Of a stretch of DNA of 64,000 bases, positions 1-64,000 are shown one piece after another. The notes under the pieces are model-generated. The model made no database searches and was not told where the DNA came from. It saw only the letters and a list, made by a program, of their open reading frames with translations. The position numbers and the translations under genes are program-made. The DNA is taken from NCBI GenBank assembly GCA_964389675.1, contig CAYMEV010000001.1:1-64000 (forward strand), in the 5' to 3' direction. How positions within the stretch are numbered: the stretch's first letter is position 1; the number at the start of each line of letters is the position of its first letter. This stretch comes from an uncultured Candidatus Sumerlaeota bacterium (GTDB taxonomy: Bacteria; CAYMEV01).

Positions 1-93
1 GGACCATTGAGATAAAGATGCCTGCCCATGGCTCATCAAGCCAGGTCAAACATTAAAAAAAGCCTGGCCTTTTAGAAGCTTATATATATAAAA

Positions 94-534
94 CTAGGAT
101 CCCTTTCTGTATAAAGGTTCATTAAAGAAGCATCTTCTGTCAAAGCGCCTTCTTATCCTGTATGAAATGAAATAGGTCAGGGGCCTGACCCTGTTGAAAA
201 TCTGATCAAGCAGAAGATGCAGTGAAAAGGAACTCAGCACAGCAAGCAAATAAACAGAAGGCAAAAATAAATAAACCACCCAGGAAAAGAAAATGAGCTC
301 CCATGAATGAAGGGGAAGGAATATCCTTTTGTGCTTCACCAGGCCATTCAGGCATTCTTTATAGAATTTGCTGAGATTAAGGTTTTTTTCCGAAACTATG
401 TATTCAACGAGATGGTCGATGTCAGGCAGTACGGAAAATGCAATGGCTGCTCCTGATATTGTGAGGCTTCCGGTTGCTGCATAAAAGATGCCTGCAAGAG
501 GCAGAGATGATATTAGATGCTCCTGAGGCTTCAA
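94..534 (-). CDS. Membrane-bound metal-dependent hydrolase-like protein (YdjM-like)
   Basis: Hydrophobic 146-aa ORF with N-terminal His, LPDIDH, LHSWE and LHLLLD motifs; last gene of the mpl operon. Confidence 0.55.
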   Translation of the reverse strand: MKPQEHLISSLPLAGIFYAATGSLTISGAAIAFSVLPDIDHLVEYIVSEKNLNLSKFYKECLNGLVKHKRIFLPLHSWELIFFSWVVYLFLPSVYLLAVLSSFSLHLLLDQIFNRVRPLTYFISYRIRRRFDRRCFFNEPLYRKGS

Positions 535-557
535 AAGATATTCCTTTTCTCAATCAG

Positions 558-1928
558 TCAGGAATCTTTGCAGTTCTGCTGGATCATACCCTTCAGCCCG
601 CCCATGGAGCCGCTGGAAAATAAAACTACAATATCATAGCCGGCAAGTTTCTGCAGTATGGACACTGTATCTGTCTCTATTCTGCATTCAATGTTGCTTG
701 AATTTAAAAATTTCTTAATATCAATGAGGTCCAGCGGGTCTTTCACCTTCTTTAATTCCCTGTTATCAAATATAATCAGTGAATCAACCGAAAGAAAAGC
801 ATTCTTGTACTGCTCAATAAAGACATTTGTCCGTGTTGTATTTGTCTTCGGTTCAAAGACTGCCATTACAGACTTTCCCGGATATGAATATCTCAGCGCT
901 TCGACTGTTTTTTGTATGGCGGTGGGGTGATGGCCGAAATCATCAAAAAAGAGAGTTTTATCATTTTCATAAAAAAGCTCCAGCCTTCTTTTGACACCCC
1001 CGAAAGAAGAAATTGCATCCCTTGCCACTGATTCTTCTATGCCTATATGCCTGGCAAGGAGATAGGCCGCAGTACAGTTCAATGCATTGTGAATACCTTT
1101 AAGCCTTGAATCAAGATGTATCCTGTCATCTATTACAATACCGTTTTTTAGTTTCACTGTATGATTATTGTGCGGCCTGATACCGTAGGTTTCAATATTC
1201 AGCCAGGGATAATGCTCGATGACTTTCTGGACAGATGGATAATCACCGCAGGCAATCAGATACCCGTTTCTGGGAATGGTCCTTACAACCTGATGAAAAG
1301 CATATTCTACCCTGGAAATATCAGGATATATATCTGTATGGTCCAGTTCAATGCTGGTAAGAATGAGAACACTGGGGGCATAGTGAACAAATTTCGGCCT
1401 CTTGTCAAAAAAGGATGTATCGTATTCATCTCCCTCTAAAACTATATAGCCGCCTTTTCCCAGACGGGCCCCTGTATTGAAATCCTCAGGTATGCCTCCA
1501 ATAATAAAATCAGGATCAAGACCTGCTTTGAAGAGAATATAGGATATGAGTGAAGACAGGGTTGTCTTGCCGTGTGTCCCTGCAATTACTATTGATTTTT
1601 TATCAAATATGTGAACAGCTTTTAACAGCTCCGGAAAGCTTGTATAGGGCAGCCTGTCAGAAAGGACCTTTTCAAGTTCGGCATTGCCCCGCGAGATCGC
1701 ATTTCCTATAACAAAAAGGCTGTCCCTGTTATTGGATATGTTTGATGCATCATAGGGCATAAGCACTTCAATGCCGTGAGAATGTAAAAAATCAGACATG
1801 GGCGGGTATACAGCATTATCGCTTCCCATGATGCTGTATCCCTTCTGTTTGAAAAAAATTGCTGCATTTCCCATACCTGTACCACATATGCCAAGGAAAT
1901 AGAGTTTTCTTTTATCAAATATTGTCAT
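558..1928 (-). CDS. mpl: Murein peptide ligase (UDP-MurNAc:L-Ala-gamma-D-Glu-mDAP ligase)
   Basis: GICGTGMG, GNAISRGN, AGTHGKTT, EGDEYDTSFFDKRPKF and DDFGHHPTAI motifs typical of Mpl. Confidence 0.88.
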   Translation of the reverse strand: MTIFDKRKLYFLGICGTGMGNAAIFFKQKGYSIMGSDNAVYPPMSDFLHSHGIEVLMPYDASNISNNRDSLFVIGNAISRGNAELEKVLSDRLPYTSFPELLKAVHIFDKKSIVIAGTHGKTTLSSLISYILFKAGLDPDFIIGGIPEDFNTGARLGKGGYIVLEGDEYDTSFFDKRPKFVHYAPSVLILTSIELDHTDIYPDISRVEYAFHQVVRTIPRNGYLIACGDYPSVQKVIEHYPWLNIETYGIRPHNNHTVKLKNGIVIDDRIHLDSRLKGIHNALNCTAAYLLARHIGIEESVARDAISSFGGVKRRLELFYENDKTLFFDDFGHHPTAIQKTVEALRYSYPGKSVMAVFEPKTNTTRTNVFIEQYKNAFLSVDSLIIFDNRELKKVKDPLDLIDIKKFLNSSNIECRIETDTVSILQKLAGYDIVVLFSSGSMGGLKGMIQQNCKDS

Positions 1929-3286
1929 TTATCATCAGGATCACGCTTGTTTGAAGCAAGCTGGAATACTTCATTATCTTTTACAGCATCTTCCAGAAGC
2001 CTGTTAAGTGTCTTTTCAGCCTGAAGGTCAGTCATCTCCAGGCCTGACGGATAAAGGACAAGGAAGCCTGCATAAAGGCCTATATCGCCATAGCTTTTTT
2101 TAATTGCATTGCTTATTCTTTTTATCGGGATCTCTGAAAACTCCTCTGAAATATTGGGAAGCAGTATGGCAAACCTGTTATCTGAAAATCTGAAAAGCTT
2201 ATCAAGTTTCCTCAATGAAGAACCGAGCATGCTGACTATATCCCTGACCACTATGTCACCCTTTTCATAGCCAAAGGTATTATTTATTATCATTAATCCC
2301 TTTATTTCAATGAGACCAACACCAAGCGGGTAATTAAAGCGGAACGACCTTTCCAGCTCTTCTGCAAATATGGTTTTGAAAAACCTGTAATTGGGCAGGC
2401 CTGTGAGCTTATCCTTGATTACCATCTCCTCTACGGTCTTCATATTATTATTTGTCATTGTAATGTAGGACAGAAAGGCGGATAATCCTTCCAGTGCCTC
2501 GCTCTCATGGTAGGTATAGCTGTCAAGACAGTCTATGAGTATTGCGCCATAAAATGTATTTTTGTGGTAAATAGACATAAAAAGTGTTGTATCGATATTG
2601 CATATCTGACTGCTGTAAAAGGGCTTTAAGGTCTCATTCCTCAGATCATTCAGATGCCCGGCCCTCTGGCCTGAATGCAGATAGATATCTGATACAGCAG
2701 AGATTATATGGGTACTTTTGTTTATCTTTTCGACCTGATCTTCCTTGAAGCAGTTGGAAAAGACAATTGAGGGAATTTCATCCCTTAAAAAGAAGATATT
2801 TATACGGCTGTTCGGAAAGAATTTCTCGAGAATCGATGACAGTTCCCTGAAGTATCTTTCAAAAGGGAGTATGAATGCATTGTTAAAAACATCATAACAT
2901 AAGAAACAGAACCTGAAAAATGCAGATTTCTTGCTGTCCTTATTCTCTTCCTTCAGTGTTTTATAGAAATTTTCGCAGAATTCACTGTCATTGATCGAGA
3001 AATCTTCCGAGACCCATATGCCACCGAATATACCTACAGTTGAATTCAGTGCTATGAAATATTGTTCCTTAAAATCAAAATGGAAGTACTCGAATTCGCT
3101 GAAGTAGGATTTCAGAAACGGCTTAGAAACTCCAAAGACCTTAAAAATAGCAATATCCCTGTATCTTAAGGACATATACCCTATATCCTCTATATCCTTT
3201 GATTTCTTGTCAAGGAAGGATGACAGCCCAAGATAGTAATTATGGGATAAAGTAAAGAGCAATAAGCTTTCCTGCATAATTTTCAC
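1925..3286 (-). CDS. GAF-like plus degenerate GGDEF domain protein
   Basis: DKLTGLPN, INNTFGYEKGD and RKLD-x5-SDNRF at the GGDEF position; GAF-like segment upstream. Confidence 0.75.
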   Translation of the reverse strand: MKIMQESLLLFTLSHNYYLGLSSFLDKKSKDIEDIGYMSLRYRDIAIFKVFGVSKPFLKSYFSEFEYFHFDFKEQYFIALNSTVGIFGGIWVSEDFSINDSEFCENFYKTLKEENKDSKKSAFFRFCFLCYDVFNNAFILPFERYFRELSSILEKFFPNSRINIFFLRDEIPSIVFSNCFKEDQVEKINKSTHIISAVSDIYLHSGQRAGHLNDLRNETLKPFYSSQICNIDTTLFMSIYHKNTFYGAILIDCLDSYTYHESEALEGLSAFLSYITMTNNNMKTVEEMVIKDKLTGLPNYRFFKTIFAEELERSFRFNYPLGVGLIEIKGLMIINNTFGYEKGDIVVRDIVSMLGSSLRKLDKLFRFSDNRFAILLPNISEEFSEIPIKRISNAIKKSYGDIGLYAGFLVLYPSGLEMTDLQAEKTLNRLLEDAVKDNEVFQLASNKRDPDDK

Positions 3287-4461
3287 CTGTAAATCATAAT
3301 ATTTTTGATCTCATTTTTAAATTCATTTTCATAAGCTTTCCATTCCCCAGTGATATTATCAGTCTTTACTCCCTTTTCAAGATATTTTCTTGTTTTCCCG
3401 GAGCCTGTGAGCATATCAAAGGCGATAATATCCTCTCTGTACTCATATCTTTCTTTTCTCCAGGCAAACATGCCAGGATAAAGCCTTATAAGTGTGCTAA
3501 TTATATTTAAGTAAAAGTCAACGGGCCTGAAATTATACCTGTCATCTACAGCAATCTCTATCCCGCCGCATATCTCATTTTTATATTTGCTGAACATGGG
3601 GCGGAAATATACAGGTTTGAAAAGAATCCCTGGATTATCAGTATTCTTCAATTCTCTGCAAAATACATCCGGTTTTATAAAGGGTGCCCCTATAAGAGAA
3701 AAGGGCCTGGTAGTACCTCTGCCTTCCGAAATATTTGTACCCTCAATAAGGCATGCACCCGGATAAAGGATCGCTGTTTCAAGTACAGGCATGTTTGGTG
3801 ATGGATAGCCCCATGGAATTCCTGTCTGATCATAAAACATACCCCGGCTGTAGTTCTGCATTGAAATAATTTTCAGATTTATATCAAGTCCGAGCTTCTC
3901 TTTTATATAAAGAGCAAATTCCCCTATTGTAAGCCCATATATAATAGGTATTGAATATTCTCCCACAAAAGATTCGAATCCATTCTGGACAGGCGGCCCG
4001 GTAATACTCATCGGCATAATAGGGTTGGGCCTGTCGAGGATTATAATCTCTGAACAGTCTCCTGAAAATATTTTCATCAATCTGTAAAGCGACCACAGAA
4101 ATGTGTAGTACCTGCTTCCGACATCCTGAACATCATATATTACTGAGGAATTCTCAAATACGTATTTTTTATCAATATCCAGGCTTTTTTCTTGCTCATT
4201 ATAGATGCTTATAACGGGTATATCATAATATGGATGGCGGTTATCTGAAAATGTTTCCATGTCCTGGAAAAAGCCGTATAATCCATGCTCGGGGGCTATC
4301 AGATAATCAATTTTCATGCCCTCTTTTATCAGGCTGTCGAGGGTTGGGATATATTCTGAGTTAAATGATGACTGATTGCACACAAACAGGACCTTATTTT
4401 CCGCATCTGGCCATTTGTCCTGAGAATATGCAAAGATATCGCTTCCAGGAGATGTTTTCAT
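3283..4461 (-). CDS. namZ: Exo-beta-N-acetylmuramidase NamZ family (DUF1343)
   Basis: APEHG, DVQDVGSRYYT, LDRPNP, PSPNMP and EGTNISEGRGTTRPF motifs. Confidence 0.88.
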   Translation of the reverse strand: MKTSPGSDIFAYSQDKWPDAENKVLFVCNQSSFNSEYIPTLDSLIKEGMKIDYLIAPEHGLYGFFQDMETFSDNRHPYYDIPVISIYNEQEKSLDIDKKYVFENSSVIYDVQDVGSRYYTFLWSLYRLMKIFSGDCSEIIILDRPNPIMPMSITGPPVQNGFESFVGEYSIPIIYGLTIGEFALYIKEKLGLDINLKIISMQNYSRGMFYDQTGIPWGYPSPNMPVLETAILYPGACLIEGTNISEGRGTTRPFSLIGAPFIKPDVFCRELKNTDNPGILFKPVYFRPMFSKYKNEICGGIEIAVDDRYNFRPVDFYLNIISTLIRLYPGMFAWRKERYEYREDIIAFDMLTGSGKTRKYLEKGVKTDNITGEWKAYENEFKNEIKNIMIYR

Positions 4462-5634
4462 TTATAAAATCTCCCTTATCAGTGACATATAAAGGTCTAT
4501 CTCGCCAAACATCGGAGGTTTTAACCGTACACCTTTCTTGCTTATGCTTAAAGATCTTAAATCGCTGTTAAATCTCTCAGATGAAAAATAGCTTATATCG
4601 GGATTCTCAATAATTTCAAGATTTATATATCTTTTTGACTCTGAAATAATTGTCTCTGTCTCTATAAAATCCAGCCTGTCGGCCAGCAGGACCTTCCTGT
4701 TGAAAATAATAGCCTGTGATAAGAGGTTATAGCCCGGCTTTCCCAGTATAATGTCACATCCTGCAACAGCTTCTTCAAAGTCGCAATCATCCTCATTTAT
4801 ATACATGATCCTTTTGCTGTCGTTATTTTTTTTGTTAAATCTGTCCCAGACGACAAAGGAGATATCCCTGTCAAACATGGAGGGATCAAGCCTGAAATCA
4901 AGATATCCCTGGATATCAAGTGAATCAAAGACATAGGTCTTTTCAGGACTCATATCAAGCATTTTCCTGATCCTGCCGCCCATATGTTTTGATCTTCTTG
5001 TTATAAAGCCTACAGGCTGCATCCTGGTATTAAGCCTGAATTTAAGGGAAAGAGGGAGCTGAAAATATATTTCTGCCATATTATAGCAGTCCAGCAGAAA
5101 AAATATATCGCTCTTATAAACATTACAGCCCTTCTGAAAATAATCAAAGAATACCTCCTCCCATGTAAAATTTCCGAGAATATAACAGGGGATTCCGGCC
5201 AGGCCAGCTGCAGCAGCAGGGATAAAACCTATGTCAGTTATTATAAAATCAAATTTGTTTTCCTTGAGAAATTTCTTTTCTATATCTATCAGAGCATCTG
5301 ATTTATGGACAAAATCACGGAAATTATCAACTGTACTGGCAATATTTATCGAAAAATTCAGGCCGGTCTCTATCTTCAGGTCAAATTCCCTGCATTCAAC
5401 ACTGATATGCTTTAAGAAAGGGTCTCTTTCTATAATTGCGGCATGCGCTGGTTCGTTTAGAACTATAGTAATATCAAATTCAATTTCTTTGCTGTTCTTT
5501 ACAGGCGGATAATATACCTGATCAGAAGGAAAATCCTTTATTTTTTTCAGGATAAGGAATCTTACAAGGGCTAATGATCTGATAAGGTGCCCAAAACCAT
5601 GACCTGATATATAATATGCAAACTTAATGGCCAT
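4462..5634 (-). CDS. GT-B glycosyltransferase-like protein (resembles arabinokinase N-terminal domain)
   Basis: YYISGHGFGH N-terminus, GNFTW, and GKPGY motif. Confidence 0.65.
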   Translation of the reverse strand: MAIKFAYYISGHGFGHLIRSLALVRFLILKKIKDFPSDQVYYPPVKNSKEIEFDITIVLNEPAHAAIIERDPFLKHISVECREFDLKIETGLNFSINIASTVDNFRDFVHKSDALIDIEKKFLKENKFDFIITDIGFIPAAAAGLAGIPCYILGNFTWEEVFFDYFQKGCNVYKSDIFFLLDCYNMAEIYFQLPLSLKFRLNTRMQPVGFITRRSKHMGGRIRKMLDMSPEKTYVFDSLDIQGYLDFRLDPSMFDRDISFVVWDRFNKKNNDSKRIMYINEDDCDFEEAVAGCDIILGKPGYNLLSQAIIFNRKVLLADRLDFIETETIISESKRYINLEIIENPDISYFSSERFNSDLRSLSISKKGVRLKPPMFGEIDLYMSLIREIL

Positions 5635-5751
5635 ACCTATCGCTTTATTAATCTTATTTTCTGAACTGCTTTTAGATCGCTTATTACTGAATAAAGAATG
5701 ATCCTGTCATGGAATTTTCAAAGCTGTACTCATCATAATACAGAAATAAGT

Positions 5752-6807
5752 CTAAATTAATTTTGCACCGCAGTTAAAGCAGAACTTGCTCCCCGGTATT
5801 TTCTTGGCTTTACATTTGGGGCACTGGTCCTCATCTGAAAGCTTATTGCCGCAGTTCTGGCAGAATTTTGCATCCCTCGGATTTTTGGTCCCGCATTCTG
5901 TGCAGTAGATAAATGCTTCCTTTTCAGGAGCTGCCTGTTCAGCCCCATCAGCCTGGGATCCCTGTGCTGCCTGATTCATCATCTGCGGAAACATCATTCC
6001 AAAGCCTGCACCAAATCCCATGCTCATGGCAGAGCCTCCTTCAGAAGGATTGTTTGCCATATCCGTCATTGCATTGGCTGTCTTATACTGCATATACTTA
6101 TTCATATCACCAATCGCAGCCATGCTTGACCTCTCATCAATAATCTTCTGTACCTCTTCTGGAGGAGTAATCGCCTGTATGAACAGGTCTATAAGATCTA
6201 TGCCATACTTCAGAAAATCATCTTTCAGCCTCAGCTTCAGGACTGATCCCAGATTATCGTACATTACAGGAAGGTCAAAAATACTCTTTAGCGCTTCGCC
6301 TAAAACAGTATTCAGCCTGCTGACGATAACATCCTTAAGATATGCTTCAACAGCTCCTGAGGTAAACTTGTTCTGGGTAGCCATGGTATTTATAAAAAGC
6401 ATGGAATCAACAACTTTAACGGTAAAGTTTCCGAATGCCCTAAGTCTCACAGCCTTAAGCTCATTATCCCTGAAATAGATTGGCTGTTTTGTACCCCATT
6501 TCATATCGGTAAAAACATGCTTGTTAATGAAAAATACAGCTGCCCTGAAAGGAGACTTTGAGCCGAAAGGAATTGAAAGGAGCCTGGTAATTACAGGGAG
6601 ATTCAGAGTGGATAGAGTATGCCTTCCCGGCTTGAAAATGTCGAGCGCTTTGCCGTCCCTGAAAAATATGGCCTCCTGGTTTTCCTGTACTATGAGCTGT
6701 GCCCCAAATTTAATATCCGCACTGCCTGATGGCGGGATCCTGTATACTATATTATTTCCTGATGGATCAAAATATTCAAGTATTTCAATCACCATGCCTA
6801 CCTCCAA
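5752..6807 (-). CDS. SPFH domain protein with C-terminal double zinc ribbon (YdjI-like)
   Basis: QLIVQENQEAIF, PGRHTL, KWGT; GMG-rich linker; four CxxC pairs at C-terminus. Confidence 0.85.
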   Translation of the reverse strand: MEVGMVIEILEYFDPSGNNIVYRIPPSGSADIKFGAQLIVQENQEAIFFRDGKALDIFKPGRHTLSTLNLPVITRLLSIPFGSKSPFRAAVFFINKHVFTDMKWGTKQPIYFRDNELKAVRLRAFGNFTVKVVDSMLFINTMATQNKFTSGAVEAYLKDVIVSRLNTVLGEALKSIFDLPVMYDNLGSVLKLRLKDDFLKYGIDLIDLFIQAITPPEEVQKIIDERSSMAAIGDMNKYMQYKTANAMTDMANNPSEGGSAMSMGFGAGFGMMFPQMMNQAAQGSQADGAEQAAPEKEAFIYCTECGTKNPRDAKFCQNCGNKLSDEDQCPKCKAKKIPGSKFCFNCGAKLI

Positions 6808-6812
6808 TCGCC

Positions 6813-7307
6813 TTATTGAAAGCTGTTTATTACATTTTCTCTGGATTTCCAGTCAGATTCAATATCCATTACAATAGAACGTATTTCATCAATTTTTGAA
6901 CTGAAATCCTTTTCCTCTGTTTTCCATACATCACTGATCCTTTCCTCAAGGTTATCAATAGCCTTAAGAAAGTTCCTGTCAAAATTATACAATTTCTCCA
7001 GTTCTTCCTCATAAATCTTATTTGCTCCAAAAAGGCCTGCAAATCCCCTTGATGAATAGAGTACACTGTTTGATAATCTGTCCAGTATGGAACTTATATT
7101 GTCGAGACGTGACATATAATCGAAGATGCCCTTCTGCATTATTTCAGACTTCATCTCATCTATTCTGTCCTTTAGCTTATAAAGGTTTTTAGATATGTAC
7201 TCCCTGAGGCTTTTGTCTGTATCTCTGCTTTTTTCCCTGTCCAGATACCCCCCATATCCGGGTATCTTTGAGGCAATATTTTCAATAGTCTCAATGAAAT
7301 CAGACAT
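6813..7307 (-). CDS. Conserved hypothetical helical protein
   Basis: 164-aa ORF with AAGGAG RBS and KIPGYGGY motif; stop codon 5 nt before the SPFH gene start. Confidence 0.7.
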   Translation of the reverse strand: MSDFIETIENIASKIPGYGGYLDREKSRDTDKSLREYISKNLYKLKDRIDEMKSEIMQKGIFDYMSRLDNISSILDRLSNSVLYSSRGFAGLFGANKIYEEELEKLYNFDRNFLKAIDNLEERISDVWKTEEKDFSSKIDEIRSIVMDIESDWKSRENVINSFQ

Positions 7308-7339
7308 ATATCCACTCCTTAATGTGATTCGTTTATAGA

Positions 7340-7424
7340 TACCCGGGGTCGGACTTGAACCGACACGGATAATGAATCCGAGGGATTTTAAGTCCCTTGT
7401 GTCTACCTATTCCACCACCCGGGC
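7340..7424 (-). tRNA. tRNA-Leu (anticodon TAA), CCA not encoded
   Basis: Reverse complement GCCCGGGTGGTGGAATAGGTAGACAC...GGACTTAAAATCC...GGTTCAAGTCC...CCCGGGTA: acceptor stem, D loop, long variable arm, T loop. Confidence 0.96.
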
Positions 7425-7456
7425 ATAACCAAAAAGCTGAGTAAATTCCGTATCAT

Positions 7457-7485
7457 AGGCTATTAAAATTGCCGTAGATTGTCAA
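7457..7485 (-). promoter_or_regulatory. Putative sigma70 promoter of tRNA-Leu
   Basis: TTGACA-N17-TAGCCT on minus strand. Confidence 0.45.
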
Positions 7486-7519
7486 GCAAAAAATAATTTC
7501 TGTATGGCATAATTTTAAT

Positions 7520-7548
7520 TTGACTAAATAGAATTCATGTATTAAAAT
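7520..7548 (+). promoter_or_regulatory. Putative sigma70 promoter
   Basis: TTGACT-N17-TAAAAT upstream of the 7670 gene. Confidence 0.5.
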
Positions 7549-7669
7549 ATTTTCATGTTTTTGTTTATATGGACTTGTTTTTATAAACTGGATGATCAGT
7601 CTGCCTATTCTGGCCTTTCAGTTCCAGGAAACTATTTATAATAGAATTATTTTTAAGGAGTATATGCAA

Positions 7670-8599
7670 ATGTCTGAAAAATTTTTTAGAAAGCTGGCCC
7701 CTTCAACTGTCAGAGAAATTGCCAAGGCACTTGATATCTCGCTGCGTAATAAATCGGAAGAGGATTTATTTGAACTCGTTACCCTCCATTATATGGAAGA
7801 TAATGCAAAATTCTGGGAGCCTCTCAATCTTAAGGTATTAAGCTCCATAGCAGCTGATATAGGTTTGCCTCTTATGGGAGGCGAAGAGGCGGATGCCATT
7901 TCCTACATGATTCAGAATATTATTACAACAGAAGAATCAGAAGAATCAGAATCTGAAGAAGAGGAATTCAAGCCGGAAAGCCTTACACAGGATGAAGAAG
8001 GGCAGGAAAACCTGGATGAGAAGCTTGATTCAGCAATAGGCCTTGAAGTTGATGATATATCAGAGCAGGAAGAAGACTCGGCCAAAGAGGGCAAATCTAA
8101 AACAAAAGAGGAAAAAAGCCCGGAAACTGTTGAAATGACAGAAGAAGAAAAAAATCAAAATATTAAATCTAAAGAAGAAACAGGAGGTAATAAAGAAAAA
8201 ACCATGAGCCTAAAAGCAAATCTTAGAAAATTAAGGGGCAGGAGTGAAGAGGGCAGAGCTATTAAAGACAAGATTATCAAAACCATACATGACATATCAA
8301 CAGAAGTGGAAGGCAATGTGGACATTTTCACTGATGGATATTATTATGAAACTTATGAACTTAGAATACCAGGATCCAAGATCCGCTTCTTCTTTCTGGC
8401 CAATAAGCATAATGAAGCACCTATCAGGCTTCGTGCATTCAGCATTGCAGAAAAGGGCCAAAGCATCGGAGATTCCTCATCAGAGTTAATGCTCGAAACT
8501 TTCGAGAGCCTTAATGATGATGAGATAAAAGCATGGCTGGAAGAAAGGATCAACTATTTTGCAGAAGAAGGGCTCAAATTAACTGATCAGGACTTATAA
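7670..8599 (+). CDS. Hypothetical protein with acidic low-complexity linker
   Basis: Long ORF; start moved from 7592 to the ATG after AAGGAG (7655-7660); E/S/K-rich middle. Confidence 0.75.
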   Translation: MSEKFFRKLAPSTVREIAKALDISLRNKSEEDLFELVTLHYMEDNAKFWEPLNLKVLSSIAADIGLPLMGGEEADAISYMIQNIITTEESEESESEEEEFKPESLTQDEEGQENLDEKLDSAIGLEVDDISEQEEDSAKEGKSKTKEEKSPETVEMTEEEKNQNIKSKEETGGNKEKTMSLKANLRKLRGRSEEGRAIKDKIIKTIHDISTEVEGNVDIFTDGYYYETYELRIPGSKIRFFFLANKHNEAPIRLRAFSIAEKGQSIGDSSSELMLETFESLNDDEIKAWLEERINYFAEEGLKLTDQDL

Positions 8600-8626
8600 T
8601 CGCATCTTATTTTAAGGAGTTTTATT

Positions 8627-9757
8627 ATGGAAACCAAAGAACTGGAAAAGCTGTCATCTGAAACAAATGCACAGATAACAAAGCTTGAATCAGATAAAGC
8701 CGGACTTGTACAAAAATTAGGCGAAGAATGCTCATCGCTGCCCAAAAAGGATATAAAGAATTCCAGGCTGAAGGATATAATTCAGGAAATTGAGCAAAGC
8801 CAGAAGGATATTAAAGCTGCAAACAAGGTAATAGAAAGTATCAGGCAAAAGAAGCTTGAGATAGAAAAACTTGATCAGGAACTAAAGGAAATAAGGGATA
8901 AGATAGATGAACTCAACCTTGTATTCGATGAAAAACAGTCTGCCATAGGCAGGGAATTCTACAGTCTGATACATGACAATCCTGATTACAGCACATTTAA
9001 GGACCTTTATGCAGACTATGAGAATACAAAAAAGGAAATATCAGATCTTCAGGAAAATTTAAGAGCTACTGAGGAAGAAGAGAAAGGGTTTTTCAAGAAG
9101 ATCAAAGAAAAATTCAATGTGATGATCATTAAAAATAATATTAAGACGAAAGAAAAAGAGCTGAACAATCTATATCCGGTTATCGGCAGAAACCTGATCC
9201 AGGGCGACTTTTTTGAAAAATTGAATGAACCTGAACATAAGGAACTCAAAAAACTCATTATTGACACCAAATCAAAGCTGGCAAAACAGCAGAGAGATGA
9301 AAAGGACAATATAATGCTCAAGGAGAAAAAGTCGGATGAGCTTGCCCAGATGATCCAGCATAATCAGCCTGAAGCCTTTATAAAGGAAAAGGAAAATGAA
9401 ATAAAGGCAATTGAAAAGGATGTATACCAGAAATATGCTGATGCCGGCCAGCTTATCTATGACAAGAAAATGACTGAACTTATCCAGAAAAAGGAGCATA
9501 AAGACATTTTCAATTCCATTGCAGAGATTGATAAGAATATAGGCAAGAAGAATCAGGAAATCGAGCAGATAAGCTTTGCAATTGAATATATCAACAAGAA
9601 TAAGATCCTTGCTGAACTTAAGAACAAAGAAGAAAGGATAAATAATATAATCGAACAGAACAAGCAGGAATTGAAGGCTATTCAGAATCAAATATCAGAA
9701 ACTGAAAAACAGGTAGAGATTACCAAAAACAGTGCGGGCAACTTTATTGAGATGTAA
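8627..9757 (+). CDS. Long coiled-coil protein
   Basis: 376 aa, K/E/Q/I-rich heptad pattern, AAGGAG RBS. Confidence 0.75.
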   Translation: METKELEKLSSETNAQITKLESDKAGLVQKLGEECSSLPKKDIKNSRLKDIIQEIEQSQKDIKAANKVIESIRQKKLEIEKLDQELKEIRDKIDELNLVFDEKQSAIGREFYSLIHDNPDYSTFKDLYADYENTKKEISDLQENLRATEEEEKGFFKKIKEKFNVMIIKNNIKTKEKELNNLYPVIGRNLIQGDFFEKLNEPEHKELKKLIIDTKSKLAKQQRDEKDNIMLKEKKSDELAQMIQHNQPEAFIKEKENEIKAIEKDVYQKYADAGQLIYDKKMTELIQKKEHKDIFNSIAEIDKNIGKKNQEIEQISFAIEYINKNKILAELKNKEERINNIIEQNKQELKAIQNQISETEKQVEITKNSAGNFIEM

Positions 9758-9784
9758 GGGGGAAGGGATTCCCCCTCTCTTTCT
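9757..9784 (+). terminator. Putative intrinsic terminator
   Basis: AGGGGGAA-ggga-TTCCCCCT stem followed by a pyrimidine tract. Confidence 0.55.
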
Positions 9785-9795
9785 GCAGTTATAGA

Positions 9796-9966
9796 ATGAA
9801 AAAATCCACAATTATTGAAATAATTATTTTTATAGTCTTCATAGCATTCTCCCTGATCGGGCTTAAAATACTACTCAGTATGAGCTTTACGCTTATCAGG
9901 ATTATTGCGTTTTTAATAGTACTGGGAGTTATCATCTATTTTATAAGGTTCATGAGCAAAGAGTAG
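9796..9966 (+). CDS. Small two-helix membrane protein (56 aa, not in ORF track)
   Basis: Translated by hand: MKKSTIIEIIIFIVFIAFSLIGLKILLSMSFTLIRIIAFLIVLGVIIYFIRFMSKE; fills the gap before the FabD-like gene. Confidence 0.55.
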   Translation: MKKSTIIEIIIFIVFIAFSLIGLKILLSMSFTLIRIIAFLIVLGVIIYFIRFMSKE

Positions 9967-9976
9967 CCTGATAGAA

Positions 9977-10891
9977 ATGAAAAGATGTTTTTTGTTCGAA
10001 GGGATTGGCATTGGCAGTCTTCAGGAATTTTTCTACTATTTTATAAGAGATTTTGACTTCAGAGAACTCAGCATCTTTTTCTCAAAAAAAATTGACCATA
10101 ATATACCCGGATCTATCCATTCACCTGATGATGATGAAATTCACCTGATGGACCAGATAAATACAACACTTTCAAATGTAATTGCCTTTCAGAGATTGAA
10201 AAATTCTGAAATTGTTCCCGATTTTGTTGCAGGACACTCGCTTGGTGTTTACTCAGCTATTTATGCATCCGGGGCCGTTAACCTTTCCGATACCATACTC
10301 CTGGTAAAGGAGATCCATAAACTATTAAAGGATGCCTTCCATGATGAAGATTTTCTTTCAGCAATAATCATCGCCCCATCAATGCAGCAGCTTCGCCAGG
10401 TACTCCTGGCAAAGTCAAAACCGGACAAACCCATGTATATATCAAATATCAATACTCCCAAACAGGCTGTAGTATGCGGCCCGAAAGAATCTGTCAGGAC
10501 CCTTTTTTCATATTTCCATGATATAAACAAATTACCGGAAAAAAGGCTTAGCATTTCATATCCCGTCCACACTCCCTATATTACATACCTGAAACAGAAG
10601 CTTTATGAGATAATTGGACAGATCAGTATTGATGACCCGGCTATACCTGTAATAAACACTGTAAACCAGGCTTATATTACATCCAGTAATGAAATAAGGG
10701 ATTATATAGTCTCAAATCTCTGCAATCCGGTGCACTGGCTAAATACCATAGAGTATAACAAGGAAGGAGTCGTTTTCTACGATATTGGACTAAGGTACTA
10801 TTTAAGCCAGCTTATGTTTTGGATTGACAAAAAAACAAAATGTTTTAACTTAAAGAAAAATATTGAAAGGAATTCATTTATAAATGGATGA
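9977..10891 (+). CDS. FabD-like acyl-CoA:ACP acyltransferase (divergent)
   Basis: VAGHSLG nucleophile motif, NINTPKQAVVCG, YPVHT and NPVHW motifs. Confidence 0.8.
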   Translation: MKRCFLFEGIGIGSLQEFFYYFIRDFDFRELSIFFSKKIDHNIPGSIHSPDDDEIHLMDQINTTLSNVIAFQRLKNSEIVPDFVAGHSLGVYSAIYASGAVNLSDTILLVKEIHKLLKDAFHDEDFLSAIIIAPSMQQLRQVLLAKSKPDKPMYISNINTPKQAVVCGPKESVRTLFSYFHDINKLPEKRLSISYPVHTPYITYLKQKLYEIIGQISIDDPAIPVINTVNQAYITSSNEIRDYIVSNLCNPVHWLNTIEYNKEGVVFYDIGLRYYLSQLMFWIDKKTKCFNLKKNIERNSFING

Positions 10892-11162
10892 GAAAACTCT
10901 AAAAAGTGAGCTTAAAGACCTTATTGTCAAAGAACTCAATCTTCTTGACGAAAACGGTTCACCGCTGGACCCTGTTACAATCGGGGATGAACTTGCTTTC
11001 TTCAGCGATGAGAACGGACTTAACCTTGATTCTGTTGATGCACTGACATTAATTCCAGTAATAAATGAACATTACGGCGTAGAGATTGAAGACGAAGAGC
11101 AAGGGCAGGAGGCTTTTCAGAACATCAATTCTCTGGCGAAATTTATTCTCGGCAGAATCTGA
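10884..11162 (+). CDS. Acyl carrier protein
   Basis: Acidic 92 aa with LDSVDAL phosphopantetheine site; overlaps the acyltransferase stop. Confidence 0.85.
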   Translation: MDEKTLKSELKDLIVKELNLLDENGSPLDPVTIGDELAFFSDENGLNLDSVDALTLIPVINEHYGVEIEDEEQGQEAFQNINSLAKFILGRI

Positions 11163-11167
11163 ACAGA

Positions 11168-11206
11168 TAAAAAAAGGGAGCGGAAAATTATACCGCTCCC
11201 TTTTTG
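11168..11206. terminator. Bidirectional intrinsic terminator
   Basis: AAAAAGGGAGCGG-loop-CCGCTCCCTTTTT between convergent genes. Confidence 0.85.
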
Positions 11207-11230
11207 TTTAATCTGCTTCTGCTTGTCTTA

Positions 11231-11944
11231 TTAACCCATCGGCATAAACTGGTCTGATTTCTCATAGCCAGCAGGAATACTGTAATGGCCCTTTTCCACT
11301 TCTTTTCTCTCAGCGATCTCAAGCTCAGTCTTCTGGTTAACCTTGCTTCCCATTATCTCGGAAGTGCTTTCGGATAAAACCTGAAAACCCTTGATTTTCT
11401 TCAGCTCATTTATTGAATTTGGGTCAATGTTCTGCAGGGCTGTAGTGTTGATATAGAACTGATCCAATTTATCCTGGTCAATCTTAATATCTTCAGTCGC
11501 CCAGATTGTGCTTGAAATTGATATCATAGATGATTTCATATCCATCTGGTATTTCTTACAGTTCCAGTCCTTTATCTTTTTCTTTTCTTCAAGGGGGGTA
11601 ACGGTAATGGAAAATTTCATCATGTCCATGAAGCCAGCCTGCTCTTCGGGAACGATAGCCTTCATATCCAGTGGAAGGGCGGTCTGGAAATATTTCTTCT
11701 GCTGATGATTGACCATATAGAACTGCTTATTCTTAAGATCCATTATTACAGACCCGTTCTCTGAATCCATCCTTAGATTGTCATCACCGATCCATATCTC
11801 CTGTACTGAATCAGTGGCTTCCTGCTTCTGTCCCATCATCTCAAATGCATCTGTATGGGTAACAGATTTAAGGTAAAGGTCTGAAGCATGGATCAGGGGA
11901 AATGCAATCAGCATGACTGCAGCAATAAAAAACAGTTTTTTCAT
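11231..11944 (-). CDS. Secreted DUF4412-like protein
   Basis: Signal peptide; KKIKDWNCKKY and IWATEDI motifs; C-terminal IPAGY. Confidence 0.7.
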   Translation of the reverse strand: MKKLFFIAAVMLIAFPLIHASDLYLKSVTHTDAFEMMGQKQEATDSVQEIWIGDDNLRMDSENGSVIMDLKNKQFYMVNHQQKKYFQTALPLDMKAIVPEEQAGFMDMMKFSITVTPLEEKKKIKDWNCKKYQMDMKSSMISISSTIWATEDIKIDQDKLDQFYINTTALQNIDPNSINELKKIKGFQVLSESTSEIMGSKVNQKTELEIAERKEVEKGHYSIPAGYEKSDQFMPMG

Positions 11945-12018
11945 TTAATTTCTCCTTTGTATTGTTTAAATTTTTTGCAATATATCATTTTATTTATGAA
12001 TTGTATATATTTTTAATT

Positions 12019-12828
12019 TTATTCAATATTTTCTCTCAGCATTTTTTTTGATTTTTCCCAGTACTCATCCATTTCATCCTGTGAAAGATCTTTAAGTTCC
12101 CTTTTATCTTCCTGAATCAGGGTTTCCATCCTGTAAAACCTTTTAATGAACTTCTTGATGGAAAGCCTTAAAGCAAGCTCGGAGTCTATCTGATAGAAGC
12201 GGGAAAGGTTTACAATACTGAACAGGATATCTCCCAGTTCCTCTTCAAGCCTTTTACCCCCGGTTTTATCAAGCTTCTTTTCAAAGTTAAACTCATCAAT
12301 CTCTTCTTTTATTTTTTCGGCAGGCCCATCAGCATTTTCCCAGTCAAACCCGACACGGGAAGCCTTTTCCTGAACCTTTTGTGCAAAAAGCAGGGCTGGA
12401 AGATTCTTCACAATATTGCTGAAAATTGATAAATTGCCCTTATTTTCGCTTTTTTTAGCATACTCCCAGTTTTCCAGCAGTTCTTTCTCATCCTTAAAAT
12501 CAGCATCCGAAAATATATGAGGGTGCCTTCCTGTCATTTTTGATATATTTTTTTCTATTATACCTGACAGAGATTCATTATATTCATCCTCCAGTATCCT
12601 GGCAATGAATATGCACTGGAAAATTACATCAGCAAGCTCTTCTTTGATCTTGGCTATGTCCTTTTCCTCAATGGCTTCTATTAATTCATAGGTTTCTTCA
12701 AGTATATATGCTTTTGTATTGTCCAGTGTCTGCTTTCTATCCCAGGGACAGCCGTTTTCGCCCCTCAGGGTATCGATCAGTTCAATCAGTTCCTTTATTC
12801 TTTTTAAATCCAGGCTTCTTTCTTTCAT
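12019..12828 (-). CDS. mazG: Nucleoside triphosphate pyrophosphohydrolase MazG
   Basis: LRGENGCPWDRKQT, EETYE, EELAD, RHPHIF, GFDW and EEELGD motifs. Confidence 0.93.
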   Translation of the reverse strand: MKERSLDLKRIKELIELIDTLRGENGCPWDRKQTLDNTKAYILEETYELIEAIEEKDIAKIKEELADVIFQCIFIARILEDEYNESLSGIIEKNISKMTGRHPHIFSDADFKDEKELLENWEYAKKSENKGNLSIFSNIVKNLPALLFAQKVQEKASRVGFDWENADGPAEKIKEEIDEFNFEKKLDKTGGKRLEEELGDILFSIVNLSRFYQIDSELALRLSIKKFIKRFYRMETLIQEDKRELKDLSQDEMDEYWEKSKKMLRENIE

Positions 12829-13422
12829 CTAAATTCCCTGCATACTGTTTTTATAAATGGGATAAAGGACCCTGTCCAGAATAATTGCAGCGGCTGATCT
12901 TACGCTTAAATGGTTATATCCGTTCACGCCATGGATCGGCTCGAGCCTGTAGTCTACCATGTCATATACATCGCCTGCAAGGCCCCATCCTGTTCCCAGC
13001 AGAATATATACTGTTTCCTCATTTTTCACAATATCGCTTATAAAGCTGAAGGACACATTATCTGGCTTTTCTCTCGCAGATGTAGCAATAATGTTTATCT
13101 TACTGTTTCTGCTTAATTCCTTTATAATTTTCAGGGAATCATCAATGCTCTCCACAACCTGACTGAAAGAGAGAGCTGATTTTCTGGTCGGATTGTATTC
13201 AGAGCCAAAACCTGAAACCCAGTGCCTCCTGATTCGTTCAGAAAGCTCAACCTGGAGTTTAATGGGGTTTATAAGAAAGTATCTGGCAATATTATAGGTT
13301 GCACAGGTTCTTGATATATCATGCAGGTCATAGTTGGTTATTGTCGTAGCTACCGTATTTCCGTTCTTGTCCAGGACCGGGTAGTGCACAAGCCCTAAAT
13401 ATACGTTCTTAAACATTTTCAT
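12829..13422 (-). CDS. SPOUT-family RNA methyltransferase (trmD-associated)
   Basis: LVHYPV, TNYDLHDISR, GTGWGL and YNHLSVRSAAAIILDR motifs. Confidence 0.85.
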   Translation of the reverse strand: MKMFKNVYLGLVHYPVLDKNGNTVATTITNYDLHDISRTCATYNIARYFLINPIKLQVELSERIRRHWVSGFGSEYNPTRKSALSFSQVVESIDDSLKIIKELSRNSKINIIATSAREKPDNVSFSFISDIVKNEETVYILLGTGWGLAGDVYDMVDYRLEPIHGVNGYNHLSVRSAAAIILDRVLYPIYKNSMQGI

Positions 13423-14098
13423 CGCCTATAAGGTCAGGCCTCCTTTTTTTTGTGATCCTCACACTCTGTTCTCTCCTCCATCTTTCAATCTCCTTGTGGT
13501 TTCCGGACAGCAGGACATCCGGAACCCTGCTGCCAAAAAACTCACAGGGTCTTGTATAATGCGGGAAATCAAGCAGGTTATCCTCAAAAGATTCATTATC
13601 AAGAGAGCCAGTATTCCCCAGGACCCCAGGTATGAATCTCAAAAAAGCATCCATGAATACCAGGCTTGCTACCTCTCCTCCCGTAAGTATGTAATCGCCA
13701 ATGCTTACTTCATCATCTATCATATTATCTATGATTCTCTGGTCAATCCCCTCATAATGACCGCATATTATGGTCATATCATCCAGTTGCGCATACTGCC
13801 TTGCAATACATGATTTGAATACTCTGCCTTTTGGACTCAGATAGATCACTTTTGTTTTTGAAGTTTTTTCCTTTATTGATTTTATGGCATAGAACAGGGG
13901 TTCCGGCTTGAAGACCATACCCGGGCCGCCGCCGAATGGCTTATCGTCAACGGTCCTGTGCCTGTCTTTCGTATAATCCCTTAGGTTATGCACTTCGAAA
14001 CATATAAGATGCTTATCCTGCGCCCTCTGGAACATTGATGTCTTAAGAGGGGAATCATAAAACTCAGGAAAAGCTGTAATTATTCTAATCTTCTTCAT
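13409..14098 (-). CDS. trmD: tRNA (guanine37-N1)-methyltransferase
   Basis: VDDKPFGGGPGM, CGHYEGIDQR, SIGDYILTGGE, VLLSGNH; start taken at the MKKIRII ATG. Confidence 0.95.
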   Translation of the reverse strand: MKKIRIITAFPEFYDSPLKTSMFQRAQDKHLICFEVHNLRDYTKDRHRTVDDKPFGGGPGMVFKPEPLFYAIKSIKEKTSKTKVIYLSPKGRVFKSCIARQYAQLDDMTIICGHYEGIDQRIIDNMIDDEVSIGDYILTGGEVASLVFMDAFLRFIPGVLGNTGSLDNESFEDNLLDFPHYTRPCEFFGSRVPDVLLSGNHKEIERWRREQSVRITKKRRPDLIGDENV

Positions 14099-14615
14099 CA
14101 GAAAGAAATCTATGGTCAATTATCATTGTATTTTTTTCAGTATCAACATCTTTTACCCATTGCTTGACAAAAGGTATCAGGTATTCTTTTCCCTCATTAA
14201 TTACGGAAATGACCTCCTGCTTTAAGGTTTCAAACACCTCCCTTACTTCCCCGAGATAATCGCCATTATCCAGAAAGGCCTTCATGCCTGCCAGATCGGC
14301 AAAATAATACTCATCCTCTTCAAGGGGGGGAAGGATCTCCCTGTCTGCCGCCAGATAGCACTGAAGTATGTTTTTGACAGCTTCAAGGCTGTCTATACCT
14401 TTGATATGGAAGATAGGCCTGCTTCTGTCACCTTTTACATAGTCTATAAGCATGGGTTCCTCAGAAAAGAGTGACTGCTCTTTATTGTCTTTTATAATAT
14501 AGACATATTTCCTGTCATAGAAGAATATGTCTTCTGATAAAGGGTAAACCTTAAATTCACCGGCTAATCCATGGGATTTAAGGATTTTTCCTATGAAAAT
14601 TAGATCTTTATTCAA
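14085..14615 (-). CDS. rimM: Ribosome maturation factor RimM
   Basis: GKILKSHGLAGE, EYYFADL, YLIPFV; canonical position. Confidence 0.92.
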   Translation of the reverse strand: MNKDLIFIGKILKSHGLAGEFKVYPLSEDIFFYDRKYVYIIKDNKEQSLFSEEPMLIDYVKGDRSRPIFHIKGIDSLEAVKNILQCYLAADREILPPLEEDEYYFADLAGMKAFLDNGDYLGEVREVFETLKQEVISVINEGKEYLIPFVKQWVKDVDTEKNTMIIDHRFLSDEED

Positions 14616-14829
14616 TTATCTCCAAGGATATCCTGTCTTTACTGGAACCATGAACGGAGTTTATCAGTACCCTGATAAAGCTTATCATGGTCCCGTGCTT
14701 TCCAATAACTTTGCCAATATCATCCGGATCAACGATCAGCTGATAGCTTGTTTCTGAAGACTGTATTACCCTGACACTATCAGGCTTGTCAACAATATTT
14801 CTGGCTAGATATTCTATAAATTCTTTCAA
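14608..14829 (-). CDS. khpA: KH-domain RNA-binding protein
   Basis: DDIGKVIGKHG; between rpsP and rimM; TTG start. Confidence 0.88.
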   Translation of the reverse strand: MKEFIEYLARNIVDKPDSVRVIQSSETSYQLIVDPDDIGKVIGKHGTMISFIRVLINSVHGSSKDRISLEIIE

Positions 14830-14843
14830 AAAAATACTCTGCT

Positions 14844-15104
14844 CTATTCTTTTATTAAGTCTTTAGCTCTAATATAAAGTTTCTCAGCTGTCTCAGTTGG
14901 TTTTGCGCCTTTGGCTATCCATTCTTCGTAGAGCTTGACGTCAAAAACGAGCCTGTCCTTATTATCATCACTTAAAAGAGGGTCATAATGCCCTATTTTT
15001 ATGATATATTTGCCGTCTCTTTTTGTCCTTGAATCTGCTACTACAATTCTGAAAAAAGGCTTCTTCTTTCTTCCGAGTTTCATTAATCTGATCTTAGTTG
15101 CCAT
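14844..15104 (-). CDS. rpsP: 30S ribosomal protein S16
   Basis: [23 protein letters not shown]...RDG...GHYDP...GAKPT. Confidence 0.97.
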
Positions 15105-15130
15105 TCTACCTTATCTTCTCCTTTATTATG

Positions 15131-16474
15131 CTATTGTAAATATTTCATAATGTCTTTCATCTTAGATCTTTTGCCCATCGGCATGACCTTTTTCATCATC
15201 TTCCTTGACAATTCAAACTGCTTTAAAAGCTTGTTCAAATCAGCAATCGTTGTACCGCTTCCATTTGTTATTCTAATTTTTCTGCTTTTGTCAATAATTT
15301 TATAATGTTCTCTTTCTTCAGGAGTCATTGACTGTATCATTGCCTCTATCTTTTTAAGCTCTTTCTCTTCAACTTCTAAATCCCTGCCTTTAATGTTCAT
15401 CATCTTGTTCAGGCCGGGTATCATTTCAATAATCTTATTCATGGGCCCGAGTTTTTTCATCTGCTGAAGCTGATCATAAAAATCCTGAAGGGTAAAACTT
15501 GCCTTCTTAAGCTTCTCTTCCATTTTTTTTGCCTGGGATTCTGAAAAGCCATCCTCGATCTTTTCAATAAGAGAGAGCATGTCTCCCATCCCAAGTATCT
15601 TTGAAGCCATTCTGTCGGGGTGGAAAACCTCAATATCATTCAGTTTCTCCCCGGTGGAAACATATTTTATGGGTTTGCCGACAACGCTCTTTATTGAGAG
15701 AGCAGCCCCTCCCCTTGCATCACCATCGATCTTTGTGAGGATGATCCCTGAAAGGTCAAGGTCCTGATTAAACTGGGCTGCACTGGTAACAGCATCCTGG
15801 CCTGTCATGCTGTCTGCAACATACAGGATCTCCTGAGGCTCAAGGATCTTTTTTATTTCTTCAAGCTCACCCATAAGTTCTTCATTGATGTGAAGCCTCC
15901 CTGCTGTATCCACTATCAGTGTTTCAAACCCTGAATCCTTAGCCTCTTTAAATGCCTTTTTGCAGATCAGTTTCGGGTCCATATTCTCATTAGAATCAAA
16001 TACAGGGTTATTTATGCTTCTGGCAAGCACCTTAAGCTGATGAATAGCAGCAGGCCTGTATATATCAGCAGGTACAAGGTATGATGATCTCCCGCTTTTT
16101 CTCAGCAGAAGGGCAAGCTTTGCAGCAAAGGTTGTTTTGCCAGCTCCCTGCAGCCCGACAAGCATAATAACAGATGGAGGTTCATTTCCAAATTTTAACG
16201 CTTCGCTTTTATCTCCCAGTACCTTTACCATCTCCTGGTGTATTATCTTGATAAAATGCTGTGAGGGAGTCAGGCTTTCAAGCACTTCTCTGCCGAGTAT
16301 CTGTTCTTTAATACTGCTTGTAAAATCCTTTACAACCTTATAATTAACATCAGCTTCAAGGAGAGCAAGCCTTACTTCCCTTATGATCTCCTTGATATTG
16401 GTTTCGGAAAACTTTACCTCTCCCCTGACTCTCTTCATTATCTGGTTTAATTTATCAGAAAGGCTGTCAAACAT
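15131..16474 (-). CDS. ffh: Signal recognition particle protein
   Basis: ALLEADV, GLQGAGKTT, DTAGR, TKIDGDARGG; Met-rich M domain. Confidence 0.97.
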   Translation of the reverse strand: MFDSLSDKLNQIMKRVRGEVKFSETNIKEIIREVRLALLEADVNYKVVKDFTSSIKEQILGREVLESLTPSQHFIKIIHQEMVKVLGDKSEALKFGNEPPSVIMLVGLQGAGKTTFAAKLALLLRKSGRSSYLVPADIYRPAAIHQLKVLARSINNPVFDSNENMDPKLICKKAFKEAKDSGFETLIVDTAGRLHINEELMGELEEIKKILEPQEILYVADSMTGQDAVTSAAQFNQDLDLSGIILTKIDGDARGGAALSIKSVVGKPIKYVSTGEKLNDIEVFHPDRMASKILGMGDMLSLIEKIEDGFSESQAKKMEEKLKKASFTLQDFYDQLQQMKKLGPMNKIIEMIPGLNKMMNIKGRDLEVEEKELKKIEAMIQSMTPEEREHYKIIDKSRKIRITNGSGTTIADLNKLLKQFELSRKMMKKVMPMGKRSKMKDIMKYLQ

Positions 16475-16483
16475 AGTATGTCC

Positions 16484-17176
16484 CTATTTCTTGTTGAATA
16501 ACCCCTTGATTATGTCGAATAATCCGCTGGATTTCCTCTTTTCGATCTTTTTGATCTTTTCCATATATTCAAGAGCCCTGGTATTGTCCGGATCCCATTT
16601 CAGCGCGAATTCAAGCTGCCTTTTTGCCCTTGTATAAAGCCTTGCATTATAATATACAATCCCAAGATTTGTATAATAGGAAGGCTGGTAAAATTCCATT
16701 TCGATTGCTTTCTCGCAATATTCCCTGGCTTTATGTATGGTGGACGCATTGCATGAAAGGCACAGTCCGTAATAACTGAGGTATTTCGGGTTGTCTTTGT
16801 CAATGTGCAGGGCAGCTTCAAAAAGGTTGAGTGCCTGTTTTATTTCACCGTTTTTATACCTGAAAACGGCATTCTTGAAGTAGATTTCGGCATTCCTGTT
16901 GATAGCCGCCGGTGACCGGGATGCATAATCATCCGATGAGCCTTCCTGGTCCATCTTCATCTCTCTGTCATAGACCCTTCTCTTGTTTGGATCCCTTAAA
17001 AGCTGATAAGCCTCGGTAATACTTATAAATCTCGCCTCATCCTCTTTACTGAGGTTACGCCTGCTCTGCCCATCGGGATGCAGAGATTTAACAAGCCTGT
17101 AATATGCCTTCTTGATCTCAACAAGAGTAGCATCCTTTCTGACGCCTAAAATCTCATAATAGTTTTTCCTGGACAT
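16484..17176 (-). CDS. J-domain plus TPR protein
   Basis: NYYEILGV...HPD...AYQLL J domain followed by about three TPR repeats. Confidence 0.85.
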   Translation of the reverse strand: MSRKNYYEILGVRKDATLVEIKKAYYRLVKSLHPDGQSRRNLSKEDEARFISITEAYQLLRDPNKRRVYDREMKMDQEGSSDDYASRSPAAINRNAEIYFKNAVFRYKNGEIKQALNLFEAALHIDKDNPKYLSYYGLCLSCNASTIHKAREYCEKAIEMEFYQPSYYTNLGIVYYNARLYTRAKRQLEFALKWDPDNTRALEYMEKIKKIEKRKSSGLFDIIKGLFNKK

Positions 17177-17179
17177 ATG

Positions 17180-18106
17180 TTAACTGTCTTTTAGTATCTC
17201 CTTCAGGCTTAATAAAGCCTCTTTATTATCCGGGTCAATTTTCAGGACCATATTGAACTGCGCTGAAGCATTATCAACATCATTTTTAAGCAGGTATGCA
17301 GCTCCGAGGCTTATCCATGCATTGATATAATCAGGATTGATCTTGACTGCATCATTAAATGATTTTATTGCTTCATCGTACCTTTTCAGTTCAAGAAGGG
17401 CGCTTCCCTTTCTAAAATGATAATCAGGATACTCACCTTTTAATTCTAATGCCTTATTGTATCTGTCCAATGCTGATTCATAATCCCCTTCAGCACACAG
17501 GCTGTCTCCCTGTTTTACTAAAAGAAGCCATTCACTGGGCTTGTCAACAGTTATATTCTGAAGGAGGTTTATGGCTGTATCAATATCTTCTTCCCTTATT
17601 TTTTCAATAGCTGTTTCCAGTTTTTCAAGGTTTTCATAAATGGATTCAAATACAAGTTCAATAAGGTAATCCATGGTTTCCTCTATCTTATTCTGCTTTA
17701 AGCCGATTATACATAAGAAAAGCTTGGCTTTCAGATATCTGCTGGAAGCTTTGAGGGACTTGATGACATACTCCTCAGCTGTATTATAGTCCCCTTCTTC
17801 GAAATAGATCTTTGCAATCTTTAAGAATACATCTGCATAATCATTAAAATCGGTGACTTTGAGGTAAAATTCCCTGGCGGCTTCTTTGTCTCCTTCTTTA
17901 TTATGCTTATCAGCAAGAGCTATATATGATTCCGTGATATAGAATTTAGCCAGCTTGTGGTTCTGCGAGGCCGGGTCAGGGTCCTGGCTGATAGCCTTTT
18001 CAAACTGCTCTATTGCATTCCTGTACTCGCCATTTTCAAACTGGTTAATACCTGCTGAAAGATGGTCCTTTGAAAGAAGCCCCAAAATCCTGTTTAATAA
18101 GCTCAT
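17180..18106 (-). CDS. Tetratricopeptide repeat protein
   Basis: Multiple TPR consensus repeats, e.g. YPDYHFRKGSALLELKRYDEAIKSF. Confidence 0.85.
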   Translation of the reverse strand: MSLLNRILGLLSKDHLSAGINQFENGEYRNAIEQFEKAISQDPDPASQNHKLAKFYITESYIALADKHNKEGDKEAAREFYLKVTDFNDYADVFLKIAKIYFEEGDYNTAEEYVIKSLKASSRYLKAKLFLCIIGLKQNKIEETMDYLIELVFESIYENLEKLETAIEKIREEDIDTAINLLQNITVDKPSEWLLLVKQGDSLCAEGDYESALDRYNKALELKGEYPDYHFRKGSALLELKRYDEAIKSFNDAVKINPDYINAWISLGAAYLLKNDVDNASAQFNMVLKIDPDNKEALLSLKEILKDS

Positions 18107-18136
18107 AAAAACATCCTGGTCATTAATTGTAAATGA

Positions 18137-18165
18137 ATGTTATTATAATATGGACAGCCTGTCAA
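18137..18165 (-). promoter_or_regulatory. Putative sigma70 promoter of TPR/J-domain/ffh operon
   Basis: TTGACA-N17-TAACAT on minus strand. Confidence 0.5.
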
Positions 18166-18207
18166 GTTTTAATTATTTTCAAGGAAATGTCATTTTTTCC
18201 CGGGTCA

Positions 18208-18720
18208 TCAATCATCTTTTCCTGAAAACCGATCCAGGATCATTTCAATGATCCCTGATGTCGAATTAACACCCTTTAGAGGGAAAGCAACAACATTACC
18301 CCCGTAGCTCTTTACAAAATCCTCTCCAATGATCCTTCCATGGCCCCAGTCAGTTCCCTTTACAAGATAATCAGGCCTTATCCGCCTTATAATCTCCGCG
18401 GGGTCCTTTTCGTCGAAGCTTGCCAAAAAATCTACAAATGAATATCCCGCAAGCATCTGCATCCTTTGCTCCAGGTCAAAAACCGGCCTTTTCGGGCCTT
18501 TTATTTTTTTTATGCTGTCATCTGAATTAAGCCCGATTATGAGGATATCAGCAAGGCCTTTGCAGAAATATAGAAGTTCAAGATGCCCAGGATGCAGAAT
18601 ATCAAAACATCCGTTCGTAAATGATATGGTTTTCCGGCCGGCCTTGATCTCTTCAATCAGGGAATCCAGCCTGTCTTCTCTAATATATTTCCTGACAAAG
18701 ACTTCATCAAAATAGGACAT
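18208..18720 (-). CDS. hldC: D-glycero-beta-D-manno-heptose 1-phosphate adenylyltransferase (HldC/RfaE2)
   Basis: FTNGCFDILHPGH, GLNSDDSI, KGPKRP, LVKGTDW and STSGII motifs. Confidence 0.9.
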   Translation of the reverse strand: MSYFDEVFVRKYIREDRLDSLIEEIKAGRKTISFTNGCFDILHPGHLELLYFCKGLADILIIGLNSDDSIKKIKGPKRPVFDLEQRMQMLAGYSFVDFLASFDEKDPAEIIRRIRPDYLVKGTDWGHGRIIGEDFVKSYGGNVVAFPLKGVNSTSGIIEMILDRFSGKDD

Positions 18721-18732
18721 AGATAAAACCTG

Positions 18733-19632
18733 CTATACCTTATCAAGGAGAAAAAACAACAATGGAAGCAATATTTCATGGTGCCCTATGAAATAGTAAC
18801 CCTCGGAGCCCAATGCTTTCGGCCTGCTTACAACATTCTGCATAGGCCTGTAATGCATATTAAAATCAAATACTGCAGTTGTAAAACCGCCAAAATTCCT
18901 GTCAATATTCCTTATAAATGATACTGCTTTCAGGAAGACTTCCGGAAGTATTACAGCTGAACCAATATTGAGATAGATGCCCCCTCCCTTGATTTCCTTG
19001 AGATTATCAATAAACATCCTGAAATCATGCATGCTTACCCTTCCTATCTTCTCCCCGTCTGCCTCAGGGTGCATATGTATTATGTCTGTTCCTATTGCAA
19101 TATGGTATGAAACTGGAATATTCAGTTTATATGCCCAGTAAAATATGCTCTGCTCAATATATCTGGATCCTTTCTCTTCAAGGTAACTGCCATATACCCT
19201 GTATAAGGGGGTATCCTTTTCGGCCGCTTCGGAAAAAAGGCTGTTAAGTGCCCCGCAGGTCTCGTAGGCCATGCCGAATTCGCCATCCTTAAGCGCTTTC
19301 TCGACATCCTCGGAGGTTTTTCCCTCATAAGATATCTCAAAATCATGGATTAAAGAGGCTCCATTCGTGCACAGGGCTGTGATATAGCCTTCTTTCATCA
19401 TCTGTATAATTATAGGAGACAGGCCGCATTTAATAAGATGCGCTCCGAATCCAACGACAAAACCCCTTTTGCCCCTTACTTCCCTTATCTTTCTTACAAA
19501 TTCCAGAAAATTCTTTCCCTGAAGAATGCCGGGAATCAATTCAGAAAGATTATCGCCGATCTTTGAAAAATTATTGACCGAAACTTTGCTGTATCGGTCT
19601 TTAATACTGTATCTCTTTATCTTATCCTTCAT
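18733..19632 (-). CDS. Conserved hypothetical protein, deoxyhypusine-synthase-like
   Basis: GAHLIKCGL, TNGASLIHDFE, IGTDIIH, NIGSAVILPEVFLKA; DHS resemblance judged by eye. Confidence 0.55.
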   Translation of the reverse strand: MKDKIKRYSIKDRYSKVSVNNFSKIGDNLSELIPGILQGKNFLEFVRKIREVRGKRGFVVGFGAHLIKCGLSPIIIQMMKEGYITALCTNGASLIHDFEISYEGKTSEDVEKALKDGEFGMAYETCGALNSLFSEAAEKDTPLYRVYGSYLEEKGSRYIEQSIFYWAYKLNIPVSYHIAIGTDIIHMHPEADGEKIGRVSMHDFRMFIDNLKEIKGGGIYLNIGSAVILPEVFLKAVSFIRNIDRNFGGFTTAVFDFNMHYRPMQNVVSRPKALGSEGYYFIGHHEILLPLLFFLLDKV

Positions 19633-20224
19633 TTACTATCATCTCTTCAACTAACTGGCAGATCATATGCCCGAAAAGAAGATGAATTTCCTGTATCCTG
19701 GGCGTATCTTCTGAATTGACAATGATCGAATCATCGGAAAATGTTTTTGCCTCGCCTCCGGTCTTTCCAAGCAGAGAAAAGCAATAAATACCAATATATC
19801 TCGCTTTTTTTAAGGCTCTCACCAGATTGGCTGAATCCCCGCTTGTTGAGAGACAGATCAGTATATCACCCTTTCTCCCCAGTGCTTCAACCTGTCTTTC
19901 AAATACATTGGCAAAGTCATAATCATTTGATATTGATGTGATATTTGAAGTATCTACTGTCAGCGATAAAGCAGGCAAGGCTTTCCTCTCATGCAGGAAC
20001 CTGTTTACAAATTCAGCGGTTATGTGCTGAGCCTGGGCTGCACTGCCTCCATTTCCGATAAGCATCAGCTTGTTTTCAGTGGAAAATGCATTGCATATCC
20101 TCATTGAGAGGGCAAAGACCTTTTCCTTCCATTCTGCATTGCCCCTGTATTTATCGAGAATATGCTGAAGATCCTGTATATCCTTATCCAAAAATGCCTT
20201 ATAAAATTTTTTATCCTTTTTCAT
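19622..20224 (-). CDS. gmhA: Phosphoheptose isomerase
   Basis: GNGGSAAQAQH, SNDYDF, STSGDS and TPRIQEIH motifs. Confidence 0.93.
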   Translation of the reverse strand: MKKDKKFYKAFLDKDIQDLQHILDKYRGNAEWKEKVFALSMRICNAFSTENKLMLIGNGGSAAQAQHITAEFVNRFLHERKALPALSLTVDTSNITSISNDYDFANVFERQVEALGRKGDILICLSTSGDSANLVRALKKARYIGIYCFSLLGKTGGEAKTFSDDSIIVNSEDTPRIQEIHLLFGHMICQLVEEMIVNEG

Positions 20225-20235
20225 AGCCCACCAGC

Positions 20236-20616
20236 CTAAACATTTTTCTTAAATTCTGAGACAGCCCCTTTTATTGCATAAAGAGGAAGATCTATGCATT
20301 GGAAATCATCATCAGTGAATCCAAGGTTTTTTCTGATCATGGATTTGTCAATCTTTTCAATTTCGCTGGTCTTCATACCCTTGACCAGTTCGGATATATA
20401 GCTGCAGCTTGCAATAATCCTTGGGCATCCCTTTACAAAATAGGAGATATTCTCCACAGCTCCATCCTTTATATCCAGGAAAAATTTGATTTTGTCTGAA
20501 TCAGTTTCATTTTCAGCTTCACAGCTTGCATTAAAGCTTTGTATCATACCTATATTGCGGGGATTCTGGAAATGATCCAGAAACAGCTCATTGTAGCTTC
20601 TAGAAGACACTGCCAT
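20236..20616 (-). CDS. IscU/NifU-N-like scaffold protein (divergent)
   Basis: DHFQNPRNIG, GCPRIIAS, C-terminal Cys; overlaps the cysteine desulfurase stop. Confidence 0.8.
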   Translation of the reverse strand: MAVSSRSYNELFLDHFQNPRNIGMIQSFNASCEAENETDSDKIKFFLDIKDGAVENISYFVKGCPRIIASCSYISELVKGMKTSEIEKIDKSMIRKNLGFTDDDFQCIDLPLYAIKGAVSEFKKNV

Positions 20617-21751
20617 AACTCCTTAATTTTTCAACTGTTATTTTTAATTTATCTATGAAATAGGCAATCTGTCCATCATCATTGTCAATACCGGTGGAAA
20701 CCCTTATTGCGGATCTTGCAAGCTCTTCATCAATGCCCATCTTTTCCAGCACCCTTGAATATCCTTTTTCCGCTTTCTTATGAGATGCACAGGCAGAAGC
20801 AGTAGAGACTGCAATCTGGTGCATGCTCAGCATTTCAGCTATGGATTCGCCGCTTAGACCTGCAAAGCTTATATTTAATATATTAGGCAGGCTTCTTTCT
20901 ATGTCCTGGTTCAGGCTGAATCCCTCAATATCAGAAAGCCCTGCAATAATTCTGTCTTTCCATTCCCTGTATTTTATGGTGTAATCCCTGAGGATGCCAC
21001 AGCATATTCTGAGAGCTTCTGCCATCCCCGCACATCCGGAAACATTCTCTGTCCCTGACCTTATATTTCTTTCATGCCCTCCGCCGAACATAACAGGAAA
21101 AACATTTATCCCTTTCCTGATATAGAGAAATCCTGCACCCTTCGGGCCGTAAAATTTATGAGAGGATGCCGAAAGCATATCAAAGCCTGTATCCTTTACG
21201 TTGACATCCATTTTCCCCAGTGCCTGGACAGCATCGCTATGAAAGGTTATGCCCTTTTCCCTCGCCATTTCTGATATTTCCCTGACAGGCTGGATCGAAC
21301 CCACTTCATTATTTGCAGTCATTATGGATATCATCGCAGTATCATCATCCATACATTCCTCAAGATGCTCAAGGTTAATAATACCATTTTTATCAACATC
21401 TATGTAAATTATTTTATACCCGTTCTGCCTTAAGAATTCACAGGGTTCAATTACAGCTTCATGCTCAATGCTGGAGATCAGAACCGTTCGTTTACCGGAA
21501 GATCTGCAATGGCCCAATATTGCAATATTATCCGCTTCCGTACCTCCTGACGTAAAATAAATCTCATCCGGGTCTGCATTAATTAACCCGGCAATTGTAT
21601 TTCTTGCATTCTCCAGCACCTCTTTTGCTTCCCTGCCATAGAGATGCCTGCTGGATGCATTGCCGAACTTTTCGACAAAATACTGGCTCATATGGTCATA
21701 TACTTCCCGAAGGACCGGTGTAGTTGCTGAATGATCAAGGTAAACCCTCAC
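20600..21751 (-). CDS. iscS: Cysteine desulfurase (IscS/NifS group I)
   Basis: YLDHSATT, FTSGGTE, ANNEVG, HSDAVQ, SSHKFYGPKG and STASACAS motifs. Confidence 0.88.
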   Translation of the reverse strand: MRVYLDHSATTPVLREVYDHMSQYFVEKFGNASSRHLYGREAKEVLENARNTIAGLINADPDEIYFTSGGTEADNIAILGHCRSSGKRTVLISSIEHEAVIEPCEFLRQNGYKIIYIDVDKNGIINLEHLEECMDDDTAMISIMTANNEVGSIQPVREISEMAREKGITFHSDAVQALGKMDVNVKDTGFDMLSASSHKFYGPKGAGFLYIRKGINVFPVMFGGGHERNIRSGTENVSGCAGMAEALRICCGILRDYTIKYREWKDRIIAGLSDIEGFSLNQDIERSLPNILNISFAGLSGESIAEMLSMHQIAVSTASACASHKKAEKGYSRVLEKMGIDEELARSAIRVSTGIDNDDGQIAYFIDKLKITVEKLRSYGSVF

Positions 21752-21778
21752 GTTTTCCTCCTTGCCTCTCCTGTTTAT

Positions 21779-23911
21779 TTATTGGATGGCACCTATCAGA
21801 AAAAGATAGAAATTCGATATGTTCTTTACAGAATAGTACGGGAAATCTCCGAATATTGAATCTTCTTTCAGTACAGCGCTGGAAAGAAGCGCCCTTGCCC
21901 TGTCAATGGACCCTAAATTGTATGAGCATATGCCGCTGTAAAGTTCAGGGCTTCCATACATTATACCAAGATTGGAATAATTTGATATCATGCTGAAACC
22001 CTCTTTTAATGCCTTTTCATATAATCCGAAATGCATATAGCACAATCCCATATTAAGATAGTAAACATCCCTGAAGAACGGCCTTTTTTCTTTATTGAGG
22101 CTGAAAAATATCTTGGCCAGAATAAGGTTATAGTTCAGATCCCTCGAATAGCCATACTCCCTGGGAATGACAGATACAGGGATTTCCATGTCCACTGTCC
22201 CTTTAAGCCTGCTTATCTGCAGGACTATCTTATCATCAATGCTTATTGTTGATAAATATTCCCTGAATTCCTCAGCTGAGTTAATCTCATTCCCGTCAAC
22301 AGACATAATAAGGTCATAATTTTCAATACCGATGCTGTTTGCCGGGCTCCCGGGATAGACCTTAACAACGATAAGCCCATTATTCTCTGAAGGGTTTGAA
22401 ATAAGCTCCATTCCGACCCAGTTTTCTGTAAATACTATATCTTTATCCATATTTATAATAAAATTATACAGAAAAGCGGTCTCTTTTGTTGCAAGCCTCA
22501 TAACAGAAGGCTTATGATGAGAAAAATGATAGAAATGTACGTCAAATTCCCTGTCAATTGACAATGGGTCCAGGATACCAAATGCAATTACATCAAAATT
22601 ATATTTGGAATGCAGAGACTGAAGGACTTCCCGCAGTTCTTCCGAAGAACCGCCATTCATGACCAGGCTGTAAAGCTCTGCATATCGCACGTCATTCCTT
22701 AGATCATCGAAAAATATATTATAGCTCTGCATCCTGTCAAGCAGCTTATTGAACTCTTCAATATTAGGGCTTTCAAAGCTCTGCCCATTCCGGTCATAAA
22801 GGCCCAGCCATAGTATTGTAGGCTTAAAGACTACCTCTTCAAATTTTCTTCTGGAGCTGTCAATTTTTACCTTCTTTGTCCATATGCCCCCTTTAATATC
22901 CACAACCCTGATGATATGGTCGCCGTAACATATATTCTCAATAAGATTCATCTGCATATTATACGGCTGATCATCTATATATACCCTTGCGCCTGAAAGA
23001 TCGCCAATAAGCTCAATACTGCCTGTCTGGGATAACATGAATATTTCATCGATCTTATAATCATCTATTGATTCTATATATACCTCTCTGGTCTCAGTCC
23101 TGTAGCAGGCACTGGAAAAGGTGACTGTAACCTGTCCTATGGGTATTTCATTAATTATCAGGGGGTCTGATATGATATCTGTCCCGGAGTATATGGACCT
23201 GTTGCCTGGTTTATATGACTCTGAATCAGTGCTTCCGACAAACTTGTCGTTCAGATAGACATCGACATCCGGCGGACAGGTTCTTACCTCCAGGGAGGCA
23301 GCGGTCCTTTCAAGGTCTTCTTTGATATTAACATCCTTGTTTACATCAATATTCCTGACAATTTCACCGTAATTAGGCTTATTTATTCTAAGCTCATAAT
23401 TGCCATAATTGATTCTTTTATTCTTTAATGGGCTTTCCCCGATTAATCTCGTATCAATAAAAATTTTTGCCCCTTCAGGATTCGTGGTTATATTCACAGC
23501 TGCAGTGTTTTCCTTCCTGATTTTTTCAAAAGCATTTATTATGGTGCTTGAAATGATGCTTGCATCCGGATTATAATCCGGATTTTTCACCACAATCATT
23601 TTAAACTCAGCGTTTGCACTGTCAAGCTGGCCGGTATTATAATACGTTATGCCGATAAACATATGAGAATCAAGGACCATTGCTTCCAGTACCTGCAGAT
23701 CTTCTTCAGATGCCTTATCAAAAATCAGACCTGCATCTTCTATTATCTTGTTAAACAGGGGTATGCATTCCTGCTGTGAAACAGAAAAATGGATTGCCTT
23801 TGCCCTGACAAATTCATCCTGCAGATCTTTCATAAATTCACTATGCTCCTGTGAAAACAGGAGATTTAAGATTAAAAGATTAAAAAAAAGAAATAATGCA
23901 ATTTTTCTCAT
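21779..23911 (-). CDS. Secreted PEGA and PDZ domain protein with TPR-like helices
   Basis: Signal peptide; ITTNPEGAKIFID PEGA repeats; VVKVYPGSPA...DLIMSVDG PDZ domain. Confidence 0.8.
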   Translation of the reverse strand: MRKIALFLFFNLLILNLLFSQEHSEFMKDLQDEFVRAKAIHFSVSQQECIPLFNKIIEDAGLIFDKASEEDLQVLEAMVLDSHMFIGITYYNTGQLDSANAEFKMIVVKNPDYNPDASIISSTIINAFEKIRKENTAAVNITTNPEGAKIFIDTRLIGESPLKNKRINYGNYELRINKPNYGEIVRNIDVNKDVNIKEDLERTAASLEVRTCPPDVDVYLNDKFVGSTDSESYKPGNRSIYSGTDIISDPLIINEIPIGQVTVTFSSACYRTETREVYIESIDDYKIDEIFMLSQTGSIELIGDLSGARVYIDDQPYNMQMNLIENICYGDHIIRVVDIKGGIWTKKVKIDSSRRKFEEVVFKPTILWLGLYDRNGQSFESPNIEEFNKLLDRMQSYNIFFDDLRNDVRYAELYSLVMNGGSSEELREVLQSLHSKYNFDVIAFGILDPLSIDREFDVHFYHFSHHKPSVMRLATKETAFLYNFIINMDKDIVFTENWVGMELISNPSENNGLIVVKVYPGSPANSIGIENYDLIMSVDGNEINSAEEFREYLSTISIDDKIVLQISRLKGTVDMEIPVSVIPREYGYSRDLNYNLILAKIFFSLNKEKRPFFRDVYYLNMGLCYMHFGLYEKALKEGFSMISNYSNLGIMYGSPELYSGICSYNLGSIDRARALLSSAVLKEDSIFGDFPYYSVKNISNFYLFLIGAIQ

Positions 23912-23925
23912 ATCTTCTCCCCTTT

Positions 23926-25401
23926 TTACTTAAGAAGATGAACATCGTGATCGCTTTCGGTCACTGCAATGGATCCATCAGGCATAAACCCGATTTTCTG
24001 CGCCTTTTCTATATTGAAAAGCTTAAGGTTAATATTGGCAATCGGCGATATATTATAATCATATATCCAGAGTATGCCGTCGCTGTCCAGTATATACAGG
24101 TTGCCTATGAAATCCACAGCCAGGTCTATTGCCTGATTTATATTGTAATTATTGCCGTCAAATTGCTTATTGGAAATAAATTCTCCATCTGTTGATATGA
24201 CATTTATTGTCCCGAATTTATTTGAGATCAGAAAGACCCTGTCAAAATTGTCCACAGTCATAATCTCATCACTTACAGCGTATCCCCTGAAGATATCCAT
24301 CATGTATTTTCCGTTCTGATCAAATACCAGGACAGAATCAAAGGATTCGTCCAGAGCATAAATATTAAGCTCCTTGTCAAAGGATACAAACCTTAAATCC
24401 CTTAGCTCCTTGCCTCCTTTGTTCAGGCCTATAAAACTGCCGTCGATATAAAGCCGTCTGCTGTCGTTTATAATAAGCCTGCCGGCTGGATCGAAAAAAA
24501 CCCTTTCCGGGCTTTTGAGATTGCTTACTATTGTCCTCTGATACTTGAGGTCCTTGCTGTACTCTGTCAGATTCTTCGCTTTTGAATCCAGGTAGTAAAA
24601 ACTTCTTATGTCGCCGGAGCATGAAACTATCCTTTTTGATTCGCCTTTAAGGTTTATATCATATGCATAGTAAAGATAATTTGTCTTTTTTGATTTATAT
24701 TTAAGTATTCTTATCAGGTGTGTTGAGTAAGCTTCAGATCTAAGGAGGTCATCCGGGGATTCTGTAAATTCAAGTGATTTTGAAAGGGCGATCAAAGCAT
24801 TTTCAAGGTCTATATTCTTAAAATAATACCTGGCAAGGATCCCATATGGATCGAGAGTATCTTTGGATCCGACTGAATAAAGATACTTTTCCATAAACCA
24901 TATTGCCCTCTCAATATTGCCTGTTTTTTCAAAAAGAAGGCTTAGATTATATAATGCTTTCTTCCAGTAATGTGATTTTGGATATATATTAATAATTCTC
25001 AGAAAATCTGCGATCGACTTATTGATATCATAATATGCTTCTCCATCCAGGTTATAGATCTCTCCCCTGAGAAAGTAAGCCTTTGACACAGTTTCATCCT
25101 CTCTTGAAACATCTATTGTCTTTTGAAGGTATTCAAATGCCTTTCCTGTATCTCTTTTTTGCTCGAAATAATACTCTCCAAGAAGAAGAGAAGCTCTTCC
25201 GGCATATATTGTATTGCTGTATTTTTCAATTATCAGGTTCAGGTCAGGCAGGGCCTGATCATATTTGCCGAGAGAGAAAAGGCTCTGGGCATTCTGAAAA
25301 TACCTCTGGGCTATTACAGAATCATTATCAGCACATATGCCCAGGCTAAAAACAAAAAATAAAACTGCTATAAATGCATTTTGCATATAATATTTTTTCA
25401 T
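23926..25401 (-). CDS. Secreted TPR (BamD/YfiO-like) plus NHL beta-propeller protein
   Basis: Signal peptide, TPR helices, then DLAVDFIGNLYILD-type NHL repeats. Confidence 0.75.
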   Translation of the reverse strand: MKKYYMQNAFIAVLFFVFSLGICADNDSVIAQRYFQNAQSLFSLGKYDQALPDLNLIIEKYSNTIYAGRASLLLGEYYFEQKRDTGKAFEYLQKTIDVSREDETVSKAYFLRGEIYNLDGEAYYDINKSIADFLRIINIYPKSHYWKKALYNLSLLFEKTGNIERAIWFMEKYLYSVGSKDTLDPYGILARYYFKNIDLENALIALSKSLEFTESPDDLLRSEAYSTHLIRILKYKSKKTNYLYYAYDINLKGESKRIVSCSGDIRSFYYLDSKAKNLTEYSKDLKYQRTIVSNLKSPERVFFDPAGRLIINDSRRLYIDGSFIGLNKGGKELRDLRFVSFDKELNIYALDESFDSVLVFDQNGKYMMDIFRGYAVSDEIMTVDNFDRVFLISNKFGTINVISTDGEFISNKQFDGNNYNINQAIDLAVDFIGNLYILDSDGILWIYDYNISPIANINLKLFNIEKAQKIGFMPDGSIAVTESDHDVHLLK

Positions 25402-25431
25402 ATTTATACCCCTTTATATAAAAGGTTTTCA

Positions 25432-27558
25432 TCAATTTAACGCAAACATTGGAAGGGTCTTTCTCTCACCCGGAAAAATTTCGAAGCTGAATTCCTTTCT
25501 CTGATTGAACTGCTCCCAATGAACTGTAACTGTATAAGTTCCGGCGGCTATTTTATAATTCATAATAGGGGGTTCCTGATCAAGGAGAACTGAGTTTATA
25601 TAAACTCTGCATTTAGAAGGTGTTGCAGTAATATCGACAGATCCTGATCCAGGGGATTCAACAGTTATGTTCTCGTTTTCCCTCACAAGAAATGATTTTT
25701 CAAAGTGGAAAAATACATTTTCACCAGAAAGTTTAACAGTATATCTTCCGGGATCGAGAGCAAATGATTTATCACCTGTGACCCTGCCTTTGTTTTTTCC
25801 ATTTATCATAACACTTACCCTGTAGCCTGATCTAATAGTAATAGTACCAGGAACCGGCTTTTTTTCAAGAGGCACTGTCACTTTATTTTCTTTAAGAATA
25901 AGCTCCCTGGTCAGTTTTATATTCTTATCCTTATAACCGTCCTTTTTCATGGTCAGAGACATGGAGCTGTCATCATCAAATATAATATCCAGAGGTGTAG
26001 TACCTATTTTTTCTCCGTTTTTATAAACTTCAGCTTCAGGAGGTTCTGTATCTATTGATGACCTCAGGACCATATTATCAGTATTAAAGGCAAAAGACAG
26101 GCCGTCCTCAAGATTTTCGATATTAATGCAATTTTCAGGAATCGTGGTTATTTTCCCCTCAAGAAGGCTGAAACTACACTTAAATACATAATTTTTATTG
26201 CCTGTATCATGAAGCATTATATCAGAATTCTCAACTTTCCCGTTCATGTCCAGGTAGTACTCTCCCTCTTTCATATTGAAAGCCCCATGCAGATCAACTT
26301 CCTGTCCTTCTTTAAGATTAAATACAATTCTTTTCATATCCGGTTTTCCTGAATCATCCTGGACTGCAGCCTCCTTGTTATAAAGAAAGTCAAGCATGGA
26401 TGCATTGAAGATTTTGCCCTTATCTATAAAAAGAATATAAAACAGCGATATGATAATTACAGTGAACAGCCCGAATAAAAGATATTTAATCCTGTGCGCT
26501 TTCTTTTCCAGTTTCTGTATTTCATCAACAAAGTCCTGATGTTTATCCGACATCTTTTCATCATCAAATGAATCATGGACCTCAAAATCAACTGCAGGGT
26601 TGATAAGTACTTCATCAGGGGTGATCTCTTCCTGGGTATATACACTGTTTATCAGCTCTCCAATATTCTCTTCTGAAAAATAATATCCCTTTTTCAGGGC
26701 ATAATCATTTATATCAACAATAAGCTGTTTTGAGTTCTGGTAACGGTCTTCCCTATTCTTTGCAAGGCATTTCATCACTATCGATTCCAGGTCACTGTCA
26801 ATATATGGAACAACGCCTGAAATAGGAGGAATATCTGCCTGTTTTATCTTATAAAGCACAGTAAACTGGCTTTCGCCTACAAAAAGCCTTTTTGAAGATA
26901 ATAATTCATAAAAGATTATACCCAGGGAAAACAGATCACTCCTCTGGTCTATCTCGATACCCTCAATCTGTTCGGGGCTCAGATATCCGATTTTCCCTTT
27001 TATTTCACCGGTAGAGGTACTTCCTGTAGGCAATCCTTCAATCTTAGCAATTCCAAAATCCATGAGCTTCACCTCGCCCTTGTCAGATATCATGATATTT
27101 GACGGGGTGACATCTCTGTGTACAAGATCAAGAGGCTTTCCGTGCATATCTTTGAGAGAATGTATGTAATGCAGGGCTTTTGCTATATTCAGTACAATTC
27201 CAAGGGATATCTGTATCGGTATTCTTTTCATTCCCTTCTGCAGTTTTTCTATCAGGTCCCTGAGCGTAAAACCATTGATGAATTCCATTATCAGAAGGTA
27301 TTCATCACCGTACTTAATAAAGTCATATACCTTGCATATATTATTATGATTCAGCATAGCTGCGAGTTTTGCTTCCCTGGTGAACATTTTTATAAACCTG
27401 TTGTCAGAAGAAAATTGATGCAATATCTTCTTTATTGCTACCAGCTTTGAAAATCCTTCACTCCCCTTTTGCCTGCATAGGAACACATCAGCCATACCGC
27501 CAGTGGCGATATGCCTTATCAATTGAAACCTGGGAGGAAGCAAAACATTATCATTCAT
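25432..27558 (-). CDS. Hanks-type Ser/Thr protein kinase with TM helix and PEGA domains
   Basis: GGMADV, VAIK, HRDVTPSN, DFG, YLSPE; TM segment; DTEPPEAEV...GTTPL PEGA. Confidence 0.92.
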   Translation of the reverse strand: MNDNVLLPPRFQLIRHIATGGMADVFLCRQKGSEGFSKLVAIKKILHQFSSDNRFIKMFTREAKLAAMLNHNNICKVYDFIKYGDEYLLIMEFINGFTLRDLIEKLQKGMKRIPIQISLGIVLNIAKALHYIHSLKDMHGKPLDLVHRDVTPSNIMISDKGEVKLMDFGIAKIEGLPTGSTSTGEIKGKIGYLSPEQIEGIEIDQRSDLFSLGIIFYELLSSKRLFVGESQFTVLYKIKQADIPPISGVVPYIDSDLESIVMKCLAKNREDRYQNSKQLIVDINDYALKKGYYFSEENIGELINSVYTQEEITPDEVLINPAVDFEVHDSFDDEKMSDKHQDFVDEIQKLEKKAHRIKYLLFGLFTVIIISLFYILFIDKGKIFNASMLDFLYNKEAAVQDDSGKPDMKRIVFNLKEGQEVDLHGAFNMKEGEYYLDMNGKVENSDIMLHDTGNKNYVFKCSFSLLEGKITTIPENCINIENLEDGLSFAFNTDNMVLRSSIDTEPPEAEVYKNGEKIGTTPLDIIFDDDSSMSLTMKKDGYKDKNIKLTRELILKENKVTVPLEKKPVPGTITIRSGYRVSVMINGKNKGRVTGDKSFALDPGRYTVKLSGENVFFHFEKSFLVRENENITVESPGSGSVDITATPSKCRVYINSVLLDQEPPIMNYKIAAGTYTVTVHWEQFNQRKEFSFEIFPGERKTLPMFALN

Positions 27559-27745
27559 TACTTATATCCTGTTTACGTTCAATTAACTGCATTTTCTATA
27601 TTATAATGCCTGTAAAAATGCAAGATATATTTGCATTATAGCAAAAGAGAATTTTTTATCAATTAAATACCAAGATCAAAATAGCTTAGCCCTGTCTTAT
27701 TGAATTTAATACCTGCCTGCCTGGCCAATAAATAATATAAATATA

Positions 27746-27774
27746 TTGACTTTTTTATTTATAATGATTAGAAT
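27746..27774 (+). promoter_or_regulatory. Putative sigma70 promoter of the MglA-like gene
   Basis: TTGACT-N17-TAGAAT. Confidence 0.55.
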
Positions 27775-27841
27775 GAAAATATTAAACAGGGTAATTTATC
27801 CTTTATAAATGTATAATATATTAAGGAATATATTTTAGGCA

Positions 27842-29260
27842 ATGGTATTTTTTAACTATTCTACCAAACTCATGGCTGCAAAGATAGTGTATTACGGCCC
27901 GGGTTTATGCGGCAAAACAACCAACCTTCAATATATCTACAATAAAACTTCCCCCAAGGCAAGGGGTGAAATGGTTTCTTTAGCAACAGAGACAGACAGG
28001 ACGCTCTTTTTTGATCTGCTGCCTCTCGATGTCGGTTCAATAGCAGGTTTTAAGGCAAGGTTCCAGCTTTACACTGTTCCAGGACAGGTTTTTTATAATT
28101 CTACAAGAAGGCTTGTGCTGAAGGGTGTAGATGCAATAGTATTTGTTGCAGACAGCCAGAAGCCCATGATGGATGCAAACATTGAAAGCTTTTCCAATAT
28201 GGTGGATAATCTTAGTTCGCATAATTTGAACATTGAGAATATTCCGTATGTCATACAGTACAATAAAAGAGACCTGCTGAATATACTGAGCATTGAGGAA
28301 CTGAATAAAAAGCTGAACAAGGATGATGTTCCCTGGTTTGAAGCCATTGCAATTACCGGCAAGGGTGTTATAGATACACTCAAAGGCATATCCAAGCTGA
28401 CAATAAAGCACCTCAGGAAAAAGGCCCAGGAACAGGTATCGACACCATCAGTAAAACCAAGTTTTACCATGGAGAGAAAGCCTCAGGAACCCCTTTCAAT
28501 CACCAAACCAAAGGAACCTGCAGTGATACACTCAGATAATGCAGCATCTCAGGATTCCCAGGTTCAGCACGGAGAAAAAAAGCTTACCCTGAAAGAGAAG
28601 CTCGACCTGCTGAAACAGAAACGTGAAACCATAAAACAGCAGGAAAGCGAAATCGAAGCCAAAGCTGAAGAGATATCAAGGCAGAGGGAAACCGAAACAG
28701 AATCCGAGATTGCAGGCAGCAGCCAGTCAGAAAATAATGACAATGCTGAATATGAATCAGAGCCGACTGAAGAAATTCATTATAATTACAGCGAGGCAGA
28801 AGACCTGCAAAGCAATCCAGGCAGTTCTGATGATATAGAAAGCTCACTTGATAATCTCAAGGAGATGCTTCTGAAGAATGAAGAGCAGGCAGACGAAGCA
28901 ACTGAGGAAGAAGAATCAGGCAATATTGACTCAATGCTGTCTTCAGTCTATTCATCTGTATTCTCTGAAAAAGATACCGAGATCAGCAGGGATACAGACC
29001 GGATGCTGAACGAATACCTGCTGTCCAATGTCCCGGATATAATTCAGGAGATTACCATAGAAAAAGAGTTTACAGTCAGCCTTGAGCCGGATATATACAA
29101 TAATCTTCAGGATGCAGAGGTTGAATTAAGTTTCCGAAATGAAAACCAGAATACTATAAAGCAGAATTTCAAACTGCAGATTTCAAAACCGCATAAAACT
29201 ATTCCGCAAAATTTGGTTCTTAACCTAAAATTTAATGTAAAAGGAGAGAAAAAAAAATGA
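27842..29260 (+). CDS. mglA: MglA-family small GTPase with long C-terminal extension
   Basis: KIVYYGPGLCGKTTN, DRTLFFD, YTVPGQ, VFVADS and NKRD motifs in the first ~190 aa. Confidence 0.85.
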   Translation: MVFFNYSTKLMAAKIVYYGPGLCGKTTNLQYIYNKTSPKARGEMVSLATETDRTLFFDLLPLDVGSIAGFKARFQLYTVPGQVFYNSTRRLVLKGVDAIVFVADSQKPMMDANIESFSNMVDNLSSHNLNIENIPYVIQYNKRDLLNILSIEELNKKLNKDDVPWFEAIAITGKGVIDTLKGISKLTIKHLRKKAQEQVSTPSVKPSFTMERKPQEPLSITKPKEPAVIHSDNAASQDSQVQHGEKKLTLKEKLDLLKQKRETIKQQESEIEAKAEEISRQRETETESEIAGSSQSENNDNAEYESEPTEEIHYNYSEAEDLQSNPGSSDDIESSLDNLKEMLLKNEEQADEATEEEESGNIDSMLSSVYSSVFSEKDTEISRDTDRMLNEYLLSNVPDIIQEITIEKEFTVSLEPDIYNNLQDAEVELSFRNENQNTIKQNFKLQISKPHKTIPQNLVLNLKFNVKGEKKK

Positions 29261-29838
29261 AAAAGTTGTTTATAATCCTTCTCATTCTTTTCCCAATGAT
29301 TGTTTTCGGTTATGATTATGATTACGACGATGAGGATGATTTCCCATGGGCTGTTTCGTGGAGCATGGGATTTTCAGGCTTTGAGCAGAACAACAGGGAA
29401 GATCTGTTTCAGGATGGAGTAAATGGAGCTTTTACTGTTGAATTTCATATGCAGGAGTACTTTGCCTTCGGATTCAAGACAGGCTTCTTTTATTTCAATC
29501 ATAAGCAGAGAAGCAGCTCGGACCTCCAGCTGGGCTTTTTTAACCTTATGGCCACTTTCATCGTAAACGGCCCAAGCTCATTCAGGCCGTTTTTCTTCTT
29601 CGGCCCGGGAATGTATTCACAGGATGCTGATTCTTATTCCAGCTATGACAACGACGGTAATACAGTATATTATGATTATGACAGCAGGTATTATGGCGGT
29701 TTTACTGCCGGCGTCGGATTCGAGGTTCTGTTCAGAAGGTCTTTCGGTATCACTTCCTCTCTGTCTTATCATAAGATCTTTACCGATGATGACATAGATA
29801 TAATCGGTGGTGAATTCGGTATAAAATACTACTTCTAA
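29257..29838 (+). CDS. Outer-membrane beta-barrel protein
   Basis: Signal peptide, amphipathic aromatic strands, C-terminal GIKYYF. Confidence 0.75.
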   Translation: MKKLFIILLILFPMIVFGYDYDYDDEDDFPWAVSWSMGFSGFEQNNREDLFQDGVNGAFTVEFHMQEYFAFGFKTGFFYFNHKQRSSSDLQLGFFNLMATFIVNGPSSFRPFFFFGPGMYSQDADSYSSYDNDGNTVYYDYDSRYYGGFTAGVGFEVLFRRSFGITSSLSYHKIFTDDDIDIIGGEFGIKYYF

Positions 29839-30094
29839 GAGAATTCCAATTATTTATAATATACTGTCCTTTGCTCTAAAGCCTCTCATAAGGCATTTCA
29901 GGGATGATTTACCTGACGGGCTTCGGAAAAATGCCCTGAACATCTTTATTTTTACTGATTATTCATTTACTGATAAGATACTATTCTATTACTCATTAAG
30001 AAAAAAATACGCAGAAACCAGGACCGCATCAATAGGTTTCAGTGATATATTAAAAAGGCCATCTGTCATTTTTTCCAGAAGACGAAGGTATCAG

Positions 30095-32242
30095 ATGCTT
30101 TTGGAAAAGGCCGTCAAAGGTGATGAAAGAACATTCTGCTATCCATATTTCTGCAGAAAGCCATGCTTTTTGGGTACCAGGCCTTTATACAGGATTGACA
30201 GGGAAAGGATACTTTCAGATATACTTCTGCCTTCATATGATTATGAAGCTTCATGCTTTCCATCAACCATCTTCCTGACAAGAAGGCCTGAAAAAAGATT
30301 CTTCCGGTTTATACAGTTCTTGTTTAATTATCCTGATTCCATTATAAGGTGTTCTCCATCTTTTGATTTCAAAGCTGACAGGGAAAATATCCTTAGCTCC
30401 CTTATCAAAATGAGGTCCAGGGCATTAAAGGAAAACAAAAAGCAGGAGCTGATAACGAAGGGCAGAAAAACTCCAGACAGGAAGAAACTTATCAACAGGT
30501 TCCTGAAAGACAAAACTGTAGTGGAGATACTTGAGAAAGGCGACTATAAAGCGAATCTCAGGGAAGCCAAAAGCATTTTTAAAAATATGGTAGCAGATTA
30601 CAGCATAACATATCTGCAGGTATTCAACAAGATCCTGACACCGCTTTATGCCTACCTCTACGATGATATTATTGTTAATAAAACAGGTGTTGAAAATATA
30701 AGGAATATAGCATCTGAATACCCGATAATATTTATTCCAAATCATAAAAGCCACATGGATTATCTGCTCCTTTCGTACTGCATGTTCAAAAATGACTTGA
30801 TATGCCCCTTGATCGCTGCAGGAGATAACTTGAATTATTTTCCCATAGGGACTGTTTTTAGAAGAGCTGGAGGATTTTTCATAAAAAGGGATTTCAGGGG
30901 CAGCTTGCTATACCCTCAGCTTTTCAGGCATTATCTTAATTATCTGATAAGGTCCAGGTCCAGTATTGAATTCTATATAGAAGGTACCAGAACCAGGACA
31001 GGCAAGCTTCTTTCTCCCAAAACGGGGCTTTTAAGGCTTCTTATTCAAGGCATGAGGGAGATTAATCAGAAAGATCTGTACATTGTTCCTGTATCGATTG
31101 AATATGACAGGGTAATTGAAGACTCCGTCCTTGTGGAGGAAGATCTTGGAATACCAAAGAAAAAAGAGGATATAGAAGGTTTATTTGATATTCATAATTT
31201 TATAAAAAAGCATTATAAAAATGTTTACATCAATCTTTCTCCTGCCATATCAGTGAAATCTTTCCTTAAGGAACAGGCAGGAGACCAGGAAAAAAGATAT
31301 ACAAAAAAAAGCTTCTCACTTCTTTCAGAAAGGATAATGGAAGATTTGTTCAGCAATATGGAAATATCAGGAAGCACACTCCTTTCTTCCGTCTTATTCT
31401 TTGAGACCAGATGGACATCAAAACCAATACTGAAATGGCGTCTGAATGAGGTGATCGATACCATCACCTATTACAGAAAAAAAGACCTGATGAAAAGATA
31501 CGGTTCACTTGACAGCTTCATAGACAGGTACATAAGCTTTTTTGAATCGCAGGATTTCATAATAAAATCAGAAAAATCCGGCAGTCTGCTCTACAAGGTA
31601 AGGTCAAAAAAGCATAATCAGATATTAAAATACTATTTTAATAATATCAGCGAGCTTCTCTTACCCAGATCATTCATAGCATTTATAATTAAGAGGCACA
31701 ATGTCACAAATTATGAGGAAATTATGGAAATGCTGAAGAACCTCGCTGTTATTTTCAGGCACAGTATAAAATTCAGGTCCATCTTCCTGGATGAGAGCAT
31801 TTTGAGGAATGTCATCGAAAATTCATATTCTGAAAATGACCTGAATGCTCCCTGCAGCAGTGTAATTTTCTGGGCAAACCTGTCAGCACATCTAAGGCTG
31901 GGATACTACTATGGAATATCAATGATAGTAAAGATCCTCAGCAGGGAGGAAGAAATAAGGCAGGGCGATCTAATAATAAGAATGATAAAGCTGGCCAACC
32001 TGTATAATAAGCTTGGTATCATAAGCCATTATAATATTATATCATCGGCAATGTTTTCAAATGTGATTGATATGCTGATAGAAGAGAAGGTGATCAGCAT
32101 ATCCAGGAACAGCGATAATCAGAATGAAAGGTTTCTTCAGATAAATACAGAAAACATGAATAAAACTGATGGGATAAAAGACAGTATCTCTCTGGAATAT
32201 GAGAGAGACAGGGATGTATTAACAAATTTTGACTGTCTGTAA
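30095..32242 (+). CDS. plsB: Glycerol-3-phosphate acyltransferase (PlsB family); true start may lie upstream
   Basis: NHKSHMD (HX4D), AAGDNL, GFFIKR and FYIEGTRTRTGK motifs. Confidence 0.8.
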   Translation: MLLEKAVKGDERTFCYPYFCRKPCFLGTRPLYRIDRERILSDILLPSYDYEASCFPSTIFLTRRPEKRFFRFIQFLFNYPDSIIRCSPSFDFKADRENILSSLIKMRSRALKENKKQELITKGRKTPDRKKLINRFLKDKTVVEILEKGDYKANLREAKSIFKNMVADYSITYLQVFNKILTPLYAYLYDDIIVNKTGVENIRNIASEYPIIFIPNHKSHMDYLLLSYCMFKNDLICPLIAAGDNLNYFPIGTVFRRAGGFFIKRDFRGSLLYPQLFRHYLNYLIRSRSSIEFYIEGTRTRTGKLLSPKTGLLRLLIQGMREINQKDLYIVPVSIEYDRVIEDSVLVEEDLGIPKKKEDIEGLFDIHNFIKKHYKNVYINLSPAISVKSFLKEQAGDQEKRYTKKSFSLLSERIMEDLFSNMEISGSTLLSSVLFFETRWTSKPILKWRLNEVIDTITYYRKKDLMKRYGSLDSFIDRYISFFESQDFIIKSEKSGSLLYKVRSKKHNQILKYYFNNISELLLPRSFIAFIIKRHNVTNYEEIMEMLKNLAVIFRHSIKFRSIFLDESILRNVIENSYSENDLNAPCSSVIFWANLSAHLRLGYYYGISMIVKILSREEEIRQGDLIIRMIKLANLYNKLGIISHYNIISSAMFSNVIDMLIEEKVISISRNSDNQNERFLQINTENMNKTDGIKDSISLEYERDRDVLTNFDCL

Positions 32243-32266
32243 ATACATTGAAGGCAATATATCCTG

Positions 32267-33577
32267 ATGGATAATTATCCGGGAAACATCTCAGGGAAAA
32301 AGAAGGGTGTTCCTGTACCAACAGGAAAAGAAAAGGAAAAATGCCTCCTGGTAGCACTGGACTACCCTCAGTATGGAATAAAGGAAACAGAAAGGAACCT
32401 GGATGAATTATCAAGATTAATCCAGACAGCGGGAGGCAATCCTGTCTGCACTGTTACCCAGAAGATGAACCAGCCTGATCAGATAACATTTGTGCACAAA
32501 GGAAAACTGAATGAGATACAGGAATTAATAAGGAATAATTCCATAGATACAGTTGTGTTTGATGAAGAGCTCACATCCATACAGCTTAAGAATATCGAAA
32601 GAGAATTAAATGTTAAGATCATTGACAGGACTGAACTGATACTGACCATTTTCTCAAATAATGCAAAATCAAGACTCTCCAAACTTCAGATAGAGCTGGC
32701 CAAGCTTGAATACACTCTTCCACGACTCCAGAGGATGTGGACGCATCTTTCAAGGCAAAAGGGGGGTATAGGGCTAAAAGGCCCGGGAGAAAGGCAGATA
32801 GAACTTGACAGAAGGCTTCTCCTTAAGAGAATAACCAAAATCAAAAGGGACCTTTCAGTAATAAAACAGGGGATTGATATAAGGAGAAAGAAAAGAAGCG
32901 ATGAGTATAAGGTTTCACTCGTAGGCTATACCAACTCAGGAAAAAGCACTCTTTTATCCAAGCTTTCCTTATCATCAGTTTATGCAGAGGATAAGCTGTT
33001 CTCAACCCTTGATACTCTTATCAGGAAAGTTGGCCTTAATGAGAAAAGGCACATTCTCGTTTCAGACACTGTCGGTTTTATCAGACAGCTTCCCCACCAG
33101 CTTGTAGAATCCTTCTATGCAACATTATCCGAAGTCATCAACTCTGATATGATAATAATTGTCATAGACATATCTCAGGGTGATTTTATAAAGCGAGCAG
33201 AGATAGTTATGAATGTACTCAAGGAAATCGGTGCGGAAACAATACCCCGCATGTTTGTCCTGAACAAGATTGACCTTCTTGACGGTGAATTATTATCAAG
33301 CAGGGTCAAATCCTTTGAAGGCCATGAACATAAGCCTGTGATAATATCTGCTCTGGAGGAAAAGAATATTGAACTGCTTAAAAATGAGATCCTTGACAGC
33401 ATAAGGTCAGATGAGATTCTGCTGACCCTGAAAATTAAGGAGTACAGAAAGGATTTGATAAATCTGGTTTTCAGGTCATCAGAGGTTATTGACATAAGAC
33501 ATGTAAAGGAGCATGAAATTATTAAATGCTATGTAAAAAAGGAAAACCTCAAGGAATTGAAGAGGTTTGCCATATAG
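32267..33577 (+). CDS. hflX: GTPase HflX
   Basis: GPGERQIELDRR, VGYTNSGKST, LFSTLD, DTVGFI, NKID. Confidence 0.95.
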   Translation: MDNYPGNISGKKKGVPVPTGKEKEKCLLVALDYPQYGIKETERNLDELSRLIQTAGGNPVCTVTQKMNQPDQITFVHKGKLNEIQELIRNNSIDTVVFDEELTSIQLKNIERELNVKIIDRTELILTIFSNNAKSRLSKLQIELAKLEYTLPRLQRMWTHLSRQKGGIGLKGPGERQIELDRRLLLKRITKIKRDLSVIKQGIDIRRKKRSDEYKVSLVGYTNSGKSTLLSKLSLSSVYAEDKLFSTLDTLIRKVGLNEKRHILVSDTVGFIRQLPHQLVESFYATLSEVINSDMIIIVIDISQGDFIKRAEIVMNVLKEIGAETIPRMFVLNKIDLLDGELLSSRVKSFEGHEHKPVIISALEEKNIELLKNEILDSIRSDEILLTLKIKEYRKDLINLVFRSSEVIDIRHVKEHEIIKCYVKKENLKELKRFAI

Positions 33578-33589
33578 AAAATATATGTT

Positions 33590-34075
33590 TTACATCTCGT
33601 ATTTTCCGAAATCTTCGGGACTCATCTGCTCCAGGATACTCTTCAGGGCATCTTCACTTTTTTGATTATCATTAAGGTTGATAGCTGACTTTTCAAGCAC
33701 CAGAGATGAGACATAGATAGGGCTGTTAGCCCTGACAGCGATAGCTATTGCATCTGACGGGCGTGAATCAATGGTTATTTCCTTCTCGTTCTGATTCATA
33801 TAAATAGTCGCAAAGAAGGTATTATTATCAAGGTCATCGATAATAACCTTTTCTATAGATATCTCAAATTTATTAAGTATATTTTTCATGAGGTCATGGG
33901 TCATAGGACGGGGCGGTTCTATACGCTCAAGTTCACATATAATGGAATGTGCTTCAAAGATCCCTATCCATATGGGGATTATGGATTTATCATCTTCTCC
34001 CTTCAGTATGACAATGGGAGAATTTGTGGTGGGATCCAGTGCAATACCTTTAAGGACCATCTTGTGTAACATCAT
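33590..34075 (-). CDS. Bifunctional nuclease family protein (DUF151)
   Basis: PIWIGIFEA, PRPMTHDL and DSRPSDAIAIA motifs. Confidence 0.9.
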   Translation of the reverse strand: MMLHKMVLKGIALDPTTNSPIVILKGEDDKSIIPIWIGIFEAHSIICELERIEPPRPMTHDLMKNILNKFEISIEKVIIDDLDNNTFFATIYMNQNEKEITIDSRPSDAIAIAVRANSPIYVSSLVLEKSAINLNDNQKSEDALKSILEQMSPEDFGKYEM

Positions 34076-34253
34076 TTAATACCCTCTTATTAAGATTTAT
34101 CTTTTCATAAATTAAATATATGCAGTCGGGTGTTTTTGTCAAACCCTTTTATAATCCATACCCTGTAGGATAATATTTTTGAACAGGTCATCATCCTTCC
34201 ATCCGGCCTTCCGGATAATAATTGACTGCAGCAAAAAGCAGAGCATTCTTTTC

Positions 34254-34281
34254 TTGACATAATGCTCTTTTCTGCTATTAT
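34254..34281 (+). promoter_or_regulatory. Putative sigma70 promoter of the DEAD-box helicase
   Basis: TTGACA-N16-TATTAT with TGn extended -10. Confidence 0.5.
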
Positions 34282-34406
34282 CCGCCTCAGAATGCCTCTG
34301 ATGGTTTTATAATCCGGAGAAAATATCGGGGAGTATTCAGATAATATTTAACCCTATATTATTAAAAAGTTAAGAATCCGGAATATTAAATCATACAGGA
34401 AGGTAT

Positions 34407-35993
34407 ATGAAGAAACTAGCAAAATTCAGAGAAATGGGACTCTCTGAGAATATAATCAGTGTTCTGGCCAAAAAAGGCTTTGAAGAACCTACTCCCATAC
34501 AGGAACAGACCATACCTCTATTGCTGAGCGGTGAAAAAGACCTGGTAGGACAGGCACAGACAGGTACCGGCAAAACAGCTGCATTCGGGATCCCCCTTAT
34601 TGAGCGCATTGAAGGCAGTACACCCTGGATCGAAGCTCTTATTCTCACACCTACGAGAGAACTGGCAATTCAGGTTTCAGATGAAATAAACTCCCTGAAG
34701 GGAAAAAAGAAAATCACTGTACTCCCGGTTTATGGAGGACAGAACATAGATATACAGATAAGAAATCTCAGCAAAGGTGAGGTAAATATCGTGGTCGGCA
34801 CACCGGGCAGGATACTGGACCATTTAAGCCGAAAAACACTTGATCTATCCAGGTTAAGATTCATGATTCTTGATGAAGCCGATGAGATGCTTAATATGGG
34901 TTTTATTGAAGATGTTCAAAAGATCCTGAAACAGACTCCTCACATCAAACAAATGCTTTTATTCAGCGCTACAATGCCAAATGAAATTATCAATATCGCC
35001 AAAAAGTATATGAACGAATACCAGGTAATTAAGGTTAATACAGAAAATATTACTGTTGGCCTTACTGAACAGATATATTTTGAGGTAAATGAAAGAGACA
35101 AGTTTGAAGCTCTCTGCAGGATACTTGATATAGAGAATGAATTTTACGGTATTATATTTTGCCGCACCAAGCTTTATGTTGATGATATCGCCAGCCGGGC
35201 CAAGGAGCGTGGATATGCTGCAGAAGCCATACACGGTGATATCAGCCAGGCTCAGAGAGAGAAGGTCCTGGGAAGATTCAGAAGCAGAAAGATCAATATT
35301 CTGGTTGCAACGGATGTAGCCGCAAGAGGAATAGACGTTACTGATCTATCACATGTTATAAACTATTCGCTTCCCCAGTGCCCTGATTCCTATATCCACA
35401 GAATAGGCAGGACCGGAAGGGCAGGCAAGGAAGGAACTGCAATTACTTTCGTTACGCATGCTGAACTGCAAAAGCTTCTGCATATACAAAAATCTGCCAG
35501 AACTGATATTAAAAAACAGGAGATTCCCGATGTACCGGAGGTCATTGCTGCAAAAAAATCAAGGATTAAGGATGAGATAATCAGCATTATTACTACAAGA
35601 GCTTTTGATGATTATGTCCCTTTTGCACAGGAACTTCTTGGCTATGCAAAAGAAACAGATATCGTGGCATCAATCCTGAAATATGCCCTGGAGGATGAAC
35701 TTGATGAGAGAAACTACCCGGAGATAAGAAAGGTCAATGTCAATAAAACCGGCAAGGCCAGGTTATTTGTCGCTCTCGGCAAATCCAGAAAGATGACGCC
35801 AGTGAAACTCCTGGAACTGATTAAAGCAAAGATAAATATTGATACAAAAAAGATAAAAGAAATCCAGATATTTGACAACTTCTCCTTTCTTACTGCACCA
35901 TTTGAGGAGGCAGAGCTGATACTTGATGCATTTAAATCCGGAAAGGGCAGTAAAAAATCAATAATAGAAAGGGCAAAGCCTTTTAAGAGATGA
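34407..35993 (+). CDS. DEAD-box RNA helicase (DeaD/CshA-like, C-terminal RNA-binding domain)
   Basis: Q motif, AQTGTGKT, PTRELA, DEAD, SAT, HRIGRTGRAG. Confidence 0.95.
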   Translation: MKKLAKFREMGLSENIISVLAKKGFEEPTPIQEQTIPLLLSGEKDLVGQAQTGTGKTAAFGIPLIERIEGSTPWIEALILTPTRELAIQVSDEINSLKGKKKITVLPVYGGQNIDIQIRNLSKGEVNIVVGTPGRILDHLSRKTLDLSRLRFMILDEADEMLNMGFIEDVQKILKQTPHIKQMLLFSATMPNEIINIAKKYMNEYQVIKVNTENITVGLTEQIYFEVNERDKFEALCRILDIENEFYGIIFCRTKLYVDDIASRAKERGYAAEAIHGDISQAQREKVLGRFRSRKINILVATDVAARGIDVTDLSHVINYSLPQCPDSYIHRIGRTGRAGKEGTAITFVTHAELQKLLHIQKSARTDIKKQEIPDVPEVIAAKKSRIKDEIISIITTRAFDDYVPFAQELLGYAKETDIVASILKYALEDELDERNYPEIRKVNVNKTGKARLFVALGKSRKMTPVKLLELIKAKINIDTKKIKEIQIFDNFSFLTAPFEEAELILDAFKSGKGSKKSIIERAKPFKR

Positions 35994-36108
35994 TAAAGCC
36001 TGGATATGGATCAGGCCCGGCCAAAACCTCAGTAAAGCTTTCTTAAGATAACAGGAGAATTCCACTATCAAATCGATGCAGATATTAGAGGGTTTTTATC
36101 AGACCCTT

Positions 36109-37431
36109 TTATAATTCATATCCAATAAGTGAATTATTTGAATAGCCCTCTATAAATACCTGGACGAAATCACCAATGGGTAATTCCTTCCTGTTTTTCT
36201 TCTGCCGCAGATTGACATTAATATTAAATTCATTCTTGCCCGTAAGATAATCTCCTGATTTTTTGCTGGTCCCGTCGATAAGGACTGTCTGTATATCTTT
36301 CAGGAAGCCTCTGTTTATTTCGAGGGTTATCTCATTCTGCCTTTTCTGAAGAAGATGAAGCCTTTCAAGCTTTTTTTCCATGGGGACATCATCACTGTAG
36401 TTTGATGCTTTTGACGGGTATCTCACGCTATACCTGAAGGAAAAGGCCCCCCAGAAACGAACCTCCTCAATCATCCTCAGGGTGTCATTGAAATCTTCTT
36501 CAGTTTCCGTGGGAAATCCAACAATAATATCTGTAGTAAATATTGGATTATTTACATATTCCTTAAGCCTTTCTATCTTACAAAGGTATTCCCTATGAGT
36601 ATATCCCCTGTTCATCAGCTTTAAAATCCTGTCAGAACCGCTTTGAAATGGCAAATGGAAGCTCTTGCATATATTTTCATGACGGCTGATAACATCAAAA
36701 AGATTACTGTCAATATCCCTGGGATGGCTTGTAATGAACCTGAGCCTTTTTAATCCCTCAACCCTTGCAACCTCATCAAGAAGGCCGGCAAAATCTATTC
36801 CATTACAGCTGTATCTGTTGACATTCTGTCCAAGCAGGGTTATTTCGCTGGTACCTCTTTCAACCAGCATTTCAACCTCCCTGATGATAGATTCCCTGGG
36901 CCTCGACCTTTCTCTGCCCCTGACAAAAGGAATAATGCAATAGGTGCAGAAATTATCACACCCTTCCATAATTGTTACAAATGCCTTATGAGGCATCTTT
37001 CTGCTGTAGTCCCTTATTTTATCAAGTGAGTGGAAGGGCTCCTTTCTTACTGAATAATGGGGTTTCTTACAGCTTTTCAGGTATATTTCAAAGCAGTCAG
37101 GGATGTCGAATGTACCAAAAATAAAATCAAGCCCCTTAAACCTGTTTATTATGCCTTCAGGGTCTTTTTGCACAGTGCATCCGCAGACACCAATCCTTAA
37201 GCCAGGATTTCTGTCTTTTATCCTTATAAGCCTCCCGATGAGGGACATCAGTTTCTGTTCAGCTTTTTCCCTTACACTGCAGCTGTTGATTATAATTACA
37301 TCCGCATCGCAGGGGTCCTGAGCTTCAATAAACCCATTGGAATGAAATATATGGACTATTCTTTCAGAGTCAGTTTCATTCATCTGACAGCCGAAGGTCT
37401 GAATGTAAAGGCTTTTAGTCCCCATCCTCAA
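36109..37431 (-). CDS. miaB: tRNA methylthiotransferase MiaB
   Basis: TFGCQMN, NSCSVRE, CDNFCTYC radical-SAM motif, FITSHP, C-terminal TRAM region. Confidence 0.92.
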   Translation of the reverse strand: MRMGTKSLYIQTFGCQMNETDSERIVHIFHSNGFIEAQDPCDADVIIINSCSVREKAEQKLMSLIGRLIRIKDRNPGLRIGVCGCTVQKDPEGIINRFKGLDFIFGTFDIPDCFEIYLKSCKKPHYSVRKEPFHSLDKIRDYSRKMPHKAFVTIMEGCDNFCTYCIIPFVRGRERSRPRESIIREVEMLVERGTSEITLLGQNVNRYSCNGIDFAGLLDEVARVEGLKRLRFITSHPRDIDSNLFDVISRHENICKSFHLPFQSGSDRILKLMNRGYTHREYLCKIERLKEYVNNPIFTTDIIVGFPTETEEDFNDTLRMIEEVRFWGAFSFRYSVRYPSKASNYSDDVPMEKKLERLHLLQKRQNEITLEINRGFLKDIQTVLIDGTSKKSGDYLTGKNEFNINVNLRQKKNRKELPIGDFVQVFIEGYSNNSLIGYEL

Positions 37432-38431
37432 AATACTCTAAAAGATCCTCCCTTGAGATCGGGGTAGTACCTACCCTTCTTATAACAAGGCCTGCGGCAA
37501 TATTTGCAAGGTGGGCTGATCTGAGAATATTAAAACCATTAAGATAACCGGCTGTAAACAGGGCTATAACTGTATCGCCTGCGCCGGTAACATCATATAC
37601 ATCCTTCGCTTTGGTCTTCAAATGAGTAAACGGATTAGAGGAATCCCTGCTGAAAATCATCATACCGGCTTCTCCAAGTGTCAGAAGGATATTCTTTATC
37701 TCAGAACCTTCAAGGATATCCCTGCCACATGCCTTAATTTCGTCCAGATTGCCTGCATTCAGCCTATGGCCGATAAAGTTCTCTATCTCTTTCAGATTTG
37801 GAGTTATTATGAAAGACCTGTCATAAACAAGAATATCGGCTTTCTTTGGATCTACTGCTATTATTTTATTTTTGGAATTGCAGATTCTGATAGATTCTTT
37901 TATCAGCTCCTCAGTTACAAATCCCTTATTGTAATCAGACAAGATCAAAGCATCATAATTATCAGCTTCATCTGCAATTAAATCCAATGCCTTTATCAGT
38001 ATATCATCAGAAATACGTCCTGCTGATTCTCTGTCAACACGGACTATCTGCTGGCTGTGGGCAATAATCCGTGTCTTGGTGGATGTTGGACGTGAGCTGT
38101 CTGTCAGCAGCCCCTTAAAGTCAATACTGGCTTTTTCAAACAAAGCCTCAATCTTCCTGCCGCTGAGATCATCTCCTATTACCCCAATAATACTTGTATC
38201 TACACCTATGGAAGCCAGATTATTTGCAACATTCCCCGCTCCCCCCAGCCTGTAATTTTCTTTGTCAAGCTGAACAACTGGGACAGGGGCTTCCGGGGAT
38301 ATCCGGTCAACCTTTCCCCATATATAGTGGTCAAGCATTATATCGCCAATTACGAGAACTTTCCGCATTCCTGTCCTGTTTAGAAAATCTTCGATAATAT
38401 CTCTGCTGAAATACTGGAATCTGTCTGACAT
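37415..38431 (-). CDS. hldA: D-glycero-beta-D-manno-heptose 7-phosphate kinase (HldA/RfaE1)
   Basis: RISPEAPVPV, GGAGNVA, SDYNKG, DVTGAGDT. Confidence 0.92.
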   Translation of the reverse strand: MSDRFQYFSRDIIEDFLNRTGMRKVLVIGDIMLDHYIWGKVDRISPEAPVPVVQLDKENYRLGGAGNVANNLASIGVDTSIIGVIGDDLSGRKIEALFEKASIDFKGLLTDSSRPTSTKTRIIAHSQQIVRVDRESAGRISDDILIKALDLIADEADNYDALILSDYNKGFVTEELIKESIRICNSKNKIIAVDPKKADILVYDRSFIITPNLKEIENFIGHRLNAGNLDEIKACGRDILEGSEIKNILLTLGEAGMMIFSRDSSNPFTHLKTKAKDVYDVTGAGDTVIALFTAGYLNGFNILRSAHLANIAAGLVIRRVGTTPISREDLLEYFEDGD

Positions 38432-38562
38432 TATGGACTCCTAAGAATTATTGCTGTACTATAAAGTATATATATGTCCTGTTAAGTCAATTAATTTCTA
38501 ATAAATCATTTGACTTAAATCTGGTTTTGCATGATTATCGTTTGTACTGAATTTTACGGAGA

Positions 38563-39546
38563 ATGAATATGTTGTCAGGAATGGCCGGAAACCTGCTTTG
38601 TTCTATTGGAAATACTCCAATTATAAAGCTGGAAAAAATATTGGATAACTGCAGGCAGAATGTATTTGCCAAGCTTGAGTACCTGAACCCGGGAGGAAGT
38701 ATCAAGGACAGGATAGCCCTGTATATGATAGAAAAGGCTGAATCAAAGAGCCTTATAAAAAGCGGCTATACGATAGTAGAGAATTCCTCGGGAAATACTG
38801 CGATCGGCCTGGCAATGGTCGCTCTGCAGAAGGGGTACAAAGCAAAGATAATAATGAGGGACAGCACGAGCAAGGAAAAAATAGAAATTGTCAGGAATCT
38901 GGGAGCTGATGTGGTTCTGGTAGACAGTACCCTTGATCCCGGTCATCCTTATTCATATAATAATATAACCCCCAAAATTGCTGCTGAAACGCCGGAATGT
39001 TATTTCCCCGACCAGCATAATAATCTCGATAATAATGAAGCACACTATATGACAACCGGGCCTGAAATCTACAGGCAGATGGACGGGAAAATCGATTACT
39101 TCATTGCAGGGATCGGAACAGGAGGGACTATCTGCGGAGCCGGAAAATACCTGAAAGAACAAAATCCCAATATCAAGGTGATAGCAGTAGATGTTAAAGG
39201 CTCGATTTTTTATGATTATTTCCATTATAAAAAAATCATAAAGCCAAGAAGGTATTTCCTGGAAGGCCTCGGTGATGAGTTTCTCATAAAATGCCCGCAA
39301 TTCGATGTGATAGACGATATGATTCAGGTTACAGACAGGCAGGCTTTTCGATGGACCAGGAAACTTGCAGAGAAGGAAGGCATAATTGCCGGTGGGTCCA
39401 GCGGCGCTGTCATCTGGGGTGTCAATGAGATTGCAAAAAGACTGGACAGGAAGGCTAATATTGTTGCTATAATAGCTGACTCAGGATACAGGTACCTCAG
39501 GACCATATATAATGACAAATGGCTGAAGGACAATGATCTGTTGTAG
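38563..39546 (+). CDS. Cysteine synthase / cystathionine beta-synthase family
   Basis: KLEYLNPGGSIKDR, SSGNT, GIGTGGT and GGSSG motifs. Confidence 0.9.
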   Translation: MNMLSGMAGNLLCSIGNTPIIKLEKILDNCRQNVFAKLEYLNPGGSIKDRIALYMIEKAESKSLIKSGYTIVENSSGNTAIGLAMVALQKGYKAKIIMRDSTSKEKIEIVRNLGADVVLVDSTLDPGHPYSYNNITPKIAAETPECYFPDQHNNLDNNEAHYMTTGPEIYRQMDGKIDYFIAGIGTGGTICGAGKYLKEQNPNIKVIAVDVKGSIFYDYFHYKKIIKPRRYFLEGLGDEFLIKCPQFDVIDDMIQVTDRQAFRWTRKLAEKEGIIAGGSSGAVIWGVNEIAKRLDRKANIVAIIADSGYRYLRTIYNDKWLKDNDLL

Positions 39547-39562
39547 AGTATTGTTCATTAAG

Positions 39563-40447
39563 TCACTTTAATGAGTCTGCCAGCAGATTCAGCACCTTTT
39601 CTGCCACAGACGCCCCATGTATCTTTTCAAAGGCCTCAAAACCGGGTGACTCATTTATCTCGAGAAAAACAGGATTTCCATCCCTTTTGATTATATAATC
39701 TATTCCTGCAAACCTTAAGCCAGTTTTTTTCATAAGAAGCCTCGATCTGGATATGAGATCCAGGCCAGGGTCATATCTGAAGACATTCCCTCCCCTGTGG
39801 AAATTGGACCTGAATTCCTCTGTCTTTGATTCCCTGGAATATGCCCCGAGATATTCCTGATCGAAAAAGAGAAGCCTCACATCAAATTTCTTCTCACAAG
39901 CATTAAAAAAATGCTGTATCATGAATATCTCGTTTTTATCCCACAGATAATCTGCTATGGCCTGCATTGTCTCTGTATCCCGCGCCAGCATGACACCAAT
40001 ACCCTGTGTGCCTGTCTGTATCTTTATGATAAATGGAGGTTTAACCTTATTTTCCACAGCTGATGCAAGATCCGAGGCATAAGCCGGAAAAAATGTAGGA
40101 GGTATCTCTATCTGAAGTTCTCTGGCGATATTAAGGGAAACGAACTTGTTTTTACCGTATATCACAGAATCAAAGGGGTTGATTATGGGTATCCCGTTTA
40201 TTTTGCAGTAATAGCCAATGAGAAAGCCAAAAGGGTATCCCCTTGCTCCAAACCTGTTGATTACGGCATCAGGCATTTCTATAGCCTGATTTTTCACAAA
40301 TAGCTGATATTTCTTTTTGTCATTGAGGTTTATTGATATTTCAAGAGGATTGACATAATTAAGGTCCATATTCATCTTTCCGGATGCCTCCAGAAAGCGT
40401 TTTGTTGTATAAAGGCCTCTATCCTTTGATATTAATAGAACATTCAT
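39563..40447 (-). CDS. RimK-family ATP-grasp ligase
   Basis: GTQGIGV, DVR, FRSNFHRGG, FAGID, EINESPG. Confidence 0.85.
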   Translation of the reverse strand: MNVLLISKDRGLYTTKRFLEASGKMNMDLNYVNPLEISINLNDKKKYQLFVKNQAIEMPDAVINRFGARGYPFGFLIGYYCKINGIPIINPFDSVIYGKNKFVSLNIARELQIEIPPTFFPAYASDLASAVENKVKPPFIIKIQTGTQGIGVMLARDTETMQAIADYLWDKNEIFMIQHFFNACEKKFDVRLLFFDQEYLGAYSRESKTEEFRSNFHRGGNVFRYDPGLDLISRSRLLMKKTGLRFAGIDYIIKRDGNPVFLEINESPGFEAFEKIHGASVAEKVLNLLADSLK

Positions 40448-40917
40448 AACAGGCCATACAGTTTATTAGCAAAGAACTGATAAACGGAGTATTTTATCTC
40501 TTCAAATATTTTTTTGTAGAAGGCATAATCCATTCCAAACGGGTCAGTGATCTCCCTCTCAATATACCTGCCATCTGCCAGATCAGCAAGAAAGTAGATC
40601 CTGCTTCCCTCTGATACACGGTTTATATATCTCTTATGGGTTTTATCCAGTACGATTATCAGTTTTGAATCCGAGATAATACTGTTATTTATCATGGTAG
40701 ACCTGAACCCATAAGGATCTATACCCAGATCCTCCAGTAACAAGGCCATTTCTCCCGTGATCGGGACACCATCTATAGTGTTAGTACCTGCTGATGATAT
40801 AGTCAGCTCTTCATATTCAGCGGAATGCCCTGCACAATTCTGAGCAATCAGCATTGCAGAAGGGCTTCTGCATATATTTCCCGTGCAGACAAAAAGCAGG
40901 TCTATACTCTTTGACAT
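40444..40917 (-). CDS. Low-molecular-weight protein phosphatase
   Basis: FVCTGNICRS P-loop, SAGT, DPFG. Confidence 0.88.
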   Translation of the reverse strand: MSKSIDLLFVCTGNICRSPSAMLIAQNCAGHSAEYEELTISSAGTNTIDGVPITGEMALLLEDLGIDPYGFRSTMINNSIISDSKLIIVLDKTHKRYINRVSEGSRIYFLADLADGRYIEREITDPFGMDYAFYKKIFEEIKYSVYQFFANKLYGLL

Positions 40918-41990
40918 TTCTCTCTTATCCGTTTGAATATTTGCCTGTCAGCATCCTTATCCTGGAATTCAAGACTTATTTTCAGAAAGAGCAGTTCCTT
41001 ATCAAAGGCTGGTTTCAGCTTAATCAGCTTATAATAATCCTTCTCAGTTGTCAAATAGAATCCGAAATCAAGCTGTTTTGTCCTGTCCTTTATCTCCTGT
41101 AGATCATTTTCAGTATATCTGTGGTGATCCATAAAGGTTATATGCTCAGCTACCTGAATACCGAATGATGTGCTTGTGTCAAAGAATGAACCGTTATTCC
41201 CTATTGCGGATATCAATACAGCCATGTCTTTGAGTGAAATATCCCTGATACCCCTGCAGTCAGATATACCCTCCACCTTATAATCTGCATATATTATCGG
41301 CTTATCATATTTTTTTAAAAGTAATTCCAGATCAGGGTTCTTCTCAGAGCCTGATATTATAAAGCAATGTGCCTTATTCAGCGTCCACAGGGGCTGCCGC
41401 AGAGGGCCTGCAGGAAACAGATGCCTGTTTCCAAACCCTCTCCTGCCATCAACTGCAAGACAACTGTATGAATTAATATCAATATGCCTGAACGAGTCAT
41501 CCATTATTATAGCCTCTGCACCATATGATCCGCAGGCAGTTTGTATAAGCTTCTTTCTGTTGCTCCCTACAAGCATTATGCAATCAGGCAGCCTGTTCTT
41601 TATCATGAAGGGTTCATCTCCAATTTCTTCGAGATAAAATCCCTTTTGGCCAGGCTTCAGAATAATATCCCCGGATGATTTTCTCCTGTACCCCCTTGAT
41701 ATGACTGCAATCTTTCCAAAGCCATTATTTTTAAAAAGGCTGAAAAGATTAATCACCAGGGGAGTTTTGCCTGTGCCTCCAAGATTTATATTCCCTATTG
41801 ATACTACTGGTACCGGAACATCTAATGTCCTGCATATTCTACGCTTTATATAACTCAGATAAAAGCCGAGTGAGTAAAGGAGTTCAAAAGGCTTTAATAC
41901 CATTATGAGAAGCTTTTCAAAAAGTTTCTCATATCTGCTTTTGTAGATCAGGTCTTCATAGTTTCTGTATATCTTTGTCAATATCATCAA
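40902..41990 (-). CDS. lpxK: Tetraacyldisaccharide 4'-kinase
   Basis: SIGNINLGGTGKTP, SRGY, GDEP, PAGPLR, DHH, TTEKD. Confidence 0.93.
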   Translation of the reverse strand: MMILTKIYRNYEDLIYKSRYEKLFEKLLIMVLKPFELLYSLGFYLSYIKRRICRTLDVPVPVVSIGNINLGGTGKTPLVINLFSLFKNNGFGKIAVISRGYRRKSSGDIILKPGQKGFYLEEIGDEPFMIKNRLPDCIMLVGSNRKKLIQTACGSYGAEAIIMDDSFRHIDINSYSCLAVDGRRGFGNRHLFPAGPLRQPLWTLNKAHCFIISGSEKNPDLELLLKKYDKPIIYADYKVEGISDCRGIRDISLKDMAVLISAIGNNGSFFDTSTSFGIQVAEHITFMDHHRYTENDLQEIKDRTKQLDFGFYLTTEKDYYKLIKLKPAFDKELLFLKISLEFQDKDADRQIFKRIREKCQRV

Positions 41991-43227
41991 TTATTAACCT
42001 TTGGGTTTTATCAAGAGCTCCCCTGTTTGAGTCAAGAACATTTTTTGCATTCTCTCCAAGCCGGGACCTGTATTCCTCATCATCTAAAAGCCTTATCATG
42101 GCATTATACAGGTCATCAGCATCATCTGCAATGATGACGGCATTCTTATCCCTGAAATCGTTGATTATCCTTGAAAAATTATGATAGTATCTTCCTGTAA
42201 TAATGGCCTTTGACCAGTACGCAGGTTCAAGTATATTATGTCCACCGATCTTCACGAGCGATCCTCCTACAAAAGCGATATCAGCAAGCGCATAGATATA
42301 TTTCAGTTCTCCTATGGTATTGATCACAAGGACATCCCAGTCCTGCATCCCTTTCGGGAACGGTTTTCTTTTTACTGTAATAAAGCCTTTATTTGCAATT
42401 CTGCTGTAAACAGAGTCAAATCGGTGAGGGTGGCGGGGAGCGATTATGAGCTTCAGGTTATCATACCGGCCTTTTAACCTGTTAAATGTCTCAGTGAGAA
42501 TATCCTCCTCCTTTTCAAATGTTGAGCCGGCAACAATAACAATATTGCCATCCCTGATACCGAATTCCCTCTGGTATCCTTCAATCCTTCCCCCTTCATC
42601 AAAGTCAGACAGGTCATATTTAATATTGCCGGCTTCAAGGATTCTGTCATCATCGACACCTAAATCAGAGAACCTTTGTACTTCAGTACCTGACTGCACC
42701 AGTATCCTGTCGAAGCTGTTCAATATAGGGCCAAAGAAAAACCTGAGACTTCTGTACTTTGGAAAAGACCTTTCTGAAAGCCTGGCATTAATTAAATAGA
42801 GCTTAATGCCCGCTTGTTTTGCCTGAATAATATACTCAGGCCACAGCTCTGTTTCGACAAATATTGATGCTGCAATTTCATGGTTTTTAAGGAAGCTTTT
42901 CACAAAGGGATAGTTATCAAGGGGGAATGCGGCAACATTGGCATCATCCTGACCTAAAAGATATTTAAATCCTGAATCGGTTATCGTTGTATAAAGTACA
43001 CTGTACCTGTCTTTGATGGATTTCCCGATCTTATACCCTATCATCGCCTCTCCGAGGCTGACACAGTGTATATGGACACATGGCCTGCCACATGATTCAT
43101 GATATATTCCTATTCTCTGAAGCATATGATATATCTTTCTCTTTTTAATCAGGCTGTATAATATGTAGTATGCTGATATAAAAGGCATGAGAAGCATGCC
43201 GGCAATATTATATAGCAGTCTAAGCAT
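41956..43227 (-). CDS. waaA: 3-deoxy-D-manno-octulosonic acid transferase
   Basis: HCVSLGE, ETELWP, NARLS, GNIKYD, APRHP, GGHNILEP. Confidence 0.93.
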   Translation of the reverse strand: MLRLLYNIAGMLLMPFISAYYILYSLIKKRKIYHMLQRIGIYHESCGRPCVHIHCVSLGEAMIGYKIGKSIKDRYSVLYTTITDSGFKYLLGQDDANVAAFPLDNYPFVKSFLKNHEIAASIFVETELWPEYIIQAKQAGIKLYLINARLSERSFPKYRSLRFFFGPILNSFDRILVQSGTEVQRFSDLGVDDDRILEAGNIKYDLSDFDEGGRIEGYQREFGIRDGNIVIVAGSTFEKEEDILTETFNRLKGRYDNLKLIIAPRHPHRFDSVYSRIANKGFITVKRKPFPKGMQDWDVLVINTIGELKYIYALADIAFVGGSLVKIGGHNILEPAYWSKAIITGRYYHNFSRIINDFRDKNAVIIADDADDLYNAMIRLLDDEEYRSRLGENAKNVLDSNRGALDKTQRLIIDDIDKDIQKL

Positions 43228-43242
43228 TTATGTCTCTTTGTA

Positions 43243-43398
43243 CTATTCCTCCTCTTCATTGTCGATATATCGTCCGGGCTTATACTTATCATCCTTCTTC
43301 CTTGTTTTTGAAATTACATAGTACTTGATAAAAAGTACGAAAAACAGGAAAGAGGATAGAATTATTCCCAAAGCAATATATATTAAAGTATCCAGCAT
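43243..43398 (-). CDS. Small single-TM protein (51 aa, not in ORF track)
   Basis: Translated by hand: MLDTLIYIALGIILSSFLFFVLFIKYYVISKTRKKDDKYKPGRYIDNEEEE; directly upstream of waaA. Confidence 0.55.
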   Translation of the reverse strand: MLDTLIYIALGIILSSFLFFVLFIKYYVISKTRKKDDKYKPGRYIDNEEEE

Positions 43399-43620
43399 CA
43401 GATTGCTAAAACAGGTTTATAACCTCTTTTCTAATAAGTCCTTGATCCAGATAGGAATAATATATTAATTTTCATATTTTGCAAATATATTAAGATATCA
43501 GCTTCAGCTGATATTTATAAGCACAGACAGAAATTCGGAGCCCTGATTAAAGGGGTCTCAAGAGCTGTGTTTAGCAGACCGGACTTAATGATAAATCAAG
43601 ATGAGCAGATCTATTATGCT

Positions 43621-44064
43621 TTATTCAATCCTTGTAAGCATCATTGAATATTCTGAAGTTTTTTCAACGGGGAATTCAGCTGGATAATTACTGTCCGGAG
43701 AGGTATATATCTCCAGTTCATTTTCTGATAAAACCCGGATAATACCAAAACGCGTCGTCCACTCAGATCCCGGGTCATTACACCCCTTAAGGCAGATATC
43801 TATCCTTGCCGGCTCTGTATCAGCTTTCAATATATACTCACCCTCAGTCTTTACGCCTGTCCCGTCCTTATGCTTCTCATCCATCTGATATCTGTTGTTC
43901 TCATAAAATACGATAAAACCGCTTTCCAGCCTGTCATTGGCTGCTATTTCCCATTTTCCGGCAACAGCATCTTTCAGTACCGGCTTCTCCCCTGCAACAA
44001 TAGAACCCGATATAACAGCCAAAATAAAAATTGCAGCAGCTAATTTTGCGATTATTTCTTTCAT
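43621..44064 (-). CDS. Secreted hypothetical protein (possible lipocalin-like barrel)
   Basis: AAGGAG RBS, signal peptide, GKW motif, beta-rich sequence. Confidence 0.65.
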   Translation of the reverse strand: MKEIIAKLAAAIFILAVISGSIVAGEKPVLKDAVAGKWEIAANDRLESGFIVFYENNRYQMDEKHKDGTGVKTEGEYILKADTEPARIDICLKGCNDPGSEWTTRFGIIRVLSENELEIYTSPDSNYPAEFPVEKTSEYSMMLTRIE

Positions 44065-44342
44065 GTGTCATTACTCCTTTCAAATAGAAAATGATATTTT
44101 CTTCCAGTTGTCATCTATTTATATATATACTTGAATCCCTGATTTTTCAAAGTCAAATCATCCTGTTTCCAAACTATTTTAATCCTCTTATGTCTAATTT
44201 TAATACTATAATTGCATAATCTCTCCTTTTTTAAATCAATAGCGGTCTTTTTTTTTGACATTCCTGCTTATAAATTTAATAATGAAAACAAAGGAATTAT
44301 TCCTTCTTTTCTTCTTAAAATTTCTTATATACGGGGGTGCAT

Positions 44343-45431
44343 ATGGAAGATATAAAGATTCTCGCAATAAATCCTGGATCTACTTCTACAAAAATAGCTG
44401 TCTTTGAATACAAGGACAGAAAACACAATCTAATTCTTAAAAAGAATATTGATCATCCGAGCGAAGAGATACAAAAATACCACAAGATCATAGACCAGTA
44501 CCATTTTCGTGCAGAACTCATAAAGTCAGCCCTGAAGGAAAATGGTATAGATATAAACAGCCTTTCCTGTGTTGTCGGCCGGGGGGGATTGTTTAAACCG
44601 GTAAGAAGCGGTACATATCTTGTTAATCAGAAAATGATGGATGATATCAAAAGCCCTGATACACTTGAGCATGCATCCAACCTCGGATGCCTTATGGCCT
44701 ATGATATTGCTGGCAGTATCGGAAAAAAGGCATTCATAGTCGACCCTGTCGTTGTTGATGAACTTGAGGACATAGCACGCTATTCAGGCCTTAAGAATTA
44801 TCCTCGCACAAGTATATTCCATGCGCTGAACCAGAAGGCAATTGCACTGAAATGTGCCGAAGATCATGGCAAAGACTACAGGGAACTCAATATGATAGTT
44901 GTACATCTTGGCGGTGGTATCACAATCGGGGCACATAAAAAGGGGCTTGTGGTTGACGTCAACAATGGCCTGACAGGAGAAGGGCCATTCTCCCCTGAAA
45001 GGGCAGGCGGCATAGCAGTATTTGATATAATTGAACTCTGTTTTTCAGAAGGCATGACAAAACAGAAGGCAAAAAAGGCTGTCGTTGGCAAGGGAGGAAT
45101 AGTCAACTACCTGGGTACCAATGATATGAGAGAGGTTGAAAACAGGGTTAAAAACGGGGACAGATATGCTGAGGCTGTCTTTGATGCAATGTGCTATCAG
45201 GTGACAAAAGAGATCGGGGCTATGACAGCAGCCGTTTTTGCAGGAAAAGTCGACTTTATTGTTCTTACAGGCGGAATAGCATACGACAGGAGGCTTGTCT
45301 CATTCATAGAAGAAAGGACAAAATTCATTGCACCTCTTAAGGCCTATCCAGGGGAAGATGAGATGATGGCCCTTTATCTGGGAGGGTTGAGAGTAATAAA
45401 AGGGATTGATAAAGAGCTTTCATATGAATAG
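44343..45431 (+). CDS. buk: Butyrate (branched-chain carboxylate) kinase
   Basis: INPGSTSTK, GRGG, HASNLG, DPVVVDE, HALNQKA, GPFSPER. Confidence 0.95.
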   Translation: MEDIKILAINPGSTSTKIAVFEYKDRKHNLILKKNIDHPSEEIQKYHKIIDQYHFRAELIKSALKENGIDINSLSCVVGRGGLFKPVRSGTYLVNQKMMDDIKSPDTLEHASNLGCLMAYDIAGSIGKKAFIVDPVVVDELEDIARYSGLKNYPRTSIFHALNQKAIALKCAEDHGKDYRELNMIVVHLGGGITIGAHKKGLVVDVNNGLTGEGPFSPERAGGIAVFDIIELCFSEGMTKQKAKKAVVGKGGIVNYLGTNDMREVENRVKNGDRYAEAVFDAMCYQVTKEIGAMTAAVFAGKVDFIVLTGGIAYDRRLVSFIEERTKFIAPLKAYPGEDEMMALYLGGLRVIKGIDKELSYE

Positions 45432-46170
45432 ATCAGGGTATTATACAGCCAGGGAAGGGCTATGGGCTTTTTTAGGAAACTACGGGAGCGGTAAAACTGA
45501 GATTGCAGTAAACTATGCAATTTCAGGCGCTTTTAACGGGACAGCCCCGGTTTCAATAATAGACCTGGATATAATCAATCCATATTTCAGGTCCAGAGAA
45601 GTGGAGGATATACTCCAAAAATACGATATCAATGTAATAAGCCCCAAAGGAGAACTAAAATATGCTGACCTCCCCATAATTCTTCCCAATGTCAAGAGTT
45701 CCATAAAGGATTTCAAAGGACTGCTTGTCCTGGACATTGGCGGTGAAGATACAGGGGCAAATATAATCAGGCCCTTTAAGCATTTTCTTGAAAAGGATAA
45801 TTCAAACATATGCATGGTCATAAACATGAAAAGGCCATTTACAAGCGATGAGAAAAGCATTCTGGAAACAAAAAGGAGAATAGAGGAAAAAAGCGAGCTG
45901 AGAATAGACTTTTTTATTAATAACACAAACCTGATAGAACAGACGGATGCTGAAATCATTACTAAAAGCCATAAGACAATAAAGAAAGCGGCAGAAGCTG
46001 CTAAGACACAGTTCCTGTTTACTGCAGTAATGAAGGAACATGTCTCTGCAATTAATTCATCAATAGAGCCGAATGAGCTTTTTGTTCTTGAAAGATTCAT
46101 GCTTCCGCCCTGGTATTCAGATATTCAGAGATTCAAACCTCTGAAGGACCGGAGATCATTTATAATATAA
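45424..46170 (+). CDS. P-loop ATP-binding protein of unknown function
   Basis: GNYGSGKTE Walker A, DLDIINPYFRSRE, ADLP, LDIGG; start taken at the ATG overlapping the buk stop. Confidence 0.75.
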   Translation: MNRSGYYTAREGLWAFLGNYGSGKTEIAVNYAISGAFNGTAPVSIIDLDIINPYFRSREVEDILQKYDINVISPKGELKYADLPIILPNVKSSIKDFKGLLVLDIGGEDTGANIIRPFKHFLEKDNSNICMVINMKRPFTSDEKSILETKRRIEEKSELRIDFFINNTNLIEQTDAEIITKSHKTIKKAAEAAKTQFLFTAVMKEHVSAINSSIEPNELFVLERFMLPPWYSDIQRFKPLKDRRSFII

Positions 46171-46190
46171 TATAAAAGGAGGATTTTTTA

Positions 46191-46460
46191 ATGCCAACAG
46201 TTAGGATAAAAAAGGACACCTGCAAGGGCTGCGAGCTTTGCGTCAACTTCTGTCCTAAGAAAGTACTCATGATGTCGGATGAATATACCGCGCTTAAGAA
46301 TCAGAACCCGCCCGACGATACCCTTGATGATCTTAATCTAAACGGGGAGATAAATTCCAAGGGATACAAATATGCTGTACTGGTAAAAGAAAGCGGCTGT
46401 ATAGGCTGTGCCACATGTTCCAGGGTATGCCCTGAAGTGGCGATCACTGTATACAAATAA
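46191..46460 (+). CDS. 2x[4Fe-4S] ferredoxin (oxidoreductase delta subunit)
   Basis: CKGCELCVNFCP and CIGCATCSRVCP; AGGAGG RBS. Confidence 0.9.
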   Translation: MPTVRIKKDTCKGCELCVNFCPKKVLMMSDEYTALKNQNPPDDTLDDLNLNGEINSKGYKYAVLVKESGCIGCATCSRVCPEVAITVYK

Positions 46461-46482
46461 TTAATATTAAGGAGAATTACAT

Positions 46483-47541
46483 ATGCAAAAGGTATTAATG
46501 AAAGGCTGCGAAGCCATAGGCGAAGCCGCGATAAAATCCGGCTGCAAATACTTTTTTGGATATCCGATTACACCGCAGAATGAAATCCCTGAGTACATGT
46601 CAAGAAGGCTTCCTCAGGTGGGTGGTGTATATCTGCAGTCAGAAAGTGAAGTTGCAGCAATAAATATGATTTTTGGCGGAGCTGGCGCAGGAATAAGGGT
46701 TATGACCTCTTCTTCTTCACCAGGTGTTTCTCTGTATTCGGAAGGTTTGTCATATATTGCTGGTGCAGCCCTGCCATGCCTTATAATTAATGTTATGAGG
46801 GGAGGCCCGGGGCTTGGAGGTATCCAGCCTTCACAATCGGATTATTTCCAGGCTACAAAGGGAGGCGGCCATGGGGACTACAGGCTTATAGTCCTTGCTC
46901 CTTCAACTGTCCAGGAAGCTGTTGACCTTGTATCAAAAGCATTTGACCTTGCCGATAAATACAGGAATCCCGCAATGATACTTGCTGACGGGATTATAGG
47001 CCAGATGATGGAACCAGTTGTATTTCCCGAAACAAGCCAGAAAGAATATGATAAAAGCTGGGCAACCACCGGAAGAAAGGGTGGAAGGCCGCAGAACATA
47101 GTGAAATCACTCCTGCTGGATCCTGAACAGCTTGAGAAATGGAACTGGGATTTAAAGAAAAAATACGATACTATCAGGGAAAATGAGCAGATTGCAGAGG
47201 AATATATGCTGGATGATGCAGAGTATCTTATTGCAGCATACGGAACAACTGCAAGGATATGCAGGACCTCAATACAGTCCCTGAGGAATGAAGGATACAA
47301 GGTCGGAATGCTAAGGCCCATATCACTGTTCCCGTTCCCTGAAAGGACTTTTGAAAAATACATAAACAGAGTGAAATTTATCTTTGATATAGAAATGTCC
47401 ACAGGACAGATGATTGAGGATGTAAAGCTTGCAACACAGTGCAAGCTTCCTGTTCACTTTTACGGCAGGACAGGCGGTATGGTACCTTCACCGGAGGAAA
47501 TTGCAGAAAAATTCAAGGAATTAGTTAAACAAGGAGATTAG
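46483..47541 (+). CDS. vorB: 2-oxoacid:ferredoxin oxidoreductase alpha subunit (VorB-type)
   Basis: FGYPITPQ, SESEVAA, TSSSSPG, RGGPGLG, KGGGHGD. Confidence 0.85.
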   Translation: MQKVLMKGCEAIGEAAIKSGCKYFFGYPITPQNEIPEYMSRRLPQVGGVYLQSESEVAAINMIFGGAGAGIRVMTSSSSPGVSLYSEGLSYIAGAALPCLIINVMRGGPGLGGIQPSQSDYFQATKGGGHGDYRLIVLAPSTVQEAVDLVSKAFDLADKYRNPAMILADGIIGQMMEPVVFPETSQKEYDKSWATTGRKGGRPQNIVKSLLLDPEQLEKWNWDLKKKYDTIRENEQIAEEYMLDDAEYLIAAYGTTARICRTSIQSLRNEGYKVGMLRPISLFPFPERTFEKYINRVKFIFDIEMSTGQMIEDVKLATQCKLPVHFYGRTGGMVPSPEEIAEKFKELVKQGD

Positions 47542-47543
47542 CA

Positions 47544-48308
47544 ATGGAAAATATAGAAAATATGAAAATTGTATTCCAAAAGACAGAATCCTTATATGAA
47601 AGGCCTACACACTACTGCCCGGGTTGCACTCATGGAATAGCCCACAGGCTTGTTGCCGAGGCAATAGATGAGCTTGGCGTGGCGGACAGGGCAGTTGGGG
47701 TTGCACCTGTAGGATGCAGTGTTCTTATGTATAATTATCTTAATGTTGATTTTCAGGAAGCCGCCCATGGAAGGGCCCCTGCCCTGGCGACGGGGATCAA
47801 GAGGGTAAGGCCTGACACTATTGTATTCACATATCAGGGTGACGGCGACCTTGCATCCATCGGTACTGCAGAGATTATCCACGCTGCAAACAGGGGTGAA
47901 AAGATTACAGTTATATTCATAAATAATGCTATCTACGGCATGACTGGCGGGCAGATGGCACCCACCACGCTTGTCGGGCAAAAAACATCCACATCGCCCT
48001 ATGGAAGGGACCCGGAGCTGATAGGTTACCCCATAAGGATGGCAGAGCTTCTTGCAACACTCAAGGCTCCGTCATATATCGTACGTGAATCACTGCACAA
48101 GCCTGCAAATATAATCAAGGCAAAAAAGGCTGTAAAGAAGGCTTTTGAAAACCAGGTCAAGGGTAAGCCATTCTCTTTTGTTGAACTGTTATCCACATGC
48201 CCCACAAACTGGGGGATGACTCCAATCCAGGCGCTTGACTGGCTGGAACAAAACATGATACCCTATTACCCTCTTGGCGAATTTAAAAATATAGATGGAG
48301 GAAATTAG
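47544..48308 (+). CDS. 2-oxoacid:ferredoxin oxidoreductase beta subunit (TPP-binding)
   Basis: HYCPGCTHG, HGRA, YQGDGD, NNAIYGMTGGQ, CPTNW. Confidence 0.92.
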   Translation: MENIENMKIVFQKTESLYERPTHYCPGCTHGIAHRLVAEAIDELGVADRAVGVAPVGCSVLMYNYLNVDFQEAAHGRAPALATGIKRVRPDTIVFTYQGDGDLASIGTAEIIHAANRGEKITVIFINNAIYGMTGGQMAPTTLVGQKTSTSPYGRDPELIGYPIRMAELLATLKAPSYIVRESLHKPANIIKAKKAVKKAFENQVKGKPFSFVELLSTCPTNWGMTPIQALDWLEQNMIPYYPLGEFKNIDGGN

Positions 48309-48310
48309 AT

Positions 48311-48847
48311 ATGTACTCTGATGTAATAATGGCAGGATTCGGCGGACAGGGAGTTATGCTCATAGGCAAGATACTGGCCTACTGCGGTATGATTGAAGAC
48401 AAACATGTAGTATGGATACCTTCATATGGGCCTGAAATGCGCGGAGGCACTGCAAACTGCACAGTTGTGGTCTCTGATGAACCCATTGCTTCGCCAATAA
48501 TAGCAAACCCTCATGCAATCGTTGTCCTCAATAAACCTTCCCTCGATAAATTTGAACCGAAAGTCAAAAAAAACGGACTGATAATAATAAACGAGACGCT
48601 TATTGACAGAAAGACAAACAGAGATGATGTGAAATGCCTGTACACCCCAGGCAATAGAATAGCCATGGAACTTGGCAATGCCAAGGCTACAAACATGGTC
48701 ATGTTCGGCACTTATATCGGCGCTACAAAGATAATCAGGAAAGAGAGCGCCATAAAAGGAATTGAGGATACCCTGAAATCAAAGCCCAAATTGGTTCCGC
48801 TTAATATACAGGCCTTCGAAAAAGGATATGAAATAGGCTTGCAATAG
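48311..48847 (+). CDS. 2-oxoacid:ferredoxin oxidoreductase gamma subunit
   Basis: AGFGGQG, PSYGPEMRGGTA, NMVMFG. Confidence 0.92.
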   Translation: MYSDVIMAGFGGQGVMLIGKILAYCGMIEDKHVVWIPSYGPEMRGGTANCTVVVSDEPIASPIIANPHAIVVLNKPSLDKFEPKVKKNGLIIINETLIDRKTNRDDVKCLYTPGNRIAMELGNAKATNMVMFGTYIGATKIIRKESAIKGIEDTLKSKPKLVPLNIQAFEKGYEIGLQ

Positions 48848-48854
48848 CTGCTTC

Positions 48855-48883
48855 TGCCCCTGAAGAAAAAATCTTCAGGGGCA
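48855..48883 (+). terminator. 12-bp hairpin after the oxidoreductase operon (no U-tract)
   Basis: TGCCCCTGAAGA-aaaaa-TCTTCAGGGGCA. Confidence 0.5.
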
Positions 48884-48963
48884 TAGTATCATTATATTTA
48901 CAGCTATCAGATATAATATATAATATATTATCAGCACGGTTTTTATAGCAGGAGGAACTGGTT

Positions 48964-51900
48964 ATGAAAAAAGAGGATTTCAGAGATCTAAATCTTTTTA
49001 TGGACAAAGACCTGAATAATACAGCCTTCCTCAAAAAATCCGGGTTTGATGTAGAATATTTTAAGAAGGTCACAAATTCCCCAAATATTAAAAGCAAAAT
49101 AAAAAGCATATATCAAACCGGCATTTTCAGCTGTACCGAAGCCTTAAGGCTTTCAATCGCCATTTTTGAAGCCTTTTACACAAATAAGGGCAAGTCATGG
49201 ATCTTCAATACAGATGAAGAAAACCTTAAGAATATAATATATAATTTCAACCAGAGCCTTCTCTACCCTCATACCCTCATTGAATCAAATGCAGAGCTTG
49301 TAAATGACAATTATTTCCTGGGATTTTTTACCATTTTCGCAAGGATACTGAAAACATTCATAATTAATGCCAAGACCAGCCCCGAGAATAAATGGGAATA
49401 TAAATACCCGTACTATGGACTCATGACAGATGAGTATTCACAGTCCCGTTTCAAAAAGGAATATGATCAGTTTCTGGATGTATTCGACAAGCAGAATGTA
49501 TACGGGCTTATGAAAATGAGCCAGGAATGGAAAGGATACACAAGCCTCGATCATACGCTTGGTGTCTACAGCCTGTGCATGTTCATTGGCCTGCAGATGA
49601 AAAGGCTCGGCTTTCCCGTTGACCTTGCAATACTGTCAGGAGCCTCAATCGGCCATGATATAGGCAAGTACGGATGTGTTGGCGAAGAACTGAAGCAGAT
49701 AGCATATTATCATTATTTTTATACCAAAGAATGGTATGACAGGAATGGATTGTACAACCTCTCCCATTATGCTACAAACCACAGCACCTGGGACCTTGAA
49801 GAACTCAGGCTCCCAAATGAAACAATAATATTGATATATTCGGACTTCCGAGTAAAATCAAGAACATATCCCGACGGCTCGTCGCGCATGGCCATATACA
49901 GCAATAAAGAATCCTTCGATGTTATCAGAGATAAGCTTGATAACCTGGATGATAAAAAGCTGGACAGGTACAGAAGAGTGTACAGAAAACTTGAAGACCT
50001 GGAAAGAATGTTCATTACTCTCGGAATTAATACTGATGTTGAAAGCGGAATCAGCCTGGAGGACTATGGACAGAGGCACAGTGACTTCAATGCGATCTGT
50101 ATTGTTAACGGGAATGTAAACTCGGATTTTATAGGAATACTGCCTAATTCCCAGATACTGGATGCAGCAAAGACACTTGCAGTCGCACACAATATATTCG
50201 TCATGGATAAGATCAGGGATTCATTCTCTCTCAAAAGGCTTTTTGAAGATGCCAGGCAGGAAAAGACAAAGAACGATCTCAGGATCTATCTAAGCATTAT
50301 AGAAGCATATTCTGACTTTCTTACTCTTGAACAGAGAGAGCTTTGCATTGGCTTTCTCTTTGACCTTCTCAGCCACCCTGATGACGATATAAGGTATCAC
50401 AGCGCTGATACTATAGGCAAATTCCTCGCAGAGATGAGGGAAGCATACACCAGGTACCTCCCCCCCGGCAAAACGCACATGGTGATTGATAAATCTGACA
50501 AGTATCTCCTGAAGATATTTTCTCTGCTTGATTATGTTGAACCGTCAGACCCTGAGGGATATCTGACGGAAAAGAAGCTGTACAATGTCACAGTATCGCT
50601 TAGAAAGCTGCTTAAGACAGCAAAAGGTGAAAAGAAGGAAGAATTCGGCAAGCAGGTAATAAAAACCATCATTAAAAAGAGTGCAGGGGCAAAACCTCTT
50701 CAACTCCTGTATCTTACGGAGATAATATCTGATGCAAGCAGCAATATCAGCAATGAGAACCTGCTGGTGGCAATTCCGATGCTATTTGAGAACCTCTCGC
50801 ACAATGACAGAAGAATTAGGCTGATGACTCTCAGGGCTTTTCTGACATTAAGCAGAAGAGATCTCTGGAGGGACCTGGTCGATGAGCACAGAAGCAGATT
50901 ATGCGGTTCGATAAAAAGAATTCTTGAAATAGATGATAATCCCACTGAAACCTATTCATTATATATATTTCTCAATTCTCTTGATGAGGAAAGCAGGGAT
51001 AAGATCTGCAGTGAGATCAGCAAGGGCAACAGAGACAGAATAGGCCATATTCTGGAGAATATTGACATCAGGCCGATTTTCCTGAGAAATCTGAAGACCA
51101 GTACTCCATGGATTGAAAAGAAGATAAACTGCCAGATGCTTGTTGATATTGCACAGAAGCTTAAGCAAAAAGACCCCGAAAGCTCACTTATAATAGATAT
51201 TGCGATACACCTGGGCAATATCCTTAAAGTAAGCCAGTATGAAGGAACGAGGTTTCAGGCAGGCAGCTCCCTGCTTGAGCTGAGCAGGATGCTGAACCCT
51301 GCACAGCTTAACGAGATAAGCATAGAGCTTCTTAGAACCCTGGAGCAGGAATCCATGGGATTTACACATTATATACCAAGGGTCCTGGGGCAGATAGTAG
51401 CCAAACTGCCGATCGAAGAATTCCTGGAGATATACAATGACATCAAGGAAAAGATCAAGGTAGGGAGCCCTCCATTAAAGGAGCTTTACCTGAAAACGCT
51501 TTCCATAATCCTTTCCCATCTGGATAATGTACAGCACCAGCAGCACAGACTGGATATGAAAATTCTGGGGCTTTTTACAGGTTCTCTCTGTGATATGAAT
51601 CAATATACAAAACAGAAAGCACATTATATAATAGGGTCAAGGATCTTCGGGTCAAAATTTCTTCCGTCAGAAGAGAAAAAAAAGATACTCTGTGCTTCCC
51701 TGAAAAAGATTTTGTCTCTGATTTCAAACAAACCAAATGATTATGTGGACCTTTTCTATTCAGCAACACTGCTGAACAATATTTACATGTTTATATCAGC
51801 CTATGAGTTTGCCAATGGCAGCCTTGACATGCCTAAAGACAAGATTGTCGCCTTCTTCCCGGGAACTTTCGACCCATTCAGCCTGAGTCACCTTGAAATA

Positions 51901-53991
51901 GTCAAAACCTGCCAGAAGGAGGGTTTCGATATCTTTATACAGGTGGATGAGTTCTCATGGAGAAAGAGGACACTTCCTCCGGCAATCAGGAAGAATATAA
52001 TACGCCTCAGCACTTCTCATCTCTTAAACGCATTTATATACCCTGAGATACCGCCTGTAAATCTCGCAAATGAAAATGACCTTCATAGATTATTGAAAGC
52101 TTTTCCCAATAGAGAATTGTATCTGGTTGCCGGAGCTGATGTAATTGTCAATGCATCAGCGTACAAATCCGAGAATAAAAGCCTGATAAAGGAACTCAAC
52201 CATTTTATCGTATTCAGGAAAGACCCTCAGGGGAGGCATATACACAATAATCCTGATTTCAAGAGGATTATCGATAAAATAAAGGGTAATATTATTCTTA
52301 GAGAGCTTGAAGATGTTTTCAATTATATAAACTCAACAAAAATAAGAGACCTTATAGATACGGACGAATCAATAGACCACCTTGTGGATGCAAGGTCAGC
52401 TTCATATATAACTGACAATAACCTTTATATCAGACAGCCTGAAGAAAAACAGAATATCGAACTCTGGGATTTCAAGATAGAGATCAGTAGCATAAGGGAA
52501 ACGCCTGATATTTTTAGCTCACTTCCCTCAAGGCTTTTATCATGTTTTCTATCCAGGAAAAAAAGGTATAATATTTCCTTTGAAAGCCTTTTAAGCGACC
52601 TTAAAAAGAAAAATGCTCATCTGTTCATTATAAAAAGGGCAACACATAACAGGGAATTTATTGGGGTAATCCTGTTTTATAAAATAAGGGAAGATGGGAT
52701 TTTCGGTATTATCAAAGATCCTGCTGTTTCTAAATTTCAAAGGAACAATACCTTCGGCAAAGTTGCCTATATTGATCCAGTATTTATAGAAAATGACAGC
52801 CATATATTCGTCAAAAGCAGGTTTCATCTTTATTTAATCAAAGAAGGCTATCTCTTTGCCCTACAGGAAACAGATCTAAACCTTCTGAAGGAAAAGAACA
52901 GTCTTGCCAGAATTGAAAAAACCGAACACAACTACAATAAAATAATGGGATATTATCAGATCCCTCATGAATTCAAAAGAAAGGAATACAGTTTAAAGCT
53001 CGGCATCATAGACCTTCGAAAACCTCTGATCTTTATAAACAACCTGGAAGATGTACTAAAGGTCCCCTTCAGTCAGCATAGAAAGATCAGGACAAGGATC
53101 CGTAAAAACAGGGAGGCTATACTTAAAATACTGTCAAAAATAAATAAGGAAAGCGCAATAATCTCGCTGAGTTATAAGGACATTGTATTCAATATTATGG
53201 AAAGGATATCCCTCTTAAACGGACAAAACCCCCAGGACCAGTTCCTGTGCATATTATTCGGTAATATATTAGGCAAATATATTGTACCGGGAACAATCAG
53301 CAAAGCGCTTCACGCAGAAAGAGTAGTCAGTTCTGAAGGGAAGCTGATAGGCTTTACACATTCCAAACACTATTACTCCATACCCATACAGTTAAAGACA
53401 ATCAAAGCATTTGGTAAAAGGACCATTCTTTCAGATATACTTGTGCACTCAGCCAGGAGGATCCTTAATATACAGAAAGCAGCAATGAATGTGGGGGTTA
53501 AGATCGAGCGTGTTGTTTCAGGAATTGTTTCCGGACTGGCTAAAGAAATAATGGATGCAAATAATATTGCATCAGAATCAGTATTTTATATCCCCAGGCT
53601 GCACAGCTGGTATGAAGAGCATATGATATATCCGTTTGCAGGAGGGGACAGCATTATTGATTACATGGAACTCCAGGAGCCATTAAACAGGTCAATGCTC
53701 TATATACTGCCGTTCTGCCCCTTTGAACAGCAGCATAATATCAGTGTGAATGACAGGATTGTCTTCTCCCAGTATGCCCTTGAAAATGCCTATAACCTTT
53801 TCAGGGATATAGAGGAGATCTACCTTGAATACAAGAAGAAGAACCTTATCCTTGAAAATATACAGGAAGTACTGGAGAATCCCAAAATTCCCGTATATAA
53901 CCCGTTGCATACCCCCAATAACCAGGAGATGCTCTCTGATCTGTTATTGAAAGATATAGACACACTCAAAAGATTCCATATCATTGCATAA
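48964..53991 (+). CDS. Giant multidomain protein: HD domain, HEAT-like repeats, NadD-like nucleotidyltransferase, possible GNAT, degenerate PRTase-like C-terminus
   Basis: DHTLGV/GHDIGK/YSDFR; FPGTFDPFSLSH, LVAGAD, NSTKIR; ILSDILVHSA; AGGAGG RBS. Confidence 0.75.
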   Translation: MKKEDFRDLNLFMDKDLNNTAFLKKSGFDVEYFKKVTNSPNIKSKIKSIYQTGIFSCTEALRLSIAIFEAFYTNKGKSWIFNTDEENLKNIIYNFNQSLLYPHTLIESNAELVNDNYFLGFFTIFARILKTFIINAKTSPENKWEYKYPYYGLMTDEYSQSRFKKEYDQFLDVFDKQNVYGLMKMSQEWKGYTSLDHTLGVYSLCMFIGLQMKRLGFPVDLAILSGASIGHDIGKYGCVGEELKQIAYYHYFYTKEWYDRNGLYNLSHYATNHSTWDLEELRLPNETIILIYSDFRVKSRTYPDGSSRMAIYSNKESFDVIRDKLDNLDDKKLDRYRRVYRKLEDLERMFITLGINTDVESGISLEDYGQRHSDFNAICIVNGNVNSDFIGILPNSQILDAAKTLAVAHNIFVMDKIRDSFSLKRLFEDARQEKTKNDLRIYLSIIEAYSDFLTLEQRELCIGFLFDLLSHPDDDIRYHSADTIGKFLAEMREAYTRYLPPGKTHMVIDKSDKYLLKIFSLLDYVEPSDPEGYLTEKKLYNVTVSLRKLLKTAKGEKKEEFGKQVIKTIIKKSAGAKPLQLLYLTEIISDASSNISNENLLVAIPMLFENLSHNDRRIRLMTLRAFLTLSRRDLWRDLVDEHRSRLCGSIKRILEIDDNPTETYSLYIFLNSLDEESRDKICSEISKGNRDRIGHILENIDIRPIFLRNLKTSTPWIEKKINCQMLVDIAQKLKQKDPESSLIIDIAIHLGNILKVSQYEGTRFQAGSSLLELSRMLNPAQLNEISIELLRTLEQESMGFTHYIPRVLGQIVAKLPIEEFLEIYNDIKEKIKVGSPPLKELYLKTLSIILSHLDNVQHQQHRLDMKILGLFTGSLCDMNQYTKQKAHYIIGSRIFGSKFLPSEEKKKILCASLKKILSLISNKPNDYVDLFYSATLLNNIYMFISAYEFANGSLDMPKDKIVAFFPGTFDPFSLSHLEIVKTCQKEGFDIFIQVDEFSWRKRTLPPAIRKNIIRLSTSHLLNAFIYPEIPPVNLANENDLHRLLKAFPNRELYLVAGADVIVNASAYKSENKSLIKELNHFIVFRKDPQGRHIHNNPDFKRIIDKIKGNIILRELEDVFNYINSTKIRDLIDTDESIDHLVDARSASYITDNNLYIRQPEEKQNIELWDFKIEISSIRETPDIFSSLPSRLLSCFLSRKKRYNISFESLLSDLKKKNAHLFIIKRATHNREFIGVILFYKIREDGIFGIIKDPAVSKFQRNNTFGKVAYIDPVFIENDSHIFVKSRFHLYLIKEGYLFALQETDLNLLKEKNSLARIEKTEHNYNKIMGYYQIPHEFKRKEYSLKLGIIDLRKPLIFINNLEDVLKVPFSQHRKIRTRIRKNREAILKILSKINKESAIISLSYKDIVFNIMERISLLNGQNPQDQFLCILFGNILGKYIVPGTISKALHAERVVSSEGKLIGFTHSKHYYSIPIQLKTIKAFGKRTILSDILVHSARRILNIQKAAMNVGVKIERVVSGIVSGLAKEIMDANNIASESVFYIPRLHSWYEEHMIYPFAGGDSIIDYMELQEPLNRSMLYILPFCPFEQQHNISVNDRIVFSQYALENAYNLFRDIEEIYLEYKKKNLILENIQEVLENPKIPVYNPLHTPNNQEMLSDLLLKDIDTLKRFHIIA

Positions 53992-54011
53992 ATATATAAG
54001 GAGCATTTAAT

Positions 54012-55094
54012 TTGGATATTAATAAAATTGAATATAGTTTAGAATCATATGGCGAGATACTGCCATGTCCGGATTTAAGAACAGATCCTCTGGATACACT
54101 GATAAGGACAGAAGAATATATCGCAGACAGCAGCATATATATTAACAAAAAAAGGGAGAAAGAGATATTCAGAGTATTCAACCATCAAAATAAAAAGAAG
54201 AAGATACTGGTCTACGGGCTCGGAAATGTTGGAGGAACAGTGCTCATATCATTAAGATTGCTTCTAAACAGTGAGTTTGCTGAACATATTGCAATCTATG
54301 ACAAAAATCCAAAACTTGCTGAAAGATACGAACTTGAGGTAAATCAGATCCACCCGCCTAAACCAGAAAAGCAGGTGGAGGTAAGGATACTTGAAAATTT
54401 TGATAAGATCCCTGAATATGATATAATCGTTTTTGCAGCCGCTGCACACATTCCTCCCCTGGAATCAGCAAGGATCAATGTCCGGGATATACAGTTTCCC
54501 GGGAACAGAAGGATACTTGACAGCCTTATAGAACCTCTTAAGAACACTGGCTTTATGGGTAATATCATAATTGTAAGTGACCCTGTTGATATATTATGCA
54601 CATACCTGTTCAATAAGCTAAACATCCTGTCTTCACAGATAACAGGAATGGGGCTTGGTGTCATGGCTGCAAGAGCTAATTATATACTTGAAAAACAGGG
54701 GTATCATGAATTTTATGAAAAGGGCCAGATCTTCGGGCCCCATAATGAAGGTGTCATTGCAATACCCGATAAGGATAGATCAACTAAGGAAGAGATTATT
54801 AACCTCAGTTATAATATAGAAAACCTGAATTTCATTGTCAGGGAAAAGGGATACTATCCGTATATAGCACCAGCGATCAGCTCTGTTGCATATAATATAC
54901 TCTATGCACTTCTTGGACATGATATACTCTCCTGCGTCTATATAGACGGCATATACTGGGGATTTAGATCAAGGTATCTCAATGGCCTCTGGTATCCGGT
55001 AATACAGACAACAAATATAAAGCATATGGATCTTATCAGGGACAGATTTCTTGATTTTAAGAAAAGGACATCCCATGTCCTGAATCAGATATAA
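54012..55094 (+). CDS. Lactate/malate dehydrogenase-like protein (divergent active site)
   Basis: GLGNVG Rossmann motif, IYD, IVSDPVD, GLGVMAAR, FGPH; TTG start after AAGGAG. Confidence 0.75.
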   Translation: MDINKIEYSLESYGEILPCPDLRTDPLDTLIRTEEYIADSSIYINKKREKEIFRVFNHQNKKKKILVYGLGNVGGTVLISLRLLLNSEFAEHIAIYDKNPKLAERYELEVNQIHPPKPEKQVEVRILENFDKIPEYDIIVFAAAAHIPPLESARINVRDIQFPGNRRILDSLIEPLKNTGFMGNIIIVSDPVDILCTYLFNKLNILSSQITGMGLGVMAARANYILEKQGYHEFYEKGQIFGPHNEGVIAIPDKDRSTKEEIINLSYNIENLNFIVREKGYYPYIAPAISSVAYNILYALLGHDILSCVYIDGIYWGFRSRYLNGLWYPVIQTTNIKHMDLIRDRFLDFKKRTSHVLNQI

Positions 55095-55213
55095 AACGCA
55101 GAATTTTTTATTATACCATTCTATTCTTTTCGGTTTTTCTGCTTTAGAGAAAGTGCCTTTCTGCCATGCAGTCTTCTTAATCCAATTAAATGCAGTTTCA
55201 GCTGAAATTGGCT

Positions 55214-55789
55214 TTAAACTTCAGACCATGTCCCATAAAATTCACAATAAGGGTCCCCAAGGGTAACACACTTTCTTTCCGTCATTTCAACAGTTTTCAA
55301 ATGGCAGGCTTCTATTATGCCCTCGCAATACCCCATCATGGAAAAGCAGAAGGCCCTGTGGGGAGTCTTGAAATCATAAAGTTTTATACATCCTGAATCA
55401 GGCTCTTCGGAGGATACTTCCAGCCATCCGTGGTCATGTATCTGCTTCCACATTCTTGGTGCACGCATCAGGGTAAACAGAGGATTCCCAAGCCGCAAAA
55501 AAAGCGCAAGAGCTCTCGGGACTCCCTTTAGTGCCTGATAATGCCCTATATTTCTGCATATCTGATAATTGCCCTTTCCCAGCACTCTATCCGATGCTTT
55601 CAGAAAATCTATATAAGCCTTTTCAGAATACCAGGAGCCTGAAAGGATACTCCTGTCGATGATCTCCTTTGATTCAGGCTCCAGAAGATCAATCGCCTTC
55701 GTCAGGGCATCTTCGCCGTATACATCCCTGATATGCTCTTTTGCAAGCCTTACAGATAAACCTCTGATATTTGCCTTGATATTTGTTAT
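55214..55789 (-). CDS. V4R-like / myxobacterial DUF2378-like protein, probable ATA start
   Basis: Frame open from 55813; ILSGSWYS motif; C-terminal C...GY...C-x5-C; AAGGAG 7 nt before ATA. Confidence 0.65.
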   Translation of the reverse strand: MTNIKANIRGLSVRLAKEHIRDVYGEDALTKAIDLLEPESKEIIDRSILSGSWYSEKAYIDFLKASDRVLGKGNYQICRNIGHYQALKGVPRALALFLRLGNPLFTLMRAPRMWKQIHDHGWLEVSSEEPDSGCIKLYDFKTPHRAFCFSMMGYCEGIIEACHLKTVEMTERKCVTLGDPYCEFYGTWSEV

Positions 55790-55810
55790 TATACTGCTCC
55801 TTAGTCTTAT

Positions 55811-55839
55811 ATTTTATAATAATGCATTGTATTTGTCAA
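55811..55839 (-). promoter_or_regulatory. Putative sigma70 promoter of the V4R-like gene
   Basis: TTGACA-N17-TAAAAT on minus strand, just upstream of the RBS. Confidence 0.6.
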
Positions 55840-55958
55840 AGGCTGGAAATATTTTTTTTAATAATGCCACTTAATCAGATGCTGAATAAAGGTACTTGCC
55901 CTTTTATTATTTATTTCTTAACAGGCATTTTAGATACAATAATATTTTTAATTATGTA

Positions 55959-58900
55959 TCAGTTAACAAAAGCATCTTTTTTAATTCTGTCTATCATCAG
56001 TTTATATTCATAATTCCTGGTTTTTTTATAAAGCTCACCAAGGCTTTTTAATGCTTCTGTCCTGCAATTTTCTGAGCCATCAAGCATATAGATCTCAAAA
56101 TTCACAAGTGCATTCTCCTGCAGGCATCCTTCATATTTCTTTTTGAGTTTTTTTAAGATATCTAATGCAATTTTCTTATCTTTATTTGCATGAATTCTGG
56201 CATGTAATATTTTTGAATCAAAAAGGAAGCTCTTATTTCCCAATTCTTCAGCTATTTTCTCAGCCTCAGTTATAAAGTCCAGGGCTGTCTCATAACCCCC
56301 GGTTTCAAATGAGATCCTTGCCTTTTCAATAAATATGAAACAGGAATCATACCTGACATTTACCCTTTTTGAAAGCTTCAGTGATCTATCAATAAAGCCC
56401 GATGCACTTTCCAGCTCATTCATCATCCTGTAAACAGATGCAATATTGCAGTAAGCAAGGCTTTCAGCCTTATAATCGCCTAATTCCTTTGCAATTGACG
56501 CAGTGGAATTATATAAAGCAATTGACCTTTTATAATTTCCTTTCAGCCTGTATAACCAGGCTTTATATGAACTAAGTTCGCATAATGCCGGCTTATCACC
56601 AATTTCCTGCGCTATTTTTCTGCTTTCTTCAATATATTTAAGGCTGTTTAAAAAATCACCTTTTTCAATGAGGGTTTTGCCCATATTTGCTGTAGAAAGT
56701 ATGATCCCCTTTTTATTTGCAATCTCTTTTGCTGTTTTCAGCTGTATTTCAAAGCTTGCTAATGCTTCGTCAAATTTCCCCATATCACTGTATAATACTC
56801 CTATGTTCCCTGTAATAAGGCACAGGCCCAATTTATCTCCAATTTCAATAAAAAGGGCTTTAGCCTTCTCATAACGCTCTAATGCTTCTTCCATATAACC
56901 CTGGACATGGTAGAGTATTCCAAGGTTACCGTTTACCGTGCTTAAGTTACCCTTATCACCAATCTCTTTTGATATTTCTTCTTTCATGAGATAATACTTC
57001 AGGGCCTTATCCATATTGCCTGTATTTGAATATACACGCCCTATACTGCCCAGCGCGCTGGCTGAATTCCTTTTATTCCCGCTCTTTTCAGCAGTTTCAT
57101 AGGAAGCCCTGTAATACTCCATTGCCTTCTCATAGTTTCCCTGCTCAACATAAGCATTGCCCATATTCCCTGAAGCTGAGCTCATTCCAGTCATATCCCC
57201 GGTTTCTTCAGCAGAATGAAGCTGATATAAGAAGTACTGCCTGGCCTCATCATACTTATTCTGGCGGAAATAGAGCTTTCCCATATTCCCGTATGATATT
57301 GCAAGTTCATTTTTATTCCCAAATTCTACAGCTGTTTCAATGGTTTCTCTGCATATATCATAAGCCTCGTCCATATCTCCTTTCATATGGAGTAAGCATA
57401 TAAGCTGGTTTTGAAACTTTAACTGATATAGGATATTATTCATGCTTTTTGCTTTTTTTATAAGGCCCCTTAATTCATCTATGCACTGATCTGTCCTGCC
57501 TATTAACTCGAGTATAGTTATCCTGTGAAAATTATATTCAAAAAGCTTTTCGCTTTCATCGCACATTTGCAGTAATACATCAAAGCATTCCAGTGCTTTC
57601 TGGTTCTCAAACCTTTTTGTGAAATAGAAGGCTGACTTATTATAATACTCAATTGCTTTGCTTTTTTCTTCTGCATTATAGTAATGATATGCAATCTCAT
57701 AATATCTGTTTTCAGATCCCTTATATGCCTCTTCAATATTCCTGGCAGCATATAAATGACACTTTCTAAGCGTTGATTTTAGCTGCATTTCATAAGCTGT
57801 TTTCTGCAATAGCGCATGTTTGAATATATATTTAAGCAGGGAGAGCTTCATCCATATGTTTTTATTCTCTAACTGCTCAAGCTTTTCCTGTTCATGCACA
57901 GTCTGCGGAAGCAAACCAAGCCCCTTTATAATCTTCCGGAGTATGGCTATCTCAAACTCCCTTCCCAGTACTGATGCAACTTTCACTATCTGCTTTAGAT
58001 CTGTTACAAGCCTGTCAATCCTGGCAATGATTATTGAATATATGCTCTCAGGAATTGATATATCCTTCAGGGATTTACCCATCAGCCTGTTTTCCTTAAT
58101 ATACTGAATAATCTGCTCAAGATAAAAAGGGTTATTTTCTGCTTTTGAAATAATCAGCTTTTTTAAGGGTTCTTCTGCTTTGATATGTTCATTTATCAAT
58201 GATTCAGCTTCCCTGTCATTAAGCCTGTCAATTACTATTTCGCGCTGGACTATCTCTTTATCAACCTTCAGGACAGGCTTTCCGCCATCATCATCGAAAC
58301 GGCTTGTTCCTGCAATCAGGAAAGGATAATCATTCCCTGTCCTGCATAACAGCCTGAATACTTCCTGAGTACCTTCATCCAGGTACTGTATATCTTCTAT
58401 GCATATTATCAATGGCTTCAACAGGCTTAATGCCTTTAAGAGTTCATTATAGGCTGTTACGGTATTTTCATACCTCCCCCTGGAATCAAGGGAAGAATAA
58501 TATGGATCATTAATATCCAGGCCCAGCTGTGCTGAAATTACTGATTTCAGCCTGATAAGTTCACCCAGAACATTATCAGCCCTGGCATCCTTAAGCTTTT
58601 TCAGGCTTTTCAGCATTCTTTCATAGACTGAATTGAACTGCTCTGGATCTGCCTTTCCTGATTGCCTGAAATAGTTTAAGGCAAAATATTTAAGAGGGTT
58701 GAAGCCTGTTTTAAGCAGATTATCTGATTGCATGAATGCTGCAAACGCGCTTTCTTTCCTGACAAATTCGTCAAGCAGACGGCTTTTGCCAATTCCAGCT
58801 TCTCCGTATATGATTATGATACCTCCGAATTTTCCGTTATATACAGGTTTTGCACTTTCTTTTAAAAGGCTTAATTCATCCTGCCTGCCTATCATTTCAT

Positions 58901-60107
58901 TCCTGTAGAAGGCCGGACCCTGATCATGGCTTTGCTCCAGGAGCCTGTAAACCGGAATTGGCCTGCTTTTCCCCTTAAAGGACAGCCTGCCGATATATAC
59001 GCTTTTATAATCATTCCTTATAGATTTCGCAATGGACCGGGAAAACCATATCTCCCCCGCAGGAGCCTTTGCCATAAACCTTGCCGCCTGATTCACAGTA
59101 TCACTCAATGCTGTATATTCGCACCTTTCATCTGTTCCTGTAAACCCTGTAAATGCCATTCCTGAAGTCATCCCCGCTTTTATTCTATTTCCAGCAAATA
59201 ACTTTACAGCTTTAATAAAATCAACTGACCTTCTTATATTACCCTCATAGTATACCGGTGCACCAAAGATGATAAGCATGACTCCTCCCTTGTCCCCGAA
59301 CTCAACACGGTTAAAATAGCCCCCGAAATCATCGCAGTATCCTGTTATATTTTTTATAAGCTCATCAAGCTCATCATGCATTAATGAAGAATCAAAATAT
59401 ATGAACAGAGTGACTACTTTTCTGAATTCACCTGTCTGTCCACCCTGAAATAATTGTTCAGGAAAAAAAAGGGATGCAATCTCTTCAGGTATAAAATCAA
59501 TCCTGCGGCGAACCTGCGGCTTGATCCTTCTGCATGATATAAGCCTGTATCTTTTGTCTCTGATCAGATCTGCTTTAACTTCCTCTTCTCCAACCAGAGT
59601 GTCATCTATGATAATTTCTGATCCCTCGCAGAATTTCTGGTTTTCAATGCTGTTACTTATTGTCTCACCCCTGAAATAATAGACCCTGTGCCTGTCTCCA
59701 AGTATACCCCATTCCACGTTCCCTGATGATAGGCTCAACTTGAAAGAAAGCTCATATGTCCCGAACCTGGTATTCTGGATTTCTATCTGCCCCAGGATCT
59801 CCCTGATCCTTAAGGAACAGGATAAGGCATTAAGGATCCCTGTATCCTTAAAGATCACTGTAAATGCATCCCCTGCAAAACCGGACACAAATCCCCCGAA
59901 CAGGTGAATTGTGCTTATTAGAGGGTCAAAGACATTATTAAGTATCTTTGCAAGTATCTCAGCTCCCTCGGTCCCTTTCTCCATCAGCTTTTCTGTCATT
60001 GGAGTAAACCCGGAAATGTCAAGATGCATTATAACTGCATAGAAACTGCCTTCACACCTTCTGGAAGAAACCATTTCAGAAATAAAACCGGGCAGCAGAT
60101 TCTTCAT
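55959..60107 (-). CDS. Class III adenylate cyclase (two domains) plus STAND ATPase plus TPR repeats
   Basis: LDISGFT, FAGDA, GDKG, YTALSDTVNQAAR; GEAGIGKS Walker A; ICIED Walker B; many TPRs. Confidence 0.88.
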   Translation of the reverse strand: MKNLLPGFISEMVSSRRCEGSFYAVIMHLDISGFTPMTEKLMEKGTEGAEILAKILNNVFDPLISTIHLFGGFVSGFAGDAFTVIFKDTGILNALSCSLRIREILGQIEIQNTRFGTYELSFKLSLSSGNVEWGILGDRHRVYYFRGETISNSIENQKFCEGSEIIIDDTLVGEEEVKADLIRDKRYRLISCRRIKPQVRRRIDFIPEEIASLFFPEQLFQGGQTGEFRKVVTLFIYFDSSLMHDELDELIKNITGYCDDFGGYFNRVEFGDKGGVMLIIFGAPVYYEGNIRRSVDFIKAVKLFAGNRIKAGMTSGMAFTGFTGTDERCEYTALSDTVNQAARFMAKAPAGEIWFSRSIAKSIRNDYKSVYIGRLSFKGKSRPIPVYRLLEQSHDQGPAFYRNEMIGRQDELSLLKESAKPVYNGKFGGIIIIYGEAGIGKSRLLDEFVRKESAFAAFMQSDNLLKTGFNPLKYFALNYFRQSGKADPEQFNSVYERMLKSLKKLKDARADNVLGELIRLKSVISAQLGLDINDPYYSSLDSRGRYENTVTAYNELLKALSLLKPLIICIEDIQYLDEGTQEVFRLLCRTGNDYPFLIAGTSRFDDDGGKPVLKVDKEIVQREIVIDRLNDREAESLINEHIKAEEPLKKLIISKAENNPFYLEQIIQYIKENRLMGKSLKDISIPESIYSIIIARIDRLVTDLKQIVKVASVLGREFEIAILRKIIKGLGLLPQTVHEQEKLEQLENKNIWMKLSLLKYIFKHALLQKTAYEMQLKSTLRKCHLYAARNIEEAYKGSENRYYEIAYHYYNAEEKSKAIEYYNKSAFYFTKRFENQKALECFDVLLQMCDESEKLFEYNFHRITILELIGRTDQCIDELRGLIKKAKSMNNILYQLKFQNQLICLLHMKGDMDEAYDICRETIETAVEFGNKNELAISYGNMGKLYFRQNKYDEARQYFLYQLHSAEETGDMTGMSSASGNMGNAYVEQGNYEKAMEYYRASYETAEKSGNKRNSASALGSIGRVYSNTGNMDKALKYYLMKEEISKEIGDKGNLSTVNGNLGILYHVQGYMEEALERYEKAKALFIEIGDKLGLCLITGNIGVLYSDMGKFDEALASFEIQLKTAKEIANKKGIILSTANMGKTLIEKGDFLNSLKYIEESRKIAQEIGDKPALCELSSYKAWLYRLKGNYKRSIALYNSTASIAKELGDYKAESLAYCNIASVYRMMNELESASGFIDRSLKLSKRVNVRYDSCFIFIEKARISFETGGYETALDFITEAEKIAEELGNKSFLFDSKILHARIHANKDKKIALDILKKLKKKYEGCLQENALVNFEIYMLDGSENCRTEALKSLGELYKKTRNYEYKLMIDRIKKDAFVN

Positions 60108-60185
60108 ATTCTGTATTTTAGTGTTTTAGTATAAAAAAGCAATAATATCATTTTCAGGATGCAGTACAGTTCCTGAAGATGGGAT

Positions 60186-61130
60186 TTATTTATAGCTGTC
60201 CTTATAGGTATTGTATATCTTCTTTATATGTGCACATGACGGATCTTCTTTTATTCCTTTATCCCAGCACCCGATCGCTGACTGGTGATAGATATCGGCA
60301 TCGTCATAGTTGCCGTTGGCATCAGCTTCACGGGCTTTACCGATATATGCAAGGCCCATGTTCAGGTAGCATATGGCCACCAGTTCTTCCAGCGTCTGCC
60401 CTGCGGCGATAACCTTTTTATGCTCTCTAAGAATATTTATGCCATTTTTTGACCAGTATATGCACTCATCATATAATCCACCCCTAAGATAACCAAGCCC
60501 AATATTGAGATAAGCCTCGCCTATTGACGGATCAAGGTCCTTGGCAATCCTGAAACATGCAATAGCTTCAACGTTCTTTTCCTCGTCCTGATAATCCACT
60601 CCATCATCATAGAAATCTAAGGCTGATTTCTCAATATCAGGAAGGTAGGCCTCATAATTGTCTCCTGGTATATTATAGTCAGGATCAAATTCCAATGCAT
60701 AGCAGAATGATTTTAATGCATCTTCGAGGTGTTTCTGCTTTTTAGAATTATTAGAAGCTAGATCCATTTTCCGCAAATAAACTACACCCAGATTATTTGC
60801 AGTTATTGCAAGCAGCCTTTCAAAGCTCTGCTCTGCAGAGATCTTCTTATCAGTCTCAATAAAAGTATCCAGTGCTTTTAATGTATATTCCTCGCCTTTA
60901 TCAAGGTCGTTTTTTTCAATATATATAAGCCCTATATTCAGGTAAACCTCACCTATAGAAGTATCATAACCAAGCGCTTCCAGGTATTTTTCCAGGGCCT
61001 TGTCCGGTTTATTGCCGTCATGAAAGTCCACGCCCTCATTATATAATTCAACAGCTTTATCATGATTATCAGCAAATAAAAATGTGCATACAGAAACAAT
61101 CAGCATAAAAAACAGGATATACCTTTTCAT
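60186..61130 (-). CDS. Secreted TPR protein with internal duplication
   Basis: GGAGG RBS before MKRYIL signal peptide; TPR repeats in two similar halves. Confidence 0.8.
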   Translation of the reverse strand: MKRYILFFMLIVSVCTFLFADNHDKAVELYNEGVDFHDGNKPDKALEKYLEALGYDTSIGEVYLNIGLIYIEKNDLDKGEEYTLKALDTFIETDKKISAEQSFERLLAITANNLGVVYLRKMDLASNNSKKQKHLEDALKSFCYALEFDPDYNIPGDNYEAYLPDIEKSALDFYDDGVDYQDEEKNVEAIACFRIAKDLDPSIGEAYLNIGLGYLRGGLYDECIYWSKNGINILREHKKVIAAGQTLEELVAICYLNMGLAYIGKAREADANGNYDDADIYHQSAIGCWDKGIKEDPSCAHIKKIYNTYKDSYK

Positions 61131-61257
61131 TTTACCCTCCTTTTCTTTAAGGTATGGCAATCTATAAGAAGATCAGCGCTGATTCAAAAAGAGCCTTATT
61201 TGATAATATTCCTGAAAATCAAAATATTCAAATAATTTTAGTATTTTAATTCCAGTA

Positions 61258-61533
61258 TTAATATCCATGGCAGCTACAGGCTTTAGGTATTGCACTGAAC
61301 AGCAGAGAGCTGAAAACATTCTGAGAATTCCTGCCAACTGAGAACTGAGGTTTATAAATAAAACAAATTATTCTATTAATAAGATAAAAAATGATTATGG
61401 ATGTCCCGATCCCAGGCTTTAAGATCATTATCAGGCTCTTTGAAGGGCCTGCTATTAGCCCGAACAGTCCCATAGCAAGCAAGATAATGCGAAAAAACCA
61501 CCAGGCAGTCTCCCCTTTCCGATGATTTTCCAT
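61258..61533 (-). CDS. Hypothetical small membrane protein (doubtful)
   Basis: 91-aa ORF with two hydrophobic stretches filling the gap; no recognised motif. Confidence 0.3.
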   Translation of the reverse strand: MENHRKGETAWWFFRIILLAMGLFGLIAGPSKSLIMILKPGIGTSIIIFYLINRIICFIYKPQFSVGRNSQNVFSSLLFSAIPKACSCHGY

Positions 61534-61590
61534 ATCTGTCAGGTTCTTTCGATTTTTTCTCCTTTCATGCAGTCAGTTTTTTGGAATTCT

Positions 61591-63789
61591 CTACTGTATT
61601 CTTATTCTTTTTATTTTTGATTCTGCAATCTTTCCAATGATCCTGAAAAAATAGCCTCTTTTTTTTGAGTACTCAAGTATCCTGTCCCTGAAGGAAGGCG
61701 GAAATGCAATAAGAAGCCCGCCTGAGGTCTGTGCATCAGCAAGCACTAATCGGTCAGCTTCTGAAATTCTCTCCGACCATTCCATGGCCGGTAATGCATT
61801 TTTGAGGTTGTTCCTTGTTTTGCCGGGGACTATTCCTTGCCCCAGCAGTTCATAGGCTGATTCTATGACCGGCATGCGCTCCATATCCAATATCGCTTCA
61901 AGGTTTGAATCCCCGATCATTTCCGTGAGATGGCCAAGAAGGCCGAAACCCGTAATATCAGTGCAAGCACTGACATGAAATTCAGAGAACATATCCAGTC
62001 TATTGTTAAGCTCTGCCATCACACGAATGGCATATTCTGCAGTTTTAGTGCTGACAGCCCTCTTTTTCATTCCTGCACAGATGATGCCTGATCCAAGAGG
62101 TTTTGTGATTGCCAGCAGATCACCATCCCTTGCAGTATTATTTTTAATTATTCTATCAGAATCTATAATTCCGGTCACGGCCATGCCGTATTTCAACTCA
62201 CTATCCTCTACAGAGTGTCCTCCTATAATATTAATCCCTGCTTCCGCTGCTTTATCATGAGCTCCTTTCAGTACCCTCTCAAGAACATGCAAAGGAAGCT
62301 TTGAGACAGGATAGCACAGGATGCTAAGCCCAAACAGGGGGGCTGCACCCATGGCATAAATATCGCTGAGAGCATTGGAGCAGGCAATCTGCCCATATGA
62401 GTATGGATCGTCAACAATAGGGGTGAAAAAATCAACAGACCCTACAATTGCCTTATTGTTTCCAATTTCAAATACCGCTGAATCATCACTGCTGTCATTT
62501 GAGACAAGTATTTTTTCCCCGGGCTTCACTATAAAGCTTTTCATAATACCTGCTAAAATATCCTGGTCTATCTTGCAGCTGCATCCCAGATGATTGCTGA
62601 AGGCTGTCAGCCTGATCTCCGCCGGTTCCGAATTATCGCTTACAGCTATTTGCGTGTCTTTCATCAAATGATCAGCAGCTCTTTCAAGAATCAAACAGGC
62701 AGCATCCGCTTCGCTCTTTTTCATCATAAGGCCGACCGATATCCTTATGGCCCCCATTATATAATCTGCAGAGATCCCCATGGCTTTCAGCACATGTGAT
62801 GCTTCCTTGATATCAGCATGGCACGCTGAACCTGTGCTTACAGCAATACCTTCTGCAAGGGCAGTCAGCCTGTTTGCTGAGATGCCCTTGAAGGCAATGC
62901 TCAGGGTATTCGGCAGGGAATTTTCCAGGTCTGTTATGATCAGAAGGTCCCTGATATTTTTTGAAAGCCTTTCAGCGATGTAATTTCTTAATTCCAGGAG
63001 GTATGCCGAGTTTCTTTCAAGGTCCCTTTTCATGATCTCACATGCTTTCCCCAGGCCTGCTATCTCAAGAAGGTTTTCAGTCCCCGGCCTCAGGTCTCTT
63101 TCATGGTTTGCCCCATGAATGATCTTATTAAGAACTGTCCCATTTCTAATATACAAAGCGCCAATACCCTTGGGGGCATAAAGCTTATGCCCGGCGATAG
63201 ACAGCAGGTCTATCCGGCTCTTTTCCACATCAACCCTGATCTTTCCCACGGATTGGGCAGCATCGCTGTGAAAAGCAATCCCAAAATTTTTTGCAGTTTC
63301 CCCAATTTCATCAACCGGCTGAATTGACCCTACCTCATTATTTGAATGCATAACAGTTATAAGGATAGTCTCTTCTGTTATTGCGTTTTTAAGGTCCGTC
63401 ACCGATATCACCCCATACCTGTCGACCGGCAGAAGGCTATGGGTAAATCCTATGTGGCTGAGGTGCTCAAGCACTTCCAATACTGCAGGATGCTCCACTT
63501 CTGTTGATATTATGTGTTTTCCTTTCTCTCTGTTTGCCATCGCATACCCTGCAATAGCAATATTATTTGATTCTGTGCCTCCGCTCGTAAATATAATTTC
63601 ATGCGGCTTTGCATTAATAATGGCGGCAGCCATTGCCCTTGAACCCTCAATTGCCTTTTTTGCTGTTCTGCCATAAAAATGATCACTTGATGGATTTCCA
63701 AATATATCATAAAGATAGGGCTTCATAGCATCAGCAACTTCCGGCAGTATGGGTGTCGTTGCATTATAGTCCAGGTAAATAGGTTTCAT
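61591..63789 (-). CDS. selD: Cysteine desulfurase/selenocysteine lyase fused to selenophosphate synthetase
   Basis: N-terminal YLDYNATT, AGHKLYAPKG, TGSACHA; C-terminal GCSCKI, DFFTP, NALSDIYAMG, GGHS, TDITGFGL, DAQTSGGLL. Confidence 0.9.
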   Translation of the reverse strand: MKPIYLDYNATTPILPEVADAMKPYLYDIFGNPSSDHFYGRTAKKAIEGSRAMAAAIINAKPHEIIFTSGGTESNNIAIAGYAMANREKGKHIISTEVEHPAVLEVLEHLSHIGFTHSLLPVDRYGVISVTDLKNAITEETILITVMHSNNEVGSIQPVDEIGETAKNFGIAFHSDAAQSVGKIRVDVEKSRIDLLSIAGHKLYAPKGIGALYIRNGTVLNKIIHGANHERDLRPGTENLLEIAGLGKACEIMKRDLERNSAYLLELRNYIAERLSKNIRDLLIITDLENSLPNTLSIAFKGISANRLTALAEGIAVSTGSACHADIKEASHVLKAMGISADYIMGAIRISVGLMMKKSEADAACLILERAADHLMKDTQIAVSDNSEPAEIRLTAFSNHLGCSCKIDQDILAGIMKSFIVKPGEKILVSNDSSDDSAVFEIGNNKAIVGSVDFFTPIVDDPYSYGQIACSNALSDIYAMGAAPLFGLSILCYPVSKLPLHVLERVLKGAHDKAAEAGINIIGGHSVEDSELKYGMAVTGIIDSDRIIKNNTARDGDLLAITKPLGSGIICAGMKKRAVSTKTAEYAIRVMAELNNRLDMFSEFHVSACTDITGFGLLGHLTEMIGDSNLEAILDMERMPVIESAYELLGQGIVPGKTRNNLKNALPAMEWSERISEADRLVLADAQTSGGLLIAFPPSFRDRILEYSKKRGYFFRIIGKIAESKIKRIRIQ

Positions 63790-63915
63790 GACAGATCTCC
63801 TGTTCTTAGTCCGTTCTAAAAAATATAATATGAACCATAATATTAATAAATAAATTTATGGACAAAATGAACCAAAAGCGATTATTTATTGTTATAATTC
63901 TGATGATAAATATTT

Positions 63916-64000
63916 ATGAAAGCTATTAATTCAGAAACAATTTTAAAAATTTCGGTAATTATATTGCTGTGTATAGCATTTTCAATCTTTTTCAACCATT
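63916..64000 (+). CDS. Partial CDS with N-terminal hydrophobic segment, truncated by window end
   Basis: MKAINSETILKISVIILLCIAFSIFFNH open to the window edge. Confidence 0.35.
   Translation, partial: MKAINSETILKISVIILLCIAFSIFFNH

Follow-up and report, generated by a model that had tools for sequence, protein, structure and literature searches.

A conserved five-module protein of strict anaerobes that combines a NadD-type nucleotidyltransferase domain and a predicted HD phosphohydrolase domain and has an LDH-like partner gene

Transfer and removal of a group are paired within multi-domain proteins in GlnD and GlnE, and CitC joins a GNAT domain to a HIGH-type transferase. Among the closest described systems to the protein analyzed here is the NadD-YqeK pair or fusion of Firmicutes and mycoplasmas (JCVISYN3A_0380), in which a NadD-type adenylyltransferase and an HD phosphohydrolase share a chain or an operon. 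In PMC9426524, the HD part of NadD-YqeK is described as hydrolyzing mis-made dinucleotides and 8-oxo-GTP, a proofreading function, and YqeK is cited as an Ap4A hydrolase family. Herein we analyze a 64,000-nucleotide stretch of DNA (the window) from an uncultured Candidatus Sumerlaeota bacterium and a single-copy gene within it (P0001) that lies at 48964..53991 on the + strand, as do all features described below, with an ATG start and AGGAGG ahead of it. The gene encodes an intact protein of 1675 residues with five modules: an HD domain together with the N-terminal helices ahead of it, a HEAT/ARM-type solenoid, and domains of NadD type, GNAT fold, and PRTase-like kind. The N-terminal region is all-helical by predicted secondary structure (residues 1-140, 48964..49383) and poorly conserved, just 2 of its columns being at least 90% conserved. 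The predicted models of the two protein halves are confident (pLDDT 88.6 and 88.4, pTM 0.89 and 0.88). This domain reading had been put forward in the initial annotation and is correct, and each of the motifs on which it drew was found at its given position, namely DHTLG (H197, about 49552), GHDIGK (residues 230-235, 49651), NHS (residues 272-274), YSDFR (residues 292-296), FPGTFDPFSLSH (residues 965-976, 51856), NSTKIR (residues 1123-1128, 52330), and ILSDILVHSA (residues 1488-1497, 53425).

The full-length matches to 60 other proteins, 57 of them (all except three close relatives) at E values of 5e-152 to 6.5e-222, establish that the protein is real, far beyond chance. Its relatives, with a family length of ~1,620 residues, occur in at least 385 species genomes. 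The window copy is a divergent member of the family (25-32% identity). The family is conserved and belongs to strict anaerobes: it is carried by 26 of the 399 Clostridia genomes sampled (~1 in 15), with further carriers in the Atribacterota, the Negativicutes, an acidobacterial MAG and the rare sediment phylum of the window, and cultured carriers, according to record titles and names, include Clostridium fessum, Sedimentibacter saalensis, Anaerovorax odorimutans, and a Fusibacter sp. A metagenome scan for close relatives gave one locus, which is not independent because the sister genome represents that very species. The 83 shorter matches to the C-terminal domain, most of which are fragments from short contigs or carry the label ‘partial’, included no new architecture in which that domain is split off or differently fused. 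Public names of the homologues are ‘nicotinate-nicotinamide nucleotide adenylyltransferase’ or ‘NadD’, or else ‘cytidyltransferase’. No paper characterizing this widespread but unstudied family was found in the literature outside subscription journals.

The HD domain (residues ~141-372, 49384..50079) contains the H...HD...D metal motif of the HD superfamily as an extended H-HD-H-H-D set of six ligands (H197, H231-D232, H250, H273, and D294). Five of the six are invariant among 80 aligned sequences, whereas D232 is retained in at least 90% of them, and the window copy keeps 47 of the 54 conserved columns of the domain. The domain is predicted to be a binuclear-type phosphohydrolase. The Pfam HD profile recognizes 45 of the 80 members at E ≤ 0.01 (best 1.2e-7), with no match to the window copy, and the HD part of the NCBIfam model DVU_1551 matches 74 of the 80. 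All six ligands align to those of YqeK. Overall similarity to four YqeK sequences by hhalign is weak (probability 35%, E 4e-4), and the YqeK profile TIGR00488 has no match to the HD regions. We considered the HD domain as a replacement for YqeK and rejected this, given that a true YqeK is kept in five of five other carrier genomes; a TIGR00488 search of the window’s own genome (93.8% complete) gave no match. The structure-match lists for the N-terminal half were filled by solenoid entries and the HD fold does not appear in them. These entries correspond to residues 411-954 (50194..51825), which structure comparison shows to be a paired-helix alpha-solenoid of the HEAT/ARM repeat type.

Residues 960-1157 (51841..52434) have the Rossmann-like NadD/NMNAT-type adenylyltransferase fold, with the motifs GTFDPFSLSH and INSTKIR. 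The first of these fits the (H/T)xxH ATP motif and takes the form (S/T)x(S/G/A)H in all 80 of the family sequences. The initial annotation had pointed to a Ser where HxGH has its first His, but this is not a defect, since S or T occupies that position in every one of the 80 members and in active solved enzymes, with T in PPAT, P. falciparum NaMNAT, and human NMNAT1 and S in VPA0413. The family profile also aligns the NMNAT-specific C-terminal ISSTxIR...YI...LY stretch. Here it is the window copy that departs from the family, as the first Ser of the ISST motif, kept in 79 of 79 other members, is Asn in INSTKIR, although the Arg of this SxxxxR motif is retained. The resemblance to NadD does not extend to the acceptor pocket, where the family consensus has EFSWSKK and GSDVxxNASAY in place of the generally known NadD motifs. 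The window domain scores 39.9-43.2 bits against NCBIfam NadD (TIGR00482), missing the cut-off of 112.45 by a wide margin, and four homologues score 35-52 bits. The genome’s own NadD is encoded on contig 7 and is above the cut-off at 178.4 bits. The 1675-residue protein is therefore an accessory protein and not the cell’s NadD, which disposes of the trivial explanation that the initial annotation had itself raised against its proposal.

The two C-terminal modules differ in conservation. The GNAT-fold domain (residues 1169-1353, 52468..53022) is weakly conserved, with just 8 columns at least 90% conserved, and Pfam Acetyltransf_1 matches it in the window protein below cut-off (E 0.14, 12.9 bits versus 20.7). 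In GNAT enzymes acetyl-CoA is bound by a loop with the motif Q/RxxGxG/A; a conserved Gly-rich loop between strand 4 and helix 3 was not found in the consensus of 77 sequences. The type-I PRTase-like domain with its C-terminal helices (residues 1356-1675, 53029..53988) keeps a mean of 0.95 of its conserved columns in 67 members, two decayed lineages excluded, but 31 of 53 in the window copy. The PRPP loop of catalytic PRTases consists of a hydrophobic strand, two acidic residues, and T-G-x-T. In the family this loop is VILVDDLLHKGYR, the acidic pair being kept while K-G-Y-R is found at the place of T-G-x-T, and its D has changed to N, T, or I in several lineages. The loop is degenerate in the window copy, which reads ILSDILVHSA versus ILVDDLLHKG in the family (ILSDILVHSARR versus ILVDDLLHKGYR) and so has lost the second Asp and the Gly. 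The PRPP loops of six of the seven PRTases from the window’s genome align to the family loop, one of them as IVLIDDVLFTGRTIRA. Pfam Pribosyltran finds 7 of 78 members at E ≤ 0.01 (best 5.1e-4) and gives no match to the window copy, and the structure-match list contains a single PRTase entry, with the PRTase-like domain modelled within a larger construct.

The initial annotation linked the protein to its metabolic neighbors, and the link stands only on the downstream side. An LDH-like gene is present at 72 of 80 loci, in 70 of these directly downstream on the same strand; six of the eight loci without it are at contig ends and the genomes of the other two hold an LDH-like/Isf-like pair elsewhere. 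In the window it encodes a 360-residue LDH/MDH-superfamily protein (54012..55094), with a TTG start preceded by AAGGAG, 20 nt past the stop codon of the large gene. It is homologous to L-LDH/MDH over its full length, including the NAD-binding domain (Ldh_1_N, 37.6 bits, cut-off 27; hhalign versus a true L-LDH, probability 97.5% over 280 columns), and the catalytic His of L-LDH and its two substrate Arg residues are retained, with Met at the Asp168 position of LDH. It scores 49 bits versus the 303.55 required by the L-LDH equivalog TIGR01771. A second gene, at 65 of 80 loci, encodes an Isf-like 4Fe-4S flavoprotein with an FMN_red match (E 2e-18) and four invariant Cys; a PDB profile search with it gave no match at E ≤ 0.01. 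This gene was looked for and not found in the window’s genome, which is why the partner was invisible in the initial annotation. On the upstream side, the large gene follows vorABG within the window’s genus, but the association with buk, ptb, and vor fails beyond it, as buk, the 254-residue ORF, fdx, vorA, and vorB are present at 0 of 80 loci and vorG at two. Even in the window, vorG and the large gene are separated by two elements. A terminator-like hairpin with an A/U-rich tail lies directly 3’ of the vorG stop codon (48849..48888; -24.9 kcal/mol, z -6.1, with none of 200 shuffles folding as well), which a strict terminator scan did not call because its T-run is broken. It is followed by a promoter-like site, TTTACA-16-TATAAT (48897..48924), 40 nt ahead of the start codon, which at 11 of 12 matches is joint best within 48300-55700, a consensus match that is in itself no sign of function. 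The family’s fixed partners are the NAD-type, LDH-like dehydrogenase encoded directly downstream and, for most lineages, the Isf-like flavoprotein, and the fixed partner of the gene is the downstream LDH-like gene and not the upstream fermentation genes. From the loss of the acidic residue and the glycine in the loop, together with the missing flavoprotein gene, we infer that the window copy is a reduced two-gene version of the system in which the PRTase-like domain is probably only structural or ligand-sensing. It should be noted that the idea of PRTase-like decay being strictly coupled to the absence of an Isf-like gene is only partly borne out, as no Isf-like gene was found in two genomes that may be incomplete (L025 and L029), and yet 0.96 and 0.93 of the conserved PRTase-like columns are retained there.

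We propose, as the likeliest function though still tentatively, that the large protein makes and breaks a small-molecule dinucleotide by the logic of NadD-YqeK, rather than modifying a protein. That one enzyme would both form and cleave a nucleotide linkage had already been suggested in the initial annotation. Specifically, the NadD-type domain would transfer an adenylyl group from ATP to a phosphorylated acceptor, and the HD domain on the same chain would hydrolyze the resulting NAD-like dinucleotide or wrongly made analogues of it. The solenoid would keep modules or partners together, the LDH-like partner would bind or redox-process the product or its precursor, and in typical members the mononucleotide would be made from PRPP and a base by the PRTase-like domain. 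Points against this proposal are the acceptor pocket that differs from that of NadD, the missed NadD cut-off, the weak similarity of the HD domain to YqeK, a GNAT-fold domain to which the scheme gives no task, the Met at the Asp168 position of the LDH-like partner, the Asn in INSTKIR, and the ~545-residue HEAT solenoid, which would be unusual if the enzyme were purely metabolic and suits a protein-binding role. The solenoid, in which polar residues including H749 and N752 are conserved, is also what favors the original proposal of a writer and eraser of a protein mark, in which the nucleotidyltransferase would adenylylate a target protein held by the solenoid, possibly the LDH-like partner or Vor/Buk, and the HD domain would remove the mark. 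The pairing of the two catalytic domains is reminiscent of GlnD and the gene does follow vorABG in this genus; we consider such a modifier improbable. That the protein is simply the housekeeping NadD or CoaD of the organism, its other domains being decorative, has in its favor the public names of the homologues and weak NCBIfam NadD and CoaD matches, but with a separate NadD on contig 7 and a family carried by so few of the sampled Clostridia it is barely credible.

A switch for nucleotide signaling or redox homeostasis makes different use of the same modules. The nucleotidyltransferase and HD domains would make and break an alarmone-like dinucleotide, either of the Ap4A type or a derivative of NAD, while the GNAT-fold and PRTase-like domains would sense metabolites (PRPP, (p)ppGpp, or acyl-CoA) and the LDH-like protein would sense NAD(H). 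PRTase-like sensor domains are known in PyrR and PurR, and a sensory role agrees with the K-G-Y-R loop, with the tolerance of N, T, or I for its D, with the alignment of a PRTase of the same genome to it (IVLIDDVLFTGRTIRA), and with a GNAT fold that is weakly conserved and without a conserved CoA loop. Hydrolysis of Ap4A by YqeK-type HD enzymes, as mentioned in PMC9426524, is in line with it as well. On the other hand, conservation of the PRTase-like domain equals that of the catalytic domains once the two decayed lineages are set aside, and no conserved signaling output domain or regulator was found nearby. We regard a switch of this kind as unlikely, although less so than a protein modifier. 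Returning to the make-and-break dinucleotide enzyme, an extended form of it, which we offer as speculation of low probability, is that the large protein and its LDH-like and Isf-like partners constitute a self-contained pathway for a new adenine dinucleotide that serves strict anaerobes, common gut Clostridia among them, as a cofactor or signal. The pathway would run from synthesis, by the PRTase-like and then the NadD-like domain, through redox tailoring to destruction by the HD domain. The window’s lineage would have given up the phosphoribosyl step along with the flavoprotein and kept a cut-down version.

In the large protein an NAD-type adenylyltransferase, a hydrolase, and a phosphoribosyltransferase-like domain are on one chain with a dehydrogenase gene alongside. 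Anaerobic cofactor metabolism would gain a component if the product were a new dinucleotide or if the protein represented a new level of NAD quality control. For annotation, a strongly conserved protein of 1,600 residues goes publicly by the names ‘cytidyltransferase’ or ‘NadD’ only, and reconstructions of the NAD pathway should not take the gene for NadD.

The nucleotidyltransferase of the large protein has the NadD-type fold and not the pol-beta fold of GlnD and GlnE. The domain order of CitC is the reverse of that found here, and a Pfam match to the citrate-lyase-ligase family is absent at E ≤ 1. Compared with type-I PRTases and PRTase-like regulators (OPRT, HGPRT, PyrR, and PurR), the family has KGYR for the TGxT phosphate loop and adds a 130-residue helical C-terminal extension, and the window copy is without the second Asp and Gly. 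In 74 of 80 members the HD region finds its top NCBIfam match in the HD part (profile positions about 183-260 of 359) of the DVU_1551 family NTP transferase (NCBIfam NF045665), which may, from its model name, be another case of HD and nucleotidyltransferase on one chain. That match is short (best E 2.4e-9, the window copy being above E 0.01), and the literature search found no paper on DVU1551. Relative to NadD/NMNAT enzymes such as M. tuberculosis NadD (4rpi) and human NMNAT1 (1kku), the nucleotidyltransferase domain has about 18-22% identity, differs in its acceptor-site motifs and is embedded in a 1,675-residue protein. The NadD-YqeK pair or fusion has the same two domain types side by side and HD ligands that align at all six positions. 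It differs in that the HD domain of the large protein is N-terminal and about 590 residues from the nucleotidyltransferase, with the HEAT solenoid between them, and in that the large protein has three further modules, has no TIGR00488 match, and misses the NadD cut-offs. Moreover, the large protein exists beside the cell’s own NadD in the window’s genome and own YqeK in five other carriers, and its fixed partners are the LDH-like and Isf-like genes.

The large gene (48964..53991, + strand) comprises 1675 open codons with an ATG start 8 nt past an AGGAGG, and it occurs once in its own genome (3.57 Mb, 93.8% complete). Its product contains an N-terminal helical region together with HD, HEAT, nucleotidyltransferase (NT, NadD/NMNAT-type), GNAT-fold, and C-terminal phosphoribosyltransferase-like (PRTase-like) modules, and all of the motifs quoted in the initial annotation are present where it had placed them. 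That observation is confirmed, while its interpretation, a candidate writer-eraser enzyme that might control adjacent 2-oxoacid fermentation enzymes, is supported in part: the pairing of NT and HD catalytic domains stands and the link to the adjacent buk/vor genes does not. Scoring of 7,993 candidates gave 60 further proteins that match over the full length (E ≤ 0.001), three of them close (67–75% identity) and the other 57 (1416–1646 aa) at 25–32% identity with E values of 5e-152 to 6.5e-222, and the databases name these relatives only ‘cytidyltransferase’ or ‘nicotinate-(nicotinamide) nucleotide adenylyltransferase’. With one genome taken per GTDB species, a pattern scan turned up at least 385 stretches encoding a relative, and the best 80 of these, which served as the locus set for context and conservation, span many families of Clostridia, the Atribacterota, the Negativicutes, and one Thermoanaerobaculaceae MAG. 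No Pfam or NCBIfam model spans the protein, and no paper on the family was found in the open-access literature searched, supplements aside. The large protein is an uncharacterized variant on the NadD-plus-HD theme.

The GTDB phylum and class of the window hold only two species genomes, in one genus, and the large gene is in both; DNA of the window's genome occurs in marine-sediment and sediment metagenome runs. An even sample of the class Clostridia gave 399 scored genomes (two more were unscorable), of which 26 carry the gene, nearly always within an open frame of ~1,600 aa. One clostridial family member is a pseudogene with five stops (G321:C1:141460-142437), and one clostridial genome, G146, has two copies, on contigs C33 and C9.

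In the HD domain, H197, H231, H250, H273, and D294 are invariant across the 80 aligned sequences and D232 is retained in at least 90% of them, a six-ligand set that we take to be of the binuclear type. The NCBIfam model DVU_1551 (‘NTP transferase’), through the HD part of the model, matches 74 of the 80 members, TIGR00295 matches 43, HDIG matches 21, and Pfam HD matches 45 (best E 1.2e-7), the window's copy being unmatched by the last. Profile searches of the PDB gave only weak matches for this region (1xx7, E 0.011; the HD-GYP protein 4mcw, E 0.069), and alignment with YqeK of other carrier genomes (four sequences; hhalign probability 35%, E 4e-4) places all six metal ligands in register with those of YqeK. 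A true YqeK is also encoded in all five of the other carrier genomes tested, and TIGR00488 (YqeK) has no match in the window's genome (93.8% complete). The ORFs directly 3' of nadD in the latter (contig 7, L081) encode 128 and 297 aa; the YqeK ORFs of other carriers encode ~190–196 aa.

The large protein was modeled in two halves from alignments of 77–79 homologues. The C-terminal half (residues 945–1675; pLDDT 88.6, pTM 0.89) was compared by VIA-align with 48,161 chains, and Foldseek agrees on a match to NadD (E 4.4e-8). The initial annotation had remarked on a Ser in place of the first His of the HxGH motif. Of the aligned sequences, 80/80 carry S or T there, the third position is S, G, or A, and the last His is invariant; moreover, HMMER alignment to the family profile places T or S at the first-His position of solved enzymes, for example PPAT (4nah, PGSFDPITYGH), P. 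falciparum NaMNAT (5llt, GGSFDPITYAH), human NMNAT1 (1gzu, GSFNPITNMH), and VPA0413 (3h05, SAFNPPSLGH). Given both lines of evidence, S/T-x-x-H reads as a normal variant of HxGH. The second ATP motif, ISSTxIR in the family and INSTKIR in the window's copy, and an NMNAT-type C-terminal stretch also align to human NMNAT1. Even so, the NT domain is no orthologue of NadD, since it scores 39.9 bits against a TIGR00482 cut-off of 112.45 and a separate, true NadD (178.4 bits) lies on contig 7. Conserved NT blocks include DEFSWSKK and GSDVxxNASAY, presumably at the position of the NadD acceptor-binding site, and this suggests an acceptor different from, or modified relative to, that of NadD.

The GNAT fold is the least conserved module, with eight columns conserved at ≥90% versus 50–59 in the other modules, and in the family consensus the interval from strand 4 to helix 3 lacks a Gly-rich CoA loop; for both reasons we do not assign it as an acetyltransferase. 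The C-terminal domain is highly conserved, with the loop RPVILVDDLLHKGYR across the family. In hhalign comparisons the PRPP loop of six out of seven PRTases drawn from the window's genome aligned to this loop, at modest P-values (8e-4 to 1.3e-2) and low probabilities (3–24%), and the alignment of the seventh (497 aa) falls elsewhere. Pfam Pribosyltran matches 7/78 members, PDB profile matches to PRTases are weak (E 0.28–0.44), the atlas neighbors include one cluster with PF00156 in 14% of its members, and JGI names two fragments of the domain PRPP-binding protein. On this combined evidence the domain is best described as ‘PRTase-like’.

When 1,128 flanking ORFs were clustered without preselection, just two families proved conserved alongside the large gene: an LDH-like protein and, after it, a protein of ~350 aa. 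The latter matches FMN_red (E 2.1e-18) and has four invariant Cys (C-x2-C-x4-C-x8-C), and we therefore take it to be an Isf-like iron-sulfur flavoprotein. Its conserved N-terminal extension of ~160 aa (e.g. L071:16156-17205), with a consensus including GS.GG...ELYTK and PLVEAT, has no Pfam match, and a PDB profile search with the entire protein gave no hit at E ≤ 0.01. When the window's neighbors served as tblastn queries (E ≤ 1e-5, ≤10 kb each side), the LDH-like gene was matched in 72/80 loci, directly downstream on the same strand in 70 of these; tblastn also placed the Isf-like gene in 65/80. In six of the eight loci lacking the LDH-like gene the sequence ends ≤561 nt from the large gene, and in the other two (L012, L073) an LDH-like gene adjoins an Isf-like gene elsewhere in the genome. 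The LDH-like gene, usually with the Isf-like gene, is a fixed partner. The next commonest families are far rarer (ABC-type ATPase, 13/80; glutamate dehydrogenase, 11/80). A fumarylacetoacetate-hydrolase-family gene lies immediately 5' of the large gene in 6/80 loci; it and glutamate dehydrogenase (L044, L019, and other upstream flanks) are lineage-specific amino-acid catabolism neighbors. Judged by its sequence, the LDH-like partner (54012..55094, +) is a genuine, remote LDH/MDH relative (PDB profile match E 1.6e-9; hhalign probability 97.5% over 280 columns against true L-LDH). It retains the Rossmann glycines, the Asp after strand 2, the catalytic His, and both substrate Arg, with Met at what we take to be Asp168 in LDH numbering.

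The proposed link to the adjacent buk/vor genes fails in the same search: buk, the 254-aa ORF, fdx, vorA, and vorB were found in 0/80 loci and vorG in 2/80. The genus's other species has the gene order buk, 254-aa ORF, fdx, vorABG, large gene, LDH-like gene as well, and this sister species is also the source of the sole metagenome locus, and vor adjacency is therefore limited to the genus level. Between these species the large (75% identity) and LDH-like (59%) proteins diverge faster than VorA, VorB, and VorG (88–94%). A hairpin follows the vorG stop (48849-48888; -24.9 kcal/mol, z -6.1, 0/200 shuffles as good), a promoter-like TTTACA-16-TATAAT, joint best of the region, lies downstream of it (48897-48924), and the LDH-like gene starts 20 nt past the large-gene stop with its own AAGGAG; from these features we infer that the two genes probably form a unit apart from vor. 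The spacer between the large and LDH-like genes is ~636 nt in the sister species (L100, G006:C37). The 254-aa ORF (45406-46170, +), flanked by butyrate kinase (TIGR02707, E 1.4e-149) and by ferredoxin/vorABG, sits where phosphotransbutyrylase might be expected; it has no Pfam or NCBIfam match and 67% identity with the sister-species copy. Convergent with the gene pair are a 123-aa V4R-domain protein (55214-55585, -) and a 1382-aa protein (55959-60107, -) with a nucleotide-cyclase domain, an AAA_16 STAND-type ATPase, and TPR repeats.

Neither the window's genome nor the sister genome yielded an Isf-like gene, whether searched with a single protein or with a 53-sequence profile. Where the 79 other members conserve a column at ≥90%, the protein of the window agrees with them at 47/54 columns in HD, 44/50 in HEAT, 48/59 in NT, and 31/53 in the PRTase-like domain; in the last, the second loop Asp has become Ile and the loop Gly has become Ala, among other losses. 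The lowest PRTase-like retention among full-length sequences is in L021 (0.42), whose genome likewise gave no Isf-like match, and the window (0.57); in 67 members with the Isf-like gene the mean is 0.95 and the minimum 0.84. A link between gene loss and domain decay is suggestive but not firm, because L025 and L029, whose genomes (completeness not known) have no Isf-like match, retain 0.96 and 0.93. The two sequences with a decayed domain also come from the most distant lineages.

We tentatively propose that the large protein is an enzyme acting on small molecules: its NadD-type domain would make a dinucleotide by adenylylation, and its HD domain would hydrolyze that product or its mis-made analogues. 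The PRTase-like domain may provide the mononucleotide, and the LDH-like dehydrogenase and Isf-like flavoprotein may modify the product or make use of it. A ligand-sensing signal switch built from the same domains is unlikely, and a writer-eraser acting on protein, close to what the initial annotation envisaged for the buk/vor enzymes, is less probable again. That the gene is simply the housekeeping NadD, as the names of its relatives would have it, is scarcely credible given the NT score and the true NadD on contig 7. The window contributes three points: a divergent form, from a rare phylum, that lacks the flavoprotein; the rejection of a vor/buk link; and the S/T-x-x-H reading. For an enzyme that would both make and hydrolyze a dinucleotide, as we propose, the NadD-YqeK fusion of mycoplasmas offers a precedent: according to the passages on it in PMC9426524, its HD part cleaves NaCD and NaUD no worse than NaAD.

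Follow-up and report, generated by a model that had tools for sequence, protein, structure and literature searches.

The window, meaning the whole stretch of 64,000 nucleotides that was analysed, carries on its + strand a gene for a protein resembling the LDH/MDH dehydrogenases, which follows a very long gene, termed here the giant gene. The genes and features of this part of the locus are as follows.

44337..48847, + strand: upstream neighbours, namely a butyrate kinase, a 254-aa ORF without assignment and a four-subunit 2-oxoacid:ferredoxin oxidoreductase (VOR) with a VorB-type alpha subunit
48964..53991, + strand: giant partner gene, 1675 aa (Pfam and NCBIfam)
53998..54003, + strand: Shine-Dalgarno-like AAGGAG, 8 nt before the TTG of the LDH-like gene, read from the sequence
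54012..55094, + strand: LDH-like gene, 360 aa, TTG start, stop included (ORF list and translation)
54012..54191, + strand: N-terminal extension of the LDH-like protein, residues 1-60, absent from canonical LDH/MDH by alignment

The giant ORF (48964-53991) stops at a TAA at 53989-53991 and a gap of 20 nt separates it from the TTG at 54012, so that the ORF coordinates bear out the first-pass annotation, which had placed the start of the LDH-like gene 20 nt after the giant gene. A search between the giant and LDH-like genes turned up no terminator-like site on the + strand. An N-terminal extension of about 60 aa had also been claimed and was recovered in two ways: when five canonical LDH/MDH genes from other genomes analysed are aligned with it, the LDH-like protein has ~60 extra residues, and in Pfam the match to Ldh_1_N starts at residue 64. 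The AF2 model gives the extension strands at residues 2-6 and 41-45 and helices at 26-30 and 46-58, with block pLDDT values of 86-96; homologues from Clostridia have a longer one. A sequencing-run search returned eight DNA rows, of which two held at least half of the sampled words and were labelled marine sediment metagenome, and among the runs listed no RNA sequencing run contained the sequence.

Fold and family of the LDH-like protein

The AF2 model of the LDH-like protein has a pLDDT of 92.6 and a pTM of 0.92, and its top Foldseek matches were all L-LDHs with E values of 1e-16 to 1e-14, among them 3pqd_B (E 1.5e-16). The target-normalised TM against L-LDH was ~0.75 over ~326 columns, at an identity of 14-19%. 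As modelled, the protein is predicted to fold as a complete two-domain L-LDH with an N-terminal Rossmann NAD-binding domain. An LDH-like fold is also found in glycoside hydrolase family 4, which was considered, but the leading structural matches were LDHs throughout.

Profile searches place the protein at a distance from the characterised families. Ldh_1_N was matched at 37.6 bits (2.8e-9, cut-off 27) and Ldh_1_C gave no Pfam match at E<=0.01, while the NCBIfam profiles for L-LDH (TIGR01771, 49 bits vs a cut-off of 303.55) and MDH (NF004863, 36.9 bits vs 283) were missed by a wide margin. Homologues at E<=1e-30 form ~190 clusters (50% identity) among 1.84 billion representatives, and the family occurs on at least 536 metagenome stretches, many of them from human gut samples. 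An Acidobacteria locus (L025) considered as a relative was rejected, its match being of 41 residues and at chance level and its genome containing neither the LDH-like nor the giant gene at E<=1e-5. A search of the literature found no publication on the LDH-like family or on the giant/LDH-like/flavoprotein combination described below.

One explanation of the gene would be an ordinary stand-alone L-2-hydroxyacid dehydrogenase (LDH, MDH or HicDH-like) acting on the branched-chain 2-oxoacids of the VOR and butyrate-kinase genes, with its position after the giant gene incidental. The protein is the sole Ldh_1_N match in its genome, and butyrate kinase (498 bits vs a cut-off of 289) and VorB (568 bits vs 399) are encoded upstream on the same strand; the genome also encodes an Ldh_2 enzyme and D-2-hydroxyacid dehydrogenases, so the LDH-like protein is not its only 2-hydroxyacid dehydrogenase. 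The scores far under the NCBIfam cut-offs speak against an ordinary enzyme. Moreover the butyrate-kinase/VOR neighbourhood is shared only with a locus of the same genus (L009), whereas in Clostridia the giant and LDH-like pair lies beside quite different genes and the linkage to the giant gene extends across Clostridia and 35 metagenome lineages. The specificity for branched-chain 2-oxoacids suggested in the first pass is thereby much weakened.

The substrate site and its conservation

Residues were mapped by alignment to PDB LDHs and to canonical LDH/MDH, the Arg109 equivalence coming from the canonical LDH/MDH alignment alone, and conservation was counted over 123 family members of at least 290 aa. 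The features recognised are listed here.

54216..54236, + strand: GLGNVGG dinucleotide-binding motif, residues 69-75 (G69, G71, G74)
54300..54302, + strand: D97 in IYDKN (residues 95-99), the acidic residue after strand 2
54438..54494, + strand: substrate loop AAAHIPPLESARINVRD (residues 143-159) plus Q161, from the canonical LDH/MDH alignment
54483-54485, + strand: R158, Arg109 equivalent, last Arg of the loop (121/123 members)
54492-54494, + strand: Q161, at the Leu112 position (120/123 members)
54576..54590, + strand: SDPVD, residues 189-193, with D190 (54579-54581) in place of Asn140
54657..54674, + strand: GVMAAR, residues 216-221, with M218 (54663-54665) for Asp168 and R221 (54672-54674) as Arg171 equivalent
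54735..54746, + strand: GPHN, residues 242-245, with H244 (54741-54743) as His195 equivalent

The GxGxxG motif and Asp for NAD binding had been described as intact and are present as GLGNVGG and D97, both conserved in the family (G71 in 119 and G74 in 120 of the 123 members, Asp at 97 in 109). In Rossmann folds such an acidic residue contacts the adenosine ribose in NAD-specific enzymes, a role predicted here for D97, and together the two elements constitute a predicted NAD(H) site.

The substrate side is altered much as the first-pass annotation had it. Canonical NPVD does read DPVD, D190 aligning with Asn140 and being Asp in 121/123 members and Glu in the other two, and LDxxR reads VMAAR, with Met in place of the catalytic Asp168 in 121/123; R221 is kept in 122/123 members and H244, which aligns with the His of canonical GEHG/GGHG, in 117/123. 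The reading of GEHG as GPHN holds for the window protein, but its last residue is specific to the lineage, 116 of the 123 members having G at 245 (GPHG). The substrate loop is where it had been placed; however, the Arg109 equivalent is R158, R154 not being conserved, and the loop contains a 5-residue insertion relative to canonical enzymes. P148 of the loop is found in 118/123 members and N165 in 121/123. Neither Gln nor Arg is conserved in the stretch 143-153, and the loop is too long for residue-by-residue alignment to Gln102/Arg102. Ahead of the 246 region the protein lacks ~9 residues of canonical LDH/MDH, which shortens the 236-246 wall. The full signature D97-R158-Q161-D190-M218-R221-H244 occurs in 103/123 members, the window protein included, and since the active-site pattern is nearly invariant across ~190 clusters at 50% identity it is not due to chance.

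Compared with canonical bacterial L-LDHs (3pqd of Bacillus subtilis, 1ldn, 9dq7), the family thus shares the whole-chain fold, the GxGxxG, the acidic residue and the equivalents of Arg109, Arg171 and His195; it differs in Met168, Asp140, Gln112, the loop longer by 5 residues, the ~9-residue deletion, the 60-aa extension and the co-inheritance of its gene with the giant gene. The longer loop with no recognisable counterpart of Gln/Arg102, the shortened wall and the altered residues point to a substrate other than pyruvate or oxaloacetate.

The closest parallel for the loop is the HicDH clade as set out by Boucher et al. 2014 (PMC4109310), in which a residue other than Gln or Arg occupies position 102 and insertions lie between 102 and 109, features that the authors read as altered specificity. 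The long loop of the LDH-like family, altered in the 102 region, recalls that clade and to this extent favours an ordinary dehydrogenase of HicDH type. However, the clade members retain Arg109, Asp168, Arg171 and His195 in that account, whereas in the LDH-like family position 168 is Met and position 140 Asp, which places it outside the clade. Taking family scores, gene context and active site together, an ordinary dehydrogenase acting on branched-chain 2-oxoacids is highly improbable.

Asp168 is among the catalytic residues that the same source lists for the LDH/MDH superfamily and Asn140 is given as a first-shell residue (PMC4109310). Going by that list, the loss of Asp168 could mean a binding protein instead of an enzyme; going by the first-shell membership of Asn140, D190 may stand in for the missing Asp. 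A binding protein of this kind might serve as a sensor subunit, non- or slowly catalytic, that reports NADH/NAD+ and/or a 2-oxoacid, e.g. 2-oxoglutarate, and controls the hydrolase and nucleotidyltransferase of the giant protein. The replacement of the Asp of the His-Asp dyad in 121/123 members is what such a subunit would lead one to expect, as is co-inheritance with a large HEAT-scaffold protein. Dehydrogenase folds have been reused as NADH sensors, as in CtBP and Rex, which belong to other families (the D-2-hydroxyacid dehydrogenase fold and the Rex fold, respectively). The LDH-like family resembles these in joining a Rossmann dehydrogenase scaffold to a larger regulatory machine but differs from them in its nearly invariant substrate-site Arg and His. 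A pure NAD(H) sensor would have no need of R158, R221 and H244, all nearly invariant, and the loss of Asp at 168 is matched by a gain at 140, more in the manner of a change that makes up for lost chemistry than of decay. The near-invariance of the three residues, with the Asp relocated and not lost, inclines us towards a working enzyme.

Linkage to the giant gene and gene context

The LDH-like gene had been proposed to be a partner of the giant gene, to be checked by co-occurrence. In one class 21/301 genomes had the LDH-like gene, and a search of 300 for the giant gene found those same 21; in one family each gene was found in the same 13/151 genomes, none having only one of them; both samples include their own seed genome (G041 or G042). 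The distribution of the LDH-like gene is therefore not independent of the giant gene (21/21 and 13/13), and the proposed partnership is strengthened by the two genes lying side by side in the same orientation in most lineages. The pair is adjacent in 31/34 carrier genomes (19/21 in the class, 12/13 in the family) and in 35/38 informative metagenome lineages, and a giant homologue lies beside the LDH-like homologues that were examined with enough upstream DNA, apart from exceptions that include two metagenome lineages and one genome (G430), in which the pair is non-adjacent. The sole exception found to the pairing itself is G495, with a divergent relative of 637 aa that lacks the His and no giant match in the genome searched. 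In L009, of the same genus as the window, and in the Clostridia loci the LDH-like gene comes directly after the giant gene, as in the window, and in Clostridia the longest LDH-like ORFs often overlap the end of the giant ORF. The linkage is near-absolute. The LDH-like family is defined by its residue signature, its N-terminal extension and its linkage to the giant gene, and the window protein has all three.

The giant protein is made up of an HD domain, HEAT-like repeats, a NadD/NMNAT-like nucleotidyltransferase (residues ~962-1157), a weak GNAT-like region and a PRTase-like C-terminus. Its profile matched NMNAT, PPAT and a HEAT protein in the PDB, and its homologues are of 1537-1686 aa, with the GTFDPFSxGH and SSTxIR motifs of the NMNAT-like domain kept across 13 of them. 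The C-terminus was modelled at a pLDDT of 61 and led Foldseek to type I PRTases at ~3e-4. One LDH-like relative (P0050) has a GNAT domain fused to it, which at an hhalign probability of 0.5% was rejected as kin of the giant C-terminus. A complex prediction for the C-terminal 518 aa of the giant protein with the LDH-like protein, made without controls, scored 0.00 against a mark of 0.32 and gives no verdict either way.

The composition of the giant protein brings in another explanation, namely that the giant protein makes a nucleotide-linked intermediate on which the LDH-like protein acts as an enzyme of the same pathway, in the order PRTase-like step, adenylyltransferase and redox step; an unusual cofactor or NAD-like dinucleotide would be built or repaired in this way. 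A PRTase-like fold, an NMNAT-like domain with conserved motifs and an HD hydrolase are indeed joined in one chain. A canonical NadD is encoded elsewhere in the same genome (178 bits, cut-off 112), so the giant/LDH-like module is not housekeeping NAD synthesis and the domain of the giant protein would be free for another substrate. NAD-related genes also lie beside the module in several lineages: NadE in L015, NAD(P)HX dehydratase in L071 and L128, and an isochorismatase-family protein and ECF S-components in some. The equivalents of Arg171 and Arg109, however, are better suited to a small carboxylic acid than to anything as bulky as a nucleotide; the PRTase-like call comes from the model of pLDDT 61 and an E value of ~3e-4, and the acidic pair reads SD and not DD in the giant protein of the window. 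We know of no unusual NAD-like cofactor of such a kind, and regard a nucleotide-linked substrate as unlikely.

Firmicutes and mycoplasmas have a NadD-YqeK pair or fusion whose hydrolase proofreads what NadD makes (PMC9426524, Haas et al. 2022). The resemblance to it of the giant protein, which likewise joins an HD phosphohydrolase to a NadD-like adenylyltransferase, also favours a nucleotide pathway. From that system as described in the same paper (PMC9426524) the giant protein differs in its size, in its HEAT-, GNAT- and PRTase-like parts, in having a canonical NadD alongside and in its tie to the LDH-like protein, to which Clostridia add an FMN_red/Fe-S protein.

The gene for this last protein follows the LDH-like gene in 27/27 Clostridia loci. 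Its product has an FMN_red domain (Pfam, up to 7.7e-22), an invariant CxxCx4Cx8C motif and an extra N-terminal domain of ~150 aa without a family match. From the FMN_red match and the Cys motif we take it to resemble the iron-sulfur flavoprotein (Isf) type, from which the extra domain sets it apart. The attached protein in Clostridia suggests electron flow, again a point against a sensor. No such FMN_red/Fe-S gene lies beside the pair in the window, L009 or L075, and in the genome of the window the sole FMN_red match is a generic ORF of 203 aa (1.1e-7), on a different contig. Electron hand-off to a flavoprotein is therefore not universal, the gene being absent beside the pair in the window lineage and L075.

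Same-strand neighbours of the module vary widely across lineages and do not name a pathway. Glutamate dehydrogenase is found in L064, L065, L067, L071, L118 and L134, a split glutamate synthase with Amt in L054 and L055, asparagine synthase in L092, L095 and L112 and an NfnAB-like pair in L068. Recurrent neighbours, the NadE and NAD(P)HX dehydratase genes named above among them, use 2-oxoglutarate, glutamine or NAD(P)H, themes noted without an enrichment statistic, which would fit a sensor subunit. Weighing this against the conserved catalytic residues and the flavoprotein of Clostridia, a sensor is less likely, though a serious alternative.

Proposed role and meaning for the family

The explanation that we tentatively prefer is that the LDH-like protein is a dedicated NAD(H) oxidoreductase subunit, probably still catalytic and with a substrate that is neither pyruvate nor oxaloacetate, in a conserved giant-protein module. 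The core of that module would be the 1675-aa HD/HEAT/NadD-like/PRTase-like protein, with which the LDH-like protein presumably works as one unit. In the proposed mechanism R221, as Arg171, would hold a carboxylate next to the nicotinamide C4, R158, as Arg109, would polarise the C2 oxygen or nitrogen and H244, as His195, would transfer the proton. The acidic partner of the His would have moved from 168 (now Met) to 140 (now Asp), with Leu112 changed to Gln, and the substrate would bear a carboxylate and be a 2-oxo, a 2-hydroxy or possibly a 2-imino compound. Judged from these residues, catalysis is probably retained. In Clostridia electrons may pass to or from the iron-sulfur-flavoprotein-like product of the third gene, and the module as a whole would seem to be concerned with pyridine-nucleotide and redox homeostasis tied to ferredoxin and nitrogen metabolism.

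A bolder version, which we consider distinctly improbable, makes the LDH-like protein the redox part of a hitherto undescribed machine for pyridine nucleotides, built of three proteins and found in strict anaerobes, human-gut Clostridia among them. Asp140 and Gln112 would then fit the pocket to a C2 group that is positively charged or contains nitrogen, the candidate substrates being 2-imino acids, 2-amino acids and nucleotide-linked acids from the giant enzyme. If this were true, an NAD-like dinucleotide would be made, proofread or destroyed in a manner coupled to NAD(H), ferredoxin-level electrons and nitrogen status.

In the textbook view of the LDH/MDH superfamily Arg109, Asp168, Arg171 and His195 are fixed and only specificity residues vary. 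The LDH-like family provides a sizeable natural set in which three of these four catalytic residues are kept and the acidic one has moved, and knowledge of its substrate would make clear whether a His-Asp dyad can be re-formed with the Asp at a different position. The gene is part of a conserved gene set in many anaerobic bacteria and is inherited with a giant multi-domain enzyme of putative nucleotide role; knowing the substrate would give a first handle on this conserved anaerobe operon, which stands apart from ordinary NAD synthesis.

Linkage to the giant gene

The LDH-like gene begins only 20 nt after the giant gene in the window. Features of the junction are listed here.

48964-53991 (+): giant ORF, with its TAA stop at 53989-53991
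53998-54003 (+): AAGGAG, 8 nt upstream of the TTG of the LDH-like gene
54012-55094 (+): LDH-like ORF, 360 aa, TTG start codon

The TTG start codon is supported by homologues at 56-60% identity, whose N-terminus (IxxIEYD) begins at the same place. A terminator-like site was sought on the + strand of the intergenic DNA and not found, and promoter-like sites in the region showed no excess over shuffled sequence (26 versus 20.2 +/- 4.9).

A genome scan for relatives gave 17 loci. At the locus from a same-genus MAG (L009) a giant homologue (75% identity) lies upstream of an LDH-like homologue (59%), and the ~630-nt gap holds a 147-aa ORF (9350-9793, +) with no family match. All 12 loci from Clostridia MAGs whose upstream DNA is long enough have a co-directional giant homologue (1537-1587 aa, ~27% identity) immediately before the LDH-like gene; a cut C-terminal portion of one is visible at L016 and L020, and L014 ends at a contig edge. 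A further candidate, L025, was rejected as its match covers 41 residues and is at chance level.

The first-pass annotation had cast the protein as a partner of the giant one, and co-occurrence bears this out. In two samples of related, non-independent genomes, each including a seed genome chosen for having the pair and both given as counts without a P value, the LDH-like profile matched 21 of 301 genomes in the class of G041 and the giant profile the same 21 (of 300 scored), and 13 of 151 genomes in the family of G042 carry the LDH-like gene, the same 13 carrying the giant gene. No genome in either sample has only one of the two. The genes are adjacent, by match coordinates, in 19 of the 21 class carriers and in 12 of the 13 family carriers, the remaining family genome (G430) having them on different contigs. 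In G076 and G255 the two are separated by 5.5-5.8 kb, a stretch (L054 7918-13236, L055 7243-12446) that encodes the three subunits of a glutamate synthase (GATase_2, Glu_synthase with Fer4, GXGXG) along with an ammonium transporter; upstream of the giant gene is a gene for an ECF S-component. One genome, G184, has a second, lone giant copy (L073, G184:C9, 6664-11724, -), which adjoins a DAGK_cat/YegS_C kinase-like gene but neither an LDH-like nor a flavoprotein gene.

At least 536 metagenome stretches encode relatives, and the 80 loci compared fell into 43 clusters at 80% identity. The giant gene ends within 700 nt upstream in 35 clusters and lies 3.3 kb upstream in one, with an SNF2-type helicase gene intervening; in five the upstream DNA is too short to judge. 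Two have no giant gene in the available upstream DNA: one comprising 17 informative loci (1.0-6.9 kb), with an asparagine synthase gene downstream and several contig names that say human gut, and L102 (3.1 kb). Forty genomes near the window's own but from other families were searched, and a family member was found only in G001, of the same genus. Five other matches there (E 1e-6 to 4e-8) were set aside because in strength and length they resemble ordinary LDH/MDH genes. The 39 comparison genomes besides G001 are all related at the level of 'same domain' only, so the source lineage appears sparsely sampled; the best sequencing-run matches to the window are labelled marine sediment metagenomes.

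The LDH-like protein is firmly tied in function to the giant protein. That it is an ordinary LDH is highly improbable, being contradicted by the distribution of the gene; an Ldh_2 enzyme and D-2-hydroxyacid dehydrogenases are also encoded in the genome and would serve the ordinary duties.

Fold and rewired pocket of the LDH-like protein

In Pfam the protein matches Ldh_1_N alone (2.8e-9, residues 64-202), without Ldh_1_C, and it scores 49 bits against the NCBIfam model for L-LDH (cut-off 303.55) and 36.9 bits against that for MDH (cut-off 283). The top match in a PDB sequence search was an LDH (3.2e-9). An AlphaFold2 model built from a 15-sequence family alignment (pLDDT 92.6, pTM 0.92) had, among the Foldseek matches listed, only L-LDH or LDH-derived structures of the LDH/MDH family, the best being 3pqd_B (1.5e-16, target-normalised TM 0.75, ~326 aligned columns); identity was 14-19%. 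These matches firmly show a complete LDH fold with ~60 additional N-terminal residues, which are confidently modelled against the core. The protein is filed as a new variant inside the LDH/MDH superfamily and outside the LDH and MDH enzyme families. Literature searches, in which coverage of subscription journals was thin so that absence is not proof, returned nothing on the family or operon.

Residues were mapped by HMMER alignments to 7w8a and 1ldn and by a MAFFT alignment with the five ordinary LDH/MDH genes set aside from the neighbouring genomes, and the two mappings agree. A word-indexed search found only seven proteins, the window's own among them; an exhaustive profile search yielded 770 representatives with E<=1e-3, of which 434 passed E<=1e-10 and 190 passed E<=1e-30. 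Conservation was scored on 123 proteins of >=290 aa from 155, omitting P0002, an identical copy of the window's protein.

Active-site positions of the window's LDH-like protein, canonical equivalents and conservation in the family alignment
R158: Arg109, kept, preceded by a 5-residue loop insertion; 121/123
Q161: Leu112, changed; 120/123
D190: Asn140, changed; 121/123 (E in the other 2)
M218: Asp168, changed; 121/123
R221: Arg171, kept; 122/123
H244: His195, kept; 117/123

Boucher et al. (PMC4109310) list Arg109, Asp168, Arg171 and His195 as catalytic and count Leu112, Asn140 and Asp168 among the first-shell residues (<=6 Å from substrate), so three first-shell positions are altered. What stays intact is the carboxylate clamp, together with the polarising Arg and the His for proton transfer. 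The segment YPYIAP stands in for the 236-246 wall, and ~9 residues are missing ahead of it. The motif changes read in the first-pass annotation hold, except that the family alignment makes the conserved loop Arg R158 rather than R154; GPHN is present in the window's protein, but most relatives read GPHG. Also conserved are N165 (121/123), G71 (119/123), G74 (120/123) and D97 (109/123). A seven-residue signature is whole in 103/123, and 12 of the 20 deviants depart at D97 alone, most of the other eight being truncated or low-scoring tail entries. The rewired pocket is firmly shown to be under strong purifying selection.

Offshoots include proteins of 593-637 aa that carry a long low-complexity tail and lack His244 (L024 9794-11707, +; P0138) and a 470-aa protein that opens with a fused GNAT (Acetyltransf_10) domain (P0050). 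Two matches (G286:C2:31627-32715 and G431:C20:60466-61581) have one in-frame stop each (TAA and TAG) and could be pseudogenes, sequencing errors or recoding. The divergent 637-aa relative at L024 (187 bits), preceded by a small HD_5 protein, has E at position 190 and L at 244, and in its genome, G495, of uncertain completeness, the giant profile matched nothing at E<=1e-5. Coming from this single genome, the result is only a hint that retention of the His goes with presence of the giant gene.

Partner proteins and neighbouring genes

The giant protein has HEAT-like repeats, a weak GNAT-like stretch and a C-terminal region whose model (pLDDT 61) resembles type I phosphoribosyltransferases over ~150 residues (~3e-4). 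An HD domain occurs in 11 of 13 homologues and a CTP_transf_like/NadD-like domain (~residues 962-1157) in all 13, its GTFDPFSxGH and SSTxIR motifs being invariant or nearly so. A canonical NadD is encoded elsewhere in the genome (178 bits, cut-off 112), and therefore the giant's domain is a paralogue and not the housekeeping enzyme. The pairing of an HD with a NadD-like domain recalls NadD-YqeK, whose HD hydrolase proofreads NadD products (PMC9426524).

A third gene (345-365 aa) follows the LDH-like gene in all 27 Clostridia loci. Its product has an N-terminal half without family assignment, an FMN_red domain and an invariant CxxCx4Cx8C motif, from which we read it as a probable iron-sulfur flavoprotein. 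No such gene adjoins the pair in the window, L009 or the metagenome locus L075, and the sole FMN_red ORF of the window's genome is generic (203 aa, other contig).

Beyond these three genes no conserved neighbours were found among the loci compared.

Examples of genes on the module's strand and within 250 nt of it
Glutamate dehydrogenase: L064, L065, L067, L071, L118, L134
Split glutamate synthase and Amt: L054, L055
Asparagine synthase: L092, L095, L112
Glutamine-dependent NAD synthetase: L015
NfnAB-like pair with PFOR: L068
NAD(P)HX dehydratase: L071, L128
Isochorismatase-family protein: L132
ECF S-components: L054, L055
2-oxoacid:ferredoxin oxidoreductases: window, L009, L123
Arginine-pathway genes: L105, L103

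Numerous unrelated genes also occur there. A common thread, loosely read, is metabolism of NAD(P)H, ferredoxin and glutamate/ammonia, which may just mirror genes that are frequent in these genomes. Upstream in the window lie genes for a butyrate kinase (498 bits) and a VorB-type oxidoreductase (568 bits), an arrangement common to the window and L009 only. Between the kinase and the oxidoreductase delta subunit, in the slot where a phosphate butyryltransferase might be expected, is a 254-aa ORF (45406-46170, +) that matches nothing in Pfam or NCBIfam at E<=0.01 and has a counterpart of 68% identity in L009. Downstream on the opposite strand are a 123-aa V4R-domain protein (55214-55585, -) and a 1382-aa protein (55959-60107, -) in which part of a cyclase domain, AAA_16 and TPR repeats were recognised, neither among the window ORFs matched in L009.

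Candidate activity

The loss of the dyad from the LDH-like protein and the scaffold-like character of its giant partner would suit a sensor, a reading we consider doubtful. Catalysis is tentatively favoured, a small-acid substrate standing at somewhat short of an even call and a nucleotide-linked one, improbable by itself, adding to it, because the residues for chemistry, beyond those for mere NAD binding, are nearly invariant, because the lost Asp168 is matched by an Asp gained at another first-shell position, and because a redox protein accompanies the LDH-like protein in Clostridia. Site-directed mutants of Bacillus stearothermophilus LDH (Asn140Asp and Asp168 variants) reportedly led to the argument that no net imbalance of charge is tolerated in the substrate vacuole; in that case D168M and N140D together would preserve the charge count.
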